The notes under the pieces: model-generated
Database searches by the model: none
Told to the model about the DNA's origin: nothing
The model's input: only the letters and a program-made list of their open reading frames with translations
Translations under genes and position numbers: made by a program
Shown here: positions 1 to 64,000 of the stretch, piece by piece
How the letters are laid out: the number at the start of each line of letters is the position of its first letter
How positions within the stretch are numbered: position 1 is the stretch's first letter
Source of the DNA: Candidatus Latescibacterota bacterium
Lineage (GTDB): Bacteria; Latescibacterota; UBA2968
Direction: 5' to 3'
Assembly: GCA_965207885.1 (NCBI GenBank)
Contig: OZ242311.1
Location: forward strand, 5,760,001 to 5,824,000
DNA: 64,000 nt

Positions 1-916
1 TACTTTCAGTCCATATATTCCGGCCACTTCGCTTAAGGGTGCAATACGTTCTCTCGCAGAAATCGTCGGAAATGCGGCTGTGCCGTTTCCAAATGTTTCG
101 GTTGATAGCCAACACGCATTGACACGAGCACGCACCAACAAGGGAGGGCGCTCGCAGGTTGACACTGTAGCCAGAACATTTGGCTATTTGCACGGTGGTA
201 ATGTCTTCGCTGGCTTGATACGCTTTAGTGACGCAGAAATCACTAAAGAACCGCTACCGCCAAACCAATGGCCACAGTACGATGTCGCTGTTGGTCAGCC
301 CAAGCAGAGCCATACTGCGTTTTATCCTGGAAATAATCAACGCAAATTCTATCACCACCGCCCCGGTGCCACACAGCTTACCGCACCACACGCTGGCATT
401 ACACAAACGAGTAGCGTACAACCTGCACCTCCCGGCACACGCTTTAACTTTACGGTGAACTTTGCAAATCTACGTAGCTCTGAACTCAACTTGCTACTCT
501 ACTGTCTGATGCTCGAAGAACAGGTCACTGTCACGCTAAGTCCAGCGGCACTTGGTCGTGATGAAGCGCAAGGACCTGTCATATTAGAGGGACCCATGCG
601 CCACAAAATGGGAGGTGCCAAACCTCATGGTGCTGGTTCGGTTCACATTCGTATCACCAGGATGGAGTTGCGTACAGATGCGATGGCACGCTACCGGGGT
701 AACGATTCTATTGAAACCTATAAAGCAGAAGATCTTACAAATGAATTCGAAAATCGTACCGCATCATTTCGGAATCGCACCGATCAAACGATGCAAGAAT
801 TACGCGCCATGTTGATCTATTCTCTCGAGGATCCCAGACAGCCGATACATTATCCGACCTATGGATGGTTTCGAAATGGGAACAATGCAGGCACGCAGTT
901 AAAGCCTACAATATAG
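1..916 (+). CDS. CRISPR RAMP superfamily protein (Cas7 group, type III, probably III-D), 5' truncated by window edge
   Basis: Frame is open from base 2: PYIPATSLKGAIRSLAE (RAMP N-terminal motif), RKFYHH, and G-rich loop HKMGGAKPHGAGSV; lies next to a CARF gene and a CRISPR array. Confidence 0.85.
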   Translation, partial: TFSPYIPATSLKGAIRSLAEIVGNAAVPFPNVSVDSQHALTRARTNKGGRSQVDTVARTFGYLHGGNVFAGLIRFSDAEITKEPLPPNQWPQYDVAVGQPKQSHTAFYPGNNQRKFYHHRPGATQLTAPHAGITQTSSVQPAPPGTRFNFTVNFANLRSSELNLLLYCLMLEEQVTVTLSPAALGRDEAQGPVILEGPMRHKMGGAKPHGAGSVHIRITRMELRTDAMARYRGNDSIETYKAEDLTNEFENRTASFRNRTDQTMQELRAMLIYSLEDPRQPIHYPTYGWFRNGNNAGTQLKPTI

Positions 917-1015
917 CGGCAGGAATTACTCTTGAAAACAGCCCCAAACCAGTAGGGTGACCCGTGTCATCCCTTGATGATAGACGGCGGAATTGGTTTA
1001 TAGAAAGGTAAGCAT

Positions 1016-2287
1016 ATGAAACTGGCGATGTTAGTGACTGTAGGCGTAGGCAGTACTGTTTCAGATGGGATCGTATTCGCTATTCGGCACAGGCGGCCAG
1101 ATTTTGTGATGTTTCTGACTACGTTGCAAAGTGAAGAACTCACCATTCCCAATCTTCTTGAAACACTCAAGTTAGATCCCGAAGCATATCAATGTCGCCG
1201 TGTAGATGACGAAAATGACGTTGAAAAATGTACGTTGGATTTCATCTCGGTGATCCAAAATCTGAAAAACCGGGGATTTGATTCGGAAGACATTGTAGCG
1301 GATTACACATCGGGTACAAAGGCAATGTCGGCAGGACTTGTGGCCGCTGGTCTTGAGGCCGCCCTTGGAGAACTATCTTATATTGCTGGAGAACGCGATG
1401 AGGGCCGTGTTGTCTCGGGAACGGAACGCGCTATATCGCTTGCACCAAACCGATTGAGAGTACGCCGCATTGTAGAACAGGCCATAACGGAGTTCAACTC
1501 CGTTCGGTTTGATACCTGTCTGGACATGCTGAACCAGATCAAAGAATTGATTCGCCTGCAGAGTGTCAGGCAAGCTGTTAATACATTGCAGGCTCTTGCA
1601 TTGGGATACCGCGCCTGGGATCAATTCGATTACACATTGGCCATGTCCGAACTGGATGGACTGACAGGCAATGCACATCTATCCGAATGGGGATTAAAAA
1701 GAAGGCTGGAACGGCACAAAGGTTTTTTATACCGCGTCAAAAATTTCGATTATGGCGTAGAGCGTGCTACAGACTTGTGGAATAGCGCAGAAAGACGCAA
1801 AGCGGAAGGACGTTTTGATGATGCCGTAGCCCGGCTCTATCGGCTAATTGAATATATCGCACAGGTGCGGCTGTTCCGCAATCACAATGGACTAAAAACA
1901 AGTGATCTGGATATAAGCTTGTTGCCCGAATCCCTGCGTGCTTCGTACAAAGAAAAAGCTGGACGATCTGGAAAAATTGAACTCGGGTTATATGAGAGCT
2001 ATGCGTTGTTAAAAGCTCTCGACAATGATCTGGGCCAGTTCTTCATAGCCAAGTATGATGAAACAGAAGAATTAAAAAAAGTATTAGGGCTGCGAAATCA
2101 GTCGATTCTTGCACACGTATTTGGACCTCTATCTCAAAATGGATGTAAAACGGCCCAGTCTTCTGTACGGTCATTGATGGATCAGGCATTCCGGAACTGG
2201 GAAGACACTGCTCGTGAATCTGCTTTTCCAAAACTGAACACATCTCAAGTGATCCCAAGTCTGAATTTATCAAATGGGTTCGGATAA
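1016..2287 (+). CDS. CARF-HEPN CRISPR ancillary ribonuclease, TIGR02710 family (Csm6/Csx1-like)
   Basis: N-terminal LVTVGVG and DYTSGTKAMSAGL CARF motifs; DDAVARLYRLIE; C-terminal HEPN-like RNQSILAH. Confidence 0.85.
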   Translation: MKLAMLVTVGVGSTVSDGIVFAIRHRRPDFVMFLTTLQSEELTIPNLLETLKLDPEAYQCRRVDDENDVEKCTLDFISVIQNLKNRGFDSEDIVADYTSGTKAMSAGLVAAGLEAALGELSYIAGERDEGRVVSGTERAISLAPNRLRVRRIVEQAITEFNSVRFDTCLDMLNQIKELIRLQSVRQAVNTLQALALGYRAWDQFDYTLAMSELDGLTGNAHLSEWGLKRRLERHKGFLYRVKNFDYGVERATDLWNSAERRKAEGRFDDAVARLYRLIEYIAQVRLFRNHNGLKTSDLDISLLPESLRASYKEKAGRSGKIELGLYESYALLKALDNDLGQFFIAKYDETEELKKVLGLRNQSILAHVFGPLSQNGCKTAQSSVRSLMDQAFRNWEDTARESAFPKLNTSQVIPSLNLSNGFG

Positions 2288-2301
2288 TTTGTAAAAAGAT
2301 G

Positions 2302-2328
2302 ATCAGGATGTATTACCCGGCATTGTGG
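2302..2328 (+). repeat. Orphan degenerate CRISPR repeat just after the CARF gene stop
   Basis: ATCAGGATGTATTACCCGGCATTGTGG aligns with the repeat 5' part ATCAGGAAGAATTACCCGCTTATTGGGG. Confidence 0.6.
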
Positions 2329-2641
2329 CCGATCTCAACGACTGGATAGAGGGAGGTTAAAAGAGACTTCATAGTTTAATTCAAGCCAGTGGATGCGACC
2401 CAGAGACGTTTATCAATGTCATGCTGGCAGTTTGAGCGTGTAGCGAACAACGTGCGTGAGGATTACAGGCATTTCCTCATGTGCTGGTGGGTCGCAAATT
2501 TCTAACCTTTTGCAGGAGTGTGTATTATGAACAGAGCCGTGAATGCAATTTTTCATTTTTGGGAGGATTTTGTATGTCAAAATGGCCTGAGTCGCAAACC
2601 GCCTTGTAATTGCTTGCGAGACAGGAAATAACGCAGACGGT
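2329..2641 (+). promoter_or_regulatory. Probable CRISPR leader
   Basis: Non-coding ~310 bp immediately before the first canonical repeat; repeats end in ATTGAAAC and degenerate toward the far end, implying + strand transcription from this side. Confidence 0.7.
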
Positions 2642-4496
2642 ATCAGGAAGAATTACCCGCTTATTGGGGTATTGAAACTTTGGCACTTCGCCAGCACATC
2701 GCTACCATTGCGTTGGGATCAGGAAGAATTACCCGCTTATTGGGGTATTGAAACAAAAAGAGTGGACGGTATTTTGGAACGAATCGGTGCCAGTCAATCA
2801 GGAAGAATTACCCGCTTATTGGGGTATTGAAACTCTGCTATAGCGGTGAAATGAGGGGACGGCAGGGAGGGATATCAGGAAGAATTACCCGCTTATTGGG
2901 GTATTGAAACCGCGTCCAATCAAAAGATCGGACGCCGCAAAATATAGTTAATCAGGAAGAATTACCCGCTTATTGGGGTATTGAAACCTGAGCAGATCGA
3001 TACCAACATACGCGAACTTGAAGGCGCATCAGGAAGAATTACCCGCTTATTGGGGTATTGAAACTTGGACGAGCCTGTTTTGGCTCCAAATGTTACCACC
3101 ATCAGGAAGAATTACCCGCTTATTGGGGTATTGAAACCGGTTGATCTCGTAGATGAGGTTGGTAAGTTCTACCCAATCAGGAAGAATTACCCGCTTATTG
3201 GGGTATTGAAACGTGAAAATTAACTGCCGTTTCTGCTTTCGCTTTTTCAAGACAATCAGGAAGAATTACCCGCTTATTGGGGTATTGAAACCTGGGTATG
3301 CACATCCGACCAGATGATCGGCACTGGGCCTGATCAGGAAGAATTACCCGCTTATTGGGGTATTGAAACTTGCCGCTGCCGTCGGGGTCAATCGCGTTCA
3401 GGGCGATCAGGAAGAATTACCCGCTTATTGGGGTATTGAAACGGTTGCTGCCTGTCCCAGAATCGCCTGGATTGCCGTGCGAATCAGGAAGAATTACCCG
3501 CTTATTGGGGTATTGAAACCAGGTACATGCGCCCGCGCTAAACAAGTTTTCAGCAGATCAGGAAGAATTACCCGCTTATTGGGGTATTGAAACCTGCCTC
3601 GAACTCTGCCATTTTTTCTTCTGAGATTTTTATATCAGGAAGAATTACCCGCTTATTGGGGTATTGAAACTCCTCGTCATCATCCCCAATCCCTGGGGAT
3701 ATTGATGCTATCAGGAAGAATTACCCGCTTATTGGGGTATTGAAACTTTCTCCATCGCCCTGCCACGTAAAATTCGTGTGTTCAAAAATCAGGAAGAATT
3801 ACCCGCTTATTGGGGTATTGAAACTTTTACAGTTTTTGCTACAGCCTGAAATTCTGCCATTATCAGGAAGAATTACCCGCTTATTGGGGTATTGAAACCA
3901 GTCGATGATGGCATAGCGATCCAACGTCGCGGCGTATCAGGAAGAATTACCCGCTTATTGGGGTATTGAAACCTCAATATGATAAATTATGTTGGCCGCA
4001 TCCCAGTATCAGGAAGAATTACCCGCTTATTGGGGTATTGAAACTTGCATAATTGTCCGATCGGGATTTATATTTTTGGATATATCAGGAAGAATTACCC
4101 GCTTATTGGGGTATTGAAACGGTTATCTTTGTGTCTGGTTGATTTTGGCAAATGCTAATCAGGAAGAATTACCCGCTTATTGGGGTATTGAAACTTTTTT
4201 GAGGGCGGGACTTGCTCCGACCGCACAAAGAAATCAGGAAGAATTACCCGCTTATTGGGGTATTGAAACTATCGAAGGATTTGCGCTTAAACATTTCCTT
4301 TCGGGCTTATCAGGAAGAATTACCCGCTTATTGGGGTATTGAAACCGGGGTTGTCTGATTTATGAGGACTGAATTTGTTGTTATCAGGAAGAATTACCCG
4401 CTTATTGGGGTATTGAAACAGATTCTGCTTCTGGGTCATCTTCGAGGTGTTTTTGGGCAATCAGGAAGAATTACCCGCTTATTGGGGTATTGAAAC
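2642..4496 (+). CRISPR. CRISPR array segment 1: 25 identical 37-bp repeats with ~35-42 bp spacers
   Basis: Repeat ATCAGGAAGAATTACCCGCTTATTGGGGTATTGAAAC from 2642 to 4460-4496; TACCC/GGGTA hairpin and ATTGAAAC handle typical of Cas6-processed arrays. Confidence 0.99.
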
Positions 4497-4501
4497 GAGA
4501 A

Positions 4502-6898
4502 GTAGGGTAGGCTGCTGGCGAGTTACCCAAAGGCACTTTTCCATCAGCCCCCCTCCGAACCGGACGTGATAGTTTCCCATCATCCGGCTCTCCAGTAACT
4601 TTCACCGTTTTGAGGTCGGCCCGCCTCGATGGATGTTGATATGACAGCTTTTACAGACGACAAGTGTTTTTCTGCGTCTTGCTGCCATTTTATGTTTCCA
4701 TCTTGGCTTTTTCTTCCTTCCCGGCTTGTCCACATCCGTTAGTTTGCGTATGTGGTGAACTTCTACTTCTTGCCGAGAACCACATAATTCACATTCTGAT
4801 GCCGTTAAGCGTTGTATTAGCTCGCTACGACTCCAGTATGGTTTTATGTCTTTCAGGCCGTCCTTGATTACCGCGTTCTCTGTGTTGCGTATTAAGGGAA
4901 CCCCTCCAAAGTATGCGATTAGGGGCTTTTTACCTTCTCTTTCTACGGTTACTTGTATGCATTTTCGTGGGCCTCTTGGGGTAATTACTTTACCCTTATA
5001 TTTCCTTGCCGTTTTTCTCACTTGCGATTTGTGTTTATTCGCAAGTGTCTTTAGCAGGGACGTTTGTATGACCCATTCCAATTTGCTCAGTCTCCGTATG
5101 TTGTTTGCGAGTTGGTAGTATTGCACAAAGCCTCTATATTCCCTTTGATAGCGGGATATGATGTCAAAGTCGCTGTCCTGTAACAATTGTGGTCGCGCCT
5201 CTGGCTTCCCGTTTCTCATATAGGTATTGCATCTCGCATCACTTACATCTTTGGGGATGTATAAGCCGAGTCTTCCATTAATGGCCCTTTTCTTAATGTA
5301 GCTGTCCATTTGTGTGTTACTGAAATATCCCTTGATTTCGTATCCTAAAAATCTGGCTCTTTCGGTGGTTACGTGGGTTATTAGGGTCTTTTCTTCTGAA
5401 AGTTCGAGCTTCATATCTTGCAGGAATTTCTTTAGAATTGACTTAATTCCCCTTGCTTCCATTTTGGAGCCTACTAATCCTATTAGGAAGTCGTCAGCGT
5501 ATCTTATGTAGTATATTCTTTTGAAATCGGGGTCGTCTTGGAGTGAGCAGGGTATTTTCTGCATCTTCTGTCTATACTCCTTTGCTTCTTCAAATCGACC
5601 TTTCTTTTTCAGGTGATATACTTTGTTAATCAGATACCTGTATTCAGGGTTTTTCTTTCGGCTTTTTCCTTTTGTGAATAGAGATTTGAGGGTGTTTTCA
5701 ACAAATTTATCCAGTCTATCGAGGTAGATATTTGAGAGTATCGGGCTTACGATTCCCCCTTGTGGCGTTCCGCTCAAGGTGGGTGTGTAATTCCAATTCT
5801 CCATATATCCTGCTTTGAGTAGATTGGATATTAACCGCAGAAATCGGTTGTCTCGGATTTTCTCTCGGAGTATTGATAGTAAGATTTGGTGGTCTATATT
5901 ATCGAAGCACCCCTTAATATCTCCTTCGACAAACCATTTCGTTCCGTTCCACTTTTTGACTGCTTGTAATGCCGTGTGACAGCCTTTATTTGGTCGGAAC
6001 CCGTGAGACAAGCTGCTAAATTGCGGTTCATAATACGCTTCTAATATGGAGCGTATTACTTCCTGCACAAGTTTGTCTGTCCACGTAGGAATGCCTAACG
6101 GTCGCATTTTACCGTTTTTCTTTGGTATATGTGTCCGTCTCACTGGAGTCCATCTGAAGCGTTCATAGCGTATTTGTTCTATGATTGCTTTAATTTTCTT
6201 CAGTGACATTCCATCAACGGTTTCTTCCGTTATACCTTTGGTCATTGCGCCTTTGTTGCGTTGAATGCGACTGTAGGCCCGCAGGTATAGATCGGGGTTG
6301 AACATTTGTCGATAAACGTCTTCAATGGGTAATCCTCTTAAACCTCGATTTCGGATGATACCTAATACTGTTTCGGCGTCTCGCATCTCGCGTGCCTCCT
6401 GTATTATTGTATCCAGTTACCTGTTTTCCTTCGCCTTGTGGACGGCTTTCCCGTCCTCTGACTACTATGAAAACTCCGTTACCATAGGACTCGCGTCCCG
6501 TAGGCAATCCCGTGTTTTTCTGTTGTGGTCTGTATTAGTGTGGGTTAGGTAGTCCACTCATTCCTTAAATGAGCTACATTGCTCATCGTTGGCAGTTCCA
6601 AAGGTTATGGGAAAGCATTGGTTAATTTCCCATAAAACTGATACCGGTATCGGACGACTTTCCGGTAGGGCGAAGCGACCGTCCTTCTGGAATTGGACTT
6701 CGGGCAGTTTAGCTCTTACCATACCACACAGGTCTTGCGGAGCAAATGTTTTTGTCGCCTTCTCTACATTCTCCGCTTTACGAATATGCTATTTTCCCTT
6801 TCGCCTTTCGGTTCCGGTTGATTCGTTGACCTATGGACGTTCCTTTGAGTCCATCCTGATTTAGTCAGGAATACCACATCAGACGCTACACGGCGCAC
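4502..6898 (-). mobile_element. Complete group II intron (IIA, LtrB/ML-like) inserted inside a CRISPR spacer
   Basis: Minus strand starts GTGCG at 6898; domain V GAGAGCCGGATGATGGGAAACTATCACGTCCGGTTCGGAGGGG near 4550-4592; ends ...CCTACCCTAC at 4502; removing it restores a 38-nt spacer. Confidence 0.93.
4602..6386 (-). CDS. ltrA: Group II intron reverse transcriptase/maturase with C-terminal HNH endonuclease
   Basis: RPLGIPTWTDKLVQ, GTPQGGIVSPILSNIYL, YIRYADDF, maturase X domain, CELCG...EVHHIRKL...VCKSCHINIH. Confidence 0.95.
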   Translation of the reverse strand: MRDAETVLGIIRNRGLRGLPIEDVYRQMFNPDLYLRAYSRIQRNKGAMTKGITEETVDGMSLKKIKAIIEQIRYERFRWTPVRRTHIPKKNGKMRPLGIPTWTDKLVQEVIRSILEAYYEPQFSSLSHGFRPNKGCHTALQAVKKWNGTKWFVEGDIKGCFDNIDHQILLSILREKIRDNRFLRLISNLLKAGYMENWNYTPTLSGTPQGGIVSPILSNIYLDRLDKFVENTLKSLFTKGKSRKKNPEYRYLINKVYHLKKKGRFEEAKEYRQKMQKIPCSLQDDPDFKRIYYIRYADDFLIGLVGSKMEARGIKSILKKFLQDMKLELSEEKTLITHVTTERARFLGYEIKGYFSNTQMDSYIKKRAINGRLGLYIPKDVSDARCNTYMRNGKPEARPQLLQDSDFDIISRYQREYRGFVQYYQLANNIRRLSKLEWVIQTSLLKTLANKHKSQVRKTARKYKGKVITPRGPRKCIQVTVEREGKKPLIAYFGGVPLIRNTENAVIKDGLKDIKPYWSRSELIQRLTASECELCGSRQEVEVHHIRKLTDVDKPGRKKKPRWKHKMAARRRKTLVVCKSCHINIHRGGPTSKR

Positions 6899-6931
6899 CT
6901 AATGAGGCTTTGGGTAGATCGTTCACACCCA

Positions 6932-7554
6932 ATCAGGAAGAATTACCCGCTTATTGGGGTATTGAAACTTCGATGCGGGAGCGACCAGCGGCTTGAATCT
7001 TAACAACTGATCAGGAAGAATTACCCGCTTATTGGGGTATTGAAACTATTGCGAGAGAAGATGTTCGCAGATCGAAAGATCCATCAGGAAGAATTACCCG
7101 CTTATTGGGGTATTGAAACTCGAGCTTGACGATGCGCTCTTCGTGGTTGGCGAGACGATCAGGAAGAATTACCCGCTTATTGGGGTATTGAAACGCGTCA
7201 AGGTCTCTGCGTATCTGGTCGAAATTGTCCTCGGATCAGGAAGAATTACCCGCTTATTGGGGTATTGAAACAAATATACTGCACACCACAAGCAGAGCAT
7301 CTCAAAAGTGCATCAGGAAGAATTACCCGCTTATTGGGGTATTGAAACCCGCGGACAGCGAGCGCAAAATCGTCGCAGTCGCTTCTGATCAGGAAGGATT
7401 ACCCGCTTACTGGGGTATTGAAACAATAGCTTGCGGATACACACAGCAAACTCGTTGTAATCATCAGGAAGGATTACCCGCTTACTGGGGTATTGAAACG
7501 AAACTGTCTTACTTTTTTACTTCGGGAATGATTTTGGGATCAGGAAAGATTACC
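6932..7554 (+). CRISPR. CRISPR array segment 2: 8 full repeats (last two variant) plus a truncated repeat at 7539
   Basis: Repeats at 6932, 7010, 7083, 7158, 7235, 7312, 7388, 7463; ATCAGGAAAGATTACC fragment at 7539-7554. Confidence 0.97.
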
Positions 7555-7588
7555 TGTTTACAAAAAGAAAAAGGAGAGGAAACAAGTG

Positions 7589-7809
7589 ATGCCACTAATC
7601 GCGATGTCAGGAAGTGATGCCCTGCTCTTTCTCCTATTCTGGTTCCTGGGATGGTTCGCCTCGCCATTGGGGTGGGCCTTATATACCTCACGCTCAAAGT
7701 GCTACGCAGAATCTCTGAAAAAATAGACAGTCGTCGTGTTAAGGAAACTTCTGCTGACCTTTTGGAGGCACTGGCCGCCAAACTCAAAGAGGACAAAAAA
7801 CAACGATAG
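7589..7809 (+). pseudogene. Small membrane protein, apparently frameshifted (or a 52-aa ORF from 7651)
   Basis: RBS GGAGAGG plus ATG at 7589 gives MPLIAMSGSDALLFLL; a shifted frame continues ILVPGMVRLAIGVGLIYLTLKVLRR...KKQR* to 7809. Confidence 0.4.
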
Positions 7810-7932
7810 TATGCAGTGTAAAATTGAAATACAGAAAGGAATCTCCTTTTAGTAGTTATTTCCCAGAGTATTCAACTGCTTAGACACTCAGACACCTTCA
7901 TTGTCCGAACTCTATCCGATAAGGGTAATATC

Positions 7933-10062
7933 ATGAATAAAATAGTCTCAAGAATCTCCAGATACTTCAGAAGATGGTATGATGAAATCAAGTTGCAGCA
8001 AGTCCTTAAAGAATGCTGTCACGTAGCGCGCGAAGGATACCGGATTGCAAGTGCCAACCTTGATGAAATCAAGATCACTATAGACGGAGAAGTTTCGAAA
8101 TTGAAATCACACCTGGCAACTTTGAATAATGAGAATATCCAAACAGACCACATTGAACAACAGATACAAAAACAACTACAACAAGTGGTGTCAGAACTCG
8201 GCTCTTTGCACAAAAGCCAAGTGCGCCTTCTGGAAGAGAAACACTCACAAATGGACAAATTTTCAATTGCCCTCTTTGGTCGCACACTGGCTGGTAAATC
8301 AACATTGATGGAAATTTTGACCAAAGGCGATGGTTCATCCATCGGAAAGGGAAACCAACGCAATACCCGAGATGTGCGTAGCTACGACTGGAAAGGACTT
8401 AAAATCACTGATGTCCCCGGCGTAGCTGCATCTGACGATGAAGGCCGTGAGGACGAAGAAAAAGCATTCGAGGCGGCTGTGCAGTCGGACCTGGTGCTTT
8501 TCCTCATCACCAACGATGCGCCCCAGGACTCAGAAGCAAGGTGCCTCGCACGCGTGCGATCACAAGGCAAGTCGATTCTGGGTATCTTGAATTTTAAAGA
8601 GGGTCTCAACAATGAGGACGATATACGAATTTTCTTGCGAGATAACTGGTTCAAAAATGATCGGCAGGATATCCACGACATCGTTCAACAGTTCCACGAA
8701 TCTGTGAACAAATATAGCCCGGGGAATCGGATCAGGTTCCTTTATACCCATTTGCTATCGAGATTCCTATCTCAACAGCCGCAGTACAAATCGCACCAGA
8801 ATAATTTGGAACGCGCAAGCCGCTTCGACTATGTCGAACAGCAAATTATATCGGAGGTAATTAACCGGGGAAGATTCCTGAAATGGAAGAGCTTTATCGA
8901 CATTTCCGTAGTTCCAATGCTTGAATTTAGCGATAAATTATTGGAGTTTAGTGCCCAGAACTCATCCAGTGGTAGAATTTTCCTTGGCAAAAGGGACCAG
9001 ACCCAATCATGGTCTGATGGATTTAGCAAAAGTGGCAAAGAACGCATTGATACGTTTATAAAAAAAGAAATGAACTTGCTGCGTGATGAAATTCCGGGAT
9101 TTGCGGAGACCTATTATGACCGATCTAATGCTGGCGATCGCTGGAACCGCTTAGTCAAAAAGCAAGGCATAGAGCGGAAAGCAAAAAAACTTGCTGAACA
9201 GATCCAGAATGAATGTAAATCTGAACTGTCAGAGATTGCACGACAACTTAAATTTGCACTGAATTCCGTCGGTAAATTTGCTGATGATCGCAAAATTAGC
9301 ATGGATTCTATATTCGATACAAAACGCGCCTGGAATTGGGGGACTACAATTCTTTCGGGTGGTCTTGGTATTGCTGCTCTCATTCTTGGTAGCGGTCCTA
9401 TCGGCTGGGTTGCGGCAGCAGTTGCGGGATTAGGGCGCTTGATATCATGGCTTTTAGGTGACCGCGAAAAAAAAGCGAGAAAGCAACGCAAAAAACTCGA
9501 AAAGATGCTCAATAGCGAAGTCAACAAGATAGAAAGTAATATTCGAAAACAGCTCAATGATTGGTTTCAGGGTGTACTGAAAAATCAAGTCGCTGTCCTT
9601 ATCAAAGACCTCTCTACTACCACATCGAATCTCTTCAAGCTGGCAGATGTACAAAGAACTCTGGCCTGGGCACTCAACAAAGGACAGAAACGTCTCCACC
9701 GCGATCTACTCAATGAAGCACTCGATCAACTTGGACAAAAAGATAAAGGGAACCTCATATTAGATATAGCGCGAGTACCAGGACTGGCAATTATGTTATT
9801 GATAGAGCCTAAAACTACATTTCCAAAGGACGTACGCAGGAATTTAGAAAAAATACTTGGAGAAAAGGTTTGGTTCGTAGTCAATACCCGTAACAAAACC
9901 TCAATTCTGGCGCAGGCTATTGGGCACGACTGTGATCGAAGCAAAGTTCGTATCAAATCAAAAATTCAAGTTGCCCATGTTCCGGTAGGAGACCTTAATG
10001 CAGTTGGTATTTCTCGAATCAGACTAGCGCAACAACTGACCGAACTCCATGTGATGAAGTAA
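7933..10062 (+). CDS. Dynamin-like GTPase, LeoBC-like (Eleos defence system)
   Basis: N-terminal coiled coil, P-loop FGRTLAGKST, TRDVRSY, ITDVPG, hydrophobic paddle GGLGIAALILGSGPIGW; paired with a LeoA-like gene. Confidence 0.75.
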   Translation: MNKIVSRISRYFRRWYDEIKLQQVLKECCHVAREGYRIASANLDEIKITIDGEVSKLKSHLATLNNENIQTDHIEQQIQKQLQQVVSELGSLHKSQVRLLEEKHSQMDKFSIALFGRTLAGKSTLMEILTKGDGSSIGKGNQRNTRDVRSYDWKGLKITDVPGVAASDDEGREDEEKAFEAAVQSDLVLFLITNDAPQDSEARCLARVRSQGKSILGILNFKEGLNNEDDIRIFLRDNWFKNDRQDIHDIVQQFHESVNKYSPGNRIRFLYTHLLSRFLSQQPQYKSHQNNLERASRFDYVEQQIISEVINRGRFLKWKSFIDISVVPMLEFSDKLLEFSAQNSSSGRIFLGKRDQTQSWSDGFSKSGKERIDTFIKKEMNLLRDEIPGFAETYYDRSNAGDRWNRLVKKQGIERKAKKLAEQIQNECKSELSEIARQLKFALNSVGKFADDRKISMDSIFDTKRAWNWGTTILSGGLGIAALILGSGPIGWVAAAVAGLGRLISWLLGDREKKARKQRKKLEKMLNSEVNKIESNIRKQLNDWFQGVLKNQVAVLIKDLSTTTSNLFKLADVQRTLAWALNKGQKRLHRDLLNEALDQLGQKDKGNLILDIARVPGLAIMLLIEPKTTFPKDVRRNLEKILGEKVWFVVNTRNKTSILAQAIGHDCDRSKVRIKSKIQVAHVPVGDLNAVGISRIRLAQQLTELHVMK

Positions 10063-10081
10063 CTCAGAAAGGAATCATTTA

Positions 10082-11818
10082 ATGAAAGAAATACATATCC
10101 ATTCATATACAAAAAAAGGAGAGTGTCTGCTTGAGAGAGCAAAACAGGTTCTCCAAGATGCACCTGTCGATAAGGTACGGAACTTTGCACAACGGGTTCC
10201 AAGAGGAATGGCAACTTCTGAAGAAGCCGTTCAGGTAGTCTTTGCCGGTCAATACAGTGCAGGTAAGTCTTCAATTCTCAAGGCAATGACGGGACAAGAA
10301 GATATCGAGATAGGAGCTGGGATTACGACTCGACGGACACAACAGTTTGACTGGAATGGAATCAGAGTAGTGGATACGCCGGGTGTCCATACGGAGTTAC
10401 GACCCGACCATGACAAAATAACGTACGGGGCAATCAGTAAAGCCGACCTCCTGATCTTTGTTATTACCAATGAATTATTTGACTCCCATATAGCAACACA
10501 TTTTAGAAAACTTGCAATTGATCGGGATAAAGCCCATGAAATGCTGTTGGTTGTGAACAAGATGCAGCGATGTGACAAGGGAAATACATCAGCGGCTCAG
10601 GATGTAATTCGGGAAGACCTTCGAAAAGATCTATTGCCCTTCTCTCCAGAACAACTTCGTATATCTTTCTTGGATGCTGAAGACGCTCTCAAGATCCGCA
10701 CAGAGCAGGACGAAGAATACCGCAGAATCTACCATAAAAGAAGTGGTTTTGATGCCTTCATCGATAATTTCAATGCGTTTATTAAAGAAAAGGAATTAAT
10801 CGCACGTTATACAACACCGCTCTACACCCTCGAACAAGTACTACAAGAGGCCCTCGCAGTCGAGCCGAGCGATGACCCTGATGTGGATGCCCTACAAGAG
10901 TTATTAATTCAGCAAAGACGCGCATTATTGGATAGTAAAGCACAGATTTCTCAATCAGTAAAAAATAAAGTCCAACAGACAACAAACAAGATTCGGGAGG
11001 AAGGTCGCAATGTTGCTGATCTGATTCGTGGAAATTCGGACTTTGAGAAAGTTGATCGGGAATTAACGGCTGCCCAAGAGCGCGTTCAAGAATATGTGGA
11101 TTCATTGACGGAACTCGTTCAAGAAACAGTTGAAGAGCATATTAGCGATCTCGCTGAGCGGATAGAGCAAATCGCGGAGAGCGAACTCGCCAAAGAGTTA
11201 CTATCGAGGCTTATAGAAAGACTCCAAGGTCTCAATGTTGATCCAGAGACTCTATCTAAGGTAAAAAAGGGCGCAGATTTCGCCAGCCGATTTGGGAAAT
11301 TCCTCGTTAAGAACTCGTTTAATCCTACGACCTCGACATTTTCCGGATTGTTCAAACTCCACCAGTATTCGGGTACAGCAATGCACGGCATGGTCAAAAA
11401 TATAGGACATTTCTTAGGAAAGTCCTTTAAGCCTTGGGAAGCAGTAAAATGGACGCGTACAATCGCAAATGCTGGTCGAGTTTTGAGCGTAGTAGGCACT
11501 GTTCTAACCATTGTGTTTCAAATTAAAGAAGACGCCGATGCTGCTAATTTAGAACAGGAATTGCGCGAAAGCCGAACTGCTGTAAGGGCGGGATTTAGTG
11601 AGGCCGCCAGTGCAATTGAACTCCATTTTGATGAAGCAACCAACACTTATGTAGCCAAAACCATTGGTCAGCGTCTCGAAGAGGTAGATAAGCAACTTGA
11701 GGAACTCAGAGATATGAAGCAATCTCGTAGCGATCTCTTTCAACAACTCAATGGCCTATTAGAAGATACGAAGGAGCTTATCTCGGAAATGCATGTGTCG
11801 TATAACCCCCATGAATGA
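10082..11818 (+). CDS. leoA: Dynamin-like GTPase, LeoA-like (Eleos defence system)
   Basis: FAGQYSAGKSS, GITT, VDTPG, VVNKM G-motifs, FKPWEAVK motif, coiled-coil C-terminus; 578 aa. Confidence 0.75.
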   Translation: MKEIHIHSYTKKGECLLERAKQVLQDAPVDKVRNFAQRVPRGMATSEEAVQVVFAGQYSAGKSSILKAMTGQEDIEIGAGITTRRTQQFDWNGIRVVDTPGVHTELRPDHDKITYGAISKADLLIFVITNELFDSHIATHFRKLAIDRDKAHEMLLVVNKMQRCDKGNTSAAQDVIREDLRKDLLPFSPEQLRISFLDAEDALKIRTEQDEEYRRIYHKRSGFDAFIDNFNAFIKEKELIARYTTPLYTLEQVLQEALAVEPSDDPDVDALQELLIQQRRALLDSKAQISQSVKNKVQQTTNKIREEGRNVADLIRGNSDFEKVDRELTAAQERVQEYVDSLTELVQETVEEHISDLAERIEQIAESELAKELLSRLIERLQGLNVDPETLSKVKKGADFASRFGKFLVKNSFNPTTSTFSGLFKLHQYSGTAMHGMVKNIGHFLGKSFKPWEAVKWTRTIANAGRVLSVVGTVLTIVFQIKEDADAANLEQELRESRTAVRAGFSEAASAIELHFDEATNTYVAKTIGQRLEEVDKQLEELRDMKQSRSDLFQQLNGLLEDTKELISEMHVSYNPHE

Positions 11819-11834
11819 CTTGAGATTGTCTTAA

Positions 11835-12172
11835 GTCAAGAAAGGATTACCCGACTACTGGGGTATTGAAACTCATCACCGAGACGTTCTTTGGTTGAAT
11901 ACTTCCCTTCGAATCAGGAAAGATTACCCGACTACTGGGGTATTGAAACGTATCTGTCACCATTACGATATAGTTGTTTCCATCGGCAATCAGGAAGGAT
12001 TACCCGCTTACTGGGGTATTGAAACCAGACCTCAGCAGCTTCGTTTGCATCAACGACGATTATCAGGAAGGATTATCCGACTACTGGGGTATTGAAACAT
12101 GTCCGCCTCGCAGAAGTTCATCTCGTTCATCTTCCGAAGATCAGGAAGAAATTACCCGACTACTGGGGTATT
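11835..12172 (+). CRISPR. CRISPR array segment 3: 5 variant repeats (first 5'-degenerate, last lacking GAAAC), 4 spacers
   Basis: Repeats at ~11835, 11913, 11989, 12062, 12140, mostly of form ATCAGGAAGGATTACCCGACTACTGGGGTATTGAAAC. Confidence 0.95.
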
Positions 12173-12291
12173 TACCATTTTTAGGGTTGTGCTTGTAGTG
12201 TAGCCTCAGATTCTCTATCTTTTGAATAGATCTTAATACAGAATACAGAGGATGTGCGTCCAACCACGATATGCTATGGGAGGAGATGCCA

Positions 12292-12555
12292 ATGAACCAG
12301 CTAACATTAAGCGGATTTGACAAAGAATTGACCGATAGAATCCGGCATTTCGCAAACCAGGAGGGTATTTCGCTAAATCAAGCCGCGTTGAGACTTCTGC
12401 GCGTTGGGGCCGGTCTCAAGCAATCAAAGGATAGCGGCGACACCGTTGGATCTTCCCTGGACCATCTAATTGGAACCTGGACGGTCGAGGAAGCTGAGGT
12501 ATTGAATAATGCCGTAAAAGAATTGGAACAAATTGACGAGTCTATGTGGAAATGA
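12292..12555 (+). CDS. Antitoxin (ribbon-helix-helix, FitA/VapB-like)
   Basis: MNQLTLSGFDKEL...GISLNQAALRLL, DHLIGTWT; ATGA overlap with the PIN toxin. Confidence 0.8.
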   Translation: MNQLTLSGFDKELTDRIRHFANQEGISLNQAALRLLRVGAGLKQSKDSGDTVGSSLDHLIGTWTVEEAEVLNNAVKELEQIDESMWK

Positions 12556-12950
12556 AAATTCTCCTTGACACCAATGCGTATTCACATCTGAAGCGAGGGC
12601 ATCGCAGGGTTGCGGCGTTAGTACGCATGTCCGAGGAAATTTTCCTGTCAGCTATTATCATTGGCGAATTGCTCTACGGCTTTCGGCAAGGCTCGCGCAT
12701 TGACCGGAATATTGAGGAACTTAAAGCCTTCCTCAACAACCCCTATGTCACATTTGTACCTATAAGTTTCGCAACAGCCGAACATTACGCGCAGATTGCA
12801 ATGTCGTTGAGAACCAAGGGGCGTCCCATCCCGTCAAACGACATTTGGATCGCTGCTCAAGCAATGGAGACAGGTGCCAATCTCGTTTCGTCTGATCAGC
12901 ATTTTTCAGAAATTGATGGTCTCGCGTGGACATACGTCTCGACTGAATAA
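12552..12950 (+). CDS. vapC: VapC PIN-domain toxin
   Basis: ILLDTNAY, GELLYG, IPSNDIWIAAQA, LVSSDQHF. Confidence 0.93.
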   Translation: MKILLDTNAYSHLKRGHRRVAALVRMSEEIFLSAIIIGELLYGFRQGSRIDRNIEELKAFLNNPYVTFVPISFATAEHYAQIAMSLRTKGRPIPSNDIWIAAQAMETGANLVSSDQHFSEIDGLAWTYVSTE

Positions 12951-12978
12951 CATTTTCCTTTTCTAACAAAAATGAATC

Positions 12979-13233
12979 ATGACAAAGCCAAAACTATATG
13001 AAGAAGTGGCAATAGCGCGCAACATACCGGAAGAAAATCTAAAACAGGGTGATGTTGCTGTCGTGGTCGAATATGTACCGCATCCTACGGGTGGAGAAGA
13101 AGGAGCAATTTTAGAGATTTTTAATGCCATTGGCGAATCCGTCGCTGTGGTCACAGTGCCTATCTCTGCGATTAAATCGCTACATGCTGATCAAGTACTG
13201 ATGGTGCGTGAGAGAACGCCTGCAAAATTTTAG
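12979..13233 (+). CDS. DUF4926-like small protein
   Basis: LYEEVAIARNIPEENLKQGDVAVVVE...LEIFNAIGESVAVVTVP pattern. Confidence 0.75.
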   Translation: MTKPKLYEEVAIARNIPEENLKQGDVAVVVEYVPHPTGGEEGAILEIFNAIGESVAVVTVPISAIKSLHADQVLMVRERTPAKF

Positions 13234-13349
13234 ATCAGGAAGGATTACCCGACTACTGGGGTATTGAAACCTTTCGCTTGACTAATAATAATATAATATA
13301 AAACCCTTCCGAATCAGGAAGGATTACCCGACTACTGGGGTATTGAAAC
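13234..13349 (+). CRISPR. CRISPR array segment 4: two variant repeats, one AT-rich spacer
   Basis: ATCAGGAAGGATTACCCGACTACTGGGGTATTGAAAC at 13234 and 13313. Confidence 0.93.
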
Positions 13350-13360
13350 TGTGCCTGGAT

Positions 13361-13394
13361 GTGCATTTTTGCACGGATGCGTGCATTTCTGCAC
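13361..13394. promoter_or_regulatory. Tandem GTGCA-N4-TGCAC palindromes, putative sigma54 enhancer (UAS)
   Basis: GTGCATTTTTGCAC (13361) and GTGCATTTCTGCAC (13381), 20 bp apart, ~110-140 bp upstream of a -24/-12 element. Confidence 0.6.
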
Positions 13395-13499
13395 GCCTGT
13401 TTTCCTCTGGTGAACGCCTATTTGAGATCTTTTTGCAAAAAAAACCTCGAAAAAGGAACAAAAAAAGAAAATCCTCATTTTTTTGAGGATTTTTTTCTT

Positions 13500-13515
13500 T
13501 GGCACGCTTTTTGCA
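13500..13515 (+). promoter_or_regulatory. Sigma54 (-24/-12) promoter upstream of CAPP-cas1-cas2
   Basis: TGGCACGCTTTTTGCA matches TGGCAC-N5-TTGCW. Confidence 0.75.
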
Positions 13516-13531
13516 TATAAATAGGGCGTTC

Positions 13532-13569
13532 GTCAGGAAGGATTACCCGATTTATTGGGATCGTGAAAT
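13532..13569 (+). repeat. Orphan degenerate CRISPR repeat
   Basis: GTCAGGAAGGATTACCCGATTTATTGGGATCGTGAAAT resembles the variant repeat. Confidence 0.8.
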
Positions 13570-13577
13570 CTTTTTTC

Positions 13578-13606
13578 TTGACAAGTGAACATTTGAGCAC
13601 TACTTT
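13578..13606 (+). promoter_or_regulatory. Possible sigma70 promoter for the adaptation module
   Basis: TTGACA-17 bp-TACTTT. Confidence 0.45.
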
Positions 13607-13701
13607 TTGGTTGAAATTAAACCGCCAAAAAGAGTAACATAAGCCACAGGTGTCCCCCACATGTGGTTATATTTTTCTCTAAAAAAGAAAGGAATCTCCC
13701 C

Positions 13702-15630
13702 ATGACAACCCCTGCCATTGAACAGTCGTCTCCCACATCTCTGGTAGATACCCTCTGCGAAAAAGCACAGGTGCTATTAGAACAAAACAATATAGATGGC
13801 GTGGAGACATTGGCTTCGGAAGCCTGTGCGCGCGATCCGGCGTGCAATCGCGCACATCAATTGATGCTCCGCGTAGCCCTCATCCGAGACGAACAGGACA
13901 AAGCACAAACATTGCTCAATCGGTGGCGCGATTTGCCGGTAGATGATGCATTTGGTGAATGGGGTGTACTCGCAGAAGAAATGAACGACATACAGTCAGC
14001 CGTTGAAATCTATCAGGCGCACCTATCTCAGTGCCCTGACGATGCCAAATCCCTATTTGGACTGGCAATGCTACACGCAGACCGCAATGAAACGGGCCTC
14101 GCGCAATCGCGCTTGCAAACCCTCATCCAGCACCATGCAGACCATATAGAGGGCATCTTTGAACTCGCCCGCCTGTACGAAGAAGACGGCATGATGGGCC
14201 TCGCCCAAGAACTCTACGCACGGGTGCTCGAACTCGATCCGGACCATGCGGGCGCACTTGCGGGTAAACAACTCGTCGGCGCACAATTGCAAACATCCCA
14301 AACCTTACCAGATGCAACCATCAAAAATCACCCCGATAGTGCCGCCCTGATCCTCAGGCTATTTGCCGCGCGAAAAGACGTGTACGCACGCCAATGGATC
14401 GATGAAGACGGAAAAACCGGCTATGTCCCCGTGCGCGAACCCCTCACAGAAGACGCGATCCAATCCCACCTCCAGGGAGATACAACTGTAGGCGTCTATC
14501 CAATTTTTGACCGGGACAAAGCACAATTTTTGGCCCTGGATATCGACATAAAAAAAGAAGCCCTCAACACAGCGCAGCAAAACAACACCTTAATGGATGC
14601 GTTGCGCGAACAAGTATGCAAAGACATCCGGCGGGTCTGCGCGGGCTTCGCCTCCCTCAACCTCCCTGTTCACATCGAAGACAGCGGAAACAAAGGCGCG
14701 CATATATGGCTCTTCTTTGAAAAACCCATCCGCGCCTGCGACCTCCGCGCATTTGGTCGTGCTTTTGTAAAGCGATTTGGCCCAGCATCAGAAGATTTGC
14801 AGTGGGAGTGGTTTCCCAAACAAGACGCCGTTGGGGAAGATGAACTGGGCAACCTGATCAAACTACCACTCGGCATCCACCGCAAAACAGGACGACGCGC
14901 GTTATTTATCGACACAGAAGGACACGCGCTCGCAGATCAAGATCGGGTATTGTGTGACATCAAACCCATAAACACACAGGCTTATGACCATGCGGTCTCC
15001 CGCTTGGGCGGAGGAGAGACCCACACGCCCCTGAAACAAGTTGATCTGAAAAAAGCATTTCCAGAATTTCAACCCCTTATGCAAGGCTGTGCAGTCATTC
15101 GCGCACTCACAGAAAAAGCCTTTGCAACCGCCCATCTGGTACACATCGAACGCCATGTTTTGAAATGCGTATTCGGGCATCTCGACGACAAGGGACGCGC
15201 CTTCTTACACGCGGTAATTGGCGCGTGTGCAGATTACAAAGCCGAAGTAACCGATTATCAGATCGAACGCCTGCACCCGCATCCCATTGGCTGTCCGAAA
15301 ATCCGCAAACACCTGCCCGACCTCATTGAAACCGTCCCCTGCAACTGCGAATTTGACCTGCCAGAAGGCGGGTATCCCTCTCCCTTGCTACATATCGACC
15401 CGGCATTTACCGCTGGCATGGGACGTGTGGATCAACCGCAAAACCGCGAAATCGTAGATCGCTACATCACACTGCGCCAGCAAGCCGCACAGGTAATGGC
15501 CGACCTATCGCGTACAGAAGATGAAATGCGCGACATATTGCGCGACCGCAAAGGCAAAATCTCCACAGGCGTCTGGGTAGTCACAGCGGATGACGCGGGA
15601 CGATTGCAAATAGGCATTGAGGCGGTGTAA
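13702..15630 (+). CDS. CRISPR-associated primase-polymerase (CAPP): TPR + AEP + Cys-rich C-terminal domain
   Basis: TPR repeats; ALDIDI, EDSGNKGAHIWLFF, FPKQD, GNLIKLPLG AEP motifs; C-terminal Cys cluster; directly upstream of cas1-cas2; start inferred from RBS. Confidence 0.88.
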   Translation: MTTPAIEQSSPTSLVDTLCEKAQVLLEQNNIDGVETLASEACARDPACNRAHQLMLRVALIRDEQDKAQTLLNRWRDLPVDDAFGEWGVLAEEMNDIQSAVEIYQAHLSQCPDDAKSLFGLAMLHADRNETGLAQSRLQTLIQHHADHIEGIFELARLYEEDGMMGLAQELYARVLELDPDHAGALAGKQLVGAQLQTSQTLPDATIKNHPDSAALILRLFAARKDVYARQWIDEDGKTGYVPVREPLTEDAIQSHLQGDTTVGVYPIFDRDKAQFLALDIDIKKEALNTAQQNNTLMDALREQVCKDIRRVCAGFASLNLPVHIEDSGNKGAHIWLFFEKPIRACDLRAFGRAFVKRFGPASEDLQWEWFPKQDAVGEDELGNLIKLPLGIHRKTGRRALFIDTEGHALADQDRVLCDIKPINTQAYDHAVSRLGGGETHTPLKQVDLKKAFPEFQPLMQGCAVIRALTEKAFATAHLVHIERHVLKCVFGHLDDKGRAFLHAVIGACADYKAEVTDYQIERLHPHPIGCPKIRKHLPDLIETVPCNCEFDLPEGGYPSPLLHIDPAFTAGMGRVDQPQNREIVDRYITLRQQAAQVMADLSRTEDEMRDILRDRKGKISTGVWVVTADDAGRLQIGIEAV

Positions 15631-15631
15631 T

Positions 15632-16633
15632 GTGTCCGTACTCTACGTCACAGAAACCGGTGCTCAGGTACGACGCGAAGGCGAGCGATTGACCGTGTGG
15701 AAAGGCAAGAAAAAACTCCACACATCATCTGCGTATGATCTGCACCAGGTGGTCATATTTGGCAACATCGGAATAACACCTGCTGCCATGCACACCGCGC
15801 TGATGCAGGGCATTGACCTCGTACTTCTCAGCACCACGGGCAGTTATCGCGGGCGACTGGTGGGACCACAGGGCCGCAACATCATTCTGCGACAAATGCA
15901 ATATCGCCGCTACGAAGACGAAGATTTTCGATTGGGTGCTGCGCGGGGATTTGTATCGGGAAAAATCCGCAACATGCGTACCCTCATAATGCGCCTTGCT
16001 CGACGTCGAAACCGGGACATTGCCCACACCGCACAGCGACTGCGCGCACTCTTAAAACAGGTCGATCGCATAGACAATGCCGATGCGCTACGCGGAATCG
16101 AAGGCGCGGCAACCGCGACTTACTTCGGTGCGCTGGGTCAATTTTTGCCCTCTGCATTTCCCTTTGTCAAACGCACGCGACGCCCGCCCAAAGACGCGGT
16201 CAACTCCATGTTGAGCTTTGGCTATACGCTACTGTCTTCGGACCTGGAATCGGCTGTCTTGCGCGTGGGATTAGATCCCTATATCGGTTATCTGCATCTC
16301 GTGGATTACGGACGTCCCTCGCTCGCCCTGGACATGATGGAAGAATTTCGCCCGATAATTGTAGATGCAATGGTACTGGACCTGCTGAATCACGGACAAA
16401 TCAAAAAAGAGGACTTTGAACAACGCGACGGAGGCGTATTTCTGTGTGGCGATGGACGAATGCAGTTAATTCGCGCCTATCAGGATCGCGTCGCAACTGA
16501 AGTTCAATATGTACAACCCAGTGGACAGGTACAAAAAGTGCCGTATCGCCAGTGTTTTGAATTGCAAGCCCGCCGTCTCATTCGCCTGTTACGCGGTGAA
16601 GACGCGGCATATCTGCCGTTTTTAATTCGATAA
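15632..16633 (+). CDS. cas1: CRISPR-associated endonuclease Cas1
   Basis: LRGIEGAATATYF, RRPPKDAVNSMLSFGY, GYLH, SLALDMMEEFRP. Confidence 0.97.
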   Translation: MSVLYVTETGAQVRREGERLTVWKGKKKLHTSSAYDLHQVVIFGNIGITPAAMHTALMQGIDLVLLSTTGSYRGRLVGPQGRNIILRQMQYRRYEDEDFRLGAARGFVSGKIRNMRTLIMRLARRRNRDIAHTAQRLRALLKQVDRIDNADALRGIEGAATATYFGALGQFLPSAFPFVKRTRRPPKDAVNSMLSFGYTLLSSDLESAVLRVGLDPYIGYLHLVDYGRPSLALDMMEEFRPIIVDAMVLDLLNHGQIKKEDFEQRDGGVFLCGDGRMQLIRAYQDRVATEVQYVQPSGQVQKVPYRQCFELQARRLIRLLRGEDAAYLPFLIR

Positions 16634-16650
16634 ATGTAGAGACCAATACA

Positions 16651-16932
16651 ATGCTCGTGGTCGTAGCCTACGACATAGCGGACAAAAGCCGATTGCGGCG
16701 GGTGATGAAACTCATGGAAAACTACGGATCGCGCCGACAGAAAAGCGTTTTTGAATGCAATCTGAATGAGCGTCGGTTTCTCGCATTGAGGTCCAAAATG
16801 TCGGAATTGATTGACCCGGAAGACGATCGCATCTGTTATTATCATCTATGTGCCGCATGCGAAAAGCGGGTTGAAGGCATATCCGAGCGCGAACATCCCA
16901 TCCCAAAACGCGAAGATTATGTGATTGTGTGA
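16651..16932 (+). CDS. cas2: CRISPR-associated protein Cas2
   Basis: VVVAYDIAD, YGSRRQKSVFEC, DRICYYHLC. Confidence 0.97.
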   Translation: MLVVVAYDIADKSRLRRVMKLMENYGSRRQKSVFECNLNERRFLALRSKMSELIDPEDDRICYYHLCAACEKRVEGISEREHPIPKREDYVIV

Positions 16933-17040
16933 TTAGAGACCTGACAACCTGCAAGATGGAGATAGGTTGACGACAGGCAAAAAAATGGCTTTCTTCCACG
17001 CGAAACCGCGCCTCCTGTGGAATTGAGCCAGAATTTACAA

Positions 17041-17072
17041 CCCCGTTGATGGAGCGCATCAACGGGGGTTTT
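17041..17072 (+). terminator. Rho-independent terminator after cas2
   Basis: CCCCGTTGAT-loop-ATCAACGGGG followed by a T run. Confidence 0.65.
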
Positions 17073-17085
17073 TGTGAGAAAGTAC

Positions 17086-18201
17086 ATGAAACCTGTCGTC
17101 GCGCACAGTGCCAACCCTTTTTTACCAGCCACAGCCACCTGGATATACGATCAAATTCGCGCACTGAAACGGTATCGCCCCATCGTCCTCACACAAACGC
17201 GCCAGAACCTGGATCGTTTTCCCCTGAAACCCGTTCTATCCACCGAAGATATCTCGCCCATTCGCAGAACAACCCTCCGCCTCACTCGCAAAATGCGCGG
17301 CACGTACGCCGGCTATGGAAACTGGCTCCGCGAACACAACGCCGCCCTCCTTCACGCGCATTTTGGACAAGAGGGATACCGATGTCTCTCCGCAAAACAA
17401 CGAGCGGGCATCCCCCTCATCACCACCTTTTACGGCCTGGACGTATCGGCACTGCCCCGTCAAAAAAAATGGCAAAAACGGTACAAACGACTCTTTGCCG
17501 AAGGCGATCTCTTCCTCGTCGAAGGCCCCTTCATGGGCGAACAACTCATCGCACTGGGATGCGCTGCCAACCGGGTAATCGTACAACACCTGGGCGTAGA
17601 TCTCAAAAAAATCCCCTTCAGAACAGACCACACACCCAAACAACCCATCGTATTGACCTATGCTGTATTCCGAGAAAAAAAAGGATTGAAATACGCAATC
17701 CAGGCATTTGCGAAAATAGCAGAAAAATACCCAGACGCCCAACTGCGGATGATCGGCGACGGGCCTTTGCGCCCACACCTACAAGCCGAAATACGAAATC
17801 TACACCTTGAAAACCGCGTAAAAATGCTCGGCCTGCTCCCCCATCCTCTCGCACTCGAAGAACTAAAACGCGCAACAATCCTCCTCTATCCCAGCGTCAC
17901 AGCATCAGATGGCGACACCGAAGGTGGTGCCCCCGTCGCGCTAATCGAAGCAATGGCAATGGGCGTCCCCATCGTATCGTCTCAACACGCCGACATCCCC
18001 GAAGTCGTCATCGACAAAACCTGTGGCCTATTATTCCCCGAACGAGATATCGCGGGCCTCGCTGAAGGATTGGATACCCTCCTCAGCTCCCCCGAACAAT
18101 TTGGCCGCGCTGGCCGCACCCATGTCGAAAATCAACACAACCTTCAAAAACAAGCCGAAAAATTAGAGGTGATTTATGATCGGGTTACAGGAATAAAATA
18201 G
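17086..18201 (+). CDS. Glycosyltransferase family 4 (WcaL-like)
   Basis: LLHAHFG, EKKG, DGDTEGGAPVALIEAMAMG. Confidence 0.9.
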   Translation: MKPVVAHSANPFLPATATWIYDQIRALKRYRPIVLTQTRQNLDRFPLKPVLSTEDISPIRRTTLRLTRKMRGTYAGYGNWLREHNAALLHAHFGQEGYRCLSAKQRAGIPLITTFYGLDVSALPRQKKWQKRYKRLFAEGDLFLVEGPFMGEQLIALGCAANRVIVQHLGVDLKKIPFRTDHTPKQPIVLTYAVFREKKGLKYAIQAFAKIAEKYPDAQLRMIGDGPLRPHLQAEIRNLHLENRVKMLGLLPHPLALEELKRATILLYPSVTASDGDTEGGAPVALIEAMAMGVPIVSSQHADIPEVVIDKTCGLLFPERDIAGLAEGLDTLLSSPEQFGRAGRTHVENQHNLQKQAEKLEVIYDRVTGIK

Positions 18202-18204
18202 GAC

Positions 18205-18233
18205 GTAGGAGCGGGTTTGAAACCCGCTCCTAC
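18205..18233. repeat. GTAG-type REP-like palindrome / terminator
   Basis: GTAGGAGCGGGTTTGAAACCCGCTCCTAC perfect inverted repeat. Confidence 0.65.
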
Positions 18234-18355
18234 AATGGATAACTAACCACTGACCGCAATAAAGGATAACCTGCACCAATGGTTATTCTTGACATCCGCG
18301 ACTATTGGCGCAATTTATGGCAGTGTGTTCCCGCGAATTCAAACTGGAGACAGAA

Positions 18356-19729
18356 ATGCCTGAACGCCCCAACCTCGTATTTGTATTCCCTGACGAATAT
18401 CGCAAACAGGCCATGGGATTCATGAACGAAGACCCCGTAATAACCCCCAACATCGACAGATTTGCGTCTGAAAGCCTCGTATTAACCGACGCCGTAAGCA
18501 CCAGACCCGTATGCAGCCCATATCGGGCAATGCTCTTCACCGGACAATATCCCCACGCCAATGGCGTACTCGGCAACGTCAACTCCACCACAGTACAATA
18601 CGAAAACTACCTGAGAGAAAACGCACGGTGCTTCTCAGACGTATTGCACGACGCTGGCTACAATCAGGCGTACCTGGGCAAACTACACCTCGATCCCCCC
18701 AATGAACAATATGAATACACCGAAGGACCGAGATCAAATGGCGTCATCTGGGACTCATATACCCCGCCGGGACCGCGCAGACACGGCTATGACTTCTGGT
18801 ATTCCTATGGTTGTTGCGACTGGCACTTCAACCCTCACTATTGGACCGACAATGACCCCATTGAAAAGCGCATTGAACCGCGAGAATGGTCTCCCAAACA
18901 CGAAACCGACATCGCAATAAACTACATCCGCAACGAAGGTGGCAAATATCGAGATCCCGAAAAACCATTCTCACTCGTCATATCCCACAACCCACCGCAC
19001 ATGCCATTCAAACAAGTACCGGAAAAATACGTCGCCCAATACGGCGACGCCACCCATGAAGACCTCTTAACGCGCCCCAACGTACCCACAGATGAACGCG
19101 GCGACAGCGCCCGCGAAAACGCGAAACACTACTTCGCCATGGTAACCGGCGTCGATGAAAACTTCGGACACATACTGGACTGCTTAAAAACAGAGGGACT
19201 GGAAGAAGATACCATCGTAGTCTTCACCTCTGACCACGGTGAAATGATGGGCAGCCACGGCCGCATAGGCAAAACCGTACACTACGAAGAATCCTTTACC
19301 GTACCATTTATCATCCGCTGGCCCGGAAAAATCACACCCGGCACAGATAATTTGTTAATCGGCACACCTGACTTGATGCCCACATTGCTCAATCTCATGG
19401 GCGTGGGACAGATTCCCGACAGCGTCCAGGGAACGGATTACTCCGACATCCTCCTGGGCAGAGAAGGCACGCGTCCCACCTCTGCGCTCTACCTCAATGT
19501 AAACCCCGACAACCCCGCTGGCGGATCGCGCGGCGTGCGCACACACCGACACACGTATGTCGTCACGCGAACGCCTGAAAGCGAAGAAATAATCCTCCAC
19601 GACAACGTAGCAGACCCCTATCAACTCCAAAACATCGCTGGCGATCACCCCGGCCTTGTAGCAGAACTTGAGAAAGAAATGAACAACTGGTTAGCAAAAA
19701 CCGGCGACCCATGGTTAACGCAACAATAA
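18356..19729 (+). CDS. Sulfatase
   Basis: CSPYRAMLFTG (CxPxR), GKLHL, FTSDHG. Confidence 0.93.
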   Translation: MPERPNLVFVFPDEYRKQAMGFMNEDPVITPNIDRFASESLVLTDAVSTRPVCSPYRAMLFTGQYPHANGVLGNVNSTTVQYENYLRENARCFSDVLHDAGYNQAYLGKLHLDPPNEQYEYTEGPRSNGVIWDSYTPPGPRRHGYDFWYSYGCCDWHFNPHYWTDNDPIEKRIEPREWSPKHETDIAINYIRNEGGKYRDPEKPFSLVISHNPPHMPFKQVPEKYVAQYGDATHEDLLTRPNVPTDERGDSARENAKHYFAMVTGVDENFGHILDCLKTEGLEEDTIVVFTSDHGEMMGSHGRIGKTVHYEESFTVPFIIRWPGKITPGTDNLLIGTPDLMPTLLNLMGVGQIPDSVQGTDYSDILLGREGTRPTSALYLNVNPDNPAGGSRGVRTHRHTYVVTRTPESEEIILHDNVADPYQLQNIAGDHPGLVAELEKEMNNWLAKTGDPWLTQQ

Positions 19730-19739
19730 GGAGCAATAA

Positions 19740-21050
19740 ATGCCAGACACCCCAAATCTCCTCGTCATTCACACCGACGAACAAAGTTGCTGGACATTGA
19801 GCGCGTATGGCGGAACACTCGTCGAAACGCCCCACATCGACTCCCTGGCAAGCGAAGGCGCGATCTTGACCAACTTCATGGTCAACGTCGCCGTATGCAC
19901 CCCATCCCGAGGCGTATTCCTCACCGGGCGCTACGAACATGTACACGGTGCATATCGCAACAACATCCCCCTCAACCGCGATGAAATCACATTTGCTCAG
20001 GCACTAAAAGATCGCGGATACGACACCGGATACGCGGGCAAATGGCATCTGGACGGACCCCCGCGCCCCGGCTGGGTACACCCCGAACGCACAATGGGCT
20101 TTGACGACGCCGAATACATGTTCAATCGCGGACACTGGAAAAAAATCGAAGATACCGACATGGGCGATGTGCAACCCACAGTGTTTAATTACAGAACCAT
20201 GGGCGACGAAAAAACCTATCCAACGGACTGGCTAACCGAAAAAACCAACGAATTTATGACGCGAGATCGCGAAAATCCATTTTGTTTTATGCTCAGCATC
20301 CCCGATCCCCATCCCCCATTTACCGTGCGCCCACCCTACGACACCATGTACAACCCCGCAGACATGCCACTGCCCGACACGCGCAACGAAGAAAACCAGC
20401 CCAACTGGGTATCCAACAGACAGGCTCCAGAAGATGAAATCCTGCGCAAACACATGGCCCAATACTGCGGCATGGTCAAAGTCATCGACGACTGCGTGGG
20501 CAAAATGCTCGATGCACTGCGCGAAAAAGGCATCCTGGACAACACAATAGTCGTATTTACCTCCGACCACGGCGAATACCTCGGCGAACACGGACTCATG
20601 GGCAAAAATCAACTCTACGAAACCGCGTATCGCGTCCCCATGTTAATCCGCTGGCCCGAGAAAATCCCGGCTGGCACGCGCATAGACCGCCTGGTAGGCT
20701 CCGTCGATTTCATGCCCACCATCCTGACCCTCATGGGATATGAACCCTGTGGCCGCGAACACGGACGAGATGCATCCGCACTCTTACGCGGCGAAGAAAC
20801 CGAATGGGACGACATCTGTTATATCCACCACGACCCCGACAGAGCTGGCGTATTCACCCCCAATTACGAACTCGCCTATGTAAAGGACCACGACGCCATC
20901 CTCTTTGATCGCCAAAACGATCCCGACCAGGTGAACAACCTGTTTGACGCCCCCGAACACCGGGAAATGATCGCAACCATGACCGCCGACCTCGCCGCAC
21001 ATCACGCATCGGTCAACTCGCCATCAGCAGAATGGTTGCGGGAGCTATAA
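19740..21050 (+). CDS. Sulfatase
   Basis: CTPSRGVFLTG, GKWHL, FTSDHG. Confidence 0.93.
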   Translation: MPDTPNLLVIHTDEQSCWTLSAYGGTLVETPHIDSLASEGAILTNFMVNVAVCTPSRGVFLTGRYEHVHGAYRNNIPLNRDEITFAQALKDRGYDTGYAGKWHLDGPPRPGWVHPERTMGFDDAEYMFNRGHWKKIEDTDMGDVQPTVFNYRTMGDEKTYPTDWLTEKTNEFMTRDRENPFCFMLSIPDPHPPFTVRPPYDTMYNPADMPLPDTRNEENQPNWVSNRQAPEDEILRKHMAQYCGMVKVIDDCVGKMLDALREKGILDNTIVVFTSDHGEYLGEHGLMGKNQLYETAYRVPMLIRWPEKIPAGTRIDRLVGSVDFMPTILTLMGYEPCGREHGRDASALLRGEETEWDDICYIHHDPDRAGVFTPNYELAYVKDHDAILFDRQNDPDQVNNLFDAPEHREMIATMTADLAAHHASVNSPSAEWLREL

Positions 21051-21061
21051 TAGGAGGATCT

Positions 21062-21541
21062 ATGGCATTTGATTCACGGCTGCAACGAGATATAATGGGA
21101 CGATTTGTAACCGGCGTAACCGTCGTCACCACGCGATACAAAAACGGCGACATAACCGGCATGACAGCCAACGCCGTCATGTCATTGTCGCTGGACCCAC
21201 CGCTCGTCGTGGTATCGGTCGATAAATCGGCAACCATGCACAGCGCCTTATCTGACGGACAGTGTTATGCAATCAACATCCTTACCCGGGAACAAGAGCA
21301 TCTGTCCAACCGATTTGCCATGCCGGGACCAAAGGACTTTTCCGATCTGACATTGCGCGAAAGCAAAACAGGTGCGCCGATTTTGGAGGGAACGCTGGGA
21401 TATCTCGACTGCAAGATAGTGAACATCTTGCCAGCAGGCGATCACGACATGTTTGTAGGAGAAATACTGGCGGGAGAATTGGGAGAGGGGAATCCGTTGC
21501 TCTATTATGGAGGGAAGTATCGAAGTCTGGCAGAAGAATAA
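21062..21541 (+). CDS. Flavin reductase-like protein
   Basis: RDIMGRFVTGVTVVT, SLSLDPPLV, AGDH. Confidence 0.9.
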   Translation: MAFDSRLQRDIMGRFVTGVTVVTTRYKNGDITGMTANAVMSLSLDPPLVVVSVDKSATMHSALSDGQCYAINILTREQEHLSNRFAMPGPKDFSDLTLRESKTGAPILEGTLGYLDCKIVNILPAGDHDMFVGEILAGELGEGNPLLYYGGKYRSLAEE

Positions 21542-21543
21542 GC

Positions 21544-23259
21544 TCAGGTATGAACATACATATCCAAAAACCGCTTTTCCCCTTCTGAACTGCCAATAAG
21601 GAGAATCTCCGCTGCTCCTGGTAGCGGTTCATTGGGATCGGGATTGAGCTGCATTTCCTGGTTATTATTAACTGCGATAACCGTACAGTCCGTATTCCTG
21701 CGAATATGTGAATTTGCAATCGTTCTTCCAACAAGTGAAGAGGGTATCTTCATCCTGAACACGCTGATATCTTCACTAAACACACTCAGGCTCTCTGCCA
21801 CCATCAGAGTATCACTGCGTTTTAAGAAATTGAAAATCGCGTCCGCACCCATCGAAGCATAAGACATGACAAAATCCGCGCCTGCGCGATGCAGAGTCGC
21901 AATATTTCTCTCTTGCGTAACGCGGCTGATAATCTGAATTTCCGGATTTAATCGCCGGCAATAAACCGTGAGATAAACATTGATATCATCGTCGTGTGTC
22001 GTAATAATAACCGTCAACGCATTCATAATCTCGGCTCTTTTTAAAACCTCAAAATCCGCGGCATTGCCCACAATGCAATTATCGAGCCTCTGAGCCTGGA
22101 TAACATCTTTTTCCACAATCCGATAATCGAGACCCTGTTCCACAAGCGTGCGCGCAGCCTCCATGCCAACGCCGCCGCCGCCAATGATGACAACGGGAGC
22201 ATTTGAAACCTTGTAAATACAGAACAACTCGTTAAATCTATCCAACTGACTCTGCGTCCCCGTCATTACCAGCACAGTGTGGGGACCAATACGGGTATCG
22301 GGCAATGCCGGCTGAAAAATACCGCGTTCCCAGACGCCGACCGCCGTCAAGCCCAGTTCTCTACGCAGACCTATCTCCTCGAGTGTTTGGCCCACAAGAG
22401 GCGTATGGGCCGCCGTGGTCTCGGCAATGAACAAATCGTCGTACTGGCCAATCACATGCGCTGCGGTCTCCCCGCTCTGGGTGCGCCGCGCAAGAGATGC
22501 ACCGAGCATTTTTTCGAGTTGAAGCACATGGTCGCATCCCGCTAATTCGAGAATATCCACTGAATCGGGGTCATCCACCTTGGCGATAATCGGCACAGTC
22601 GGATTGAGGTCGCGCACAGTAAATGCAATATGGGTATTAATTGGATCGGTATCTGTTGTCGCAACAAGAGCCGCTTGTTCAATCTGCATTTTTTTGTACG
22701 TTTCAGGATTGTCCAAATCCCCAACCACAACATTGATACCCTGATCGTATAGTTGCTGTGCATGCGCCAAATCTGGCGTAATGAGATAGTAGGAATACTG
22801 GTAGCGATCCAGCTTATTGATAAGCGCTTGTGCAATGGGGTCATAGTGGGTCAACAAAACATGGTCTCTCGTACTGCGGGGCAACTGACGCGGCGCGCGG
22901 GCTTCGGATTGGGCTTGAATCCACGGCGCGTAAAAAAACTGAATAAAAGTAAACGGCAGAACAATAAGCAAAAAAACCATACCAGTCAGCAAAACGATCA
23001 TAGAAAAAAAACGCCCCAAATCCCCCTGGAAAGTAATATCGCCAAAACCCAATGTTGACATAACCGTAAGCGTCCAATAAAAACCTGTAAACCAGCTAAA
23101 CTCCTGGCCCTCTCTCAGCATGATGAAATGAAAAAGAACGCTAAAAATTGTAACAATCACAGAAAAGGCCAGCAACAATTTGAACAAAGTTCCGAGATTT
23201 CGCCGAGTTGTGCGCCTTCGCAATAAAAAGGCGAATTGTGGGGCAAGACCCTTGATCAT
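21544..23259 (-). CDS. Potassium channel with TrkA-N/TrkA-C (RCK) domains
   Basis: Pore motif TMSTLGFGD-like (VMSTLGFGDI), two RCK modules including IIGGGGVG. Confidence 0.9.
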   Translation of the reverse strand: MIKGLAPQFAFLLRRRTTRRNLGTLFKLLLAFSVIVTIFSVLFHFIMLREGQEFSWFTGFYWTLTVMSTLGFGDITFQGDLGRFFSMIVLLTGMVFLLIVLPFTFIQFFYAPWIQAQSEARAPRQLPRSTRDHVLLTHYDPIAQALINKLDRYQYSYYLITPDLAHAQQLYDQGINVVVGDLDNPETYKKMQIEQAALVATTDTDPINTHIAFTVRDLNPTVPIIAKVDDPDSVDILELAGCDHVLQLEKMLGASLARRTQSGETAAHVIGQYDDLFIAETTAAHTPLVGQTLEEIGLRRELGLTAVGVWERGIFQPALPDTRIGPHTVLVMTGTQSQLDRFNELFCIYKVSNAPVVIIGGGGVGMEAARTLVEQGLDYRIVEKDVIQAQRLDNCIVGNAADFEVLKRAEIMNALTVIITTHDDDINVYLTVYCRRLNPEIQIISRVTQERNIATLHRAGADFVMSYASMGADAIFNFLKRSDTLMVAESLSVFSEDISVFRMKIPSSLVGRTIANSHIRRNTDCTVIAVNNNQEMQLNPDPNEPLPGAAEILLIGSSEGEKRFLDMYVHT

Positions 23260-23360
23260 ATCGGTTATTCCTCAACAGGTAAACGGAGAACGAGGATTAC
23301 AAAGATAGAGTATCACAACAGTTGTGTCAATTTGGTTCTCAAAAAAGAAAGGAACCCGAA

Positions 23361-24788
23361 ATGTCATCCAGATACAACATCCTGCTCATAATCTCAGAAG
23401 ACAACGGGCAGCATCTGGGTTGTTATGGCGACCCCTATGCACAAACGCCGCACATAGATAAACTCGCCTCTGAAGGCGTGCGATTTGAAAACATGTATGC
23501 GACGCAGGCCGTGTGCAGTCCTGGCCGGGCGAGTATTCTAACCGGATTATATCCACACCAGAATGGTCAGTTCGGATTGGCAACCCACAAATACGCCCTG
23601 TACGATACATTTCCCAACATGCCCCGCCTGTTAAAAAACGAAGGATACAGAACCGGACTAATCGGCAAATTGCACATCAACCCCGAAGACGCCTTTCCCT
23701 ACGACCTGCGGTGGAATCCGAAAGAATTTATCAGCTTTGCCAACCGCGACGTACGCAAAATGGCCGAAGTAGCGGGCGAATTTATGAAACCATCAGACGA
23801 GCCATTCTTTCTACAAATCAGTTTTCCCGACGCGCACCTGCCCTTCCACCGTCAACAATTCGGCGTACCAGAACAACCACAGGAAGGCAAAGACGTCGAG
23901 ACGCTTCCATTTATCGGCATTGATACCCCTCGTCTCCGAGAGGAAACAGCAGACTATTACAACTGCATGTCCAGATTGGACACCGGCATAGGACTGGTCT
24001 TAGAACAACTGAATGCCCTGGGAAAAGCCGAAAATACACTCGTAATTTTTACGACCGATCACGGTGCCCAGTTTTCCCGGGGAAAAACATCGATCTACGA
24101 GGGCGGATTGCGCATACCACTAATCGTGCGATGCCCCGGCATCAGCCTTAAAGGTCACACACGCGATGAATTGGTATCGCAAATCGACATCTTGCCAACC
24201 GTGACAGATATCCTGGGAGTAGCGTGTCCTCCAAACGTGGCAGGCACATCCTTTGCACCCCTGTTAAAAGGACAAAAAATTGAATGGCGCACCCATCTAT
24301 ACGCCGAGTGGGGAAGCGGTGGCGTCGTCACGTACTTCCCTCAGCGCTCCGTGCGAAATGACCGATACAAACTCATCGCCAATCTCCTCCAGGACCGCCC
24401 AAGCCCGAGCGCACTGGGATATTCGGACAGAAACCAAAAATGGACATCCGGCGCAACACAAGAGGAAATTGCCGGTTCAGATAAGCGCATTCGGGCAGCT
24501 TATGAACTCTATGAACAACCGCCAAAATACGAAGTCTATGACCTGCAAAACGACCCATGGGAATTTGAAAATCTATCCCATAATCCGGCATACCGCGACA
24601 TATTACAAGAATTAAAAAATCGCCTTGAGACCTGGCAGAAAGAAACCCACGACGCCCTGAGACACCCCGAAAACCTGCATCGCCTCACCCGAAAACACGA
24701 CGAAATCCAGGAAAGGTACTACGCGGAAAGCGTATGGGGAAGTTCCCGAAATTACGAGTGGGACTACACCGAATACCTCTACCGATAA
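23361..24788 (+). CDS. Sulfatase (N-sulfoglucosamine sulfohydrolase-like)
   Basis: CSPGRASILTG, GKLHI, FTTDHG. Confidence 0.92.
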   Translation: MSSRYNILLIISEDNGQHLGCYGDPYAQTPHIDKLASEGVRFENMYATQAVCSPGRASILTGLYPHQNGQFGLATHKYALYDTFPNMPRLLKNEGYRTGLIGKLHINPEDAFPYDLRWNPKEFISFANRDVRKMAEVAGEFMKPSDEPFFLQISFPDAHLPFHRQQFGVPEQPQEGKDVETLPFIGIDTPRLREETADYYNCMSRLDTGIGLVLEQLNALGKAENTLVIFTTDHGAQFSRGKTSIYEGGLRIPLIVRCPGISLKGHTRDELVSQIDILPTVTDILGVACPPNVAGTSFAPLLKGQKIEWRTHLYAEWGSGGVVTYFPQRSVRNDRYKLIANLLQDRPSPSALGYSDRNQKWTSGATQEEIAGSDKRIRAAYELYEQPPKYEVYDLQNDPWEFENLSHNPAYRDILQELKNRLETWQKETHDALRHPENLHRLTRKHDEIQERYYAESVWGSSRNYEWDYTEYLYR

Positions 24789-24797
24789 GGAGAAAAC

Positions 24798-26048
24798 ATG
24801 GCAAAAACACGCCTGACAATTGAAGGCGAAAAATTTCTGATAAACGAGAAAGTGACGTATTCAGACATTGATAGAACGAGACCCGGTGCCCATGGTCTGC
24901 TCATGAACGCCCGATTTATACAGGGCATTTTTGACGACGCGATGGCACCCGACCGCTTTGCGCGCTGGGGACACGGCGAATGGGATCCCAGGGCCAATAC
25001 CGAGCGCCTCATAGCTGCATTGCCCGAATGGTACCGCTATGGACTGCGCGCATTCACAACCGGATTCCAGGGCGGAGGCCCGTGTTTCACAGTGCCAAAT
25101 CACACCATCCAGAACAACCCCTTTGGCACAGACGGCCTGAACCTCGACGCCGACTACGCCGAGCGGATGGACAAATTGATCCGGGGAGCAGATGCGGTTG
25201 GGATGATCGTCATCGTCAGCTTCTTTTACGGCTCGCAAACCCGCTGGTTAAAAGATGAAAAAGCCATCCGCAACGCCGTAACAACCGCCTCGCGTTTTGT
25301 AAAAGAATATCCCAACGTCATCATCGAAGTCGCAAACGAGATGAATATTGGATCCTTTGCAAATCATCCCATCATACAAGAACCCGAAGGAATGGTAACA
25401 CTATTGAATCTGGCGCGAAAAGAATCGGGCGGCTTGCCCTGTGGGTGCAGTGGCGGGGGTGGATATCGCAATCGAGAAGTCGCCGAAGCCAGCGATGTCA
25501 TACTCATACACGGAAATGGTTGCACCCGGCAACGATATCACAACATGATCCAGGAAGTGCGAAACTGGAACCTGAACCGCCCTATCGTGTGCAACGAAGA
25601 TTCCCAGGCCATCGGTCAACTCCAGGTCGCCTATAAAACGCAGACCTCGTGGGGATATTACAACAACATGACCAAACAGGAACCACCCGCCGACTGGGGA
25701 ATCACCACGGGAGAAGACACCTTTTTTGCACACCGGATGGCAGACGGCATAGGAATCGACACAGACCCGATTGATGACCAGTACTATCTCCAGGGGTTAG
25801 AACCCAATTGGACATATCAGGGCCTGCGCTGGCTTCGACTGGCCAGCTTATATCCCGAAACAATCAGTTATGTCGATTTTTATCGGAATGGCAAATACTA
25901 CGACACCGCGTATGACGAACCCTTTTCCCTGCATTTTCAGACCAATTGGCGGCAAGGCGGCATAGACTTTCGGGACGATGACCGGGAATGGAAAGCCGTT
26001 ATCCACTGTGGTGACGGTCAGGTAATCGAAAAAATTGTTCAATGTTGA
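24798..26048 (+). CDS. Putative glycoside hydrolase-like (TIM barrel) protein
   Basis: NVIIEVANE and PIVCNED resemble clan GH-A acid/base and nucleophile motifs; follows a sulfatase. Confidence 0.55.
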   Translation: MAKTRLTIEGEKFLINEKVTYSDIDRTRPGAHGLLMNARFIQGIFDDAMAPDRFARWGHGEWDPRANTERLIAALPEWYRYGLRAFTTGFQGGGPCFTVPNHTIQNNPFGTDGLNLDADYAERMDKLIRGADAVGMIVIVSFFYGSQTRWLKDEKAIRNAVTTASRFVKEYPNVIIEVANEMNIGSFANHPIIQEPEGMVTLLNLARKESGGLPCGCSGGGGYRNREVAEASDVILIHGNGCTRQRYHNMIQEVRNWNLNRPIVCNEDSQAIGQLQVAYKTQTSWGYYNNMTKQEPPADWGITTGEDTFFAHRMADGIGIDTDPIDDQYYLQGLEPNWTYQGLRWLRLASLYPETISYVDFYRNGKYYDTAYDEPFSLHFQTNWRQGGIDFRDDDREWKAVIHCGDGQVIEKIVQC

Positions 26049-26055
26049 AAAAGCG

Positions 26056-26091
26056 CGAATAGACGAATAGACGAATAGACGAATAGACGAA
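26056..26091. repeat. 8-bp tandem repeat (CGAATAGA) x4
   Basis: Seen directly in intergenic sequence. Confidence 0.85.
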
Positions 26092-26223
26092 CCCCGCCCA
26101 ACCACCCAAAACCTCTGGATTGCGACTAAAACCATGCCGCAATGACGGCTTTCATGTACATTACCTGTTTCATTGATTCGTTGATGAACTGCTGGCGCAG
26201 TTGTACCCCGTTCCGTTGATTCG

Positions 26224-27426
26224 TTAATTCGCATTTAAAAACTCATCCAGCGCATTCACCGCCTCATCAATATGTTCTTTCTCAATCACCAGCGGCGGCA
26301 AAAAGCGCACCACATCTGGCCCTGCGACACATACCAGAATATCGTTATTTTCCCGAATCGCATTCATCGCATCTGCCGCTGGTATCTCTTTCAGCACTGC
26401 GCCCGCGATCAACCCGCTACCGCGAATTTCCGTCACCTTATCGGCGTGTTTGTCTTTCAATGCACTCAGTTTCCCAAACAAATACGCACTCTTCTCCTGG
26501 ATACCCGCAATAAATGCGGGATCAGACAGCGTTCTAAACACCTCAATCGCCACCGCACACGACACGGGATGCGCTCCAAATGTCGCGGCGTGATCCCCCG
26601 GCTCCACTGCATCGGCCACATCCTGCGTCACAAGCGTTGCTCCAATCGGCAACCCACCCGCTAAGGGCTTGGCAAGCGTCATAATATCTGGCGCCACGCC
26701 GTACTGCTCATAGCAAAACAGCGAACCAGCCCGCCCCAAACCGCACTGAATCTCATCGAAAATCAACAACATCTTCATCTCATCGCACAGGGCGCGCACA
26801 CCCTCCAAAAATTCCGGATCTGCCGAATGAATACCCCCTTCTGCCTGTAGCGGCTCCAGCAACACAGCCACCGTCTGCCCATCTGCTATCTTCTCCACCG
26901 ACTCCAAATCGTTCAAATCGGCAAATTCAATACCCGGCAGCATCGGCCCAAATCCCTGGTGATATCTGGGCTGACCCGTTGCAGAAATCCCGCCATAGGT
27001 TCGCCCGTGAAAAGAATTATTCATCGCGATAATTTTATTCTTGGGTGCATCTTCAAAATTCTTATACCCCCACTTGCGCGCAAACTTCAGCGCGGCCTCG
27101 ATGGACTCTGTTCCGCTATTGCAAAAAAACACGCGATCGGCAAACGAATGCTCGCACAACAACTGCGCCAGCTGAGGCGCCGGAATCGTATGATACAAAT
27201 TTGAAACATGGATCAACTTGCCCAACTGCGCGTTGGCAGCCTCTTGAATCACCGAATTATTATATCCCAGGGCATTGACAGACAAGCCACTTACAAAGTC
27301 GAGATAGTGCTTCCCGTCCGTATCCACAATATGGACCCCATCGCCCTTTTCCAGCACAAACTCGGGCCGTCCGTAGGTCTGCAAGATATACTTCTGTTCT
27401 AAGTCAATAATTTCTCGAGTCGTCAT
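26224..27426 (-). CDS. argD: Acetylornithine aminotransferase
   Basis: FCNSGTES, FHGRT, FDEIQCGLGR, TLAKPLAGG. Confidence 0.93.
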   Translation of the reverse strand: MTTREIIDLEQKYILQTYGRPEFVLEKGDGVHIVDTDGKHYLDFVSGLSVNALGYNNSVIQEAANAQLGKLIHVSNLYHTIPAPQLAQLLCEHSFADRVFFCNSGTESIEAALKFARKWGYKNFEDAPKNKIIAMNNSFHGRTYGGISATGQPRYHQGFGPMLPGIEFADLNDLESVEKIADGQTVAVLLEPLQAEGGIHSADPEFLEGVRALCDEMKMLLIFDEIQCGLGRAGSLFCYEQYGVAPDIMTLAKPLAGGLPIGATLVTQDVADAVEPGDHAATFGAHPVSCAVAIEVFRTLSDPAFIAGIQEKSAYLFGKLSALKDKHADKVTEIRGSGLIAGAVLKEIPAADAMNAIRENNDILVCVAGPDVVRFLPPLVIEKEHIDEAVNALDEFLNAN

Positions 27427-27449
27427 GCTAAATCCTTATGGTTAAAAAT

Positions 27450-28352
27450 TTACTGCACAATTTGCGTGCCAATACCCTCGCGGGTAAAAATCTCCAGCAA
27501 AAGCGCGTGCGGAACACTGCCATCAATAATATGCGTCTTGTGAACACCGCCCTTCACAGAACGCTCACACGCACGCAACTTGGGAATCATCCCCCCGCTG
27601 GCAATACCTCTCTCAATCAACATCTCCACATCATTGACATGCAGTGTTGAAATCTGCGAATCCGGATCATCTGGAAACCGTCGGATACCATTCACATCCG
27701 TCAAAAACACCAGCTTCTCCGCTTGCAGTGCCCGCGCAATCTCACCTGCTGCCGTATCGGCATTCACATTATAACTCTCGCCCTCTGGCCCCAAACCAAC
27801 CGGCGAAATAACGGGAATCATACCTTCTTCACAAGCCAGACGGACGGGTTCGGGATCAATTCGGGCGACATCGCCAACATAGCCGATATCGACCTCTTTG
27901 GTCTTCCCGCCTTCCTCCTCTACCGTCGCAAAATGCTGCGTCACATACATCACCCCCGCGTCTTTGGCCGACATACCGCGCGCGCGACCATCGAGTATTT
28001 CCAGACCATCGACAATACGCCGGTTCACCTCGCCAAACAACGTATCTTCCACCACCTGCATCGACGCCTTATCGGTCACGCGCAAGCCATTGACCCATTC
28101 AGATTCAATACCCGATGCCTCCAGACGCCTGCTAATATCCTTCCCCCCACCGTGTACAACCACGGGACGCATACCCACGGTCTCCATAAACACCAGATCG
28201 GCCATGATCGTAGGAGACCCTCTCTCTTCAGGCTGTGTGCTACCGCCGTATTTCACCACAATAATTTTGTTGCGAAATGCGCGAATATACGGAAATGCCT
28301 CAATCAAAATTTCAGCCTTTTCAATTATTTTTTGATCCAAGATTTTCTCCAT
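27450..28352 (-). CDS. argB: Acetylglutamate kinase
   Basis: VVKYGG, VHGGG, GLRVTD, NVNAD, GGMIPKL. Confidence 0.95.
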   Translation of the reverse strand: MEKILDQKIIEKAEILIEAFPYIRAFRNKIIVVKYGGSTQPEERGSPTIMADLVFMETVGMRPVVVHGGGKDISRRLEASGIESEWVNGLRVTDKASMQVVEDTLFGEVNRRIVDGLEILDGRARGMSAKDAGVMYVTQHFATVEEEGGKTKEVDIGYVGDVARIDPEPVRLACEEGMIPVISPVGLGPEGESYNVNADTAAGEIARALQAEKLVFLTDVNGIRRFPDDPDSQISTLHVNDVEMLIERGIASGGMIPKLRACERSVKGGVHKTHIIDGSVPHALLLEIFTREGIGTQIVQ

Positions 28353-29284
28353 CACGTTTTGGTAATTCCACAAAGACGCGGTAAGCCCTGCATCAAATTC
28401 ATATTTTCCACAGCCTGGGTAGCCGCGCCTTTTTGCAAATTATCTTCCAGAGCATTGATATAGGCAAAACCGTTATCAACGCCCAATTTGATAATCAGTT
28501 TATGCGTATCTACCACATCGCGCGTACCCCACCAATGCGCGTCGGAATCTTCAACCACCTGCACCAGATCGTCAGCGTCATAAGCACTTGCAATCGCCTC
28601 GCGCAACTGCGCTGCAGCATCTTCATTTGCCAGCGCTTTCAAATCATCAGCCAATTCAACTCGAATATTTGCATTAATACCCGCAAATACCGACCGCAGC
28701 ACAACAGGCGTAAAATTCACTTCAAAACCCGAATACAAAACCATTTCGGGCACGTGTTTGTGTCGCTTGCCATAGCTATATGCAATCTCATTTGACACAT
28801 CCTCCACCTCGGCTCGCGCACCCGAATTGCCCGAAGTCGCCACAATCGTCGCTTCCCCCTGCACGAGTGCTTTGAGGGGATACAAAGCCAAAATAACACT
28901 CGTGGGATAACACCCCGGATTGCCCACCAGACGCGCCACAGCAATCTCTTTGGCAAACAAAGCCGGCATGCCATAAACCGCTTCTTTGAGCAACTCAGGC
29001 GCCGTATGCACCAGACCATAACCCCTTTCAAACGCCTCTCTCGGCAGCCGAAAAGCACCGCTCATATCAATAACCTTCGCACCTGCGGCCAGTGCCTCGG
29101 GCGCAAACTTCATCGACTCGGGATCCTTCGTCGCCAAAAACACCACATCGCAATCGACCAAATTGCCATCCCGGCGCCTTGAATTTTGTCGAAACGCGAT
29201 AGTTGCCCGATCGTGGTATTTCAACACCTTTTGGATCTCCTGCCCCACCATCCCCGTATCGCCGTAAATGCCTATTCTTATCAC
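28352..29284 (-). CDS. argC: N-acetyl-gamma-glutamyl-phosphate reductase
   Basis: GDTGMVG, IDMSGAFR, GNPGCYPT, HKHVPE, DNLQKGAATQA. Confidence 0.93.
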   Translation of the reverse strand: MIRIGIYGDTGMVGQEIQKVLKYHDRATIAFRQNSRRRDGNLVDCDVVFLATKDPESMKFAPEALAAGAKVIDMSGAFRLPREAFERGYGLVHTAPELLKEAVYGMPALFAKEIAVARLVGNPGCYPTSVILALYPLKALVQGEATIVATSGNSGARAEVEDVSNEIAYSYGKRHKHVPEMVLYSGFEVNFTPVVLRSVFAGINANIRVELADDLKALANEDAAAQLREAIASAYDADDLVQVVEDSDAHWWGTRDVVDTHKLIIKLGVDNGFAYINALEDNLQKGAATQAVENMNLMQGLPRLCGITKT

Positions 29285-29296
29285 AGAACAACCCTT

Positions 29297-29731
29297 TCAA
29301 GGTACTAAAATCTGATCTGAAATATCTGGGTAAACAGCCTTAAAATCTCGTTCATTAAAAGTTATCAAATGATCAACCTGAATCCGGTAAGCTGTATGTG
29401 CAATCAGAGCATCGTAGGTCGCACCACCTGTGATGCCTTGTTGAGCCAGATGCACCAAAAGCGTTTTGTATTCATCACCATCTGATGCAATTATTTCAAA
29501 TGTGGAGACGACATTTTCCTGGATAAGTTGCAGTGCAGTGGTCGAAGAAATGCGTGGTTGTACTGGTAAACGCGTTAAAACAGCGTACAACTCAGCAAGT
29601 GTATGAGCCGCAATATAGGCAGAAACATCGTCTTGTCTTGCTCGTTTTAACCACGTTAGTGCTCGAGCATGACTGGGATGGGCTTCAACCATCGCAGCGA
29701 TAAGTACAGACGTATCCAACAAAATTTTCAT
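29297..29731 (-). CDS. PIN-domain (VapC-like) toxin inside the arg operon
   Basis: ILLDTSVLIA, HTLAELYAVLT, YDALIA, LITFNERDF. Confidence 0.88.
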   Translation of the reverse strand: MKILLDTSVLIAAMVEAHPSHARALTWLKRARQDDVSAYIAAHTLAELYAVLTRLPVQPRISSTTALQLIQENVVSTFEIIASDGDEYKTLLVHLAQQGITGGATYDALIAHTAYRIQVDHLITFNERDFKAVYPDISDQILVP

Positions 29732-30384
29732 AAACCAGATGTCTCCGCCAGCCCTTTCAACCGTTCTTCGCGACTTTGTTTCAACGTATTCCCAAGTGGT
29801 TGAAGTGCTTGTGAACGAATGACCAGAACACCTTCTTTACGAACTATTGGTGGATTTTCATTGCTTGCAGATTTTGTACCAACATCGCTTACTGATTGAT
29901 TTGTAGATGAAGTCTTCATGTGTATCCAAATACTCTTTTCAAGATCCTGACATGCTTCTGGCGAGCGACAAAGAATAAAAATGGTATTCTCACCGGCGAG
30001 TGTTCCGGCAACTTCTGCCCATTCTGCTTGATCAATTGCTTCACAAACACCCTGAGCATGTCCAGTAATTGTCTTCAGAATCAGCGTATGAGCCACTGAC
30101 TCTACACCAATAACAAAGTCTCGCAACTCACGCCTCAACAGATCGTCACCCTGTAGCGACATCCGTTCTGAACCTATGGAAGTCTCTGGAATTTGATATC
30201 GAAAACCTCCTTCGCCATCGGGCACTTTTGCAATTCCCAGTTCCTTAATATCTTTTGACAGAGTCGATTGCGTAGTCGAAATTCCAACATCCTTCAACGC
30301 AGCATTCAGTTCTTCCTGGCGTGTGATAGGCCCTTCAGTAATTAGTTCTATAATTTTCTGATGGCGTTCGCTTTTTGCGCTCAT
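29728..30384 (-). CDS. argR: Arginine repressor with ~65-aa C-terminal antitoxin-like extension
   Basis: TQSTLSKDIKELG HTH and GTLAGENTIF motifs; extra tail PIVRKEGVLVIRS...SREERL. Confidence 0.88.
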   Translation of the reverse strand: MSAKSERHQKIIELITEGPITRQEELNAALKDVGISTTQSTLSKDIKELGIAKVPDGEGGFRYQIPETSIGSERMSLQGDDLLRRELRDFVIGVESVAHTLILKTITGHAQGVCEAIDQAEWAEVAGTLAGENTIFILCRSPEACQDLEKSIWIHMKTSSTNQSVSDVGTKSASNENPPIVRKEGVLVIRSQALQPLGNTLKQSREERLKGLAETSGL

Positions 30385-30468
30385 AATTTCCCTCCATGTT
30401 CCGAGGTACTTTTGCTTGCATTGCGATTCTTAATGGCAGGAAAAAATATACCAGAAACAAATACAAGT

Positions 30469-30506
30469 CAAGAATAAAAATTCAAAAAAATGAATTTTTA
30501 TTCCTT
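30469..30506. promoter_or_regulatory. Tandem ARG boxes next to the argR promoter
   Basis: AGAATAAAAATTCA and TGAATTTTTATTCC resemble TGAATnnnnATTCA; TTGACT -35 on the minus strand at 30466-30471. Confidence 0.65.
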
Positions 30507-32837
30507 TTTGGCATACTTATCTAACCACTCTGACATCTCCCACAAAACGTGCATAACCGACTCTCGCGCCCGATAGCCGTGGCTCTCGTGCGGCAACATC
30601 ACCAATCGGCAGATCGCGCCGTGTCCCTTGAGCGCATTGTAAAATCGCTCGCTCTGCATGGGAAACGTACCCGAATTATTATCTACCTCACCGTGAATAA
30701 GCAGCAAAGGCGCCTTAATTTTAGGCACATGATTAAAAGGAGACATCGTCGCATAAACATCTGCTGCTTGCCAGAACGTGCGCTCTTCTGCCTGAAAACC
30801 AAAAGGCGTCAACGTGCGATTATACGCGCCACTGCGCGCAATACCACAGCAAAACAAATCGGTATGTGCCAGCAAATTCGCCGTCATAAAACCGCCGTAA
30901 GAATGTCCCCCCACCGCCACTTTTTCTGGATCCGCCACGCCCAGGCGCACCAGTTCATCAACCGCGGCCCTTGCACTATCAGCAAGCTGCTCGACATAAG
31001 TATCATTCGCCTCGCGATCTCCCTCCCCCACAATCGGCATCGCCGGACCATCCAGCACAGCATAACCACGCGCCAAAAAAGGCAACGCACCGTGCGAACT
31101 GATACGCACAAAGCGAAAAGGAGAATCCTTCACCTGACCCGCGGCATCTGCACTCTTAAATTCGCGGGGATAAGCCCACATCAGCACTGGTAGCGGACCA
31201 TCGTCTCTTTTATATCCGGGCGGCAAATACAACGTCCCATTCAACTGCACCCCATCTTTGCGCTGGTACTGAACCAGCGACTTCTCCACCGCCTTCAACC
31301 GCGGCAGCGGATGAACAAAATACGTGAGTTGCCGCATATCATTGCGCACCAAATCTCGCACATAATAATTGGTCGGCTCATCAACACTCTCCCGGCTCAT
31401 CAACACCGTATTGGCATCTATCATCGTCGTTGGCCGCTCGTAAAACGGCCCCTGGGAATGCATGAGACGTTCCGCCTTACCCGTCTCCAGATCATAGCGA
31501 TCCAAAAATGGGCGATCGCCTTTGGGCGACGCACCATCACCTGCAAAAAACATATAGCGTTGCGACGCATCCGTCATCAACACAGACCGCCCATTGGGCA
31601 ACCGCGTAAACACAGGCGCGCCCGGCGCGCCATAGCGATCTTCCCACGACCGATCAAACAACACCTGCGGTTCAAAATCCGAATCATCCGGGCGAATGCG
31701 CCACGTACGCACGCGCCGCGTCTTCCACCAGCGCTCTGAAACCAACGCGAGATCACCCGTCCCCCACGAACACCCACCATAGCGCATCGCCAGCGACATA
31801 AGCACGCGCTCATCACCCTCATAAGGCGCGTCGAGCGCATATACAACATCGCGCACCGCCACATCCACCTCGGGATCGCCGCCATCCTGTGCCACAACCC
31901 ACGTCACGGTCGCAGGCGCGTCTGCCCGCCACCCAAACGAACGCGCACCTTCGGGCACGGCATCATACGCAATCGGAATAGACTCGGCCAATGGCAAATC
32001 CACCAGTTCGCGCACCTCGCGCCCATCCAGATCCCAAATCGCCACCTTTGTCGGAAAACGATACGAAGGCACCAGATACGAAAACGGTCGGTGATAAGTC
32101 GATACCATCACATAGCGACCATCTGGCGACGGATCAGCGCGACAAATCAACCCGGGAGACCCCAGATGCTTCACATCCCCATTCAGGCGCACAAGTGCAA
32201 CCTGAGAAGTGGCATAATATTCAAATAACAACTCATCGTGTGCATTCTTCAACAAATCTTGATACGTGCGCGATGGTGCTGCCCGCTCACCCACATTTTC
32301 CTGAATCACCGGGCCTTTGGGCACGCGGGGCTCCGCGGGGGGCCCACCCCGACCATCACACACCGCGCGCACCAACAGCCCCGAACTATCCGGCAACCAG
32401 ACCATAGCCCCACCAAACACCTGATTCAATTTCACATCGCCAACTGGACGCGCTCTGCCCGTCTTCGCATTGCCAACCCACAGATCAATCCCATTATCAC
32501 CCGTCAACGAAAAAGCAAACCACTGTCCATCGGGCGCCCAATAAGCCCGTCCAATTCTCGCATCCTTCGGCAACCCCGTCACAGGTATCTCACGACCATC
32601 GGCAATCCACTTGAGCGTCAGCCCATTGTAAAATCCCACGCGACTTTGCCCGTTCACATCCGGATCCAGACGCAAACCCGCCAGACGCAACTCGGACCGC
32701 GACACCTCTTCAATAGACGGTGCGCCTGGACGGTGCATCATCAACAGCACTGTCCTCGTCGGATCAATACTAAACGAAGGCGTCAAAGGCGCATCAACAA
32801 TCGCGGCGAGTTCTTCCGGCGGCATCTCGTAAGGCAT
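30498..32837 (-). CDS. S9 family prolyl oligopeptidase / glutamyl endopeptidase-like
   Basis: GGHSYGG nucleophile, HGEVDNN, HESHGY, beta-propeller N-terminus. Confidence 0.92.
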   Translation of the reverse strand: MPYEMPPEELAAIVDAPLTPSFSIDPTRTVLLMMHRPGAPSIEEVSRSELRLAGLRLDPDVNGQSRVGFYNGLTLKWIADGREIPVTGLPKDARIGRAYWAPDGQWFAFSLTGDNGIDLWVGNAKTGRARPVGDVKLNQVFGGAMVWLPDSSGLLVRAVCDGRGGPPAEPRVPKGPVIQENVGERAAPSRTYQDLLKNAHDELLFEYYATSQVALVRLNGDVKHLGSPGLICRADPSPDGRYVMVSTYHRPFSYLVPSYRFPTKVAIWDLDGREVRELVDLPLAESIPIAYDAVPEGARSFGWRADAPATVTWVVAQDGGDPEVDVAVRDVVYALDAPYEGDERVLMSLAMRYGGCSWGTGDLALVSERWWKTRRVRTWRIRPDDSDFEPQVLFDRSWEDRYGAPGAPVFTRLPNGRSVLMTDASQRYMFFAGDGASPKGDRPFLDRYDLETGKAERLMHSQGPFYERPTTMIDANTVLMSRESVDEPTNYYVRDLVRNDMRQLTYFVHPLPRLKAVEKSLVQYQRKDGVQLNGTLYLPPGYKRDDGPLPVLMWAYPREFKSADAAGQVKDSPFRFVRISSHGALPFLARGYAVLDGPAMPIVGEGDREANDTYVEQLADSARAAVDELVRLGVADPEKVAVGGHSYGGFMTANLLAHTDLFCCGIARSGAYNRTLTPFGFQAEERTFWQAADVYATMSPFNHVPKIKAPLLLIHGEVDNNSGTFPMQSERFYNALKGHGAICRLVMLPHESHGYRARESVMHVLWEMSEWLDKYAKKE

Positions 32838-32886
32838 GATTTTTTATCCCCTTTAATTTGAATTGACCAAACCACATAGTAATGCT

Positions 32887-33216
32887 TTAGCCCTGGGAGT
32901 GCGTCAAATTCACAGGTCTTATTTCTGCAAGTTCGTCTTTCAAAGATTGCTCTACACGCCACAAATCACAAGCTTGTTGCAGGCGCAACCAGAGTCCAGG
33001 ACCGTTGCCGACGAGTTTTCCTATTCTAAGTGCCATTTCTATTGTAATCGGATGCGTACAGGCCAGAACGCGATGCAACTGTTGACGCGAAACACCGAGT
33101 CGCCGAGCAGCTTCGCTAACCGATAACTCAAGCGATGGCAATACATCTTCGCGCAGAATCTCACCCGGATGAACAGGCGCGCGCTTCAACGGACGTTTGA
33201 CGGAATATTCGGCCAT
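32887..33216 (-). CDS. higA: HigA antitoxin
   Basis: PVHPGEILREDVL, HTH, LWLRLQ. Confidence 0.92.
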   Translation of the reverse strand: MAEYSVKRPLKRAPVHPGEILREDVLPSLELSVSEAARRLGVSRQQLHRVLACTHPITIEMALRIGKLVGNGPGLWLRLQQACDLWRVEQSLKDELAEIRPVNLTHSQG

Positions 33217-33223
33217 TGTCACC

Positions 33224-33499
33224 TCAATGATATTGCTCAAGATTGACCCTGAATGCATCACCATCTTGCCATTCGAACGTAATACACCACGGGCCATTGA
33301 CATGAATACTATAACGTTTGGGTAATCCTTGCAGACCGTGAAAATTGAATCCCGGCATATTCAAGTCTGTCAATGATTCCGCTTGATCGAGAACTTCCAA
33401 ACGACGTAAGCAGCGCCTTTGCAAATCCCAACGCACTCGGCGGCTGTGACCGCGTTCGAAAAGCTCGATAAGACCTTTATGCTTAAAGCTTATGATCAT
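33224..33499 (-). CDS. higB: HigB (RelE-like) toxin
   Basis: MIISFKHKGL, YSIHVNGPWCITFEW, LEQYH. Confidence 0.92.
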   Translation of the reverse strand: MIISFKHKGLIELFERGHSRRVRWDLQRRCLRRLEVLDQAESLTDLNMPGFNFHGLQGLPKRYSIHVNGPWCITFEWQDGDAFRVNLEQYH

Positions 33500-33508
33500 T
33501 TATAAAAA

Positions 33509-33534
33509 TGTAACATACTTTGTTACACTGTCAA
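33509..33534 (-). promoter_or_regulatory. higBA operator palindrome and -35 box
   Basis: TGTAACA-N5-TGTTACA next to TTGACA on the minus strand. Confidence 0.6.
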
Positions 33535-33709
33535 CAATTATTAATACCTTTCGCGTCGGCTCGGGTGTTGACCAGATAAACTTGCGACACAAATTCTCAA
33601 CACAAAAACGCCATCAGCTATTTTGCTGATGGCGTTCGTGCGTACCTCCTCATCGTAATATCTCAAAGGCAACGATTGAAACGCAAGGGCAAAATTTATG
33701 CTATAGCCC

Positions 33710-34252
33710 CTATCTTAGACGCACGAGTTGAAGAGAATAATTAGTTGAGATGATTTGTCCTCTGGTATTGGCTTTCAGAGAATCCAAAAGAGATGCGAAT
33801 TCCTCTGCACTCATTGCCATTACGACTGGTGTGACACCTGTTGTATCGGGTAAATTTAGTATCGTCCGAACATAGGTCTCAGGCACATCGCGAAATGAGA
33901 GAATACTATCCGTTACTGTCGCCGAGTAAAGGTAATAGCGGTCTTCAGGATACTCTCTCCTAAATCCCCAACCGAATGTGCCCCTTATACCAATGTACCG
34001 ATCATTGAGGAAATATTTGCCAGAGAAATTCTCATAAAATCCTATGGGTGGAGAATGGATATAACCACAAGAACTATCAGCACGAGTGCCAAAAAAATAA
34101 AAGAAATTAGAATTTACCCAGTTACCTACGAGATTTTCATAACTTAGTTCTTTAGACTGAAGTTCTGGCTCCTTTATTGGTTCTGGCCCCGTGCTCTTAT
34201 CGTCACAACTCAGGAGGCAAAACGCAAGCAGAATACACCAAAAGCACCTCAT
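33710..34252 (-). CDS. Hypothetical lipoprotein (paralog of 37018-37644)
   Basis: Lipobox LLSC; same signal peptide and C-terminal ILNLPDTTGVTPVVMAM as its paralog. Confidence 0.75.
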   Translation of the reverse strand: MRCFWCILLAFCLLSCDDKSTGPEPIKEPELQSKELSYENLVGNWVNSNFFYFFGTRADSSCGYIHSPPIGFYENFSGKYFLNDRYIGIRGTFGWGFRREYPEDRYYLYSATVTDSILSFRDVPETYVRTILNLPDTTGVTPVVMAMSAEEFASLLDSLKANTRGQIISTNYSLQLVRLR

Positions 34253-34267
34253 CGCAACCTCCGCTAT

Positions 34268-34390
34268 TTAGCGGCTTGTCACATCGGTTTTCAATCCATT
34301 GACCAAACCGCGAAAGTCGCTCACCAGCCAATCGTCACCTACACGAAGCATTTGCAGGGTGAGTGAGCCTGGTGAGCGACTTTTGTAAGG
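34268..34390 (-). pseudogene. Duplicated 3' fragment of the 37660-38421 gene
   Basis: Encodes PYKSRSPGSLTLQMLRVGDDWLVSDFRGLVNGLKTDVTSR*, nearly identical to the end of the 253-aa ORF. Confidence 0.8.
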
Positions 34391-34410
34391 ACCTTCCAAT
34401 CGCTGCAGAT

Positions 34411-36969
34411 TTACTTCAAGATCAACATCTTGCGCGTGTCCAAAAATTCACCTGCGGTGATCTGGTAAAAATAAATCCCACTGGACACCGAACGCCCGAA
34501 GTCGTCCTTACTGTTCCACACCACGCGATAGCGACCTGCGGGTTTGAACGCATTGACAAGCGTGCGAATCTCCTGACCCAACACATTGTAGATTACCAGC
34601 TTGACCTGTTCACTTTGAGGCAGGGAATAGGAGATAATGGTTTCTGGATTGAAGGGATTTGGCGCGTTCTGAGATAACGAAAATACCAGAGGCGCCTCTT
34701 CAGTTTTCAAGACAGCGGGTTTTGTGCTACTCGTGCCATCACCACTGGACACAGACGTATATTCCGTAGTCCCACCATATCTGCCCATGTTGATTGTTGA
34801 ATTATCAGCCTCTGTCATGCTTGGATCACCCGCATCAATTAAAGGTGAACTTGCCTGCAGGTGATAATCGTTCTCTTCGGATGTATCGGATGCATGCGCG
34901 ACAAATTTTGGATCAACAGAAACATTGCCCGTACTTCCAACGGTCGGCATGGCGGTATATACACCCTGAAAATCAGCACCTGTTGGCGGTGCTCCAAATA
35001 CATCGCTATATCGCAGTGTTAAGGCTGGAGAACTAAAGTTTGTACCCGCTGTATAAATACCGTTCTCGTTAAAAGCGACAATGGTGTTTTTAAGCTGCAT
35101 GGAGGGACTATCTCCATCCTCGACAAACTCCACTCCTTGGTAATTGTCTGCAATCGTGGCATTGGTCAGTTGTACATGACCTGTTCCATAAAGTCCTGCA
35201 ACTATACCCTTCAGGCTTTGATACAGACCAATATTTGTCAGTTCTAACTGGGTTGAGCTGGCTCCTGCGTGCACTTTCATCCCAAAGTGGTTTGCAGACA
35301 AATCTGTTTCAGAAATGGTTGTCTTACCTTGATAAGAAGTCACTTCGACACCGACTTCGGCATCGCTAATAACACAATGTTGGAGGGTCAAGGTGCCGCC
35401 CTCGTTGCGAATGCCACCCCAATCGTCTTTGCCGGGCGAATCATAGGAATCTATATTGAGTGAAGATTGCAAAGTAATTGGAGAATTCAGAGTGCCATTA
35501 GCAGTTAAAGTGCCACCTTGTTTGATAACGATTTCAATTTTTTGAGCATCCCAACCGGTTTCATAAGCATCTGTATTGGGGCGCAAAAAAATACGTGTAC
35601 CAGGCTGAATGGTCAGCGTAACACCGCTAATGACCTCCACATCACCCACAAGAACAATCTCATTGCTCCATGTCGTATTGCTTGTAATCTGCCGCCCTGG
35701 CACATCATACCCGGTCGCCTTGAGATAGTTAGCGACCATCTCTGCTTCCCACTGATTTACAGACCGGCTCCAATCCCAGTTTGTAGCTCCATCTTCCCAG
35801 AAACGGGCGGGATAGTCATAACCGTCAGCGTATGGAATATCGCGAAACGGCTTGACAAAGTTATTTACTGATGGTGGTGGGTTCGTATAATTCCCAGAAC
35901 TTGGGGGATCAGGCGTACCAATATGTTGGCGCTGTTCGTCGTCAAGATAGTGTAACTGATACCATAAAGTCGGACTACTAACGTTATTATTTGCAAGATA
36001 CACGCTATCTTCGACTATGCGAATAAATGTCTTAAAATTCTCCCAATTATTCTGATACGTCTTTCTGGTGTCTATCCATTCCAGATCTCCAGATAGAATA
36101 TTAGCAGTCGATAATGAAGGCGCAATAAGCATATTATTCAATAATGGTGCTGTATCTCTAATATCCTCCATTGCCGTTCCAAGAGTACCATCAAAATGAC
36201 TTGGATGAGCGGACATCAGCACACCAAGACAGGCGAAATCAGGTGCGTTTGGTCCGGTCGAAATTGCCTCCCAATCAATGCCATGCCTCCTGTATTCATG
36301 ATTTAGATCATCACCTCTCACTTCATGCGCACTGCCGAATACCCATAGCTTGGCATTGGGATAAAACTCAGTCAAGATACTTTTGTATTTGTGGATGATC
36401 TTTGCATGCAGGCCACTGACTGCTTTAGGTGTCCATTTCCCGGTTGAAAGTGTATCAGATGCCAAGATTATGCCTCGACTGATTGCCGAATCTACCGTAG
36501 TTTTGTAAGGCCATTCGTTATTGTAAAAGACATGGGCAATTGCATCAGAGGCGAGTGCAGGAGTCTTGGGCTCATCATTGTCACTCCAACTATCAAGACT
36601 ATCTCTAAAAGTTCTGATAGGATTCTTTTTGGTGCTATCAGGGTGGCTATAAGCCAAAATATTGCCCGGCCAATCTCCAGGGTTTAGTGACATGTGATCG
36701 TTGGCCAGACCAATCATGAGTTTCTTATTTGCGATCCGAGTAATGGAATCAATGCGTGCTCTGTTTAAGACATTACTGGATAGTCTGATTATGTCAAATC
36801 CCTCTAATTGACTAATCGTGTTATTTTGGAGCCAGATTGCGCCGTTGTAAAAGGCGCGATCCCCTCCCAAACACACAGCAGGATACATCAGCATGAAACA
36901 AAAAATAAGCTTTGCCATACTCAAAATCTGAGTTTGAAACTTGATTTTTAATCCAGAAGTAATTTTCAT
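34411..36969 (-). CDS. Secreted protein with beta-helix region and FlgD/T9SS-like C-terminal domain
   Basis: Signal peptide, parallel beta-helix-like repeats, YHLQASSPLIDAG, LSQNAPNPFNPET...TRKMLILK. Confidence 0.8.
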   Translation of the reverse strand: MKITSGLKIKFQTQILSMAKLIFCFMLMYPAVCLGGDRAFYNGAIWLQNNTISQLEGFDIIRLSSNVLNRARIDSITRIANKKLMIGLANDHMSLNPGDWPGNILAYSHPDSTKKNPIRTFRDSLDSWSDNDEPKTPALASDAIAHVFYNNEWPYKTTVDSAISRGIILASDTLSTGKWTPKAVSGLHAKIIHKYKSILTEFYPNAKLWVFGSAHEVRGDDLNHEYRRHGIDWEAISTGPNAPDFACLGVLMSAHPSHFDGTLGTAMEDIRDTAPLLNNMLIAPSLSTANILSGDLEWIDTRKTYQNNWENFKTFIRIVEDSVYLANNNVSSPTLWYQLHYLDDEQRQHIGTPDPPSSGNYTNPPPSVNNFVKPFRDIPYADGYDYPARFWEDGATNWDWSRSVNQWEAEMVANYLKATGYDVPGRQITSNTTWSNEIVLVGDVEVISGVTLTIQPGTRIFLRPNTDAYETGWDAQKIEIVIKQGGTLTANGTLNSPITLQSSLNIDSYDSPGKDDWGGIRNEGGTLTLQHCVISDAEVGVEVTSYQGKTTISETDLSANHFGMKVHAGASSTQLELTNIGLYQSLKGIVAGLYGTGHVQLTNATIADNYQGVEFVEDGDSPSMQLKNTIVAFNENGIYTAGTNFSSPALTLRYSDVFGAPPTGADFQGVYTAMPTVGSTGNVSVDPKFVAHASDTSEENDYHLQASSPLIDAGDPSMTEADNSTINMGRYGGTTEYTSVSSGDGTSSTKPAVLKTEEAPLVFSLSQNAPNPFNPETIISYSLPQSEQVKLVIYNVLGQEIRTLVNAFKPAGRYRVVWNSKDDFGRSVSSGIYFYQITAGEFLDTRKMLILK

Positions 36970-37017
36970 TGTTTTCCTTTCAGGTATTATACTGGTAAAA
37001 AAAGAGCAGAATCAATG

Positions 37018-37644
37018 CTATTGCCTGAATTTTATGAGTTGAAAAGGGTTATCCGCTTGGATGATTTTTCCTCTGGTATTGGCTTTCAGAGAATCCAAAA
37101 AAGATGCGAATTCCTGTGCATTCATTGCCATTACAACTGGTGTGACACCTGTTGTATCGGGTAAATTCAGTATCGCCCGAAGATAGGCCTCGGGCACACT
37201 GCGAAGTGTGAGGACATCGACAGGATGAGGCACACCACCACTCACGCGAATACTATCAGTGAGTCTCGCCAGGTATAAATAATACCGATCCTCGGGATTC
37301 TCTCTCAGACGTCCGATACTGAATGTGCCTCTTATACCAATGTACGGATCATTGAGGAAATATTTTCCATGGAATTGCTCATAAAATCTAAAGAATACAT
37401 AATTCGACTCAGTATAAAAAAAAGAACTATCTGCACGGGTGCCCAGGGAATATGACAGGTTTGAATATCCTGTCCAAAAACCAGCGAGGTTCTCATAACT
37501 CAGTTCTTTATACTGGGTTTCTGGTTCTGGTCCTGGTTCTGGTCCTGGTTCTGGTCCTGGTTCTGGTCCTGGTTCTGGTCCTGTACTATTACCACCACAA
37601 CTCAGGAGGCAAAACGCAAGCAGAATACACCAAAAGCACCTCAT
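37018..37644 (-). CDS. Hypothetical lipoprotein with (PEPG)n linker
   Basis: Lipobox LLSC; 12-bp tandem repeat encoding GPEP at ~37522-37582. Confidence 0.78.
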   Translation of the reverse strand: MRCFWCILLAFCLLSCGGNSTGPEPGPEPGPEPGPEPGPEPETQYKELSYENLAGFWTGYSNLSYSLGTRADSSFFYTESNYVFFRFYEQFHGKYFLNDPYIGIRGTFSIGRLRENPEDRYYLYLARLTDSIRVSGGVPHPVDVLTLRSVPEAYLRAILNLPDTTGVTPVVMAMNAQEFASFLDSLKANTRGKIIQADNPFQLIKFRQ

Positions 37645-37659
37645 GCCAACCTCCGCTAT

Positions 37660-38421
37660 TTAGCGGCTTGTCACATCGGTTTTCAATCCATTGACCAAAC
37701 CGCGAAAGTCGCTCACCAGCCAATCGTCGCCAACTCGCAACATTCGCAGTGTGAGTGAGCCGGGTGAGCGATTTTTATAAGGACGACTCAACCGCGTGGC
37801 ATGACCTACGATGTCATACTTCCATTGTGCTGTGACCGTAGCTGATTGACCGTGATACTGTATGCTTACCAACTCAATCACGATACGCACATCTCGCGGC
37901 AAGCCATCAAACATGCTCAGAAAGGTCTTGCGAATCTCTCGACGCTCTGCCTCAGTATAATCTTGCTCGGCGGTGGTGGTCACTGTGTGACCTTCGCTGA
38001 AGAATATAGAGCGACGATCAATGCGCTGGGTGATGGTCCTGATAGAATCTGATTCGTTTACCACAACAGAAGAGGTATCTTCTGAAGTTATCCCACCGGG
38101 AATATTCCCTGGACTTGGAGGCGTTGCTGTACTGTCAGTGGTTGAACCCACTGGTCCGGGCACTGTGCGGTAGCGATCTTCGTCAATTGGTCCCGTCAAT
38201 GCCCCCAACTCAAAATTTCTGAATTGTTTGACAAATATTGTTGCAGTATGCCAGATGAGTCCCTCGTCGTAAATCTGTTCAGCCGATTTATCGCTGTTGG
38301 GAAATAACTCTGCGATTCGTGCAATTGCCTCTGCGCGAGAAGATTGTTGTGCATCGGCGGCATTACTCAGCACAATGAATCCCAGAATGGGTATCGTCCA
38401 TTGTTTCAAAAATCGTTTCAT
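37660..38421 (-). CDS. Hypothetical secreted protein (NTF2-like C-terminus possible)
   Basis: Signal peptide ending AADA; RBS AAGGAG upstream. Confidence 0.7.
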   Translation of the reverse strand: MKRFLKQWTIPILGFIVLSNAADAQQSSRAEAIARIAELFPNSDKSAEQIYDEGLIWHTATIFVKQFRNFELGALTGPIDEDRYRTVPGPVGSTTDSTATPPSPGNIPGGITSEDTSSVVVNESDSIRTITQRIDRRSIFFSEGHTVTTTAEQDYTEAERREIRKTFLSMFDGLPRDVRIVIELVSIQYHGQSATVTAQWKYDIVGHATRLSRPYKNRSPGSLTLRMLRVGDDWLVSDFRGLVNGLKTDVTSR

Positions 38422-38627
38422 CTATAATCTCCTTGTTTGGGTTGTCCGTGTCAAAAAGTATTTATCCTATCTCCGCAAAGTATAGACAGGCCAGCCATAT
38501 CTATCATTCACCGCTCAAAGTCAGCTTGTGTCACGTTTCCGTTGTCATGTTATCCTCCTTTCCTGTAAAAAACGAATGTCTCCCCCTTTTTTATCTCGCA
38601 AGATGCGTGCGTAAAATCGTTTTATAG

Positions 38628-38643
38628 TGCAAAATGCGTGCCA
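38628..38643 (-). promoter_or_regulatory. Sigma54 promoter for the secreted-protein locus
   Basis: Minus strand TGGCACGCATTTTGCA; GTGCATCC-N4-GGATGCAC palindromes upstream at 38751-38774 and 38833-38854. Confidence 0.72.
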
Positions 38644-38943
38644 GAAAACGTTTTCAAATAAAAAAAAACACTTGAAGACACTCAAGTGCTTGAAAAACAA
38701 AGAGATAAAATTTAAGAATTATTTGTGCTATGCCTGCGAGTTTCAGGCGCAAGTGCATCCGCCAGGATGCACTTATAACCGCTTATTTAAGTGAAATACA
38801 AATAAATATTTGATTTATATGAAGATAAGAAAAGTGCATCCGCTGGGATGCACTGCATACAACAGGATGCACCTGTTCAATGTATATCCCGGTGTACAGG
38901 TCTTGCCAATGCCGATTTTTCGCTGTCTTCTATTCCCCTTTCC

Positions 38944-40071
38944 CTAAAACCACCTCTTGTAATAAAACGGACTACTCTCGTCTTCATTCAACTGCTTTAC
39001 CACCTCATAAAACCACATATCCAGTGGCATCTCGTGTGCATCCAATCGCGGAAAAGGATTAAAATCATCGGACGCCAGCGTCTTGCCAATCGTATCCAGC
39101 ATCCCCAAACCCAACTCCGGCACATCCACGCGCCGGATACCCGCTCTCTCCATCAATTTATCGTACACATAAGACATCGTCGTACCGCCCGGAATAAACG
39201 GCAAAGCGCGCGTCCGCATCACCGGAAAAAACACATCTATCACCTTCCGGTCTGTACCATAAGCCGCAGAAGTTGCCGCATGAAGCGCGTCCTTAGGCAA
39301 ATACAAACTCGTCGAATACGCGCCATTGCGACCGTATTCCACCGCATCTGGATCGCGGCTCGGCTTGTCCAAACTGCCGCGCCAATCGCAAAAAGCCGTC
39401 ACAGCCACGGAAATTCCCGAATCCATCAGCGCATCTGTAAACTGCACAGCCATATCACCCATCAAAAATTTGGTCGCCTCAACAGCACGCTCACTCAAAG
39501 GCGTCAACTGCCACTGGAACAAACCCTCTGCATCGACATCCTTCACAAATGTCGGAGGATAGCCCGGCAACATCCCCGAACTCGCTGCTGCCATAGAATT
39601 GATATAAACCACATCCTCCGCATCGGCTGCTTTGAGCGCATCTACAATTTTATCCAACGCCTTTCCCTCCAATGCGTACCCATCATTAATCCAGTGAAAA
39701 CGGTCGCCCAAATTAGTTGCGCGCCTCTGCATCTCCTCACCCGTCGCATATCCCAGCGACCTCGACAAATCGCGTGCCACCACCGTCAGACTTCCACTTT
39801 CGGCGACCAGATCGAGCAAAGCCACTGCCACCGAACAGCCAATGCCCAGCCCCGTCCCCCCAACAATCACAAAATGTCGTCCCTTTACCCAATCGAGCGC
39901 GTACCGATCCACAGCAACGCGCTGTGCCGACCCTCGCTGATCCAGCAATTTCACAGCCTCTGCCGGAAACGCCTCAACCTCTTCCCTGCTCGGCCGCGAA
40001 AGTGCCGGCGCGCCTTCCACGACACGCACACCCGGCATCGGATTGGCAAATGGACTTGGAAAATCACTCAT
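38944..40071 (-). CDS. Divergent FabV/trans-2-enoyl-CoA reductase-like protein
   Basis: IVGGTGLGIG Rossmann motif, INDGYAL, ATKFLMG, TRALPFIP, RLDAHEM parallel FabV/Ter motifs. Confidence 0.5.
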   Translation of the reverse strand: MSDFPSPFANPMPGVRVVEGAPALSRPSREEVEAFPAEAVKLLDQRGSAQRVAVDRYALDWVKGRHFVIVGGTGLGIGCSVAVALLDLVAESGSLTVVARDLSRSLGYATGEEMQRRATNLGDRFHWINDGYALEGKALDKIVDALKAADAEDVVYINSMAAASSGMLPGYPPTFVKDVDAEGLFQWQLTPLSERAVEATKFLMGDMAVQFTDALMDSGISVAVTAFCDWRGSLDKPSRDPDAVEYGRNGAYSTSLYLPKDALHAATSAAYGTDRKVIDVFFPVMRTRALPFIPGGTTMSYVYDKLMERAGIRRVDVPELGLGMLDTIGKTLASDDFNPFPRLDAHEMPLDMWFYEVVKQLNEDESSPFYYKRWF

Positions 40072-40101
40072 ATTATTTCTCCTGGTAAAATTATTATCCT
40101 C

Positions 40102-42597
40102 CTACCCCACTTCCCACTCAATTGTAAAACCCGTACACTCTTCAAACGCTGGCGCGCGTACACCTGCATCCTCTGGCACCATCGCCACCGGCACCACCAC
40201 GCGATTTTCATTCAGATAAATTTTCGCCGCACCGCGCACGACGCATTCTTCCGGTGTCATTGCCCGCGCTTCTCGGGCAACCTCATCTTGATTGGCTGAC
40301 GGACGCACCCGAATCTCCCATCCAATCCTCTCGCCCACCGCGCTCAGCAACCCGCGATAGCGATTGCCCACCTGAGACGAAATAAAAGCCACCTCAATAT
40401 ACGAACCACTCTTCAGGCCCATTTTTGATGGCGCATGGGGTTGATCCCCAAACACCTTTCGGATCTCGCTATATGCTTTATTGATCTCCCATGCATCCTC
40501 CCTCTTCACTGCGACTTCTGTCTTTACACCCCCTGGCCAATCCAGTATCAAATCAAAACCCGTCTTTGCCTTAAAACCCGCTGCTGCGTCACCGCTTACC
40601 CGCTCCCAATCATCCACCTCACCCACATCAACAGCCAACACCACCGCCTTTTGATCCAGATGCAGCGCAGGCGCTTTCAAAACCCTTGCACCTGCGGGCA
40701 CAGCATCTCGCGCCTCTTCAAAAAGCCGTCCCTGATGCGGCGTCTCCCGCAGCCTGAGAGACCAACCCGTCTCATCCTCCAACCTGAGAAGCGTCTCGCC
40801 ATACTGCTCTTGAACCACATCGGGAAAATAAAAAGCCAGTTCATACACGCCGTCATCTACATACGCGCTGCACTTAAACAACCCCGCCTCGGGCGGAAAA
40901 ATCGACATAATATGCGTGCGGGCTTCATTCATCTCCATCGGCCCGGCTTCTGACACTTCTTTTGGATGGAACAAATAAGCGCGCCGATAATCCGGCTCAA
41001 AAAATTCCCGCGAACCCGACAACAACAACCGAAAAGCCTCCACCTCTGACGGCGTCGTCATCTCCGTACCAAACCACATCTCCGCCAATTCCTGTGCGCG
41101 GAACGGCCCCTGTGCGCCCGTTTCCAACACATAATTGTGTACCTCCGCAAGCGTATCATCGCTCAGCGCTCTTCCGCCTGCAATACCCGCCCGTGAAACG
41201 CGCCGACCATAGCCGCGTTGTCGCATCGTCCGCATTGCCTCCACGGAATATGCACCGCCATTTTCTGGCAACTGCACGCCCTCTGGCAAATATACATCCA
41301 CCATCGAAGACAGTGCGCCGCGCGCCTCTGCATCGCCGTGAACGAGAAAACAGGTACGCGGTTTCAACCTCTGAACCAACCCCGTCAGTTCACCCCCATC
41401 TGCATGCGCCGAAAGCGAATAGGGTTCCACCTGACACGCCACCCGCACGCGCTGACCATTCAGCATCAACACCCGCTCTTCAGAGTCCCGTGCCTGCATC
41501 AGATTCAACAGCGCACGCCCGGGAGACTCCTCATCCTGATACCCCGTTATCGCAATCAAATTCGCCGCATCGCCAGCCAAACGCTCGGCATAAAAACTCG
41601 ACGCACCTCCGATCAACATCCCCGAAGACGCCACAATACAACACGGCGGCCCCGACAAAACCCGGCGGCGATCAGCCGGTGACGACACCGCCCCCACAGC
41701 ATCCGAATAAAAAACATCCTCACCGCGCTCTGCCCTGCGCCGCACCGCTGGCGCGAGATCATCTCCAAACGCCGAATACACCGCATTGACCGACCGCACC
41801 ATCCCATCGACAAACACGGGAAACTCCGGAATCTGCTTGCGCCGCATCGCCCGCGCCAAAATCAGAATAACCTCCTGTGCACGCCCCACGGCAAAAGCGG
41901 GAACCAGCACCTTGCCCCCCGCTTCAATCACCTCGGCCACGCGCAATGCAAGCGCGGCCTCTTGCTGGGCGCGATCCGCGTGCTGGCGATTGCCATACGT
42001 CGATTCCATCACCATCACATCGGGTCGGCACTGCGGCACCACCATGCCCGGAATAGTCAGTTGATTGGCAACCGACACATCGCCCGTCATCAAAACACTT
42101 TCTCGCACACCCTCAATATAGATCAACGCCGCACCCAGAATATGCCCGGCAGGAATCCATGTCGCGGTCAACGCGCCATCGCAAATCGGCACCGTCGCAA
42201 GCCACGGCACATCCACCATGCGCCCCAATGCCGCATCGGCCGCCTCCGGCGGATAAAGCGGCAACTCGCCATCCCGGTCTTGCGCCATCAGTTTCACAGC
42301 ATCTGACAACAACACCCGTGTAATCGCCTGTGTTGCAGACGTAGAATACACCTTCACATCCGCCGGCAGACTATTCACCAACACCGGCAACGCACCCGTA
42401 TGATCGGTATGCGCGTGTGTAATCAACACCTCATCGGGCATACCCACATCGTCCAGCACAGAAAAATTGGGCAACTGCGACCCCTGTGCAGCCCCCATTC
42501 GAATACCCGCATCCACCAGAATGCGTCGCCCTTCAATCTCAATTAATGTACAGGAAGCACCGACCTCGTCAGCACCGCCCAAAAAATGGAGTTTCAT
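40102..42597 (-). CDS. Metallo-beta-lactamase beta-CASP ribonuclease with long C-terminal extension
   Basis: FLGGADEVGASC, THAHTDH, GHILG, MESTYG, AVGRAQE, SAHAD. Confidence 0.9.
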   Translation of the reverse strand: MKLHFLGGADEVGASCTLIEIEGRRILVDAGIRMGAAQGSQLPNFSVLDDVGMPDEVLITHAHTDHTGALPVLVNSLPADVKVYSTSATQAITRVLLSDAVKLMAQDRDGELPLYPPEAADAALGRMVDVPWLATVPICDGALTATWIPAGHILGAALIYIEGVRESVLMTGDVSVANQLTIPGMVVPQCRPDVMVMESTYGNRQHADRAQQEAALALRVAEVIEAGGKVLVPAFAVGRAQEVILILARAMRRKQIPEFPVFVDGMVRSVNAVYSAFGDDLAPAVRRRAERGEDVFYSDAVGAVSSPADRRRVLSGPPCCIVASSGMLIGGASSFYAERLAGDAANLIAITGYQDEESPGRALLNLMQARDSEERVLMLNGQRVRVACQVEPYSLSAHADGGELTGLVQRLKPRTCFLVHGDAEARGALSSMVDVYLPEGVQLPENGGAYSVEAMRTMRQRGYGRRVSRAGIAGGRALSDDTLAEVHNYVLETGAQGPFRAQELAEMWFGTEMTTPSEVEAFRLLLSGSREFFEPDYRRAYLFHPKEVSEAGPMEMNEARTHIMSIFPPEAGLFKCSAYVDDGVYELAFYFPDVVQEQYGETLLRLEDETGWSLRLRETPHQGRLFEEARDAVPAGARVLKAPALHLDQKAVVLAVDVGEVDDWERVSGDAAAGFKAKTGFDLILDWPGGVKTEVAVKREDAWEINKAYSEIRKVFGDQPHAPSKMGLKSGSYIEVAFISSQVGNRYRGLLSAVGERIGWEIRVRPSANQDEVAREARAMTPEECVVRGAAKIYLNENRVVVPVAMVPEDAGVRAPAFEECTGFTIEWEVG

Positions 42598-42693
42598 AAA
42601 TAGTTTTAAGTTGTCCAAAAAGTTAAAACGCGCTATTTTTCCCCTGAGACTACCCATACCCAACACATTGCGCGAAATCGGTATCTTTTAACT

Positions 42694-43713
42694 ATGATCC
42701 CACGTCCCTATCTTTTAATCCTCTTAGCTATCCTGCTCTTCGGCTGTACTGAACGCCAGGTCCGCATCCACTTTGAACAGGCAGAAAAATATCGCCACGA
42801 AGGCAAAATCGACCTCGCAATCGAAGAATACAAAGCCATCCTCGGGCTTCGTCCCGATGCGATTGACGCCCTCAACAACCTCGGATATCTCTACGTTGGA
42901 AAAGGCCAGTATGCCAATGCCATAGCACAATATCAAAAAGCCATAGCCGTCAAACCCGACTTTGCCGAAGCCCACTTCAACCTGGGCGTCGCCTATGTCG
43001 CGTATAGTCAACTCGACAGCGCCATAGCCGCTTACCAGCGCGCCCTCCAATACGACCCCGAAAACCATGAAATCCACAACAACCTGGGCGCTGCCCACAC
43101 CATGGTAGGCAATCTCACAGAAGCCGAAGTCAGCTACCAGCAGGCCTTAAAACTCAAACCCGACTACGCCGACGTGTACCACAACCTGGGCCTGCTCTAC
43201 ACTTATGAAAGCCGATATCGAGACGCCATCCCACAATACGAAAAAGCCATCCGCTACAAACCCAATTTTGCCGACGCGTACAATAACATGGGCAGTGCGC
43301 ACCTCGAATTGGGCCAATATGAAGACGCCATCCAGCACTTTCAAACCGCCGTCCGTCTCCAACCCAATCACGCACTCGCCCAGGAAAACCTTCGAGAAAC
43401 CAAAACGCGCATGGACGCGCTCCAAAGAGCACGCGAAGCCGGAGAAATGCGCGCCCAACACATCCTCGTCAAAACCGAAGCCGACGCCCAGCTTGTGCTC
43501 GACCAACTCGACTCAGGCGCAAAATTTGAAGCGCTCGCACAACTCTATTCCACCGACACGGCATCGGGGCGACAGGGCGGCGACCTCGGCGCATTTCTGC
43601 CCGGCACCCTCTTGCCCAAATTTGAACAAGCCGTAAAGAAAATCGAACCCGGTCAGATCGGCGGACCCGTCAAAACCCCGGCCGGTTATCACATCATCAA
43701 ACGCATCTATTAA
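42694..43713 (+). CDS. TPR lipoprotein with PpiC-type peptidyl-prolyl isomerase
   Basis: Lipobox LFGC, multiple TPRs, HILVK...GGDLG...GYHIIK. Confidence 0.9.
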   Translation: MIPRPYLLILLAILLFGCTERQVRIHFEQAEKYRHEGKIDLAIEEYKAILGLRPDAIDALNNLGYLYVGKGQYANAIAQYQKAIAVKPDFAEAHFNLGVAYVAYSQLDSAIAAYQRALQYDPENHEIHNNLGAAHTMVGNLTEAEVSYQQALKLKPDYADVYHNLGLLYTYESRYRDAIPQYEKAIRYKPNFADAYNNMGSAHLELGQYEDAIQHFQTAVRLQPNHALAQENLRETKTRMDALQRAREAGEMRAQHILVKTEADAQLVLDQLDSGAKFEALAQLYSTDTASGRQGGDLGAFLPGTLLPKFEQAVKKIEPGQIGGPVKTPAGYHIIKRIY

Positions 43714-43717
43714 CCCC

Positions 43718-46588
43718 TCAATCACCCAGCAAAAACCGCGCCTGCTTGCTCACGCTGGGCGTATTCGGTTTGTTCAAATCCGTCACCACCACCTCAATCT
43801 CCAACTGCTCTTTGCTATTCTCGGGCACATCCAGCGCAATATAAAGCGGTTCCGATATCGCAGTACCCGTATGCTCATAAGAAATCTGCACCCCATCAGC
43901 CCGTGGCGTTTGGCCCAACAACCGTCCCAATCCCCGAATCACGCCCGTACTCTGTACCCCCTTAAGCCTGTACTCCACGCGGTAACTCGTTTGCCCAAAC
44001 GCATCCTGGCTCAAATTGTAAACCTCGTAATAGAGATAAACCGGTTGCCCCTTCGCAAAAATCTTAGACGGCAAAGGCACCACCCGCAAATCCCCCTTTT
44101 GGAACTTCCCTGCCTGCTCTCCCACCTCGACAATCTGCCCCGCCAGTTCCAGATCGCTCAGCGCCAGAGCTTCACCGCGGAAAGATGAAACCGCGACATA
44201 AGTCTTATGCACCTGAACCTTTCGGCTTATTGGATCGCGCACCTGAGTACCCAATAAATACTGTCCCGGAGACAGCGCTGCACGCACCTGATCCACCATC
44301 AGCGTCCCCTTCTCTGCCTGCCCACTTATCGCTTCAGCCACCCGCACGCTATCCCGAAAAACCGGCCTCAGCGAACGATCATAGACCACCACGTCTCGAT
44401 CCAGCATCACCTGTGAATTTCCCGACGGCGTCAAAGCGGCCATTGGCACACCCATATACGTCTCCATAGCTGTCTCGCGCTCAGATTCGCGGAAATTTGC
44501 CGTGTACATATAAAAATCCAGAGGATCGCCCCCGTAATCGTGCATATAAATCGAAGGCGATTGAGACACAACTTGTGCCACAACCGTCTCGGGCGCCATC
44601 CGCGACCACAGCGCGTGATTGGGCGAATTGGGCGGGATAGGCGCGAAATCGAAAAACCCACTACCCGTCGGATCCAGAAATGTAATCTCGATCCCCCCGC
44701 CGATCTCGGCATAAATCCATGACTCCCACTTATACCCCAGTTCAGACCCATCGAGCATAACACTGCGCCTGCGCGGTATCGGGAAAGTCGGCACACCCCT
44801 TAATTCAGACGTCTCAGACTCCACCCCAAATCCATAAGACGACCGCGACTGCCCGTGTATATGCTTGCTCGGCGACACTTCTTCAAGCGCATTTGCAGCC
44901 ATCATATTCAGGCGGTTCTTCACCTTTGCGACTTTTTCATCCGTCTCAAACACCAGATAATCCGACCAGCTCTGATGATCCGGGTGCCCCAGCCGGATGT
45001 ACACATCGCCTCGCCGGTCCCACCCCCGGCCGTGCCACTCTTCCAGGCCCTCGACAAAATTTGAACGCGCAAAATGCACCCGCCGATAATGCTCAACGCG
45101 GCGCTCGTTCACCTGTGTCGTCGGCGTGGGATCCTGCTCCAACCAGAAAACTTCTCGAAGCTGTGTTAGCGACCGCCCAAAAGCACTCTGAATTTTGGAA
45201 AGCACTTCCGCAGAAGCCACCAGAGACAAATCCTGATAGTATTCCCGCTCTGTCGGATCCAAAAACTGAAAATAGCGCTCAAAAGCCGCCTGTGCCTGGA
45301 CAAAATCCCCCCGCTCAACATGCATCTCGGCCAAAAGCGGCAGATACTCTTTCGGCTTTGTCTGTGCCATCTCCTTCAACTCGTCCAGACTATAAGTCTT
45401 CTTCCCCGCGCTCTTCAGCCGCATCGCCACATACGCCAGACGCGCAGGCGTAATGGGATGGCCGGGATTTACCGCTATCTGCCGCGAATACGCTTTCATC
45501 GCCTTGTCGTAATAGCGCAGCGACTCGTAAAAAACGCCCAGCTTGAAATACGCGTCATAGTGATCGGGAAAAAGCTCCACTACATTGCCAAAATAGTGAT
45601 CCAGATCCACCCGATCCATCCCCACCATTGCCAGATGGCACATCCCCAGATTGTAGTGCGCCGCCGTATAGGCTTTGTCCATCGCGCAGGTCTCGCGGAA
45701 CAACCTCAGTGACCGAGACTTCTGGCCCGGCATCTTCAACGCCGCCAGTGCCCGCCCATTGCGCGCCTCCACAAATTTCCTCTGCTTCTTAATCGCCTTT
45801 AAAAACAACTCCTCTGCTTCTTTTACCTCATCCTGCTCCAGGCGAAGATAGCCCAGCGCGCACATCGCCACCACATCATTCGGGTGTAAAATCAGCATCC
45901 GATCACAAATACGGGCAGCATCCGTCACCAGCTTTTCATCCGGAGCCTGTGCCCGCGTGATATACTTATTCGGAATCAGCCCCCCCCGCTCAAAATACGC
46001 ATCTGACACCGTCACATAGCGACGCCCAAAGTGGTAACCGTAATAATACTTCAGCACCAGCGGATTGCGCGCCTGCCAGAACCGCGCCAAAAACAGTCCC
46101 TTATTCTTCCGATCCAGAGCCTTGTAAAAAGCCGCCGTATCCGCACTGGCCACCTCTCCCAAAATCAAACCCGCCACCTGATCTTCAAACTCGCCAAAAC
46201 TCGCCTGCAATTCCGCCCCGGCGACCTCCTGATCCTCCTCCTCTGCCTTGTCCTCTCGCTCCAAAATTTTGATATGTACCCGCGCCACCCGAAGCTCGCC
46301 CAGCAAAGACTTGATCACCACCTCTGTCTCAGACTCTGACACAAGCTCACCCTTCAACACCGTACCATCCTCCAGTAACACAGTAACATTGCGCGAAGGC
46401 TGCTCTATCATTTTAATCAGCGACTTTTTTATCCGCAGTTCGCCCATCGCCGTCTTGAGCACCACCTCATCCTCAGACTCTGACACAAGCTCGCCCTTCA
46501 ACACCGTGCCATCCTCCAGCAACACCGTTGCGCCATAAGCAGACACAACCACCAAAAAGAGACAAAGTGCAATTAAAAAAGTCTTCAT
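43718..46588 (-). CDS. GWxTD-domain TPR protein
   Basis: DPTPTT..NERRVEHYRRV, WDRRGDVYIRLGHP; duplicated N-terminal VLLEDGTVLKGELVSESE. Confidence 0.8.
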   Translation of the reverse strand: MKTFLIALCLFLVVVSAYGATVLLEDGTVLKGELVSESEDEVVLKTAMGELRIKKSLIKMIEQPSRNVTVLLEDGTVLKGELVSESETEVVIKSLLGELRVARVHIKILEREDKAEEEDQEVAGAELQASFGEFEDQVAGLILGEVASADTAAFYKALDRKNKGLFLARFWQARNPLVLKYYYGYHFGRRYVTVSDAYFERGGLIPNKYITRAQAPDEKLVTDAARICDRMLILHPNDVVAMCALGYLRLEQDEVKEAEELFLKAIKKQRKFVEARNGRALAALKMPGQKSRSLRLFRETCAMDKAYTAAHYNLGMCHLAMVGMDRVDLDHYFGNVVELFPDHYDAYFKLGVFYESLRYYDKAMKAYSRQIAVNPGHPITPARLAYVAMRLKSAGKKTYSLDELKEMAQTKPKEYLPLLAEMHVERGDFVQAQAAFERYFQFLDPTEREYYQDLSLVASAEVLSKIQSAFGRSLTQLREVFWLEQDPTPTTQVNERRVEHYRRVHFARSNFVEGLEEWHGRGWDRRGDVYIRLGHPDHQSWSDYLVFETDEKVAKVKNRLNMMAANALEEVSPSKHIHGQSRSSYGFGVESETSELRGVPTFPIPRRRSVMLDGSELGYKWESWIYAEIGGGIEITFLDPTGSGFFDFAPIPPNSPNHALWSRMAPETVVAQVVSQSPSIYMHDYGGDPLDFYMYTANFRESERETAMETYMGVPMAALTPSGNSQVMLDRDVVVYDRSLRPVFRDSVRVAEAISGQAEKGTLMVDQVRAALSPGQYLLGTQVRDPISRKVQVHKTYVAVSSFRGEALALSDLELAGQIVEVGEQAGKFQKGDLRVVPLPSKIFAKGQPVYLYYEVYNLSQDAFGQTSYRVEYRLKGVQSTGVIRGLGRLLGQTPRADGVQISYEHTGTAISEPLYIALDVPENSKEQLEIEVVVTDLNKPNTPSVSKQARFLLGD

Positions 46589-46741
46589 ATTACATCACTC
46601 TCCTGAAGAACCCCGGCAAAGGCAAATACAATACCCCTTCCCCGCACACCTGTCAAGCCATGAAAAAACGGCGGAAGGACATAGCGTCCCTCCGCCGTTG
46701 TGATACTGTTCACAGGGCAGTCAGCAAACCACCCCCTGATG

Positions 46742-47860
46742 TTAGAAGGTAACAGCAGCGCTGAGGATATGCACCGAAGAGAAGAAAGCACTATCAAACT
46801 GCTTAAATGCATAATCCACCTTCACGCCCTGACCACCTTCGGTCTTAAACTGCAACCCACCACCCGCAGAGATACCCTCTGTATCGTGGTTGGTCTTGTA
46901 CCCACCTCGCAGCGTAAAGCCGATTGAGGACCCCGCTGCGCGATACGTATATTCGGCGCCGACGTGAATGCGCTCATCAAAATCGATGGGATTGTTCACA
47001 TCCAGAGCCAGGTCCAGATGGTGTGGCACAGGCGTATTGCCCATCATCGAAATCACATCGATGAGCAGGCCCAGGCGGATATTCCTCGGCAACTCAAACT
47101 GCTCCCGCTGATAAACCACCTCTGTGCTAAAATTCTGCACACTCATCGCCATCACCGTATTCCGGAACCCCGTATTGAAATACGTGCCCAGATCAAAGGC
47201 AAAGGCATTCTTGGAATTATCCACCGTCTGCCTGGAGGCTCCCAAAAAGATATTGCCAGTACCCAGGTCCTGATGGGCCATCCTGAGGGTCGCTCCTGCG
47301 GAAAAACGGTCGGTAATTTTAAGACCATAAGCCGCGGAAATGGCATAATTGCTGGTGGTAATCTCGCCCTCGTCTTTGAATCCGGCGCCAGCGGGATTTG
47401 GATCAATTGATGTTCCGTTGACAGTACCCGCATCGAAAGTCACAATCGAAAGACCGAACGTCCCTCTGCCCGGCACATTCACTGCAACGCCCGCGATCAT
47501 ACTCTTGGTATCGACGAGCCAATCGACATAAGTGACATGTGCTTCCCGGCCTTCCATAAAAGCCAGCGCACCCGGATTGAAAAGAATCGCCGAACCACTG
47601 CCGATCAACCCCACCCCGGCACCACCGAGAGCAGCGGTGCGCGCATCGGTGGGAATAGACAGGAAAGCAAAACCAGCCTGCCCGGTCTTGATAAACGTCG
47701 GCGAGGCTTCTTCAAAGCCCGGAACAATGGGATCCAGTTCTCGAACGCGACCATCAAAGTTATCGGTCACGCCAGTCGCAACGCTCCCCTGGGCAAACAC
47801 ATCGCTCGGCATCAGCCCCGCACACACAAGCGCAATCAGAATATATTTTTTCACGATCAT
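46742..47860 (-). CDS. PorV/PorQ-family outer membrane beta-barrel
   Basis: FLSIPTDARTAALGGA, FNPGAL, C-terminal Phe. Confidence 0.8.
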   Translation of the reverse strand: MIVKKYILIALVCAGLMPSDVFAQGSVATGVTDNFDGRVRELDPIVPGFEEASPTFIKTGQAGFAFLSIPTDARTAALGGAGVGLIGSGSAILFNPGALAFMEGREAHVTYVDWLVDTKSMIAGVAVNVPGRGTFGLSIVTFDAGTVNGTSIDPNPAGAGFKDEGEITTSNYAISAAYGLKITDRFSAGATLRMAHQDLGTGNIFLGASRQTVDNSKNAFAFDLGTYFNTGFRNTVMAMSVQNFSTEVVYQREQFELPRNIRLGLLIDVISMMGNTPVPHHLDLALDVNNPIDFDERIHVGAEYTYRAAGSSIGFTLRGGYKTNHDTEGISAGGGLQFKTEGGQGVKVDYAFKQFDSAFFSSVHILSAAVTF

Positions 47861-47869
47861 CCTCCTTGT

Positions 47870-50026
47870 TTAGCGAACCACAATGAATTTCTCGATATGA
47901 GTGCCCGGAACCTGAGGATCCCTGCTCTCAATATGTGCAAAGTAGATACCCGACACCAGGAACTGGTTATTGTCGTTAATCATCAAATCCCACGACAGAT
48001 CGCCAGAACCCGCAGTGTGCTCAAACTCCTGAATCAGATCGCCGGTTATCGAGAAAATACGGATGATCGCGCTTGCAGGCAGATTTACGAATAGTAGTTT
48101 ATTAGCCTGACCCGTAAAATTGAATCCACCTTGCTCTAAATCGCCGCCCTGAATCTGGAAAGGATTTGGCACAATCCGCACACTCGTAATATCTCGTCCG
48201 GGCGCGCGGAACGGACTCACGCCATCCCCCAGAGTGCGGGTGGCAAAATAGCTGCTCTCCAGACCATTGGCATCAACGGCTGTAACCGCGTAATAATACC
48301 GCGTACCGCGAATCACAGTATCGTCATTGTAAGATGTACCATTGACCGTGAAAACATCCCGCAGACCGGGTGGTTTTGTCTGAAAACCCGCCATGCGATA
48401 AACCCGGTATGAAGCCGCACCGGGAACAGCAGCCCAGGAAAGTTCGTTTTGATCCGGACCAGATGTTATTTCTACCCGTGAGGGCCAATCTGGCGTAGGT
48501 GGCAAAACGGGCTGCAAACCAACCACCGAGTTTACCTCGCGGTTGTTCCAAGCCTTGTGCGCCACATCTACTGCCGCCTTCAGGGAATCCAGGCCGCTGT
48601 TGAGAAAAGCTTCTTTCTGATCAAAAGAAATAGAACCTTCCGACCACTTTCTGCCCATCTCCTTATTCGCGGCAATGGATGGACCCGTAACAATCCAGGC
48701 CGACACAATGTGAATGCTCTCGCCGGGATTCAGTTCGGGCCAGGGACCAAATGTCACCATCCATTCCCAGTATCCCTGCTGAGACTCCACGGACGTCGCT
48801 ACGTCTCTAATGCGCTCGGCCCGCGTCGTATTCGACAGCGTGTAAAAGTCGTGTACAGCTCCCATATCCGCACTATCTGTGGTAATCCAACTGGCGTCTG
48901 GCACCCAGCGGGCAACGCGCGGCTGCCGCATTTCGGGGTCAGACTCATTCATATCGTCCAGCCAGTTGTCGGAAAGCGTATTGGGATCGCTCACCGGCGT
49001 CTTATCCACGTGCAAGAACAACCGACCTTTGTATTCGGACTCGAGAAACTCACCCGCATCGACCAGTGCCTCGCGGATCTCGTCCAACTTCGGAACACCC
49101 GCCGCAGGTGCCGGTTCGCCGCGGTCATCGCCATCGGGCCGGGTACCTGTGCGGTCTGAAGCATTGCCATCGTAGGAATACATCAGCTTGAGTTCGTCAT
49201 CCCAGTTGTTCACCTCATCGAGAATCCCGTGCTCGATTCCCGCGTCAAACGGACGCGAATCATTTCCAAAAGTCGGCGTGATGTGAGAACCACCAGAGGG
49301 ACCGCGATTGGCCGCCTGCATAAACCAGTGGAAGCCGAGATGGAAATTTTGCAGCATCGGGTTCTTGTCGCGGGTTTCCGGACTCAAGTCTGTGCCGCGC
49401 TCACCGGTTCGCACATCGGGCACGCGGGGATTTTCGGGATATGTAAAGGTCTCAATCTGAAAAATAATATCCTGTGCTTCGGTATTCGCCCATTTCCACG
49501 TCTGGGTCCTCTGGTGGATACCGCCAGTATGGACGCGCTGACCTTCGTTGTACACATCCGAACCCAGCCCGGGAATCACAGCCTCAAACTGGTCGGCAGG
49601 CAAGCCATCAAAGCGGGTATCAAAAATCGTCCATGCCTCCCGCTTGATCTCCGCGCCATCCTGGATCAGCAGAGGTGGCTGAATGCGAAATGCCTTGGGA
49701 GAACCTTTGCCCACCGCATTGAAGAAAGAACTCGAAATATCGGCAAGGTCATCAGTACCGTCGTTGACGTACTTGGAAATGGTGGTATTGGCGAGTTCTG
49801 GAAAATGCGCGGAGTAGCTGGGCATATTGAAATTATCCATAATAATCGCAGATCTCAGCCCCCAGTTTCGAGCGACCAGATAGCGAATATCTGGATTGGT
49901 GCGCGTCTCGTCCAGACCGCCGGGCCAGGTTGTGCCCCAGTTCCGTCCCGGATTTTGTGCAAAGGCACTTCCCGAAGAGACCAGCAATCCCAGAACGATC
50001 AGAAGGGGTACATATCGTCTCATCAT
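47870..50026 (-). CDS. Secreted protein with FN3 and T9SS-like C-terminal domain
   Basis: YYYAVTAVD, IVPNPF, IFSITGDLI, SGIYFAHI. Confidence 0.75.
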   Translation of the reverse strand: MMRRYVPLLIVLGLLVSSGSAFAQNPGRNWGTTWPGGLDETRTNPDIRYLVARNWGLRSAIIMDNFNMPSYSAHFPELANTTISKYVNDGTDDLADISSSFFNAVGKGSPKAFRIQPPLLIQDGAEIKREAWTIFDTRFDGLPADQFEAVIPGLGSDVYNEGQRVHTGGIHQRTQTWKWANTEAQDIIFQIETFTYPENPRVPDVRTGERGTDLSPETRDKNPMLQNFHLGFHWFMQAANRGPSGGSHITPTFGNDSRPFDAGIEHGILDEVNNWDDELKLMYSYDGNASDRTGTRPDGDDRGEPAPAAGVPKLDEIREALVDAGEFLESEYKGRLFLHVDKTPVSDPNTLSDNWLDDMNESDPEMRQPRVARWVPDASWITTDSADMGAVHDFYTLSNTTRAERIRDVATSVESQQGYWEWMVTFGPWPELNPGESIHIVSAWIVTGPSIAANKEMGRKWSEGSISFDQKEAFLNSGLDSLKAAVDVAHKAWNNREVNSVVGLQPVLPPTPDWPSRVEITSGPDQNELSWAAVPGAASYRVYRMAGFQTKPPGLRDVFTVNGTSYNDDTVIRGTRYYYAVTAVDANGLESSYFATRTLGDGVSPFRAPGRDITSVRIVPNPFQIQGGDLEQGGFNFTGQANKLLFVNLPASAIIRIFSITGDLIQEFEHTAGSGDLSWDLMINDNNQFLVSGIYFAHIESRDPQVPGTHIEKFIVVR

Positions 50027-50109
50027 AACAAATTATCTCCTGAAAAAAACAGATTGCAAACCTCCCCGGTTCCCCTCAAGTGCGAAAGGAACCGGAAGAG
50101 GTCTCAAAA

Positions 50110-53100
50110 TTAGAAGGACCAGCGCACGCCGAGATGGATATCCCGCGGATTGACATAGAACAAATACGACCGCTGTGACATCACGCTCTCATCCAGTTCT
50201 TTGCCCGGCTTGTCGCCTTCTTGCAAATTCCCGCTCGCATCCACGGTCCAGCCCAATGCCTCCATATACTTCTTGAAGTTATTGCCCGAACTCGTACCGA
50301 GATGGGATCGCGTATCCCATATCCGGGATGTAGAAGTCGTGGTAACATTTTTGAAGTTGAGCGGATTGCGAATCTCCAGATAAACCGTTGGCGCCATCTT
50401 TACGTCAAACATCTTGGCAAACCGCAGATCCAGAAGCCTGGTCGCCTGCCACTGTGCGTTATCCACCGAGCGCAGTGCCACGTCGTTGGACGGGTTGTAG
50501 TTGAACCACGACCCCGCCTGATGGCGGTAATAAAGGTTGGCTTCCCAGCCCCCCTTCAACATGCGTTGCTCGCCTCCGTGATCCAGCGACGTGCGGAAAT
50601 TCAGACCAAACTTCAAAATCGGTCGCGCCTTAAAGCGCGGATTCGCACCAGCGGGACTCCTCTCGATCAAACGGTAGGACGCTGTCGATACAGTCTGTGC
50701 GTCGTAGATGCGCTCCCAGCGCACGATGCGCTTGCGCTCGGCGCGGAACTCATAGGACAAAAAGCCCGTCACAAACTGCCCGCGCGCCTTGCGCACAGAC
50801 AACTCGAACCCGCGAATATCCTTCACATTTCCATTCATATGGAAACGCGTGCTGCGTCCCGTGGTATTCTGGATATACACTCTTCCGCGTTCCGTGTCCT
50901 TCTCGATGTCTTTGAAGAACACCGTGCCGCTGAACAGATACTGATTGGCGAAATTCCGCTCGTAGCCCAGTTCATAGGCTATTGTCACGGGCATGTCCAG
51001 CCACGGATTGCCAAACTGCTCCAAAGGCTCGCCCAGACCGCTCTGCGTCTGATACAAATCCACAGAGGTCGGAATCTGTGCAAAGTGACCGTAGTTGAAG
51101 AACAGCTTGCTCTCGGCAGTAATCGGATGCGATATACCAACCCGGGGACTCACCTTCCACTTTGTGGGCGGGCGTATAGCCTCTGCCTTGGAATACAGCA
51201 ACACGGCATTGGAACCCATCCACTCTGCGTGTACCTCGTTGGGAATGTCGAAGTACTTGTCCGGACGGTGAAAGTCCAGGCGCAGACCCGCATTTACCAC
51301 AATCTGGCGATACTCCATGCGATCCTGCAAGAACACACCGCCGTAAAGAGGCGTGCGGACCCAGTAATTGTGGAAGTCAGCCGTATCCGTCACTTCCATG
51401 TTAGCTGGATCATCGATATTCCCCGGACGGAAATTGACGTCTTCCAGGGTCGGATCCTGTACAGAAGATGCAAAACCGCGGATCTCGCGCAGGAAGAAGT
51501 GATGCACCTGCACACCGGCTTTGATCTGGTGATTCGGCGTTACTTGAGACGTAATATCAAACGTATAATCGTCTTCCCAGGTATAAGACCAGTCGCCCGA
51601 ACGCGCCGGGTTGCCGTCGCCACCGCGCATGCGGTAAGCACCTAAGAGATCGAAAGTTCCGGGCTTATACGTAAAGCCCTTGGGACCTTCGTCCAGGATC
51701 ACGGCACCCGCGGCCTGAGCCGCCTGATAGCTGCTCTCGGTAACTTCTTCAACGCGACCATCTGGATATACCGCTGCTGCGGGCACACCGCGCTTCTGCA
51801 GGGGTTGCCACGAAGCCTCAAAGTCGGCCTTACCCACGCGCACCGACAAATTGTAAAACGTCCTGGGAGACAGCGTGTGTGTCCACGTCAAAGTGCCATA
51901 CCGGCGGTTGATCGTTTCGATATTGCTGCCAGACCCCATCGCGAAAATATTCCGCGTACGCAAATTGCTCACTTCAAAAGCAGGCGTGCGGGCAAATGTG
52001 CCCAAAAAGTTCCCGTACTTCGCACCCTGAGACCAGCCCTTCAGGAAGCCCAAAGACAGCTTGGTCGTCGCCGTAGGCGTGAAGATCGCCTTGGCCTGCC
52101 AGGTATCATCGCGATAGTTGGGAACGGCCATCGTCCATGTATAAGCCGACTTTTCCCGGCGCGTGGAAAGCAAGAACGACACCTTGTCCTGCACGAGCGG
52201 ACCGCCAACAGTCACATCGTAGGTATAATCCGCATCGCGGTCTGTGGCGTCGAAGTTCTGCTGATACGGATAGTCCTCATCCTGCCCAAAAGGACCTATG
52301 CCACTGGCTTCGGTCGCGATTCCGCCGACCTTCCGATGCTGGAAATCCCATATTCCCTTGGCTTGCGCAGGCGTCGAAATCACGTCTTCGAAGGGACCGG
52401 CTTTCCATTCGCCAGCAGGTCCACCCTTATCCTGGAATATATTATTCCAGCCAGCAAAATCCGGATTCCCGTCGCCATCTCTATCGGCCGTCGGTGCCAT
52501 GCTCTGGAACCGCCCCACATCCCACCAGTTATCGGTGCTGTACATCGTGGGACCAAAATACTTATTCGCTGCGGGACTCCACCGCAGATCGCCTGCCGTC
52601 GTCCATGCGCGAGGCTCGCGGTTGACCACGTTGATCACACCGCTGCGCACATCGCCGTACTCGGCATTGAACCCGCCCTTCAGAATCTGAACCTCCTGAA
52701 GTGCTGTCTTGGAAAAGGACGAATACGGACGGTTATCCCGGCTGTCTTTCATGCTCACGCCGTCAACCATATAAACGATCTCGGTCTCGTTGCCACCGCG
52801 GATATTCAAACCCCAACTATCCGTATCTATACCCACCTGCGTGGCAAACGCATCGCGCAACCGGGGTCCCACTGGCGGGGACTCGATCTCTTTGGCAGAC
52901 ATAATCACCTGCGTATAAGACACATCCATCTCAACCGGTGGGCGCTCTGCCGTCACCGTAATCTCTGCCAACTCTGCCGTTGTCTCGCCAAGCGAGAAAT
53001 CCAGCGGCGTCGTGCGGTCAATCGAAACCGCCACATCGCGCTGCGTCACAGCGCGATAACCCACCAGCGACGCCGTGACCTCATACACGCCCGGATTGAC

Positions 53101-53316
53101 GCGAATGATGAAGTATTCACCATTGACATCTGCCGTGGCACCCATTCTGGTGCCCACAATCACCACATTGGCACCCGGCAGAGGTTCGCCGGTACTGGAA
53201 TCGGTAATGCGACCCGAAATTTTACCCGTGGTGGTCTGCGCGTCGGCCTGATAAGTCAGCCCAAACCCCAGCGCAATGGCAAGCAAGGTTATAAACCCAG
53301 CTCTAAAACGATACAT
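50110..53316 (-). CDS. TonB-dependent receptor
   Basis: Carboxypeptidase-like N-domain, plug IRGG...GGFNAEYG...SGVINVV, C-terminal RWSF. Confidence 0.92.
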   Translation of the reverse strand: MYRFRAGFITLLAIALGFGLTYQADAQTTTGKISGRITDSSTGEPLPGANVVIVGTRMGATADVNGEYFIIRVNPGVYEVTASLVGYRAVTQRDVAVSIDRTTPLDFSLGETTAELAEITVTAERPPVEMDVSYTQVIMSAKEIESPPVGPRLRDAFATQVGIDTDSWGLNIRGGNETEIVYMVDGVSMKDSRDNRPYSSFSKTALQEVQILKGGFNAEYGDVRSGVINVVNREPRAWTTAGDLRWSPAANKYFGPTMYSTDNWWDVGRFQSMAPTADRDGDGNPDFAGWNNIFQDKGGPAGEWKAGPFEDVISTPAQAKGIWDFQHRKVGGIATEASGIGPFGQDEDYPYQQNFDATDRDADYTYDVTVGGPLVQDKVSFLLSTRREKSAYTWTMAVPNYRDDTWQAKAIFTPTATTKLSLGFLKGWSQGAKYGNFLGTFARTPAFEVSNLRTRNIFAMGSGSNIETINRRYGTLTWTHTLSPRTFYNLSVRVGKADFEASWQPLQKRGVPAAAVYPDGRVEEVTESSYQAAQAAGAVILDEGPKGFTYKPGTFDLLGAYRMRGGDGNPARSGDWSYTWEDDYTFDITSQVTPNHQIKAGVQVHHFFLREIRGFASSVQDPTLEDVNFRPGNIDDPANMEVTDTADFHNYWVRTPLYGGVFLQDRMEYRQIVVNAGLRLDFHRPDKYFDIPNEVHAEWMGSNAVLLYSKAEAIRPPTKWKVSPRVGISHPITAESKLFFNYGHFAQIPTSVDLYQTQSGLGEPLEQFGNPWLDMPVTIAYELGYERNFANQYLFSGTVFFKDIEKDTERGRVYIQNTTGRSTRFHMNGNVKDIRGFELSVRKARGQFVTGFLSYEFRAERKRIVRWERIYDAQTVSTASYRLIERSPAGANPRFKARPILKFGLNFRTSLDHGGEQRMLKGGWEANLYYRHQAGSWFNYNPSNDVALRSVDNAQWQATRLLDLRFAKMFDVKMAPTVYLEIRNPLNFKNVTTTSTSRIWDTRSHLGTSSGNNFKKYMEALGWTVDASGNLQEGDKPGKELDESVMSQRSYLFYVNPRDIHLGVRWSF

Positions 53317-53829
53317 AAACTCCTCCTTTGTTTTCTTCCCCCGGCTTTGGGAAAGATAAGGGAAAAGCCACCCTGGCTCATCCCGCGCAACTTCTCCTGA
53401 CTACCTACTACAACAAAATACTATCAATAAGCCCTTAAACATCACCTCCTTATTAATCCCCTCCCTGTGGTCTTAAAAGCGGGCTTAAATACCCCACCTC
53501 CTTTCGGTCCATGATATTGATCATTATAAACTATAATTTCCGATAAATCCACGTGTCCAATTTAATATGCACCTCGAAACCTGTCAAGTATTATGCACCA
53601 AATTACGCGACATGTGTTTTTCGATCATAACATATTGTTTTTCAAAAACTTAAATTTTTATCTATTGGAAATCTTAAAAATAACTCGCTGAAATCAAAGA
53701 AGTAAGCCAACACACAAACAAAAATGTCCTGCAATATTCGGCATATCAGCCATTTCATCTGGTCAAATACTAAAGAGCCACAACACTTCATTGCCCTTTA
53801 TTTCCGATAAGTGGATTTATCGGAAATAA

Positions 53830-55027
53830 CATGGTACACGACAAAACTTAAATTGTTTTAAACAGTGGCGGATTACTCAGTAAACGAATGCATATGAGGA
53901 ACTGTTGGGTTTGTTGGTTTATATTGAGCAGGACATACTGCAAATAGTCCAACCCATATCGGAAGAGACTTTTCTCCATCCGCCCGTGATTTTTGATCGT
54001 CAAAGGATTTGTTTTTGCTATCCATTCGCCGATGATATGCGCCCAGATGCAGGCAATGGCCAAAAGCGCGATGAGTTTCTCAATGCGGTCTTGATGTATA
54101 AGATGGGTCTCTTCCAGATTAAATCCTCGACTTTTAAGATTGGCAAAAAGGACTTCAATGCCCCATCGTTTTTTATAGGTATCCAATGCGGCTTGACCTT
54201 TTTGGTTGCTGGCAAGAATGAGGTATTGGTCCTTCAATCTTAGTGCAGACAGATATACAGGCAGGTCATAAACGCGGTGGCGTTTGCACAAGTTGACCTG
54301 CTGATGGATATTAAGATTTTCAAACCGTTTTCTTATGGGGATCTCTCTACCGCCTGATGAGACAAGAGCGTTTTCCTTGATGCGAATAACAAAGGGTATA
54401 TTTTGTGTGTCTAACCACCTAAACCATTCTCTTCCAATAAATTCTCTGTCTGCGACGACAACGCGGATATGCGATTTGCAGATGCAGTTGAGCATTTCTT
54501 GCATCAAATGGATACGCTCATCACTATTGGAATTGCCCCGTTTTTTTAACAAGTGCCAACAGATAGGAAAGGCGACCCCTTCATAGATAATGCCTGCGGT
54601 TAGGATGTTGATATTGAATTTTCCCAACTTCCAATTGGTGCGATCTATTGAGACTATAAAATCCGACTTTATAGGTAATAAGTGCAAGATCAATTGTCTC
54701 ACACACGCATAGGGTAAGGCAAAGTGGGCAAAGAAGCGTTGGATACGACGATAATTAGATTTCTGCTTGACGGTTCCATTGAGTGCGTTTGCCAGTTTCA
54801 TAAAATTGACGCTACGCAATTTTATCAGCGACAATATGAACGCAGCGGTAAACGTTATTCGGGCTTTATGCCAGTGAAAATATCCTTGCATAATCGTTTG
54901 AAGTTCAATAGTTTCAGGAGACATAGACCTGTGCCTTGTTAAGATGAGAAAGGTTTGTCTTGGGACATTCAAACCTAACTCTTTTTAGCTTTTTTCACAG
55001 GTCTTTTATTTTTTGTCGTGTACTATG
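53830..55027 (-). mobile_element. IS4-family insertion sequence with 17-bp inverted repeats and 9-bp target duplication
   Basis: IRs CATGGTACACGACAAAA / TTTTGTCGTGTACTATG; direct repeat CGGAAATAA at 53821 and 55028. Confidence 0.92.
53848..54972 (-). CDS. IS4-family DDE transposase
   Basis: IDRTNWK, VADREF, YKKRWGIEVLF (YREK) motifs. Confidence 0.92.
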   Translation of the reverse strand: MNVPRQTFLILTRHRSMSPETIELQTIMQGYFHWHKARITFTAAFILSLIKLRSVNFMKLANALNGTVKQKSNYRRIQRFFAHFALPYACVRQLILHLLPIKSDFIVSIDRTNWKLGKFNINILTAGIIYEGVAFPICWHLLKKRGNSNSDERIHLMQEMLNCICKSHIRVVVADREFIGREWFRWLDTQNIPFVIRIKENALVSSGGREIPIRKRFENLNIHQQVNLCKRHRVYDLPVYLSALRLKDQYLILASNQKGQAALDTYKKRWGIEVLFANLKSRGFNLEETHLIHQDRIEKLIALLAIACIWAHIIGEWIAKTNPLTIKNHGRMEKSLFRYGLDYLQYVLLNINQQTQQFLICIRLLSNPPLFKTI

Positions 55028-55136
55028 CGGAAATAAATAAAAAGAGACTATCGCATGTTTAATTGATGAATCTAAATCGGATAGCGCAAGCGTCTAATAA
55101 AAACCATCTGATGCACAAGTTTGCAATACTAAAAAA

Positions 55137-56135
55137 ATGACCACAAAAATTAAAGCACCCACCTCCCAATCCATACACCTGCCCGCCTGCAGATGTTCCG
55201 CGCAGACAAGTCACAACGGTCAGACACTCTCAATGCCCGCGGCTGAACTCGCGCGTGCCTCACTCGCTCCTGCTACCATCAGAGCCTATCGGTCTGCGCT
55301 TTATGCCTGGGATACATTTCGCAACAACCGGCCCGAAAATGATACACTCATCGCCGAATATCTAACGGCGCGATATGAAGCGGGAACCAGCCCGGCTACC
55401 TGTACACAAATCGTGGGCGCAATCCGGTTTCGCGCGAAACACCAGGGCTACACCGATCCCATTGGTCCAGCTACCCAGCGCGTATTAGCAGGCATACGAC
55501 GCCGGGGACGAGACCGCGGACGGGGACAAATGGACGGCCTGCGCTGGAATGAAGCAGATGCAATAGTACGCATTGCCCAGCGCGACCAGACCCTCGCCGG
55601 ACTTCGAGACGCGGCCATCATCGCCGTCATGTCTGACGCACTCCTGCGCGTATCTGAATGCGTTGCCCTCAATGTCGAAGATCTTTTGCAAACCGACCTG
55701 CCCGACGGAAGTGCCCGCATTACCGTCCGACACTCTAAAACCGACCAGGAAGGGCGCAGCAGTGTCCTGTACATTGGACCGACAACAGCAAGAGCAGTAA
55801 CGGCCTATCTGAACGCCGCCCAAATAGACAACGGTCCCCTCTTTCGCCGCGTACGCCGCGGCGACCATCTGGGAACCGGGCGACTGACAGACCGCGCAAT
55901 CAGAAACATCGTAAAACAGCGTGCAGCAGCAGCCGGAGTCTCTGGAAGATTTTCGGGGCACTCGCTCCGCATTGGATCGGCACAGTCCCTCGCAACAGCG
56001 GGCGCATCAATTGTCGAAATGCAAATAGCAGGACGATGGCGCGATACATCTATGCCCGCTCACTATGCCCGCGCCCAACTCGCCGGTACTGGTGCCGTAG
56101 CGCGTTTGCGATATGGATGTAAAAACAAAAAATAA
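55137..56135 (+). CDS. Cre-like tyrosine recombinase
   Basis: RDAAII..LLRVSE, SKTDQ, HSLRIG, GRW, HYAR. Confidence 0.9.
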   Translation: MTTKIKAPTSQSIHLPACRCSAQTSHNGQTLSMPAAELARASLAPATIRAYRSALYAWDTFRNNRPENDTLIAEYLTARYEAGTSPATCTQIVGAIRFRAKHQGYTDPIGPATQRVLAGIRRRGRDRGRGQMDGLRWNEADAIVRIAQRDQTLAGLRDAAIIAVMSDALLRVSECVALNVEDLLQTDLPDGSARITVRHSKTDQEGRSSVLYIGPTTARAVTAYLNAAQIDNGPLFRRVRRGDHLGTGRLTDRAIRNIVKQRAAAAGVSGRFSGHSLRIGSAQSLATAGASIVEMQIAGRWRDTSMPAHYARAQLAGTGAVARLRYGCKNKK

Positions 56136-56161
56136 AGCCCCGCACTATACGGGGCTTTTTT
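56134..56161 (+). terminator. Bidirectional rho-independent terminator
   Basis: AAAGCCCCG-loop-CGGGGCTTTTTT between convergent genes. Confidence 0.7.
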
Positions 56162-56226
56162 GTGATTACTCGTCTCAGGCTCTAAAAAATTTAGAACAAC
56201 TCACCTTTTTGAAGTCACATAGTACG

Positions 56227-56928
56227 TTATTTTTTGCCGCTTTTCAAAACCTCAATCATCACTAATCCGTCTTTATTTTCTTTTATGAATGGAGATGGCG
56301 CAATATCAGGGGGCATAGGAACTAAGCGGTTATACACAAAAGGCTTTTCCACGAAAATTCCCAGGCACCGGCGTTCTGGATAAGCTTCCACTTTAATATC
56401 CTGAGCACTGGGTAAATATATCAGAACAAAATACGCAGAATCATCCTTCGAAATTAAGGTGCTATAGTGGGCTTCTACCTTCTGGATGAAATCTATGTCA
56501 TAAGATAACTCACGATGATAAATACCTCTGTCTTCCCGAACATAGCTACCCGACAAATATTCTTTATAATTCTGATTGAGTTCCCTGATGATCTTCTCAA
56601 TATTATCGCGTAATTCCTCATTATCGCGTAATGGCTTGAGGAATTGCTTAAACAATTCCTCGCGTGATTTCTCATATTTTTTTTCACGAAATTTAGCAGC
56701 TTTTTTAATTAAAAAATGCCTGATTCCGTTTCCGCCAACAAAATGTCTCAGAAACTCAGAAGGAATGATAAGAGCCAAAGAGATCAATACGACATTGTGA
56801 ATAATCTCGTCTGTAAGCTCATTAGACCATCCCACATACAAGAAGCACAGGAACCCTACTATGAAGAGTTCTCCTATCAACCAACGCGAGGAGGGAGCAA
56901 AGCTGTTTGAAGGTGTATCAGGATTCAT
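56227..56928 (-). CDS. Hypothetical membrane protein (AT-rich)
   Basis: Two N-terminal hydrophobic helices; overlaps the upstream ORF. Confidence 0.6.
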   Translation of the reverse strand: MNPDTPSNSFAPSSRWLIGELFIVGFLCFLYVGWSNELTDEIIHNVVLISLALIIPSEFLRHFVGGNGIRHFLIKKAAKFREKKYEKSREELFKQFLKPLRDNEELRDNIEKIIRELNQNYKEYLSGSYVREDRGIYHRELSYDIDFIQKVEAHYSTLISKDDSAYFVLIYLPSAQDIKVEAYPERRCLGIFVEKPFVYNRLVPMPPDIAPSPFIKENKDGLVMIEVLKSGKK

Positions 56929-57250
56929 TTCTAAATTCTTCCCATTGTTTTTTTATGGTTTTTAATAGAGTAAAACCAGCATTTATGATGATAGAAATCA
57001 AAGCCACGATATCAAAAATCGTCACCAAGGTTTTGGTAAATTGCAAAGGTAAATAAGATTCAACCTCTCCAGGGTTTTCTTCTATGGGTATTGTCTCGTG
57101 TAGCCAGAGGACGCAGGCACGAAATACCCTGAGACCTGCTACCACTACCAGAAGTGAAAAAATATCTTTAAAGAAATCAAATAGAAAATTGAAGCGGAGA
57201 TACTTTTCCCTTTGGCTCCTCCAGGATTGAAACAATTGCAAAATATTCAT
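56918..57250 (-). CDS. Hypothetical membrane protein (AT-rich)
   Basis: Two hydrophobic helices, 110 aa. Confidence 0.55.
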   Translation of the reverse strand: MNILQLFQSWRSQREKYLRFNFLFDFFKDIFSLLVVVAGLRVFRACVLWLHETIPIEENPGEVESYLPLQFTKTLVTIFDIVALISIIINAGFTLLKTIKKQWEEFRNES

Positions 57251-57631
57251 ATAAAACCGTTTTTGTACGAAAAAAATACCCGACAGCCGATCCTAACGCA
57301 AATTCTGTAGCCCTTGTTAGGAATGCTATGCTTACAAAATATAACCCTAAAAGGTAATATTAGCCAAATAGATTTCTTGCCCAAGGAACTCAGTTAATAC
57401 GATCTGTTCTCAACCAAAAACGCCTCTACTGCGACCCCGCAGAGTTTCTGCGATCTCATAGGAGAGTATAGATAAACAACACCGTCCTGCGGTATTCGGC
57501 ATTTCTTGGTTATGGACACAGCGTTTTCCGACTTGAATCTGCTGTATCCAATTTATATTGGAGTCTCAATTGTTTTTTCTAAAATAAGCACAATACCCGC
57601 CTAACCTATTTTGCCAGAGCTTATGATAGTA

Positions 57632-60600
57632 CTACCTGGCGATAAAAAATATCACATCTTTGGCGACCTTTGTTCCCGTATTCAAATCCGTCACTGCCAC
57701 CTCTAATTCATAGCGCCCCGCCTCTGATCCCCTCACATCAATCTCCAGATAATTGTACTCTGTTTTCTGCTTACCTGTCTGCTCGTAAGAAATTGTCACC
57801 TCTTTCTTTTGTTCAATACCCAGGAGTTTTCCGACCGCGCGCAAAATCGTCACGGCCAGAGGTTTGCCTTTGCGGGGTGAAATTTTGTAATCCATCTGGT
57901 AGCGCGTCTGACCAAATTCGTCGAACGTCAACCCATACACCTCGTAATAAATCGTCACGGGTTGTCCGGGCAAATAGGTTTTGGATGGCATAGGCACCAC
58001 TTTGTGTCCACCTTTTACTTTTGCAGAAGCATCTTCCACCACCAGACCGGCCATCTCAATATCGGAAAGCATCAGCGATGGACCTGTATATGGCTCCACT
58101 GTCAGTGACCGGGTATAAGCGCCCCGCATATTGCCCTGCAGACTGCGTACTTCCACCCCCAGATGGTAATTGCCCGGCGGTAGATTAAGCGCGATTTGAT
58201 CCACAGCCAGATCGCCTGCACCCAGCGAATCCGTCGCATCTACCGCAAAAGGCAGGGGAGCCATCTTGCGATAGACCGGTCTCCATGTGCTGTCAAATAA
58301 CGCAATGCCCCGTTCCAAAATACCGGTCGCCTGAACGCTGTCTGGCAAATTGGCCAGAGGTACGCCGTAATACACTTCCAGACAGCTGTGCTCGTTTTTT
58401 CCCTGGAAATCAACTGCGTCGAAATGGAAATTCAATACATCGTCAAAGGGCGGCATAAGATCTGCCTGTGCTTGAATAGCCGATGCCACCTGCCGGTCTG
58501 GCCGTCGGTCTGTCCACAGCCCCATGTTGAAGTGCGACTCGCTGCGGCCCTGCGGGATATCGGGATAGATGTAATTCCCCTTCCGATCTAAAGCCGTGAA
58601 TACCACCTCAATTCCCCCGGCGACATCCGGATAAATCCAGTATTCCCAGCGCGTGCCGCTATCGATGGGATAGAGCGGATAGCCCCGCACCGTCTTATCG
58701 CTCGCACCCCGGTCATAGCCGCTGAGTTCCACCGTAGGCTGGTAGCGGTCAGTACTTACCTGATTGTAAGATGTGGCACCAAAACGGGAGCGATTGGGAT
58801 TCAATTCAAAGTCTATTGCCTCAAAATCGTTTACAGTGACCTCAAGCCCGTACTCATCCTGGATCGCCACATCTTGCAGAGATGTCCGCAACCTGCCCAT
58901 CCGCGCAATAATCTCTTTGCGACCATCTACTGGAATGCCCAGCCACAGCCGCTCCTTGACCCGCACCACATCGGGATCCGTCTCATAGCGCACATCGCCC
59001 GAACGGCTTTTATGCGCGGGTTCGCCATAGCGAATATAAATCTCCCCGCGCCTGTCCCAAGGCTTGCGCCCGGTTGAAAAATGCTGCATCGCATATAGCA
59101 CTCGCCGATAGTGCTCCACCAGCCGCTCGTTGCCCGGCGTGGCCGGCGTGGGATCGCGACGCTGCCAGAACATCCGCACAAAGTCCGGCTGCTGCTCGGG
59201 CGGCAATGCCTCGTAAGTAGCGGCCTCTTTCAGCGTCGCAATTAGGCGGATGTCTTGCAGAAGTCCGCGCGTGTGTTCATCTACCGTACGCAAATACTCC
59301 GCCATCACCTTCTGCGCTTCTCCTGTCTGTCCCATCAGTTGATACACACCCAGGATCAAGGGGAGACATTCCTCACGCAGTTCGGGACGCGTATCCATCA
59401 ACTCGCGCCACACATGCGTCGCCCTTGCGCGTTGTCCCTGCTTCAGCCATATTCGCCCCAGATCGAATCGCGCACGCGCGTGCATCGGGTTTACCACAAT
59501 CTGTCGGGTATAGGCTTTCTCGGCAGCTTCGATCTTGCCCTCGCGTTCAAACACCCGCCCGAGCAAATACAGCAATTCCGGATGATTCGAATAGGCTTCA
59601 ATCGCCTCTTTCAAGGCATCTTCTGCTCGCTGTTTACCCCCCAGCAAACGCGCAAACGCGCGGTTGACCTGCGCGGTTTTCCAATCGGGACGAAGGGCGA
59701 GAGCCTGATCATAAGCCACCACAGCTTCATCCCACCGCTTGCGTCCTATGTGGGATATCCCCACACCATTGTACACTTCGGACAAAACCCCACCCGCGTT
59801 CAACGCCGCGTTAAACGTCCGTTCCGCATAGGGTAAATTGCTCGCAAACAAATAGGCATATCCCTGTGCGGATCGTCCCATCAAATCGTTTCCATCTTCC
59901 TTGAGAAGCACCTCCATCACCTCCAAAGCCTCTCGCGCCATTGCCGTATCCGGAAGCACCTGTCGAGCCGCATAGCGCGGATCGATATGCTTTGCCATTT
60001 CTTTGCGCCTGCCCAGAGCTGTGATTATCGCCCCATTCAGGTTGGGAGGTGCCCCAAAACCGAGCAACGGGTTATAATACGCCCGCACCACAATCGGATT
60101 GCGATCCATCCAGAACCCGTAGAGAAACGCCGCGCGGTCCGCGCGTCCCAGGCCAGTATATACGGCTTCAACCCCGGATCCACCAAATCGTTTTAATAAA
60201 TGCTGTGCTGTCTTCACACGCTGATCGTCAAAGCCCGAAGCCGGAACAAGCGCGTCGCCCAGCACTTCAAATTTTCGGGCCGTCATGATTGCATCCCGCC
60301 CGGCTGTCACCTGAACCCGCAGCGTGTATGTCCCCGGCAAAAGTTCACGAGTGGGAATGCCCTCGGCGAATTTGACTTCACCCCGATACCCGGGGAATGA
60401 CCGCTGATCGCGCCAGAGGCGATGTCCGTACCGGTCTTCTATCTGCATCTCAACCCGGTGGCTCTGGTAGCCCAGATAATACACCTCAAAATACAAGTAG
60501 AGCGGTACGCCTCGTCGATATTGTCGCGCCGGGTTGGGCAGTATCAAGCGCCCGTCTTTTCGGAACATCTCAAGGCTCTCTCCCGCCCCCTGCGGATTAA

Positions 60601-61102
60601 AACCAGAAGACAGGTACAGATCGCTCATCCCTATTTTCCCGGGATCGTAAGCGGGCACATCCAGAGAAAACACCGCCAATCCCGCCCGATCTGCCTGCAA
60701 ATCGCTCAAAGTCAGTTCCCCGCGATAGCGACCTGTGGGCAGACGCACCTGGACCATATCATATACCATGCGGTCTGTATCGACGGTGGCTTCCAACGAT
60801 TCGGCTGTCAGTCTGCTTTCTGCCTCCACCTGTTGTACAACCTCTCCGTCCTCGTTTAAGACCCGCAGCGAAGGCTTGTACCGCGCGAGATAAATCCCCG
60901 AATTTTGCCGCAAAAATGCAAATTGCGCCACCGGGAACCGCAATATTACTTCTTCGAAACCCTCGCGGCCCCGATATCGAAAACTGCACACATCAATCTC
61001 GAAAGCTATGGACCCTTCTCCGCGCGGTGGGAGATCCATCTCACTGGCGTGTACCTCAAAAACTGCAACTATCAAACTCAAAAATACAATTGCGATACGC
61101 AT
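57632..61102 (-). CDS. GWxTD-domain TPR protein
   Basis: Signal peptide, TPRs, DPTPATPGNERLVEHYRRV, WDRRGEIYIRYGEP. Confidence 0.82.
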   Translation of the reverse strand: MRIAIVFLSLIVAVFEVHASEMDLPPRGEGSIAFEIDVCSFRYRGREGFEEVILRFPVAQFAFLRQNSGIYLARYKPSLRVLNEDGEVVQQVEAESRLTAESLEATVDTDRMVYDMVQVRLPTGRYRGELTLSDLQADRAGLAVFSLDVPAYDPGKIGMSDLYLSSGFNPQGAGESLEMFRKDGRLILPNPARQYRRGVPLYLYFEVYYLGYQSHRVEMQIEDRYGHRLWRDQRSFPGYRGEVKFAEGIPTRELLPGTYTLRVQVTAGRDAIMTARKFEVLGDALVPASGFDDQRVKTAQHLLKRFGGSGVEAVYTGLGRADRAAFLYGFWMDRNPIVVRAYYNPLLGFGAPPNLNGAIITALGRRKEMAKHIDPRYAARQVLPDTAMAREALEVMEVLLKEDGNDLMGRSAQGYAYLFASNLPYAERTFNAALNAGGVLSEVYNGVGISHIGRKRWDEAVVAYDQALALRPDWKTAQVNRAFARLLGGKQRAEDALKEAIEAYSNHPELLYLLGRVFEREGKIEAAEKAYTRQIVVNPMHARARFDLGRIWLKQGQRARATHVWRELMDTRPELREECLPLILGVYQLMGQTGEAQKVMAEYLRTVDEHTRGLLQDIRLIATLKEAATYEALPPEQQPDFVRMFWQRRDPTPATPGNERLVEHYRRVLYAMQHFSTGRKPWDRRGEIYIRYGEPAHKSRSGDVRYETDPDVVRVKERLWLGIPVDGRKEIIARMGRLRTSLQDVAIQDEYGLEVTVNDFEAIDFELNPNRSRFGATSYNQVSTDRYQPTVELSGYDRGASDKTVRGYPLYPIDSGTRWEYWIYPDVAGGIEVVFTALDRKGNYIYPDIPQGRSESHFNMGLWTDRRPDRQVASAIQAQADLMPPFDDVLNFHFDAVDFQGKNEHSCLEVYYGVPLANLPDSVQATGILERGIALFDSTWRPVYRKMAPLPFAVDATDSLGAGDLAVDQIALNLPPGNYHLGVEVRSLQGNMRGAYTRSLTVEPYTGPSLMLSDIEMAGLVVEDASAKVKGGHKVVPMPSKTYLPGQPVTIYYEVYGLTFDEFGQTRYQMDYKISPRKGKPLAVTILRAVGKLLGIEQKKEVTISYEQTGKQKTEYNYLEIDVRGSEAGRYELEVAVTDLNTGTKVAKDVIFFIAR

Positions 61103-61251
61103 AAAAATACCTCTTGAGTGCTAAGTGTTGTAGGCTACGTCGTGTGCTTGTTTTACTAACCTCTATCCTGTTACAATAATATACAAAAACAAAAAAAAAT
61201 TCAATTGGATAGCCCTTGACAGATTGATTAGAAAGGCGTTGTTTGATTTTT

Positions 61252-64000
61252 ATGACACGTATTTTATACCCTATCCTGTACGCGATCTTCTTTTTTTCGG
61301 GTGCAGCCGCTCTTTTGTTTGAAACTCTGTGGTTCCGCCAGGCAGGGCTTACATTTGGCAATAGTATTACGGCATCCAGTCTGGTGCTGGCCGCATTTAT
61401 GGGTGGTTTGGCACTGGGCAATGGCTTATCTGCTCGCCTGGGCAGGCGTATCGCACGCCCCGTACGCATCTATGCGCTGTTGGAAATTGCCATTGCCCTG
61501 TCAGGGGTAGCCATCGTTTGGATGTTGCCCGCGTTTACTGCAGGGCTATCGGTTTTTCTCGCATCTTTTCTCGATTCCCCCCTTTTGCTCAACGCATTGC
61601 GCCTGCTGCTGAGTTTTGCCATTCTCATCGTGCCCACCACTGCGATGGGCGCTACCCTGCCCATTCTCGTCCGGGCATTGCGCGTGCGAGACGACGCTTC
61701 TATATCCGACGATGAAGGTGGTTTTGGGATCGCGCTTGGTCGGCTCTATGCGTGTAATACGCTGGGCGCTGTGGTCGGCGCAGTCGCGGGAGAGATTGCT
61801 ATTATTGAATGGGTTGGAGTCCTGGGCACGGCATGGGTCGCCGCGCTACTGGATATTATCGCTGCCGGGGGTGCTTTGGGGATCGCACGCTATTTCTCTG
61901 GCGCGCGCGAAGTAAGTCCTTCGAAATTGGACAAGCTACCAACCTTCCGGGCCGGATGCTTGCTGGGTGCTGCCTTTCTCTCGGGAGCTATTCTTCTGGC
62001 GCTGGAGGTCATCTGGTTCCGCTTCCTCCACCTTTTTGTGCCCGCGACTACGCTTGCGTTTGCCGTGATGCTCTCTGTGGTACTCACAGGTATTGGCGTG
62101 GGGGGTGAGTTGTCCGCCCGATGGCTGCGCCGCAATGCCGGGGCATTTCGCGTGCTTCCCGCCCTCGCCCTCAGCTCCGGGATACTCACGGTTGTCACCT
62201 ATCTGACTTTTGTCTATGTGGTGACACCTTTCGGAACGGGGTATATTGGCAACATATCGCAAATCCTGACACTATCTCTGGCATTGATGTTTCCCGTATC
62301 TCTTCTCTCGGGCATCCTATTCACTTTCATCGGTGCCGCGCTCAATCGCCATGTGCAGCCCGATACCCGGGCCGCTGGTCTGCTCACGCTCGCCAATACC
62401 ATCGGTGCTGGTCTGGGTGCGCTCATTGCGGGTTTTGGGCTGTTGCCCATTCTGGGCATGGAGATTGCAATCTTTATTCTGGCCCTTTGCTACGGTGTTG
62501 TCGCTTTTCTCGTTTTAGGTCTGCGCCGGAAGTACCGGGTGTATTACGCCCTCTTTGCCGCGTACCTCCTGGTGCTGATCCTTTTTCCCTTTGGGCGGAT
62601 GGAGAATACGTACTTCACCTTTGTCGCGCAGCGCTTTGGCTATCCCGATACATGGAAAATCGCCGGTACCCGCGAAGGACGCACGGAGACGATTATCTAT
62701 TTGGAAGGTGCTTATTTTGGCGTGCCGGTTGCGTACCAGATGCTCACGGATGGCTTCTCAATGGCGTCCAGCAGTCTGGTCAATCGCCGCTATATGAAGC
62801 TCTATGTGTACTGGCCTGTCGCTCTCCATCCCGATCTCAAAAAAGCACTGCTGATCAGCTTTGGCGTGGGTTCTACAGCCAAAGCACTTACCGATACGCG
62901 ATCACTCGAGCATATTGACGTGGTCGATATCTCCCGCGACGTACTCGATATGAATCGCATCGTCTATCCCGATCCGAACGCACAACCTCTGAAAGATCCC
63001 CGGGTGCGCGTGCATATTGACGACGGGCGTTATTTTTTGCAGACAACGCAAAACCGCTACGATCTCATCACCAGTGAACCCCCGCCACCCAGACAGGCCG
63101 GCGTGGTCAATCTCTACTCGCAGGAATATTTCCAACTCATCTACGACCGTCTTTCAGAAGGGGGCTTATGCACGTACTGGCTTCCGGTTCACCATCTCAA
63201 ACCCGAGGATACAAAAGCCATTATCCGCGCCTTTTGCAATGTGTTCAAAGACGCTTCTCTTTGGGCTGGAGCGGGTTTTAACTGGATGCTCGCCGGCTCT
63301 CGAAATGCCTCTTATTCCCCATCAGAGAACTCTTTTAGCCGACAGTGGCACGATCCCGTCGTGCGTTCCGAACTTCGCGCCCTCGGGCTGGAGCGTCCCG
63401 AACAACTCGGTGCTCTCTTCATGTCTGATGCCGACCACCTCAACGCGCTCACACGCGACACCCCACCACTGGTCGATAATTATCCCAAACGCCTTTCCGT
63501 GGGCTTTTTCAACCGCGAACCCCATCGGACATTTTACGACCGGTGGATGAATCCCCTGCTCACACGCGAGCGCTTTGAAAAGAGCACCTTTATTCGCAAA
63601 GCATGGCCTTATGGCATGCGAAGGCGCACGCTCGATTATTTTGAAGCGCAGCGCCTTCTCGAGGCCTCGCTAATTTCTCAGGCTGACAAAACGCGCGATC
63701 AGGGGACTCGCATCGCGACCCTCCACACGCTTCTCACGCAGATCGATCTGCGCACCCTCCCGCTGTGGCATCTCCAAATTCAGGACGATTTACTCTATGC
63801 GGTTGATACCCGCCTCAAAGCAGGCGAAGAGAAAACCCCTTACCTCCCCTACCTATCTGCCCGCGCCCTGGCGGAGCGCGACTATACCCTTGCCGCACGG
63901 TATTATGCCCAATCTTCCGATCCGACGCTACGCTACCTGTATCTCTACGCGCTGTGTATGGCGGGCAACACTGCCGAAGTCGAACGCCTCGCCGCTGGAT
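61252..64000 (+). CDS. Fused MFS-like membrane / spermidine synthase-like protein, runs off window
   Basis: MTRILYPILYAIFFFSGAAALLFETLWFRQ..., GRLYACNTLGA, SFGVGST, DDGR, DLITSEPP; absent from the ORF track because it has no stop in the window. Confidence 0.85.
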   Translation, partial: MTRILYPILYAIFFFSGAAALLFETLWFRQAGLTFGNSITASSLVLAAFMGGLALGNGLSARLGRRIARPVRIYALLEIAIALSGVAIVWMLPAFTAGLSVFLASFLDSPLLLNALRLLLSFAILIVPTTAMGATLPILVRALRVRDDASISDDEGGFGIALGRLYACNTLGAVVGAVAGEIAIIEWVGVLGTAWVAALLDIIAAGGALGIARYFSGAREVSPSKLDKLPTFRAGCLLGAAFLSGAILLALEVIWFRFLHLFVPATTLAFAVMLSVVLTGIGVGGELSARWLRRNAGAFRVLPALALSSGILTVVTYLTFVYVVTPFGTGYIGNISQILTLSLALMFPVSLLSGILFTFIGAALNRHVQPDTRAAGLLTLANTIGAGLGALIAGFGLLPILGMEIAIFILALCYGVVAFLVLGLRRKYRVYYALFAAYLLVLILFPFGRMENTYFTFVAQRFGYPDTWKIAGTREGRTETIIYLEGAYFGVPVAYQMLTDGFSMASSSLVNRRYMKLYVYWPVALHPDLKKALLISFGVGSTAKALTDTRSLEHIDVVDISRDVLDMNRIVYPDPNAQPLKDPRVRVHIDDGRYFLQTTQNRYDLITSEPPPPRQAGVVNLYSQEYFQLIYDRLSEGGLCTYWLPVHHLKPEDTKAIIRAFCNVFKDASLWAGAGFNWMLAGSRNASYSPSENSFSRQWHDPVVRSELRALGLERPEQLGALFMSDADHLNALTRDTPPLVDNYPKRLSVGFFNREPHRTFYDRWMNPLLTRERFEKSTFIRKAWPYGMRRRTLDYFEAQRLLEASLISQADKTRDQGTRIATLHTLLTQIDLRTLPLWHLQIQDDLLYAVDTRLKAGEEKTPYLPYLSARALAERDYTLAARYYAQSSDPTLRYLYLYALCMAGNTAEVERLAAG

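Follow-up and report, generated by a model that had tools for sequence, protein, structure and literature searches.

Gene blocks between the repeats of a single type III-D CRISPR array in a sponge-associated Latescibacterota bacterium

How do whole genes come to lie between the repeats of a CRISPR array? This question is raised by a locus in the genome of a sponge-associated Latescibacterota bacterium (one closed 6.23-Mb contig), of which a stretch of 64,000 nt, here called the window, was analysed. The original prediction had proposed that the array captures genes as giant spacers, or that it is a preferred landing site from which Cas6 frees defence mRNAs. Our preferred reading, to which we give a probability of roughly 0.6, is a single type III-D array with a tolerated insertion zone on its trailer side, whose repeats would serve as sites of recombination by which accessory modules are shuffled. 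Most likely, the blocks were inserted, moved and deleted at repeats via ordinary recombination, and not by a dedicated gene-capture machine. Below, W denotes the genome of the window, G-numbers and L034 its relatives, and X1, X6 and X7 public runs.

One array with one leader and one trailer terminator

The Cas7/Csm3-like gene at the left edge of the window belongs to a type III-D operon extending further upstream (Cas6, CARF-RelE, Cas10, Csx10 and Cas7s, annotated in L037), of whose effector genes it is the last, and the adaptation operon is followed by housekeeping genes (glycosyltransferase, sulfatases). The array and its flanks are composed as follows.

2..916, + strand: Cas7/Csm3-like gene, 3' part (PADLOC Csm3/Cas7_IIId matches)
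1016..2287, + strand: Csx1/Csm6-type CARF-HEPN gene (PADLOC CARF_HEPN 7e-86; Pfam Csm6 HEPN 4.5e-28)
2302-2338, + strand: degenerate repeat, 14 nt 3' of the Csx1 stop
2339-2641, + strand: leader, single copy in the window
2642-4496, + strand: array segment A, 25 exact copies of the derived repeat form, spacers of 35-42 nt
6932-7499, + strand: array segment B, 8 repeats, the last two an intermediate variant with 2 changes
11836-12098, + strand: array segment C, 4 ancestral or intermediate repeats, normal 36-40-nt spacers
13234-13349, + strand: array segment D, 2 repeats with 4 changes against the leader-side form
13350-13531, + strand: T183 trailer element, conserved (181-185 nt), with two GTGCA(n5)TGCAC palindromes and terminator hairpins
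13532-13569, + strand: degenerate terminal repeat, then a TTGACA-type promoter-like site for the adaptation operon
13663..16932, + strand: adaptation operon of TPR-PrimPol (CAPP), Cas1 and Cas2
13663-15630, + strand: TPR-PrimPol (CAPP), likely start at the ATG at 13703
15617-16633, + strand: Cas1
16651-16932, + strand: Cas2

The repeats are present as had been described. Scanning the window for the 37-nt repeat, which forms a hairpin of the usual 5 bp followed by an 8-nt 3' tail, gave 39 full copies on the + strand and none on the − strand, and the family is confined to this locus (39/39 genome-wide matches); the full copies span 2642-13349, with degenerate ones at 2302 and 13532. The trailer repeats of segment D are the genus-wide consensus, from which two steps of change lead to the leader-side form. 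The progressive drift previously noted is not strictly monotonic: segment C repeats carry 8, 5, 2 and 5 changes against the leader-side form, and the repeat at 11989 belongs to the intermediate type although its neighbours are ancestral.

The array is a single one. Its leader, 83-91% conserved upstream of the main array in 7/7 relatives tested, occurs once, and no leader-like sequence precedes the later segments in the window, in agreement with the original prediction. The degenerate repeat after the CARF gene, likewise as predicted, is kept in all six same-genus relatives that have both Csx1 and the main array at the locus; in L034, whose leader follows Cas2, no copy was found. On the + strand, no terminator-like site occurs from 6932 to 13378, and the T183 hairpins are the first past the intron; from the leader to 13379 there are just three weak sites, all in the intron antisense.

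It is highly improbable that this arrangement came from several independent arrays, each with a leader of its own and simply neighbouring accessory genes, or from misassembly across repeats. Multiple arrays near cas genes are common, and in relatives small clusters of repeats occur upstream of cas6 and behind cas2. Here, however, there is no second leader, gene ends precede segments C and D, segments A and B are parted only by an intron within one spacer, and the terminal element with its terminator follows only segment D. The assembly stood up as well: besides the genome being one closed contig, public-run contigs bridge both junctions of the Eleos block, one of them (X1, 4402 nt) spanning 7470-11871 with 0 differences. 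The same junctions occur in two other studies, where the block has 95-98% identity (X7, alignment covering 7539-11871 in three contigs; X6, from 7539 to 11464).

Junctions of the three interruptions

The array is broken up at three points, by a group II intron, by an Eleos (LeoBC-LeoA) block and by a VapBC+DUF4926 block.

4501..6898, − strand: group II intron (Rfam RF00029, 68.3 bits, at 4502-4592, minus strand)
7539-7556, + strand: truncated repeat, only the first 18 nt left, without hairpin; borders the Eleos block on the left
7589..7809, + strand: small membrane-protein gene, frameshifted by a 5-nt insertion at 7656
7831..7846, + strand: CAPP RBS remnant, 16 nt identical to the ribosome-binding region before CAPP
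7933..11818, + strand: Eleos operon, LeoBC and LeoA, full length against PADLOC profiles
7933-10062, + strand: LeoBC (PADLOC 1.2e-89)
10082-11818, + strand: LeoA (PADLOC 9.5e-114)
11819..11845, + strand: Eleos native 3' flank, entering the repeat via GAAGG(G)ATT microhomology; right junction
12140-12172, + strand: 3'-eroded repeat with one inserted base, last 5 nt missing
12173..12270, + strand: E75 element, conserved 5' element of the toxin-antitoxin block, imperfect palindrome
12271-12555, + strand: VapB-like gene, no family match, overlapping VapC by 10 nt
12546-12950, + strand: VapC/PIN gene (profile match)
12979-13233, + strand: DUF4926 gene, 26.8 bits against a Pfam cut-off of 29.1, confirmed via orthologues

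The first interruption (4497-6931), absent from the original prediction, is the intron, which sits inside one spacer and leaves 4 nt and 33 nt of it on either side. It carries an RT/maturase/HNH ORF at 4602-6386 (Pfam RVT_1, Intron_maturas2, HNH), and the genome has another copy of it, 99.96% identical, at 3.12 Mb. Because the intron is on the minus strand, the earlier statement of co-oriented gene blocks does not apply to every block.

The Eleos operon (Pfam domains MMR_HSR1, Dynamin_N and DLP_helical) begins its block behind a truncated repeat, as stated before, but the gap from the LeoA stop to repeat-like sequence is 17 nt, not 16, and the actual joint falls some 9 nt into that repeat. Repeat-free Eleos loci are present in G020, G011 and G007, and alignment with those of G007 and G020 places 8-9 nt of microhomology at the right junction; their native 3' flank is T-rich, with a T-run at and beyond the junction, which the repeat replaces here. 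At the other end, the stump at 7539-7556 with the following TTTAC resembles a degenerate, likewise truncated repeat that G020 has upstream of its CAPP promoter. The RBS remnant (E 1.9e-5, a value within a small comparison) suggests that the upstream part of the block may derive from a CAPP-type promoter/UTR unit. The frameshifted membrane-protein gene is intact in G019, at a non-CRISPR site, and its 5-nt insertion is missing from runs X6 and X7. To judge by these sequences, the Eleos block was probably joined illegitimately via microhomology and not captured at repeat borders; with a truncated repeat on its left and a frameshifted gene, it speaks against the giant spacer that had been proposed.

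In the VapBC block, the DUF4926 stop meets the repeat at 13234 with a gap of 0 nt, just as reported. The E75 element, probably the VapBC promoter/operator, precedes VapB in W, G019 and G015, but DUF6883 in G012; it begins 0 nt past the repeat's 3' end in the three relatives, where the homologue of the eroded repeat at 12140 keeps that end. DUF6883, present in relatives, is deleted in the window save for its last ~9 nt. The block is syntenic in three other species, each with a different deletion, and at the same position VapB/VapC is complete in G019, whereas VapC is reduced to residues 1-101 in G015 and 1-33 in G013.

The repeat-flanked DUF4926 copies (n=5) form one clade with support 83/88 and, by this sequence comparison, have a single origin; the stop abuts the next repeat in 5/5 genomes of that clade, which is one inherited junction. 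Across species the DUF6883-DUF4926 cassette occupies three different locus positions: repeat-flanked upstream of CAPP in W, and elsewhere after Cas2 (G012), beside the glycosyltransferase (G005/G006) or upstream of cas6 (G019), its left junction being identical between G006 and G019. This history of common descent and differing erosion counts against VapBC having been taken up as a giant spacer.

Cargo and interval lengths among relatives

The landing-site part of the original prediction fared better. Relatives hold other cargo between repeats of the same family, and a strain that coexists with W in its sample differs in cargo at this very site (loose ends at 12555 and 12972). G006 retains the left flank genes, a cassette between two repeats and the right flank gene, the CRISPR-Cas locus of roughly 28 kb being gone; furthermore, G008 is without CAPP-cas1-cas2, G019 without cas1, and G015 has a CAPP-Cas1 deletion fusion. 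A strain pair with common flanking spacers and a filled versus an empty site was not found.

Among 542 inter-repeat intervals, 522 measure 24-50 nt, none 51-180 nt and 20 between 181 and 12505 nt. All eight long inserts scored sit behind at least 64% of their array's repeats, and of about nine coding inserts that are not transposons, seven have the orientation of the array; kin are not independent, however, and several such counts stem from few events.

These data bear on the proposal that CAPP-Cas1-Cas2 at times integrates kilobase DNA at a repeat in a casposase-like manner, duplicating the repeat, after which the inserts would drift trailer-ward as new spacers join. We consider it improbable. 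What keeps it alive is G013, in which 1167 nt between two perfect repeats consist of an ORF and a 5' fragment (175 codons) of a phage portal gene that matches a 382-aa PF04860 protein at 97% identity and ends exactly at a perfect repeat, with no other copy of the fragment in 21 genomes of the genus. The exact borders of the block from E75 to DUF4926, the trailer-side position of every long insert and the two VapBC-flanking repeats of G019, which share changes found nowhere else in that array, agree with it too, as does the report that CAPPs synthesise and displace long DNA strands in vitro (PMC8211822). Yet the integration described in that study is of short prespacers only (PMC8211822), and the interval lengths are bimodal, with no continuous tail. 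In addition, the Eleos block is bounded by a microhomology fusion and a repeat stump instead of repeat borders, the intron, an IS4-like transposase insert in the G019 array and possibly an IS-bearing block in L034 use mechanisms of their own, and the cassette families each have a single origin and were later rearranged. The G013 insert itself may be composite, because homologues of the dockerin-like ORF beside the portal fragment were found only in that array and on one short contig.

A further proposal leaves the origin of the cassettes aside and regards the array as a defence/toxin operon, in which a leader-driven pre-crRNA carries the cassettes, Cas6 cuts the flanking repeats to free discrete mRNAs and may stabilise their 3' ends, and repeats serve as processing or insulation sites. 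It is unlikely. The locus has a Cas6 gene, a repeat of the usual hairpin and tail, and a + strand without terminator-like sites across the cassettes; the co-orientation of most inserts fits as well. Nearly all genes read end 0-27 nt from the next repeat and therefore have no room for their own terminators, and in the Eleos block the repeat substitutes for the T-rich flank. Promoter space is also missing for some inserts (14 and 16 nt in G013, 0 nt in G020): a 648-nt insert of G013 is an ORF starting 14 nt past one repeat and stopping 1 nt before the next, and a 55-codon ORF of G020 begins 0 nt past a repeat. However, both W cassettes have a damaged repeat on their upstream side (7539 without hairpin, 12140 without 3' handle), which makes clean 5' release impossible at these places. 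VapBC comes with a conserved upstream element of its own, one of the cassette genes is a pseudogene, and the intron antisense with its three weak terminator-like sites intervenes between leader and cassettes. DUF4926-adjoining repeats decay in genomes without Cas6, which shows just missing constraint there.

Recombination at repeats and comparison with known systems

Under the preferred reading of a tolerated insertion zone, the array would be transcribed on the + strand from one leader towards CAPP-cas1-cas2, its older trailer-side part having turned into a zone of insertion and rearrangement. DNA may have entered by group II intron retrohoming into a spacer, by IS transposition, as seen in relatives, or by illegitimate microhomology-mediated joining, as for the Eleos operon. 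The repeats, as 37-bp direct homologies at up to three places of the locus, would then recombine to delete, trim, relocate or swap blocks, and could remove the whole CRISPR-Cas locus. Eleos, VapBC and DUF6883-DUF4926, typical defence-island cargo, would be passengers beside an immune locus and not spacers. In type III systems, Cas6 cuts the 5' side of crRNAs and the 3' side is trimmed; therefore, a long insert need not inactivate the neighbouring units, which would explain why inserts are tolerated. Against this reading, several junctions show more precision than would be expected if DNA entered a 39-nt spacer at random; such borders fit Cas1 cuts at repeat borders or selection for processing.

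Among the closest known systems are arrays interrupted by IS elements or other mobile DNA, which likewise have kilobase DNA between their repeats while being normal in other respects; in E. coli, P. aeruginosa and S. thermophilus, long "spacers" (100 nt or more) are described as mostly transposon-like (PMC4524480). The W intron and the G019 transposase are exactly such cases, but the cargo here is mostly not self-mobile (Eleos operon, VapBC, DUF6883-DUF4926, dockerin-like ORFs, phage portal fragment) and is conserved and rearranged across species. As in known arrays, where repeat-repeat recombination is given as the accepted route of deletion and events keeping repeat-spacer borders intact are ascribed to it (PMC4524480; PMC4390879), deletions and relocations here end at repeats, although the units are genes and, in G006, the whole locus, not only spacers. 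Foreign DNA bordered by array repeats or spacers would also result from spacer-protospacer recombination and from the proposed entry of viral DNA into arrays, in which solitary repeat units recombine with array repeats (PMC8616872). Either route could explain the G013 portal fragment, whereas the Eleos junction is one of microhomology.

Integrons share with this locus co-oriented cassettes between hairpin-forming repeats, one upstream promoter, an adjoining integrase gene and one cassette at three sites. They differ in that tyrosine recombinase, attI and attC are absent here, a promoter of their own is present in some cassettes, stumps and microhomology occur among the junctions, and catalysed capture is putative. 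Regulatory crRNA-like mini-arrays of the CreTA/CreR type are known mainly from DNA-binding effector systems. They too have degenerate repeats beside promoters and small toxin-like genes (10.1101/2024.10.29.618823), but here no spacer or pseudo-spacer matched a cassette gene or promoter. Finally, VapBC-type modules inside CRISPR-cas loci are thought to help retain them (PMC4390879); in Sulfolobales vapBC lies among the cas genes, whereas here VapBC lies between the repeats of the array itself.

One array interrupted by genes

All elements of the locus are carried on the + strand, downstream of a type III-D operon that lies upstream of the window and encodes Cas6, a CARF-RelE protein, Cas10, Csx10/Cas5 and several Cas7 proteins. 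The features, in window positions, are as follows.

1016-2287, +: Csx1, preceded by the end of a Cas7-like gene; start of the locus inside the window
2302-2338, +: degenerate repeat, preceding a 303-nt leader
2642-4496, +: 25 identical repeats, the array segment after the leader
6932-7499, +: 8 repeats, following a 2435-nt interval
7539-7556, +: 18-nt repeat stump, after a spacer and before the 4.3-kb LeoBC/LeoA block
11836-12098, +: 4 repeats after the Eleos block, followed by one spacer
12140-12172, +: 3'-eroded repeat before the VapB-like, VapC and DUF4926 genes
13234-13349, +: 2 repeats, followed by a 182-nt conserved element
13532-13569, +: degenerate repeat, then TPR-PrimPol (CAPP), Cas1, Cas2, a glycosyltransferase and sulfatases

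The genes following Cas2, i.e. the glycosyltransferase and the sulfatases, are housekeeping genes. The original prediction had treated the scattered segments as one array, and this view is borne out by the single leader, the consensus trailer repeats and the lack of a good terminator until after the last repeat. The array comprises 39 repeats of 37 nt, with 35 short intervals of 35-42 nt between consecutive full repeats, none of which recurs in 9 relatives, and its neighbouring cas genes include Cas6, Cas10 and Cas1-Cas2. The leader, 83-91 % conserved before the main array in 7/7 relatives, is present in a single copy in the window, adjoined by 31 identical repeats, and the repeat at the far end is degenerate. 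Nothing leader-like precedes the later segments of the window, which begin directly after gene ends, and thus a separate leader for each segment is ruled out. Both trailer repeats equal the genus consensus, from which the 31 repeats on the leader side depart at 4 positions; 3 repeats hold 2 of these 4 changes, with one intermediate repeat (11989) out of order. This distribution is what one would expect if new units inherited changes that arose in the first repeat. Between the leader and 13379, the sole terminator-like sites on the + strand are three weak ones in the antisense of an intron, and the first good ones lie within the conserved element beyond the last repeat. Furthermore, the repeat 3' end, ATTGAAAC, and a predicted fold of a 5-bp hairpin with an 8-nt tail fit transcription of the + strand and, as judged from the fold, cutting by Cas6.

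The window belongs to a closed genome of 6.23 Mb (G000), whose nearest public records are Candidatus Latescibacterota MAGs, and the sequencing runs containing its sequence include sponge and marine metagenomes; a scan of metagenome contigs with the repeat pattern returned 0 stretches. Mis-assembly across the repeats was checked against public runs (X numbers), and the assembly held. One contig of 4402 nt from X1 spans 7470-11871 with zero differences and bridges the Eleos junctions, although X1 may be the sample of origin and is then a second assembly rather than an independent sample. In X6 and X7, which come from other studies, the Eleos block is present at 95-98 % identity, with coverage of 7539-11464 in X6 and 7539-11871 in X7 over three contigs combined (uncovered parts in X5, X6 and X7 were left out of the reading). 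X1 also has loose ends at 12555 and 12972, which show a coexisting strain with VapB joined to a DUF6883-DUF4926 unit. A contig of X7 joins 13608 to 7570 (shorter side 38 nt; likeness threshold 90), a weak hint of a related strain carrying a CAPP-type promoter before the small ORF at the start of the Eleos block.

The first interruption is a group II intron on the minus strand, which splits a single spacer (4497-6931) and shows domain V-VI RNA (RF00029, 68.3 bits) and an ORF with RVT_1, maturase and HNH domains. A second copy elsewhere in the genome (window 4501-6898 versus G000:C1:3116208-3118610) is 99.96 % identical, which indicates a recent retrohoming event, and given two near-identical copies the intron is probably active.

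Some of the ordinary spacers match the cell's own genome. The fifth (2988-3027) is identical over 40/40 nt to the dnaA gene (G000:C1:332556-332595), in the same sense as the mRNA, so that a crRNA made from it would fail to base-pair with the transcript. Two others, at 2911-2950 and 2834-2873, match the genome exactly over part of their length (31 and 25 nt), in ORFs without family match. Among 350 spacers and spacer-position stretches of the window and 10 relatives, no ordinary spacers are in common, and only conserved long elements match.

Histories of the Eleos and toxin-antitoxin blocks

The 4.3-kb block matches LeoBC (PADLOC, 1.2e-89; profile positions 18-570 of 601) and, adjacent to it, LeoA (9.5e-114; 7-555 of 559), and would be a dynamin-like defence system by family membership, on which alone the functions of all cassette genes are assigned. 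Eleos was formerly named after dynamins. Three relatives (G020, G011, G007) carry Eleos loci without repeats at 74-86 % identity. The alignment of their 3' flank with the window extends to 11845, where the flank merges with the repeat via GAAGG(G)ATT, which places the right junction inside the repeat, at a microhomology. The left border is the repeat stump, and stump plus TTTAC resembles the truncated degenerate repeat before the CAPP promoter in G020. In the upstream part of the block, 7831-7846 are 16 nt of the CAPP ribosome-binding region. Between stump and CAPP remnant lies a gene for a small membrane protein, of which G019 has an intact version at a non-CRISPR site; in the window copy, 5 additional bases that are absent from X6 and X7 disrupt the frame. 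Taken together, stump, CAPP remnant, broken gene and microhomology junction suggest that the Eleos block is a composite from illegitimate joining. Most of the junctions in this study were inferred from alignments of species about 10 % apart.

The toxin-antitoxin block contains a PIN-domain gene (7.9e-19), the VapC, which a 94-codon ORF without family match, the VapB-like gene, overlaps by 10 nt. Three relatives have VapB-VapC in the corresponding position, namely G019, G015, whose VapC is truncated at residue 101, and G013, whose VapC is truncated at residue 33. A conserved 5' element of about 75 nt, E75, starts 0 nt after the repeat 3' end in G019, G015 and G012; the repeat before it in the window has lost its last bases to a small deletion. 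In G012, E75 stands before DUF6883-DUF4926, and of DUF6883 the window retains just the last ~9 nt. The simplest history would be one ancestral block, E75-VapB-VapC-DUF6883-DUF4926, between repeats and eroded differently in each line.

The DUF6883-DUF4926 unit is flanked by repeats in five genomes and occupies three positions of the locus, namely before CAPP (window), after Cas2 or beside the glycosyltransferase (G012, G005, G006), and in a mini-array upstream of cas6 (G019). Its left junction is identical in G006 and G019, and the stop codon abuts the repeat in 5/5 cases. All five repeat-flanked DUF4926 copies fall into one clade (support 83/88), which speaks for one origin followed by relocation; a second clade (84/84) holds eight "home" copies, which have a PhyH-like gene on one side and mnmA on the other. 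With repeat-flanked and "home" copies in separate clades, repeated independent capture of DUF4926 is ruled out.

The "home" gene was seen in eight relatives (stretches L018-L020, L056-L061), and the corresponding site of G000 is empty, with just ATG AGC TAA left (G000:C1:1372030-1372150). In each genome except G010, DUF4926 is either at "home" or linked to DUF6883. A "cut-and-paste" of DUF4926 was dropped, as the tree shows two paralogue lineages and reciprocal loss is simpler.

Probable recombination at repeats and the question of capture

The original prediction had proposed that CAPP-Cas1-Cas2 might capture genes as giant spacers. For the two blocks of the window, the evidence speaks against this and for illegitimate joining with repeat-mediated rearrangement; it comprises the form of the junctions, the pseudogene in the Eleos block, the synteny of VapBC and the single origin of the repeat-flanked DUF4926 copies. 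The Eleos and toxin-antitoxin blocks would have arrived by ordinary illegitimate joining, and the direct 37-bp repeats, present at several sites of one locus, would recombine and thereby relocate, delete and rearrange units. Judging from sequence, the array would thus work like a recombination-driven cassette zone.

Insert lengths speak against capture as well. Across 16 loci, 522 of the 542 inter-repeat intervals measure 24-50 nt and 20 measure 181-12505 nt, and none falls between 51 and 180 nt. Insert length is therefore not continuous with a prespacer ruler, and the empty range rules out a sloppy Cas1 ruler. Each of the eight long inserts scored comes after at least 64 % of its array's repeats, a bias fitting either old age or tolerance of inserts with few spacers downstream; the relatives being kin, several of the counts reflect few events. 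Complete repeats flank both sides of two inserts in G013 and nearly do so for E75...DUF4926, but not for Eleos.

Relatives show both loss and further cargo. In G006 the CRISPR-Cas locus is entirely missing, and the left flank genes are followed by one repeat-flanked DUF6883-DUF4926 unit and the right flank gene, a glycosyltransferase; this arrangement fits a deletion between repeats, which are present at both locus ends in G019. G008 is without adaptation genes, in G019 cas1 is missing together with codons 1-17 of cas2 (L021 12145-14322), and in G015 CAPP residues 1-427 are fused to Cas1 residues 237-338, without cas2 (L022 15129-16688). The adaptation modules of relatives are decaying; in L034, G001, G016 and G018, adaptation genes are found elsewhere in the locus. 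Other cargo between repeats includes an IS4-like transposase (G019), an IS-bearing 4.2-kb mix (L034) and about 3 kb of assorted ORFs (G015). The first G013 insert (L023 9617-10783), between perfect repeats, is 1167 nt long and consists of a dockerin-like ORF and codons 1-175 of a phage portal protein. The portal fragment, which breaks off exactly at the repeat, shares 97 % identity with a PF04860 protein of 382 aa; no further copy was found among 21 genomes of the genus, and viral contigs scanned with the 382-aa protein yielded no relative. The second (L023 11205-11852), again between perfect repeats, is a 648-nt paralogous dockerin-like ORF beginning 14 nt after one repeat and stopping 1 nt before the next. 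Database matches to the dockerin-like family number three, namely the two copies in this array and a protein encoded on a contig of 1.7 kb.

The precision of several borders, the G013 portal fragment and gene ends 0-27 nt from the next repeat remain unexplained by a plain recombination model, and these three features keep two readings alive, one in which repeat borders are cut and one in which cassette messages are under selection to be processed by Cas6. Type III crRNAs are trimmed at their 3' end, and Cas6/Csy4 has been used in synthetic operons. A bolder but unlikely reading is the following: the arrays of this lineage would double as a gene-cassette platform, in which kilobase DNA from phage or chromosome is placed exactly at spacer positions (by CAPP-Cas1-Cas2 or a repeat-specific reaction), moved among three repeat sites and expressed from the pre-crRNA, with Cas6 excising the messages. 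If true, this would be an integron-like system made from CRISPR parts and a new way of gene capture and expression. The CAPP paper reports that the enzymes prime synthesis and displace strands, and the integration it describes is of short prespacers only (PMC8211822).

In comparison with integron cassettes, 7 of about 9 coding inserts are co-oriented, some leave no room for a promoter, and one cassette occurs at three positions; VapBC, however, has its own upstream element. The array is not an integron, because no integrase family (IntI) occurs among the annotated ORFs of 1-29 kb plus 10 kb upstream and attC sites are absent, the borders being CRISPR repeats, repeat stumps or a microhomology junction. 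Long "spacers", mostly transposon-like (PMC4524480), repeat-mediated deletion (PMC4524480; PMC4390879) and vapBC pairs among cas genes (PMC4390879) have been reported, and entry of viral DNA into arrays via recombination with solitary repeat units or spacers has been proposed (PMC8616872). Transposon-interrupted arrays are known. Arrays whose repeats enclose a defence operon, toxin-antitoxin modules, a phage gene fragment or other non-transposon gene cargo did not turn up in our full-text literature search, with the long-spacer list in the supplement of PMC4524480 outside it. Here, moreover, species differ in where the same cassettes sit and in which have been deleted, the changes being located at repeats. 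If recombination is the right explanation, CRISPR repeats would be a general means to shuffle accessory defence genes and to lose whole CRISPR-Cas loci, with bearing on defence-island assembly and, since array finders split such arrays, on array annotation. With intact adaptation genes, Cas6, defined junctions and natural variants, the locus offers concrete substrates for tests.

Conserved elements and small genes at the trailer end

Conserved non-coding elements of about 115, 183 and 230-290 nt also occur between repeats. An element of 181-185 nt (T183) follows the last array repeat in the window (13350-13531), L027 (10113-10293), L021 (11589-11773), L023 (12630-12830) and, on the reverse strand, L029. 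Two GTGCA(n5)TGCAC palindromes occur in it, along with a strong hairpin that has a T run on either side, and it is followed by a (degenerate) repeat and a CAPP promoter-like site; it could be the array terminator combined with a regulator-binding site for the adaptation operon. The ~115-nt element, with GC-rich inverted repeats, stands between repeats or right after cassettes, in three copies in G019 (L021 10503-10616 and 11811-11925; L055 ~8208-8300) and also in L025, L026 and L028. It could be a structured RNA or a miniature mobile element. Rfam, searched at E<=1 with the G019 stretch holding T183, M115 and E75, gave just weak matches far below gathering scores, and no family for the 181-185-nt element.

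In or beside spacer positions of the trailer end, small hydrophobic ORFs of about 50-70 codons recur (G020, L029 minus strand 9052-9219; G008, L028 8923-9075; G019, L021 14614-14812; window 7589-7809). PHROGs returned 0 families for 7 small ORFs without known family. For these small membrane ORFs, a guard RNA of the CreTA type was considered and rejected, as none of the 38 spacers compared with the whole genome, including those beside cassettes, matches the cassettes. The ORF of G020 has its ATG 0 nt after the repeat and its stop 6 nt before a degenerate repeat, and these ORFs, which have no family match, are possibly small membrane toxins.

Follow-up and report, generated by a model that had tools for sequence, protein, structure and literature searches.

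The window analysed here, a 64,000-nt stretch of DNA, opens inside a type III CRISPR–Cas locus. The first gene (2..916, + strand) encodes the C-terminal part of a TIGR03986-like type III RAMP protein (Pfam RAMPs, E 1.1e-07; NCBIfam TIGR03986, E 2.5e-24 and 86.7 bits, short of the curated cut-off of 161) and is the last effector gene ahead of a gene for a Csm6-type protein (1016..2287, +) with HEPN and 6H domains (Pfam Cas_Cas02710, 98.4 bits; Csm6_6H, 32.3 bits; both over their cut-offs). In full, the array is preceded upstream by Cas6 (Pfam, 69.4 bits), Cas10, Csx10, Csx19, Csx7 and this Csm6 HEPN protein, a gene set that agrees with the type III assignment of the original prediction. The Cas10 large subunit is 539 aa long, with an intact GGDD motif and no visible HD region; it scores 62.9 bits against Pfam Cas10-Cmr2_palm2 (cut-off 27) and 76.1 bits against NCBIfam Cmr2, slightly under the cut-off of 79.4. 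By these profile matches, subtype III-D appears to be the best fit, though two of its three subtype models fall below their curated cut-offs (Csx10, E 8.4e-40 and 137 bits against 177; Csx19, 23.5 bits against 35), with Csx7 above its own (132.8 bits against 108).

The region between csm6 and repeat 1 (2288..2641, +) is the presumed leader, placed there by position only; it holds no promoter-like match. The main array (2642..4496, +) follows with 25 identical 37-nt repeats and spacers 1–24, and resumes further downstream with a trailer end (6932..7499, +) of repeats 26–33 and spacers 26–32, whose last two repeats carry two substitutions each. A genome-wide fuzzy search counted 33 copies of the repeat in this array, 25 before the insertion and eight after it. 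The array reads on the plus strand, as originally predicted. On the minus strand, every repeat folds into a terminator-like hairpin (31 of 34 terminator-like matches); none of the 11 promoter-like matches between 2250 and 8000 lies on the minus strand, and the plus strand is free of terminator-like sites until 4978, roughly 480 nt into the insertion.

The insertion splits spacer 25. Its leader-side 5 nt, GAGAA (4497..4501, +), correspond to the 3′ exon of the intron, TTCTC, on the minus strand, and its trailer-side 33 nt (6899..6931, +) to the 5′ exon on the minus strand. Cas6-derived crRNA handles are 8 nt long, and the last 8 nt of repeat 25 (4460..4496, +), ATTGAAAC (4489–4496), form the putative 5′ handle. 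From repeat 25 to the next repeat downstream, the distance is 2435 nt.

A group II intron in two copies

The inserted element is a full-length mobile group II intron of 2397 nt (4502..6898, –), which starts with GTGCGCC at 6898 and ends with CCTACCCTAC. It lies antisense to the array, an orientation that the original prediction had right. Its ends follow the GUGYG/AY pattern (GUGCG at the start, CCUACCCUAC at the end), and a bulged A is present close to the 3′ terminus. An intron-less allele in a relative (L178) confirms these boundaries, the joined exons matching it at 38/38. The stretch at 4502..4592 (–) comprises domains V and VI with the branch-site region and matches Rfam RF00029 over the full model (1–77) at 68.3 bits (E 2.5e-11; gathering score 40). 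On the minus strand, the intron also encodes a 594-aa protein (4602..6386) with reverse transcriptase, maturase and HNH endonuclease domains (Pfam RVT_1, 129.5 bits; Intron_maturas2, 67 bits; AI2M-like_HNH, 49.5 bits; all reaching their cut-offs, as does a further match to GIIM), and its reading frame is free of internal stops.

A second copy, identical at 2397/2397 nt (100%) and with an intact ORF, is present in the same genome (G000:C1:3116209-3118605). This home copy interrupts a 91-codon gene of a small PUR/PC4-like protein family, and splicing it out in silico restores protein P0006 exactly. The home insertion site falls within the best-conserved motif of the family, in which V55, N56, D57, P59, K60, A61, V64 and L65 are invariant among 42 sequences. 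Contigs from two other runs (X5 and X15, the latter an RNA library) join the intron 3′ end to a home-type exon; the two identical copies and the X15 contig are only indirect signs of mobility and splicing. Among 168 genomes of the phylum, the full element occurs only in the source genome: the intron is recent and rare.

Candidate target-pairing elements could be placed by complementarity. A candidate EBS2 (CUUUGG, intron nt 296–301; 6598..6603, –) forms 6/6 Watson–Crick pairs with positions –15..–10 at both insertion sites. A candidate delta plus EBS1 (ACACUAAUAC, intron nt 358–367; 6532..6541, –), identified by complementarity only and without covariation, pairs with positions –7..+3 of the home site at 10/10 positions (nine of them Watson–Crick) and with positions –5..+1 of the array site through six contiguous Watson–Crick pairs. 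The loop at intron nt 277–284 is a second EBS1 candidate. The arrangement is probably IIA-like.

Spacer 25 and the homing site

When the intron (4502–6898) is removed, the two halves of spacer 25 join to 38 nt, a normal length next to the other 31 spacers of the array (35–42 nt), and there is no target duplication. Read in the sense of the intron, the rejoined spacer encodes [L]GVNDLPKASLVL, the top conserved motif of the PUR/PC4-like family, VND(I/L)PKAxLVL. The insertion codon is the same in the home gene and in the motif encoded by the spacer. The two sites are identical at 26/38 nt and, in the intron-sense frame, at 9 of 12 residues. Five of the 12 nucleotide differences are synonymous, in four codons (GAT/GAC, TTA/TTG, GTT/GTG and CTC/TTG); the other seven fall in three codons, all of which are variable within the family. 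A BLAST alignment of the home copy reaches 28 nt into the trailer-side 33 nt of spacer 25, while the 3′ exons differ past +5, with the repeat in the array and AATAAAGC at home.

This likeness stands out from the other spacers and from random sequence. A family profile, built from at least 120 homologues that were recovered with exon 1 alone, was run against 222 spacer-frame peptides and gives spacer 25, read in reverse, 10.7 bits (E 0.0043), with the runner-up reaching 1.0 bits; none of 20,000 random 38-mers attained 10.7 bits (maximum 7.8). A back-translated VNDLPKAxLVL pattern recovered 119 metagenome stretches, 116 of them family genes and 26 reading exactly VNDLPKASLVL. A 7-residue motif pattern matched in 47 of the 168 phylum genomes (reversed control, 0), with two matches in the source genome, the second being spacer 25. 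Among the matches listed in other genomes, the family signature VND(I/L)PKA is kept in every one, and all 16 that were translated are family genes (10 from genus relatives, six from paralogue cassettes). Spacer 25 is therefore most likely a foreign copy of the homing site of the intron. Part of the similarity (IBS1, IBS2 and the positions read by the protein) would be required at any insertion site and cannot count as wholly independent evidence of shared ancestry.

An exact protospacer was not found; of the 119 family genes sampled, the closest agrees at 31/38, and roughly half of the positions are already set by the search pattern. Within the genus, mobile-element-like paralogues of the family account for six extra copies, spread over 5 of 20 other genomes and each located in a cassette of orf134, RadC, the paralogue and a Rad52-like gene; a DUF1232 gene accompanies them at four of the five other loci. 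The source genome lacks this cassette, and the in-genus paralogues match spacer 25 at 24–26/38, no closer than the home gene. The family has no members in a phage collection (0 of 50,697 records) and only three distant matches in plasmids. A mobile-element source for spacer 25 is thus no more than plausible, with the cassette paralogues as a plausible example of the kind of invader behind it.

Origin of the insertion

We propose, with a probability of roughly 80%, that the intron retrohomed into spacer 25 because this spacer, a probable fragment from a foreign host-gene homologue, preserved the DNA target site of the intron. The element, apparently still mobile and equipped with a reverse transcriptase–maturase–HNH protein, would have met a spacer acquired from a foreign homologue of the PUR/PC4-like gene and spanning exactly the homing motif; the retrohoming machinery would recognise the homing site kept there and insert the intron. 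The location of the copy would thus follow from the spacer keeping the homing site of the host gene. Type III spacers are useful only if antisense to the target mRNA. Since the intron inserts in the sense of its gene, it would take that same orientation within the gene fragment and so come to lie antisense to array transcription. The new result is this reason for the location of the intron, homing-site mimicry by a spacer, a question that the original prediction had left aside.

Two other explanations must be weighed. The array copy could be a chance ectopic retrotransposition into a spacer unrelated to the host-gene family, its likeness to the home site reflecting the needs of insertion only. 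Low-frequency insertion of group II introns at partial EBS1/EBS2 matches does occur, and 12 of 16 candidate pairing positions are retained at the array site. Yet the similarity between spacer and home site extends past the pairing region and has a coding-type pattern, with synonymous differences and conserved residues; no random 38-mer equals the profile score of spacer 25; and all spacers together make up only about 1.5 kb of the 6.2-Mb genome. We consider chance landing very unlikely. An assembly artefact, in which a repeated 2.4-kb element was misplaced into the array, is hardly credible: two identical 2.4-kb copies are a classic cause of assembly errors, but the junctions with the array are the exact intron ends on both sides, the genome was assembled as a single 6.2-Mb contig, and a misjoin would not produce spacer halves that sum to a normal 38 nt and correspond codon for codon to the home site. 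The insertion into a spacer is a single instance in one assembly.

Retrohoming into spacer 25 would resemble that of mobile group II introns whose protein carries an En domain, such as the IIA-type Ll.LtrB: insertion is exact, at a site pairing with EBS2, EBS1 and delta (candidates here), in the sense of the target gene sequence and without target duplication, and at home the intron occupies the best-conserved motif of its host protein. Unlike in those systems, the array intron sits not in a gene but in a 38-nt CRISPR spacer, which would store sequence from a foreign homologue; it is antisense to local transcription and not removable from a useful mRNA. The array copy is probably a dead end, because its sense transcription is not evident.

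Other mobile elements are reported in CRISPR arrays, with Tn7-like transposons targeting the repeats (PMC11837452) and Streptococcus pyogenes prophages integrating in CRISPR loci (bioRxiv 10.1101/2020.10.09.333658). As described in these sources, they share with our case a mobile element in the spacer region next to intact repeats. Tn7-like elements, however, are described as recognising the repeat, which leaves any unit open, whereas here the content of one spacer seems decisive (1 of 32 occupied) and the element is a retroelement guided by RNA–DNA pairing. Repeat-directed targeting of the Tn7-like type is ruled out: the home site has no repeat, and the sequence shared by the two sites lies in the spacer (26/38 nt).

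CRISPR spacers copy foreign DNA faithfully and can keep enough of it for recognition by another sequence-specific mobile element; immune memory would thereby be open to invasion by an element homing to the remembered sequence.

A possible anti-intron guide

The original prediction held that the insertion creates a crRNA aimed at the intron itself. Its geometry is correct to the nucleotide: repeat 25 ends in the handle at 4496, GAGAA follows at 4497–4501, and the sequence directly after it, GTAGGGTAGGCTGCTGGCGAG..., is the reverse complement of the intron 3′ end, exactly complementary to its last bases, among them the CCUACCC segment of domain VI with the bulged A. The array transcript would include antisense intron RNA, and a Cas6 cut in repeat 25 could leave a handle-bearing RNA with a mostly anti-intron guide, as had been foreseen from the sequence. 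For such a chimeric crRNA (handle, GAGAA and the complement of domain VI; 4489..4540, +), the geometry is a direct consequence of the insertion and not a statistical signal; that a mature anti-intron crRNA arises from repeat 25 is a conjecture from this geometry.

In the proposal, Cas7 would cut intron RNA with this guide and dampen the intron family. The antisense orientation of the element would be no stroke of luck but a result of its homing-site origin, so the same geometry would recur in type III arrays. Besides this exact geometry, Cas6, Cas7-type RAMPs and Cas10 are all encoded, and the plus strand has no terminator-like site over the guide-forming stretch. In other type III systems, the complex is reported to fix the final crRNA length, with 3′ ends being trimmed (PMC12464536), and mismatches are described as stopping RNA cleavage in the mismatched segment only, tag-proximal ones reducing Cas10 activity (bioRxiv 10.1101/369744). 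A target without any 3′ anti-tag is reported to be bound while Cas10 stays off (PMC7214462), so excised intron RNA could be cut without alarm.

However, with the next repeat so far downstream, the usual repeat-flanked crRNA intermediate cannot form, and host nucleases would have to trim a very long precursor to produce the 3′ ends. Within the intron particle, domain VI is structured and bound by protein. The guide-forming stretch spans only some 30–40 nt beside repeat 25, and the identical home copy with its intact ORF gives no indication of lost activity, although an intact copy would also be compatible with silencing at the RNA level. The home transcript, which the original prediction had no means of considering, weighs further against the proposal. 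Transcribed in the sense direction, the array copy would yield, after TTCTC, the sequence GTTTCAAT, which is complementary to the putative handle at 8/8 positions, so the pairing behind the predicted self reading is borne out; it resembles the type III anti-tag self signal (bioRxiv 10.1101/369744; PMC7214462), in studies that used III-A effectors, whereas the system here would be III-D. The relevant transcripts, however, are those of the home copy and the excised intron, which lack that anti-tag. The anti-tag of unspliced home pre-mRNA matches the self pattern at only 2/8 positions, with partial pairing at guide positions 1–5, so a working guide would read it as non-self and could trigger Cas10 and Csm6. 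An efficient guide should then be costly, and would risk autoimmunity through the home transcript rather than bring quiet silencing. Taken together, we regard an active anti-intron crRNA as unlikely.

A wider version, in which RNA-targeting arrays are built-in traps, seems improbable. Here, a spacer from a homing-site gene would keep the site, the intron would always enter antisense, and the chimeric crRNA and the long antisense precursor would cut intron RNA in trans; full Cas10 alarm would be avoided by the missing anti-tag of the excised intron and the unpaired guide positions 1–5. If true, the intron would be tamed by an immune memory of its own landing site. The likeness to the animal piRNA-cluster trap model (PMC10588112) is that an element lies antisense in a locus whose transcript is processed into guides, which would match the element. 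The differences, as far as that account describes the model, are that guide production here is hypothetical, that only the stretch beside one repeat could be loaded, and that the insertion appears directed by homing-site mimicry and not by random landing.

The orientation rule predicts antisense insertions in RNA-targeting systems and turns the trap idea into a testable general prediction. With this locus one can ask in concrete terms whether guides that have an upstream repeat only are loaded by a type III effector, and how such a guide would treat a structured, self-encoded RNA. Should repeat 25 yield nothing, the locus would still be a clean natural case of retrohoming into a 38-nt decoy. 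The insertion also illustrates how arrays lose spacers: spacer 25 is destroyed by the intron, and the seven trailer spacers now lie 2.4 kb further from the leader side.

The type III locus, its array and the intron

The window opens with the closing part of a type III effector operon; a long CRISPR array, read on the + strand, comes next. Within the window, the locus encodes a TIGR03986-type RAMP protein and a Csm6 HEPN protein, and the 18-kb stretch upstream of the window (L004) encodes, in order, a CARF-sigma54 activator, Cas6, a CARF protein, Cas10 and RAMP proteins. Cas10 (539 aa) contains GGDD and no visible HD region, and the L004 RAMP proteins best match Csx10, Csx7 (twice) and Csx19. 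Type III-D is the best fit to these sequences, with the Csx10 and Csx19 scores lying under the NCBI curated cut-offs. By fuzzy searching of the whole genome, the main array contains the 37-nt repeat (ATCAGGAAGAATTACCCGCTTATTGGGGTATTGAAAC) 33 times: repeats 1–25 at 2642–4496 (+) and the eight repeats 26–33 at 6932–7499 (+), with two substitutions in each of the last two. The array was assigned + polarity because the cas operon lies upstream on the + strand, the repeats end in ATTGAAAC (presumably the common 8-nt Cas6 handle), and degenerate repeats are found at the far end. Among the 20 other genomes of the genus, 13 contain arrays of the same repeat family, none sharing the trailer spacers (identity ≤72%, repeats only), and an intact spacer 25, representing the pre-insertion allele, was not found in any of these 20.

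Repeat 25 (4460–4496, +) ends in ATTGAAAC and is followed by GAGAA (4497–4501), after which spacer 25 is interrupted by a 2397-nt group II intron on the minus strand, running from 6898 (GTGCGCC...) to 4502 (...CCTACCCTAC). Domains V and VI occupy 4502–4592 (−; Rfam RF00029, 68.3 bits, gathering score 40), and a 594-codon ORF with reverse transcriptase, maturase and HNH domains spans 4602–6386 (−). The original prediction had the coordinates and sequence reading correct. The Rfam D1–D4 class models gave no match to the intron at E 1 or better, so Rfam assigns it no class.

A second copy, identical over 2397/2397 nt (G000:C1:3116209–3118605), interrupts a small gene, hereafter the home gene, in an ordinary chromosomal neighbourhood with genes for AcrB-type efflux, FdhD, rpoN, an LptA-like protein and CTP synthase. 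Removing the intron restores a 91-codon ORF whose product exactly equals a protein in public collections (P0006). In a same-genus relative (L178) the uninterrupted allele matches the joined exons at 38/38 positions and so sets the ends of the intron. The genome under study (G000) is the only one of 168 in the phylum in which the full element was found; nine others contain lower-identity relatives (69–95%, mostly short stretches). An intron-protein scan of genome contigs found one close relative, a 5′-truncated 743-nt copy with 93% identity in a Candidatus Latescibacterota MAG (L126). The intron 3′ end is joined to home-type exon sequence in contigs of sequencing runs X5 and X15, the latter an RNA library. 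The identical copies, the rarity among 168 genomes and the joints in X5 and X15 together argue for a young, rare element whose home is this gene. Contigs of the runs compared (X15, X18, X19 and X5, of 22) reach neither array flank (4200–4490, 7013–7100) and are thus uninformative on array transcription or an intron-free array, and neither habitat nor expression can be read from the small word shares of the RNA runs.

Contigs of the RNA-library runs X15 and X18 also contain an ORF-less relative of the intron, in which 1750 nt including the whole ORF are missing (joint 4604/6355, AA at the joint). It sits in a different site, with a 5′ exon end alignable to 6899–6909, and judged by its sequence it is a derivative in another organism or site. 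The genome under study encodes a second, different group II intron-like sequence (L003, G000:C1:4083319–4083967; 63% over 649 nt of the ORF region).

Spacer 25 and the intron homing site

Without the intron, spacer 25 measures 5 + 33 = 38 nt, and the other 31 spacers range from 35 to 42 nt. Read in intron sense, it is TG GGT GTG AAC GAT CTA CCC AAA GCC TCA TTA GTT CTC, translating to [L]GVNDLPKASLVL, where the home gene has ..KVNDIPKAVLVL.. at the matching place, and in both the intron lies inside the same Val codon. Spacer and home site are alike at 26/38 nt and specify the same residue in 9/12 codons. Five of the 12 nucleotide differences are synonymous (GAT/GAC, TTA/TTG, GTT/GTG, CTC/TTG), and the remaining seven are confined to three codons that vary within the host family.

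Three tests support spacer 25 as a piece of a host-family gene, as far as its sequence can tell. Against a profile built from the 120 homologues listed, found with exon 1 (the home gene part 5′ of the intron) alone, spacer 25 scores 10.7 bits, while the runner-up of 222 spacer-frame peptides scores 1.0 bits and none of 20,000 random 38-mers reached 10.7 (maximum 7.8). The back-translated pattern VNDLPKAxLVL matched at least 119 metagenome stretches; among those listed, 116 are family genes, three are one unrelated sequence, and 26 encode exactly VNDLPKASLVL, the spacer's version. A shorter motif pattern matched 47/168 phylum genomes, against 0 for a reversed control. All the short-pattern matches listed outside the genome under study have the family signature VND(I/L)PKA, and the 16/16 that were translated are family genes; of the two matches within this genome, one is spacer 25 itself. 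We consider it likely, at a probability of roughly 80%, that spacer 25 mimics the intron's homing site.

The way in which the intron would recognize both sites is consistent with this reading. In IIA introns, delta and EBS1 are contiguous and EBS2 lies about 60 nt upstream. Intron nt 296–301 (CUUUGG), the candidate EBS2, form 6/6 pairs with positions −15 to −10 of both sites by complementarity. The candidate delta-EBS1, intron nt 358–367 (ACACUAAUAC), forms 10 pairs (9 Watson–Crick) with positions −7 to +3 of the home site and 6 Watson–Crick pairs with −5 to +1 of the array site; a hairpin loop at intron nt 277–284 is a second EBS1 candidate. From these pairings we infer an EBS2/delta-EBS1 assignment with a IIA-like layout. 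Relatives for comparing the pairings between introns were limited to L126 and, in the phylum scan, sequences of 69–79% identity. The orientation of the insertion follows as well. Type III guides show an antisense bias and crRNA–transcript complementarity (PMC8632793), and spacer 25, read on the array strand, is complementary to the family gene mRNA. As the intron inserts in the same sense as the gene fragment, it necessarily lies antisense to the array.

The source of the spacer was sought more widely. An exact search of viral and metagenome contigs with the rejoined spacer found nothing, and a degenerate pattern gave 0 matches in viral contigs. The closest DNA among the matches listed (31/38; L051, L058 and L103) has an archaeal-looking chromosomal context with RadA adjoining. 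No family member was present in the 50,697 records of a phage collection, and plasmids gave three distant family matches. Within the genus, 5/20 other genomes encode six extra family copies, each in a conserved orf134–RadC-paralogue–Rad52-like cassette, with a DUF1232 gene in 4/5 other loci and, in L180, a methylase-HNH gene and a Rep-like HTH gene nearby; the genome under study has no such cassette. By its gene content, the cassette looks like a variable module that is part of a mobile element. At 24–26/38 identical positions these paralogues are ruled out as the source of spacer 25, and their sequences point to the kind of invader, not to the spacer's origin.

The host family comprises 194 homologues of 34–111 aa in a large protein collection, none with a Pfam family, and neither Pfam nor PHROGs holds a family for exon 1 or five full-length members. 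In a 42-member alignment the invariant columns are P4, A15, V55, N56, D57, P59, K60, A61, V64 and L65, the motif targeted by the intron. Exon 1 lies at G000:C1:3118606–3118795, and its homologues (L007–L125, L177–L186) form a widespread family of 80–110 aa, found in bacteria and on one archaeal-looking contig adjoining RadA. The predicted fold has four strands and a long C-terminal helix (pLDDT 74). Foldseek against the PDB returned nothing at E 0.001 or better (best 0.05), and VIA-align scored Borrelia Pur-alpha at Z 6.6 and PC4 proteins at Z 5.3–5.4, weak matches under the tool's confidence level, so that 'PUR/PC4-like' is a hint only. That these proteins bind single-stranded nucleic acid is a guess.

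A putative anti-intron crRNA

The original prediction proposed that repeat 25 yields a crRNA, consisting of handle, GAGAA and anti-intron sequence, that silences the intron family in the manner of a piRNA cluster. By sequence geometry, Cas6 cleavage would leave AUUGAAAC-GAGAA-GUAGGGUAGGCUGCUGGCGAG..., and a 37–49 nt product would be 83–88% anti-intron, covering the domain VI 3′ strand including the bulged A. The first + strand terminator-like site after repeat 25 is at 4978. In another type III system, the complex determines crRNA length together with an unidentified 3′ exonuclease (PMC12464536). Such a guide would presuppose that the array is transcribed, that loading and trimming occur on a precursor whose next repeat lies 2435 nt downstream, and that domain VI, structured and protein-bound, is accessible, all of which we infer.

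That the resident transcript would be read as self holds in its pairing, as the array copy, transcribed in sense, would yield RNA containing GUUUCAAU, 8/8 complementary to the handle, but its sense transcription is unsupported. A weak scan of 2250–8000 found no promoter-like site on the minus strand, and the promoter scan is uninformative because its 11 sites compare with 9.4 expected. On the minus strand, each repeat (e.g. 4489–4472) gives a 5-bp hairpin that contains GC and precedes a T-rich run. Such hairpins make up 31 of 34 terminator-like hits (6.1 expected) and may impede antisense transcription across the array. The relevant guide targets come from the home copy, not from the array copy.

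For these targets in trans, cutting without alarm would fit the excised intron, which would have no anti-tag and leave guide positions 1–5 unpaired. A target without anti-tag binds LdCsm and Cas10 is not activated (PMC7214462), and in a III-A system mismatches near the tag reduce Cas10 activity, with paired segments still being cleaved (bioRxiv 10.1101/369744). Unspliced home pre-mRNA, on the other hand, continues UGUUG AAUAAAGC, and its anti-tag agrees with the self pattern at 2/8 positions, which would mark it as non-self. Expression of the home gene would thus carry a risk of Csm6 activation if the guide were efficient, and autoimmunity is a real objection to a trap function. The home copy, intact and identical, gives no sign of counter-selection against the intron and is silent on RNA levels. 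We regard it as improbable that a loaded anti-intron guide exists and has a measurable effect. Homing-site mimicry, a single natural instance, is better supported than a crRNA function.

Related elements and further features of the locus

Retrohoming into copies of a homing site is known, prophages reportedly reside in CRISPR loci, and the piRNA trap idea has reportedly been put forward. Tn7-like transposons in CRISPR arrays recognize repeats (PMC11837452). For the intron, it is probably the spacer that acts as the homing site. The literature searched (full text, mostly from outside subscription journals and supplements) does not mention a group II intron within a CRISPR spacer, nor a spacer as homing site, and the available portions of PMC12479173, bioRxiv 10.1101/2021.04.16.440249, PMC4143802 and PMC8632793 do not describe a spacer homing site with orientation dictated by RNA targeting. 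Within this incomplete literature, what appears new is the combination of a spacer serving as homing site and an orientation dictated by RNA-targeting logic. It predicts that homing elements are antisense-biased in type III and VI arrays but not in DNA-targeting types, and that split spacers match the home sites of their elements.

Several spacers on the leader side match the organism's own chromosome. Spacer 5 (2988–3027) is 40/40 identical to a site inside a 500-codon + strand ORF, the only long ORF at this match and DnaA-like by eye only; it lies in the sense of the ORF and would thus be harmless to an RNA-targeting system. Spacer 4 (2911–2950) matches at 31/31 positions, at a hairpin, and spacer 3 (2834–2873) at 25/25. 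Spacer 12 (3520–3556) is tiled exactly by two chromosomal segments: a 20-mer that is antisense to a 700-codon ORF and, from a different locus, a 17-mer just upstream of an apparent 23S rRNA 5′ end.

The head of the type III-D locus encodes a protein that joins a CARF-type domain (Cas_NE0113) to a sigma-54 activator AAA+ domain and a Fis-type HTH (L004:6325–8031) and may couple cyclic-oligoadenylate sensing to sigma-54 transcription. CRISPR-associated Prim-Pols are known, and here a primase-polymerase adjoins the adaptation genes (13663–16932): a protein of 655 aa combines TPR repeats with an archaeo-eukaryotic primase domain of the TOTE type (Pfam AEP-TOTE, 158 bits), and its reading frame extends over the beginning of cas1 (15617–16633), which is followed by a cas2-like ORF (16651–16932). 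Downstream of the main array, remnants with a diverged form of its repeat are found at about 11836–12172 and 13234–13349, with a degenerate copy near 13530. Between the array remnants (7500–13560) lie a dynamin-like GTPase pair (7933–10062 and 10082–11818) and a PIN-domain toxin gene (12546–12950) preceded by a small ORF.

What the first reader, a model, noticed from the sequence alone, without database searches (positions are those of the whole stretch)
4497..6931. Intact group II intron inserted antisense into a CRISPR spacer
The intron boundaries (GTGCG at 6898, AC at 4502) split a spacer into GAGAA plus 33 nt. Rejoining them gives a normal 38-nt spacer (GAGAACTAATGAGGCTTTGGGTAGATCGTTCACACCCA) with no duplication, as expected for reverse splicing. 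Because the intron is antisense to the array, it cannot splice out of the pre-crRNA, so it inactivates that spacer and may affect expression of the downstream array.
Basis: seen in the sequence. Interest (0 to 1): 0.8.

Follow-up and report, generated by a model that had tools for sequence, protein, structure and literature searches.

The report
Group II intron homed into CRISPR spacer
A mobile self-splicing intron has copied itself into one memory unit of a bacterial CRISPR immune array, apparently because that unit was captured from a relative of the gene the intron normally lives in and so looked like home.

Summary
Observation confirmed. A 2397-nt group II intron lies on the minus strand at 6898->4502, inside spacer 25 of a 33-repeat type III CRISPR array read on the plus strand. 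Removing it leaves a 38-nt spacer; the other 31 are 35-42 nt.

The intron looks intact: 5' GTGCG, Rfam domain V/VI at 68 bits, and a 594-aa RT-maturase-HNH protein resembling LtrA over its whole length (IIA-like).

A second, 100% identical copy sits 2.6 Mb away in a small 91-aa gene. Its predicted spliced product equals a contiguous protein from other assemblies. Diverged copies occupy that gene in other metagenome runs, so it is the home site.

The home 5' exon matches the spacer's 33-nt part at 24/33 positions in the register fixed by the insertion point (P about 1e-8; 31 control spacers reach at most 19/33) and in the same reading frame. The spacer therefore came from a homolog of the homing gene, and the intron most likely retrohomed into this mimic.

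The antisense orientation follows, because type III guides are antisense to mRNA. An independent metagenome contig bridges the intron-spacer junction.

Not found: the protospacer, an empty-site allele, EBS2. Expression effects are untested. Five literature searches found no precedent.

The parts
2..2287 (+). 3' end of the type III cas operon: a RAMP protein (2-916) and Csm6 with a HEPN domain (1016-2287). Cas6, Csx1-like, Cas10 (GGDD motif), further RAMPs and a Cmr3-like gene lie just upstream of the window.
   Evidence: Pfam hits. Upstream locus L087.
2290..2641 (+). Presumed leader of the array: non-coding stretch between csm6 and the first repeat.
   Evidence: Read from the sequence. Its role is inferred.
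2642..7560 (+). CRISPR array 1: 33 repeats of 37 nt that end in ATTGAAAC. The last two repeats carry 2 changes each, and a degenerate 34th repeat lies at about 7537-7560.
   Evidence: 34 matches, 0 expected.
4460..4496 (+). Repeat 25. Its last 8 nt (4489-4496) would form the 5' tag of the guide from the interrupted unit.
   Evidence: The tag position rests on established type III crRNA processing (recalled).
4497..4501 (+). First 5 nt of spacer 25. Read on the minus strand they are the intron's 3' exon, +1 to +5.
4502..6898 (-). Group II intron, 2397 nt, IIA-like.
4502..4592 (-). Ribozyme domains V and VI, with a GAAA tetraloop and a 3' end ...CCUACCCUAC.
   Evidence: Rfam RF00029, 68.3 bits.
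4602..6386 (-). Intron-encoded protein, 594 aa: reverse transcriptase (YADD), maturase and HNH endonuclease.
   Evidence: LtrA E 6.4e-129, residues 24-585 against 26-594..
6615..6621 (-). EBS1 (intron nt 278-284, CCAAUGC) in a hairpin loop. The A immediately 5' of it is a candidate delta position.
   Evidence: The loop at the same alignment position pairs with each intron's own 5' exon in 4 related plasmid introns (and reading of the alignment).
6899..6931 (+). Last 33 nt of spacer 25. Read on the minus strand they are the intron's 5' exon, -33 to -1.
6932..6968 (+). Repeat 26.
13663..16932 (+). Adaptation module that presumably acquired the spacer: TPR + AEP primase-polymerase protein (13663-15630), Cas1 (15617-16633), Cas2 (16651-16932).

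Best explanation
A resident mobile group II intron (IIA-like, LtrA-type protein) normally lives in a small chromosomal 91-aa gene of this Latescibacterota genome. The neighbouring type III CRISPR system once acquired a 38-nt spacer from a diverged homolog of that same gene, and the spacer happened to span the intron's homing site (-33 to +5). The intron RNP recognised this DNA copy as a target. EBS1 pairs with 5 of 7 positions, the blocks -16..-8 and -28..-21 are identical, and +1 is T. The intron reverse-spliced into the strand that corresponds to the gene's sense strand and was copied into DNA. Type III guides must be antisense to the target mRNA, so the gene-sense strand is the bottom strand of the array. 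That is why the intron is antisense to the array and cannot splice out of the pre-crRNA. Shown here: the anatomy, the second copy, the home site, and the register-locked similarity. Inferred: the retrohoming event itself, how the second strand was primed, and all effects on crRNA production.
For: (1) The intron looks intact. (2) A second, 100% identical 2397-nt copy lies at G000:C1:3116209-3118605 inside a small ORF. Its predicted spliced 91-aa product is identical to P0004, a contiguous protein seen on 15 contigs elsewhere. (3) This gene is the usual home. Runs X1, X5 and X7 show the intron's 3' end joined to this gene's exon 2, and in X5 an intron with 12 differences also runs into its exon 1. 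(4) Home site against spacer in the register fixed by the insertion point: 24/33 and 26/38 identities, binomial P 1.2e-8 and 2.2e-8. The 31 other spacers reach at most 19/33 at any offset on either strand. (5) Same reading frame: KVNDIPKAVLVL against GVNDLPKASLVL, 9 of 12 residues equal, and 6 of the 12 nucleotide differences fall on third codon positions. The three substitutions all occur among family members. (6) EBS1 (CCAAUGC) pairs 7/7 with the home site and 5/7 with the spacer site. Its position is supported by matching loop-exon complementarity in 4 related introns. (7) No target-site duplication, and an exact 38-nt restoration. (8) The junction is present in a contig of an independent run (X6). 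(9) Array direction and type III identity.
Against: The true protospacer was not found. There was no exact 33-mer in viral contigs or metagenome contigs, nothing useful in phages or plasmids, and nothing in the own genome at up to 3 mismatches. The best of 71 homolog loci reaches 28/38. No homolog of the gene was found on viral contigs, so a mobile-element origin for the spacer is unsupported. EBS2 could not be assigned; there are two candidates. The 3' exon beyond +1 does not resemble the home site (2 of 5 in the spacer part), so endonuclease-dependent second-strand cleavage is not explained. No uninterrupted-spacer allele was seen in 4 runs or 20 genus genomes. This is a single event, so any generality is unknown.
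Confidence: 0.85

Rival explanations
1. Reprogrammed guide, or 'trap' (an addition to the main reading rather than an exclusion of it). Type III crRNAs are defined by the 5' tag and trimmed from the 3' end. The interrupted unit could therefore yield a guide made of the tag, 5 nt of old spacer and about 30 nt antisense to the intron's domain VI and 3' splice site. The array would then target the intron RNA and the unspliced home-gene transcript. This resembles a transposon landing antisense in a piRNA cluster.
For: Geometry only. The tag is at 4489-4496, followed by 4497-4501 and then the antisense intron 3' end. The system looks complete, with Cas6, Cas10 carrying GGDD, RAMPs, Csm6 and Csx1. 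The home transcript's 3' flank does not pair with the tag (3 of 8 positions including a wobble), so it would not be read as self.
Against: No RNA data were examined. The home copy and the array copy coexist at 100% identity, and the junction persists in runs of two studies, which argues against strong autoimmunity. The guide's first 5 nt pair poorly with the home transcript (2 pairs plus 1 wobble) and have no partner on an excised lariat; by recalled knowledge this weakens Cas10 activation. A 2.4-kb 3' extension may not be trimmed efficiently.
Confidence: 0.2
2. Chance ectopic retrotransposition. The intron landed in the array by relaxed targeting, and the resemblance of the spacer to the home site is coincidental.
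For: Group II introns do insert ectopically. A 5'-truncated 93% copy in a genus relative (G079) sits at an unrelated site. EBS1 pairing with the spacer is imperfect (5/7).
Against: 24/33 identity in a register with no freedom of choice (P about 1e-8), in-frame coding conservation, and controls at 19/33 or below.
Confidence: 0.04
3. Assembly artefact. The two-copy repeat was misplaced into the array by the assembler.
For: The intron is a 2.4-kb exact repeat. The 3' junction was not seen bridged in the rows shown.
Against: The X6 contig (399 nt, 0 differences, different study) and the X1 unitig bridge the 5' junction. Both flanks are array sequence, and they restore exactly 38 nt. A chimera would be expected to carry a home-gene flank on one side.
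Confidence: 0.03
4. Repeat-directed targeting. The intron recognises the CRISPR repeat, as the Tn7-like array-targeting transposons do, and inserts at a fixed distance from it.
For: The insertion lies 5 nt from a repeat. The reverse complement of the repeat forms a hairpin followed by a T-rich tail.
Against: There is one insertion among 33 repeats here and none in the arrays of 13 genus relatives that share the repeat (345 spacers read). The home site's 3' exon does not resemble the repeat (4 of 12 positions by my reading). The 5'-exon match explains the site by itself.
Confidence: 0.03

Closest known systems
Ll.LtrB-type (IIA, mitochondrial-like class) mobile group II introns and their retrohoming
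   Same: The encoded protein aligns with LtrA over its full length (E 6.4e-129) and has RT, X and HNH domains. The intron has 5' GTGCG, domains V/VI and a 3' AC. EBS1 sits in a hairpin loop and pairs with the last 6-7 nt of the 5' exon. There is no target duplication. The home site is in a protein-coding gene in the sense orientation.
   Different: The host is Latescibacterota, and the home gene belongs to an uncharacterised small-protein family. One of the two copies sits in a CRISPR spacer, where it is antisense to transcription. EBS2 is not assigned.
Tn7-like transposons that target CRISPR repeats (Chacon Machado and Peters 2025, PMC11837452; abstract and outline seen)
   Same: A mobile element found inside the spacer region of a CRISPR array.
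   Different: According to that abstract, those elements recognise the repeat through a TnsD-like protein and sit at a fixed position in many arrays. Here the element is a retroelement, the insertion is unique, and the site is explained by the spacer's content and not by the repeat.
Ectopic retrotransposition of group II introns into sites that resemble the homing site (recalled general knowledge; no paper read here)
   Same: Insertion at a non-cognate site with partial EBS/IBS pairing.
   Different: The look-alike site is not a chance sequence. It is a fragment of a homolog of the homing gene, stored by the host's own immune memory.
Transposon capture by piRNA clusters in animals (analogy only; recalled)
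   Same: A mobile element lands antisense in a locus whose transcripts are processed into guides. In principle this could yield guides against the element itself.
   Different: The machinery is entirely different. No guide of this kind was shown here.

Membership tests
Group II intron (mobile, IIA-like) | 5' end GUGYG and 3' end AY | tested here: met
   GTGCG at 6898 and AC at 4503-4502 on the minus strand.
Group II intron (mobile, IIA-like) | Catalytic domain V and branch-point domain VI | tested here: met
   Rfam RF00029, full model 1-77, 68.3 bits against a gathering score of 40.
Group II intron (mobile, IIA-like) | Intron-encoded RT-maturase(-endonuclease) in domain IV | tested here: met
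   RVT_1, Intron_maturas2, GIIM and AI2M-like HNH; YADD motif; LtrA E 6.4e-129.
Group II intron (mobile, IIA-like) | EBS1-IBS1 pairing with the 5' exon | tested here: met
   7/7 at the home site and 5/7 at the spacer site. Loop-exon complementarity falls at the same alignment position in 4 relatives.
Group II intron (mobile, IIA-like) | EBS2-IBS2 pairing | tested here: inconclusive
   There are two 5-6-bp candidates, intron nt 261-265 and 296-301, and no clear one in the expected upstream hairpin. Both candidate IBS2 segments are identical in the home and spacer sites.
Group II intron (mobile, IIA-like) | Accurate splicing that restores the host ORF | tested here: met
   In silico only. Removing the intron from the home gene gives a 91-aa ORF identical to the contiguous protein P0004. 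All 71 homolog loci are uninterrupted at that point. Splicing itself was not assayed.
Group II intron (mobile, IIA-like) | Mobility (recent transposition) | tested here: met
   Two 100% identical copies lie at different sites in one genome. A 5'-truncated copy is present in G079.
Type III CRISPR-Cas locus with array | Cas10 plus RAMP effector genes, Cas6, and CARF/HEPN ancillary nucleases next to a regular repeat-spacer array | tested here: met
   (Cas10 with GGDD; no N-terminal HD motif seen).
Type III CRISPR-Cas locus with array | Array transcribed from the leader side, with the guide antisense to the target mRNA | not testable with these tools
   Direction is inferred from the repeat's 3' ATTGAAAC, the degenerate repeats at the far end, and co-orientation with the cas genes. 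No RNA was laid.
Tn7-like CRISPR-array-targeting transposons | Tns transposition genes, and repeat-directed insertion at a fixed position in many arrays | tested here: not met
   The insert encodes only an RT-maturase. It is a single insertion, and none was seen in related arrays.

The most novel reading that the evidence does not exclude
The insertion does more than destroy a spacer. It converts that array unit into a template for a type III guide antisense to the intron's own 3' end (domain VI and the 3' splice site). The CRISPR array would then act as a trap that turns an invading retroelement into immunity, or regulation, against itself and against the unspliced transcript of its home gene. 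More generally, CRISPR arrays that store fragments of conserved genes would be predictable ectopic landing pads for homing introns and homing endonucleases.
Probability: 0.15. Interest if true: 0.9.

Novelty: new variant of a known kind. Interest (0 to 1): 0.66.

Why it matters
CRISPR arrays are usually treated as passive records. Here a stored 38-nt fragment appears to have kept enough information to act as a live DNA target for a site-specific retroelement. Three things follow.

- It is a natural experiment on target requirements. Positions -33 to +5 of a diverged homing site, in a foreign flank, sufficed for insertion of an LtrA-type intron.
- It shows a route by which immune memory can be damaged from inside the cell, by the host's own mobile elements and not by phage.
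- For RNA-targeting type III systems, the orientation rules force such an insertion to be antisense. That raises the testable possibility that the array then produces guides against the element.

Five full-text searches found no report of a group II intron inside a CRISPR spacer. This is one event in one lineage, so its weight is that of a well-documented curiosity unless more cases or RNA evidence turn up.

Tried and rejected
Protospacer searches all failed.
- The exact 33-mer gave 0 hits in viral contigs and 0 in metagenome contigs.
- blastn against phages found nothing.
- blastn against plasmids gave one 23-nt chance hit at E 3.
- The own genome at up to 3 mismatches gave only the spacer itself.
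- Among 71 homolog loci the best match is 28/38.
- Among the 120 listed of 3402 family proteins, none carries the spacer-encoded peptide.

The small gene on viruses: 0 confirmed relatives in viral contigs, with a single protein or with alignment A1.

Function of the small gene. There was no Pfam or PHROG hit for exon 1 or for a full-length homolog. A PDB profile search gave nothing below E 0.25. The AlphaFold model (pLDDT 83; four strands plus a long helix) has as best Foldseek hit a small single-stranded-DNA-binding protein at E 0.11 and TM 0.33, too weak to name it. My impression of a PC4-like fold is recalled and untested.

Empty site. No contig in X1, X5, X6 or X7 joined 4501 to 6899. Contigs drop rare variants, so this is not evidence of absence. 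The two joints listed (4348->6927 and 4351->7007) are repeat-to-repeat layings of other spacers. In the genus, 13 of 20 other genomes share the repeat but none shares spacers.

Other spacers against the small-gene family: 345 spacers from the window and 9 relatives' arrays give at best 68% identity at a free offset, which is background.

Promoter and terminator scan. There are three weak terminator-like sites on the plus strand inside the intron (4978, 5547, 6097). The other 31 of 34 hits are the repeats read backwards. This is not evidence of polarity.

EBS2. I tried complementarity scans and a 6-row alignment with 4 plasmid introns and could not assign it.

Literature. Five searches (plus 65 for primase-polymerases), with passages read in PMC8865420, 10.1101/2021.04.16.440249, PMC12479173 and PMC9950141. 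None describes an intron in a spacer.
Full report
WHAT IS THERE. The window is G000:C1:5760001-5824000 of a single-contig 6.23-Mb genome. Relatives of one of its genes are nearly all Candidatus Latescibacterota, and the runs that hold the stretch are mostly labelled sponge metagenomes.

Positions 2642-7499 hold 33 copies of a 37-nt repeat ending in ATTGAAAC (34 matches against 0 expected, the 34th at 11989). The last two copies carry 2 changes each, and a degenerate copy follows near 7537. Upstream on the same strand lie a RAMP gene and csm6. Just outside the window lie a CARF-sigma54 regulator, cas6, a Csx1-like gene, a 539-aa cas10 with GGDD, further RAMPs and a Cmr3-like gene. This is a type III locus whose array is read on the plus strand. 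That direction is inferred from the repeat's 3' end, the decayed far end and co-orientation with the cas genes; no RNA was laid. An AEP primase-polymerase/TPR gene, cas1 and cas2 lie at 13663-16932.

THE INSERT. Between repeat 25 (4460-4496) and repeat 26 (6932-6968) there are 2435 nt where the other 31 units have 35-42 nt. On the minus strand, 6898->4502 has these features:
- a 5' GTGCG;
- Rfam RF00029 (domains V/VI) over the full model at 68.3 bits;
- a 594-aa ORF with RVT_1, maturase and HNH domains and a YADD motif;
- an encoded protein that aligns with LtrA over residues 24-585 at E 6.4e-129.

By its protein the intron is therefore IIA-like. Subtracting 2397 nt leaves 5 + 33 = 38 nt with no duplicated bases.

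BOUNDARIES AND HOME SITE. The genome holds exactly one other copy, 100% identical over the same 2397 nt, at 3116209-3118605, with different flanks. It interrupts a small ORF that has a good ribosome-binding site, after codon 63 and within a split GTG codon.

Removing the intron in silico gives a 91-aa protein identical to P0004, a contiguous protein recorded on 15 contigs in other assemblies. All 71 homolog loci found in representative genomes are uninterrupted at that point. In the metagenome runs, X1, X5 and X7 show the intron's 3' end joined to this gene's exon 2. X5, whose intron differs at 12 positions, also runs from the intron's 5' end into exon 1. This gene is therefore the intron's natural home.

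The gene family is large (3402 proteins at E <= 1e-5) and has no Pfam family; wherever a source name was shown in the listed rows it was 'hypothetical protein'. A confident model (pLDDT 83) shows four strands and a long helix followed by an acidic tail. Its only weak structural match is a small single-stranded-DNA-binding protein. I leave its function open.

WHY THE SPACER. Aligned at the insertion point, with no freedom of register, the home 5' exon and the 33-nt spacer part agree at 24/33 positions. With the five 3' bases the figure is 26/38 (P about 1e-8). The other 31 spacers, tried at every offset on both strands against the spliced home gene, reach at most 19/33. A looser control shows why the fixed register matters: 345 spacers against 71 genes at a free offset reach 26/38 by chance.

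In the home gene's frame the spacer encodes GVNDLPKASLVL, against KVNDIPKAVLVL in the home gene. Six of the 12 nucleotide differences are at third codon positions, and each of the three amino-acid differences occurs in some family member.

The spacer is thus a fragment of a diverged homolog of the homing gene, spanning -33 to +5 of the homing site. The guide strand is complementary to that gene's mRNA, which is the orientation a type III system needs. It follows that an intron entering the gene-sense strand must be antisense to the array. The odd orientation is a consequence of this geometry, not a coincidence.

RECOGNITION. Intron nt 278-284 (CCAAUGC) sit in a hairpin loop. That loop lies between what I recall as the two halves of the tetraloop-receptor motif (UAUGG at 175-179 and CCUAAC at 349-354; the motif is recalled, the positions come). 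The loop pairs 7/7 with the home site at -7..-1 and 5/7 with the spacer site.

In an alignment with four plasmid-borne relatives (Calothrix, Nostoc, Streptomyces, Microvirga; 53-60% protein identity), the loop at the same place is complementary to each intron's own 5' exon end. By my reading this is 6/6, 5/6, 6/6 and 5/6.

The A immediately 5' of EBS1 can pair with T at +1 in both sites. Blocks -16..-8 and -28..-21 are identical in the two sites. EBS2 could not be assigned, but both candidate IBS2 segments lie in the identical block. Beyond +1 the 3' exons differ, and from +6 the spacer site is CRISPR repeat. How the bottom strand was cut or primed is therefore unknown.

IS IT REAL. A 399-nt contig of run X6, from a different study than the likely source run X1, covers 6563-6961 with 0 differences and bridges the intron into the spacer and repeat. 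X1 has an 87-nt unitig across the same junction. The 3' junction was not seen bridged in the rows shown. No contig with the uninterrupted spacer was seen, and none of the 20 other genus genomes shares spacers with this array.

CONSEQUENCES (inferred). The original guide is lost. The 8 downstream units now lie behind 2.4 kb of antisense intron. Three weak terminator-like sites there are no more than chance would give. The array copy can be expressed only if the array is transcribed backwards; the scan found no promoter-like site on the minus strand in 2200-7700 (consensus scan only).

Type III guides are measured from the 5' tag and trimmed at the 3' end (recalled). The unit could therefore now give a guide antisense to the intron's domain VI and 3' splice site. 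The home transcript's flank does not pair with the tag. Against a strong effect, both copies coexist at 100% identity and the junction occurs in two studies' runs. I give this reading about 0.15-0.2.

COMPARISON AND NOVELTY. As an element it is an ordinary, intact LtrA-type intron and a new member of a known kind. The event is what I could not find in print in five searches or in passages of four papers: retrohoming into a CRISPR spacer because the spacer mimics the homing site. The nearest described case is the Tn7-like family that targets CRISPR repeats (abstract), and that family is repeat-directed. I rate the finding a new variant of a known kind, with interest 0.66. It is well supported and conceptually neat, but it is a single event with untested function.

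Noticed in passing
window 13663-16932: A 655-aa protein with TPR repeats and an AEP primase-polymerase domain (Pfam AEP-TOTE, E 3e-46) overlaps the start of cas1 and is followed by cas2. It resembles the CRISPR-associated primase-polymerases of PMC8211822 (search listing and abstract start only). Membership was not tested.
   Followed up: partly
window 7933-11818: Two adjacent large GTPases (709 and 578 aa; MMR_HSR1, Dynamin_N and DLP_helical domains) sit between the main array and the mini-arrays, inside the CRISPR neighbourhood.
   Followed up: no
window 11836-12180 and 13234-13350 (degenerate copy near 13533): Two mini-arrays with a variant of the repeat (about 5 and 2 copies). They are separated by a PIN-domain toxin gene (12546-12950) with a small upstream ORF and a DUF4926 gene. 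The variant repeat equals the two decayed terminal repeats of the main array.
   Followed up: partly
L078 (G079:C1:4426285-4427027): A 5'-truncated copy of the same intron (nt 1655-2397, 93% identity) lies at an unrelated site in a genome of the same genus. This is the pattern expected from incomplete reverse transcription.
   Followed up: partly
run X7, record 22 (laid on window 4502-4525 and 6660-6926): One 400-nt contig carries the last 24 nt of a diverged intron, then 105 other letters, then 28 nt resembling the 5' exon and the first 239 nt of the intron. That implies two intron ends only about 133 nt apart. It could be tandem sites, a circle or a graph artefact; it remains unexplained.
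   Followed up: no
L003 (G000:C1:4083319-4083967): A further stretch in the same genome resembles the intron ORF region at 63% identity, probably another group II intron of a different lineage.
   Followed up: no
L004 / L007-L077: The intron's home gene belongs to a family of 85-93-aa proteins with an acidic tail. It has 3402 members at E <= 1e-5 and occurs in Latescibacterota, Gemmatimonadota and DPANN archaea, sometimes in 2-3 copies per genome. It has no Pfam family.
   Followed up: partly
window 2654-7341, minus strand: Read backwards, every CRISPR repeat scores as a terminator-like hairpin with a T-rich tail (31 of the 34 hits). This inflates the scan, but it may also limit antisense transcription of the array.
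   Followed up: no
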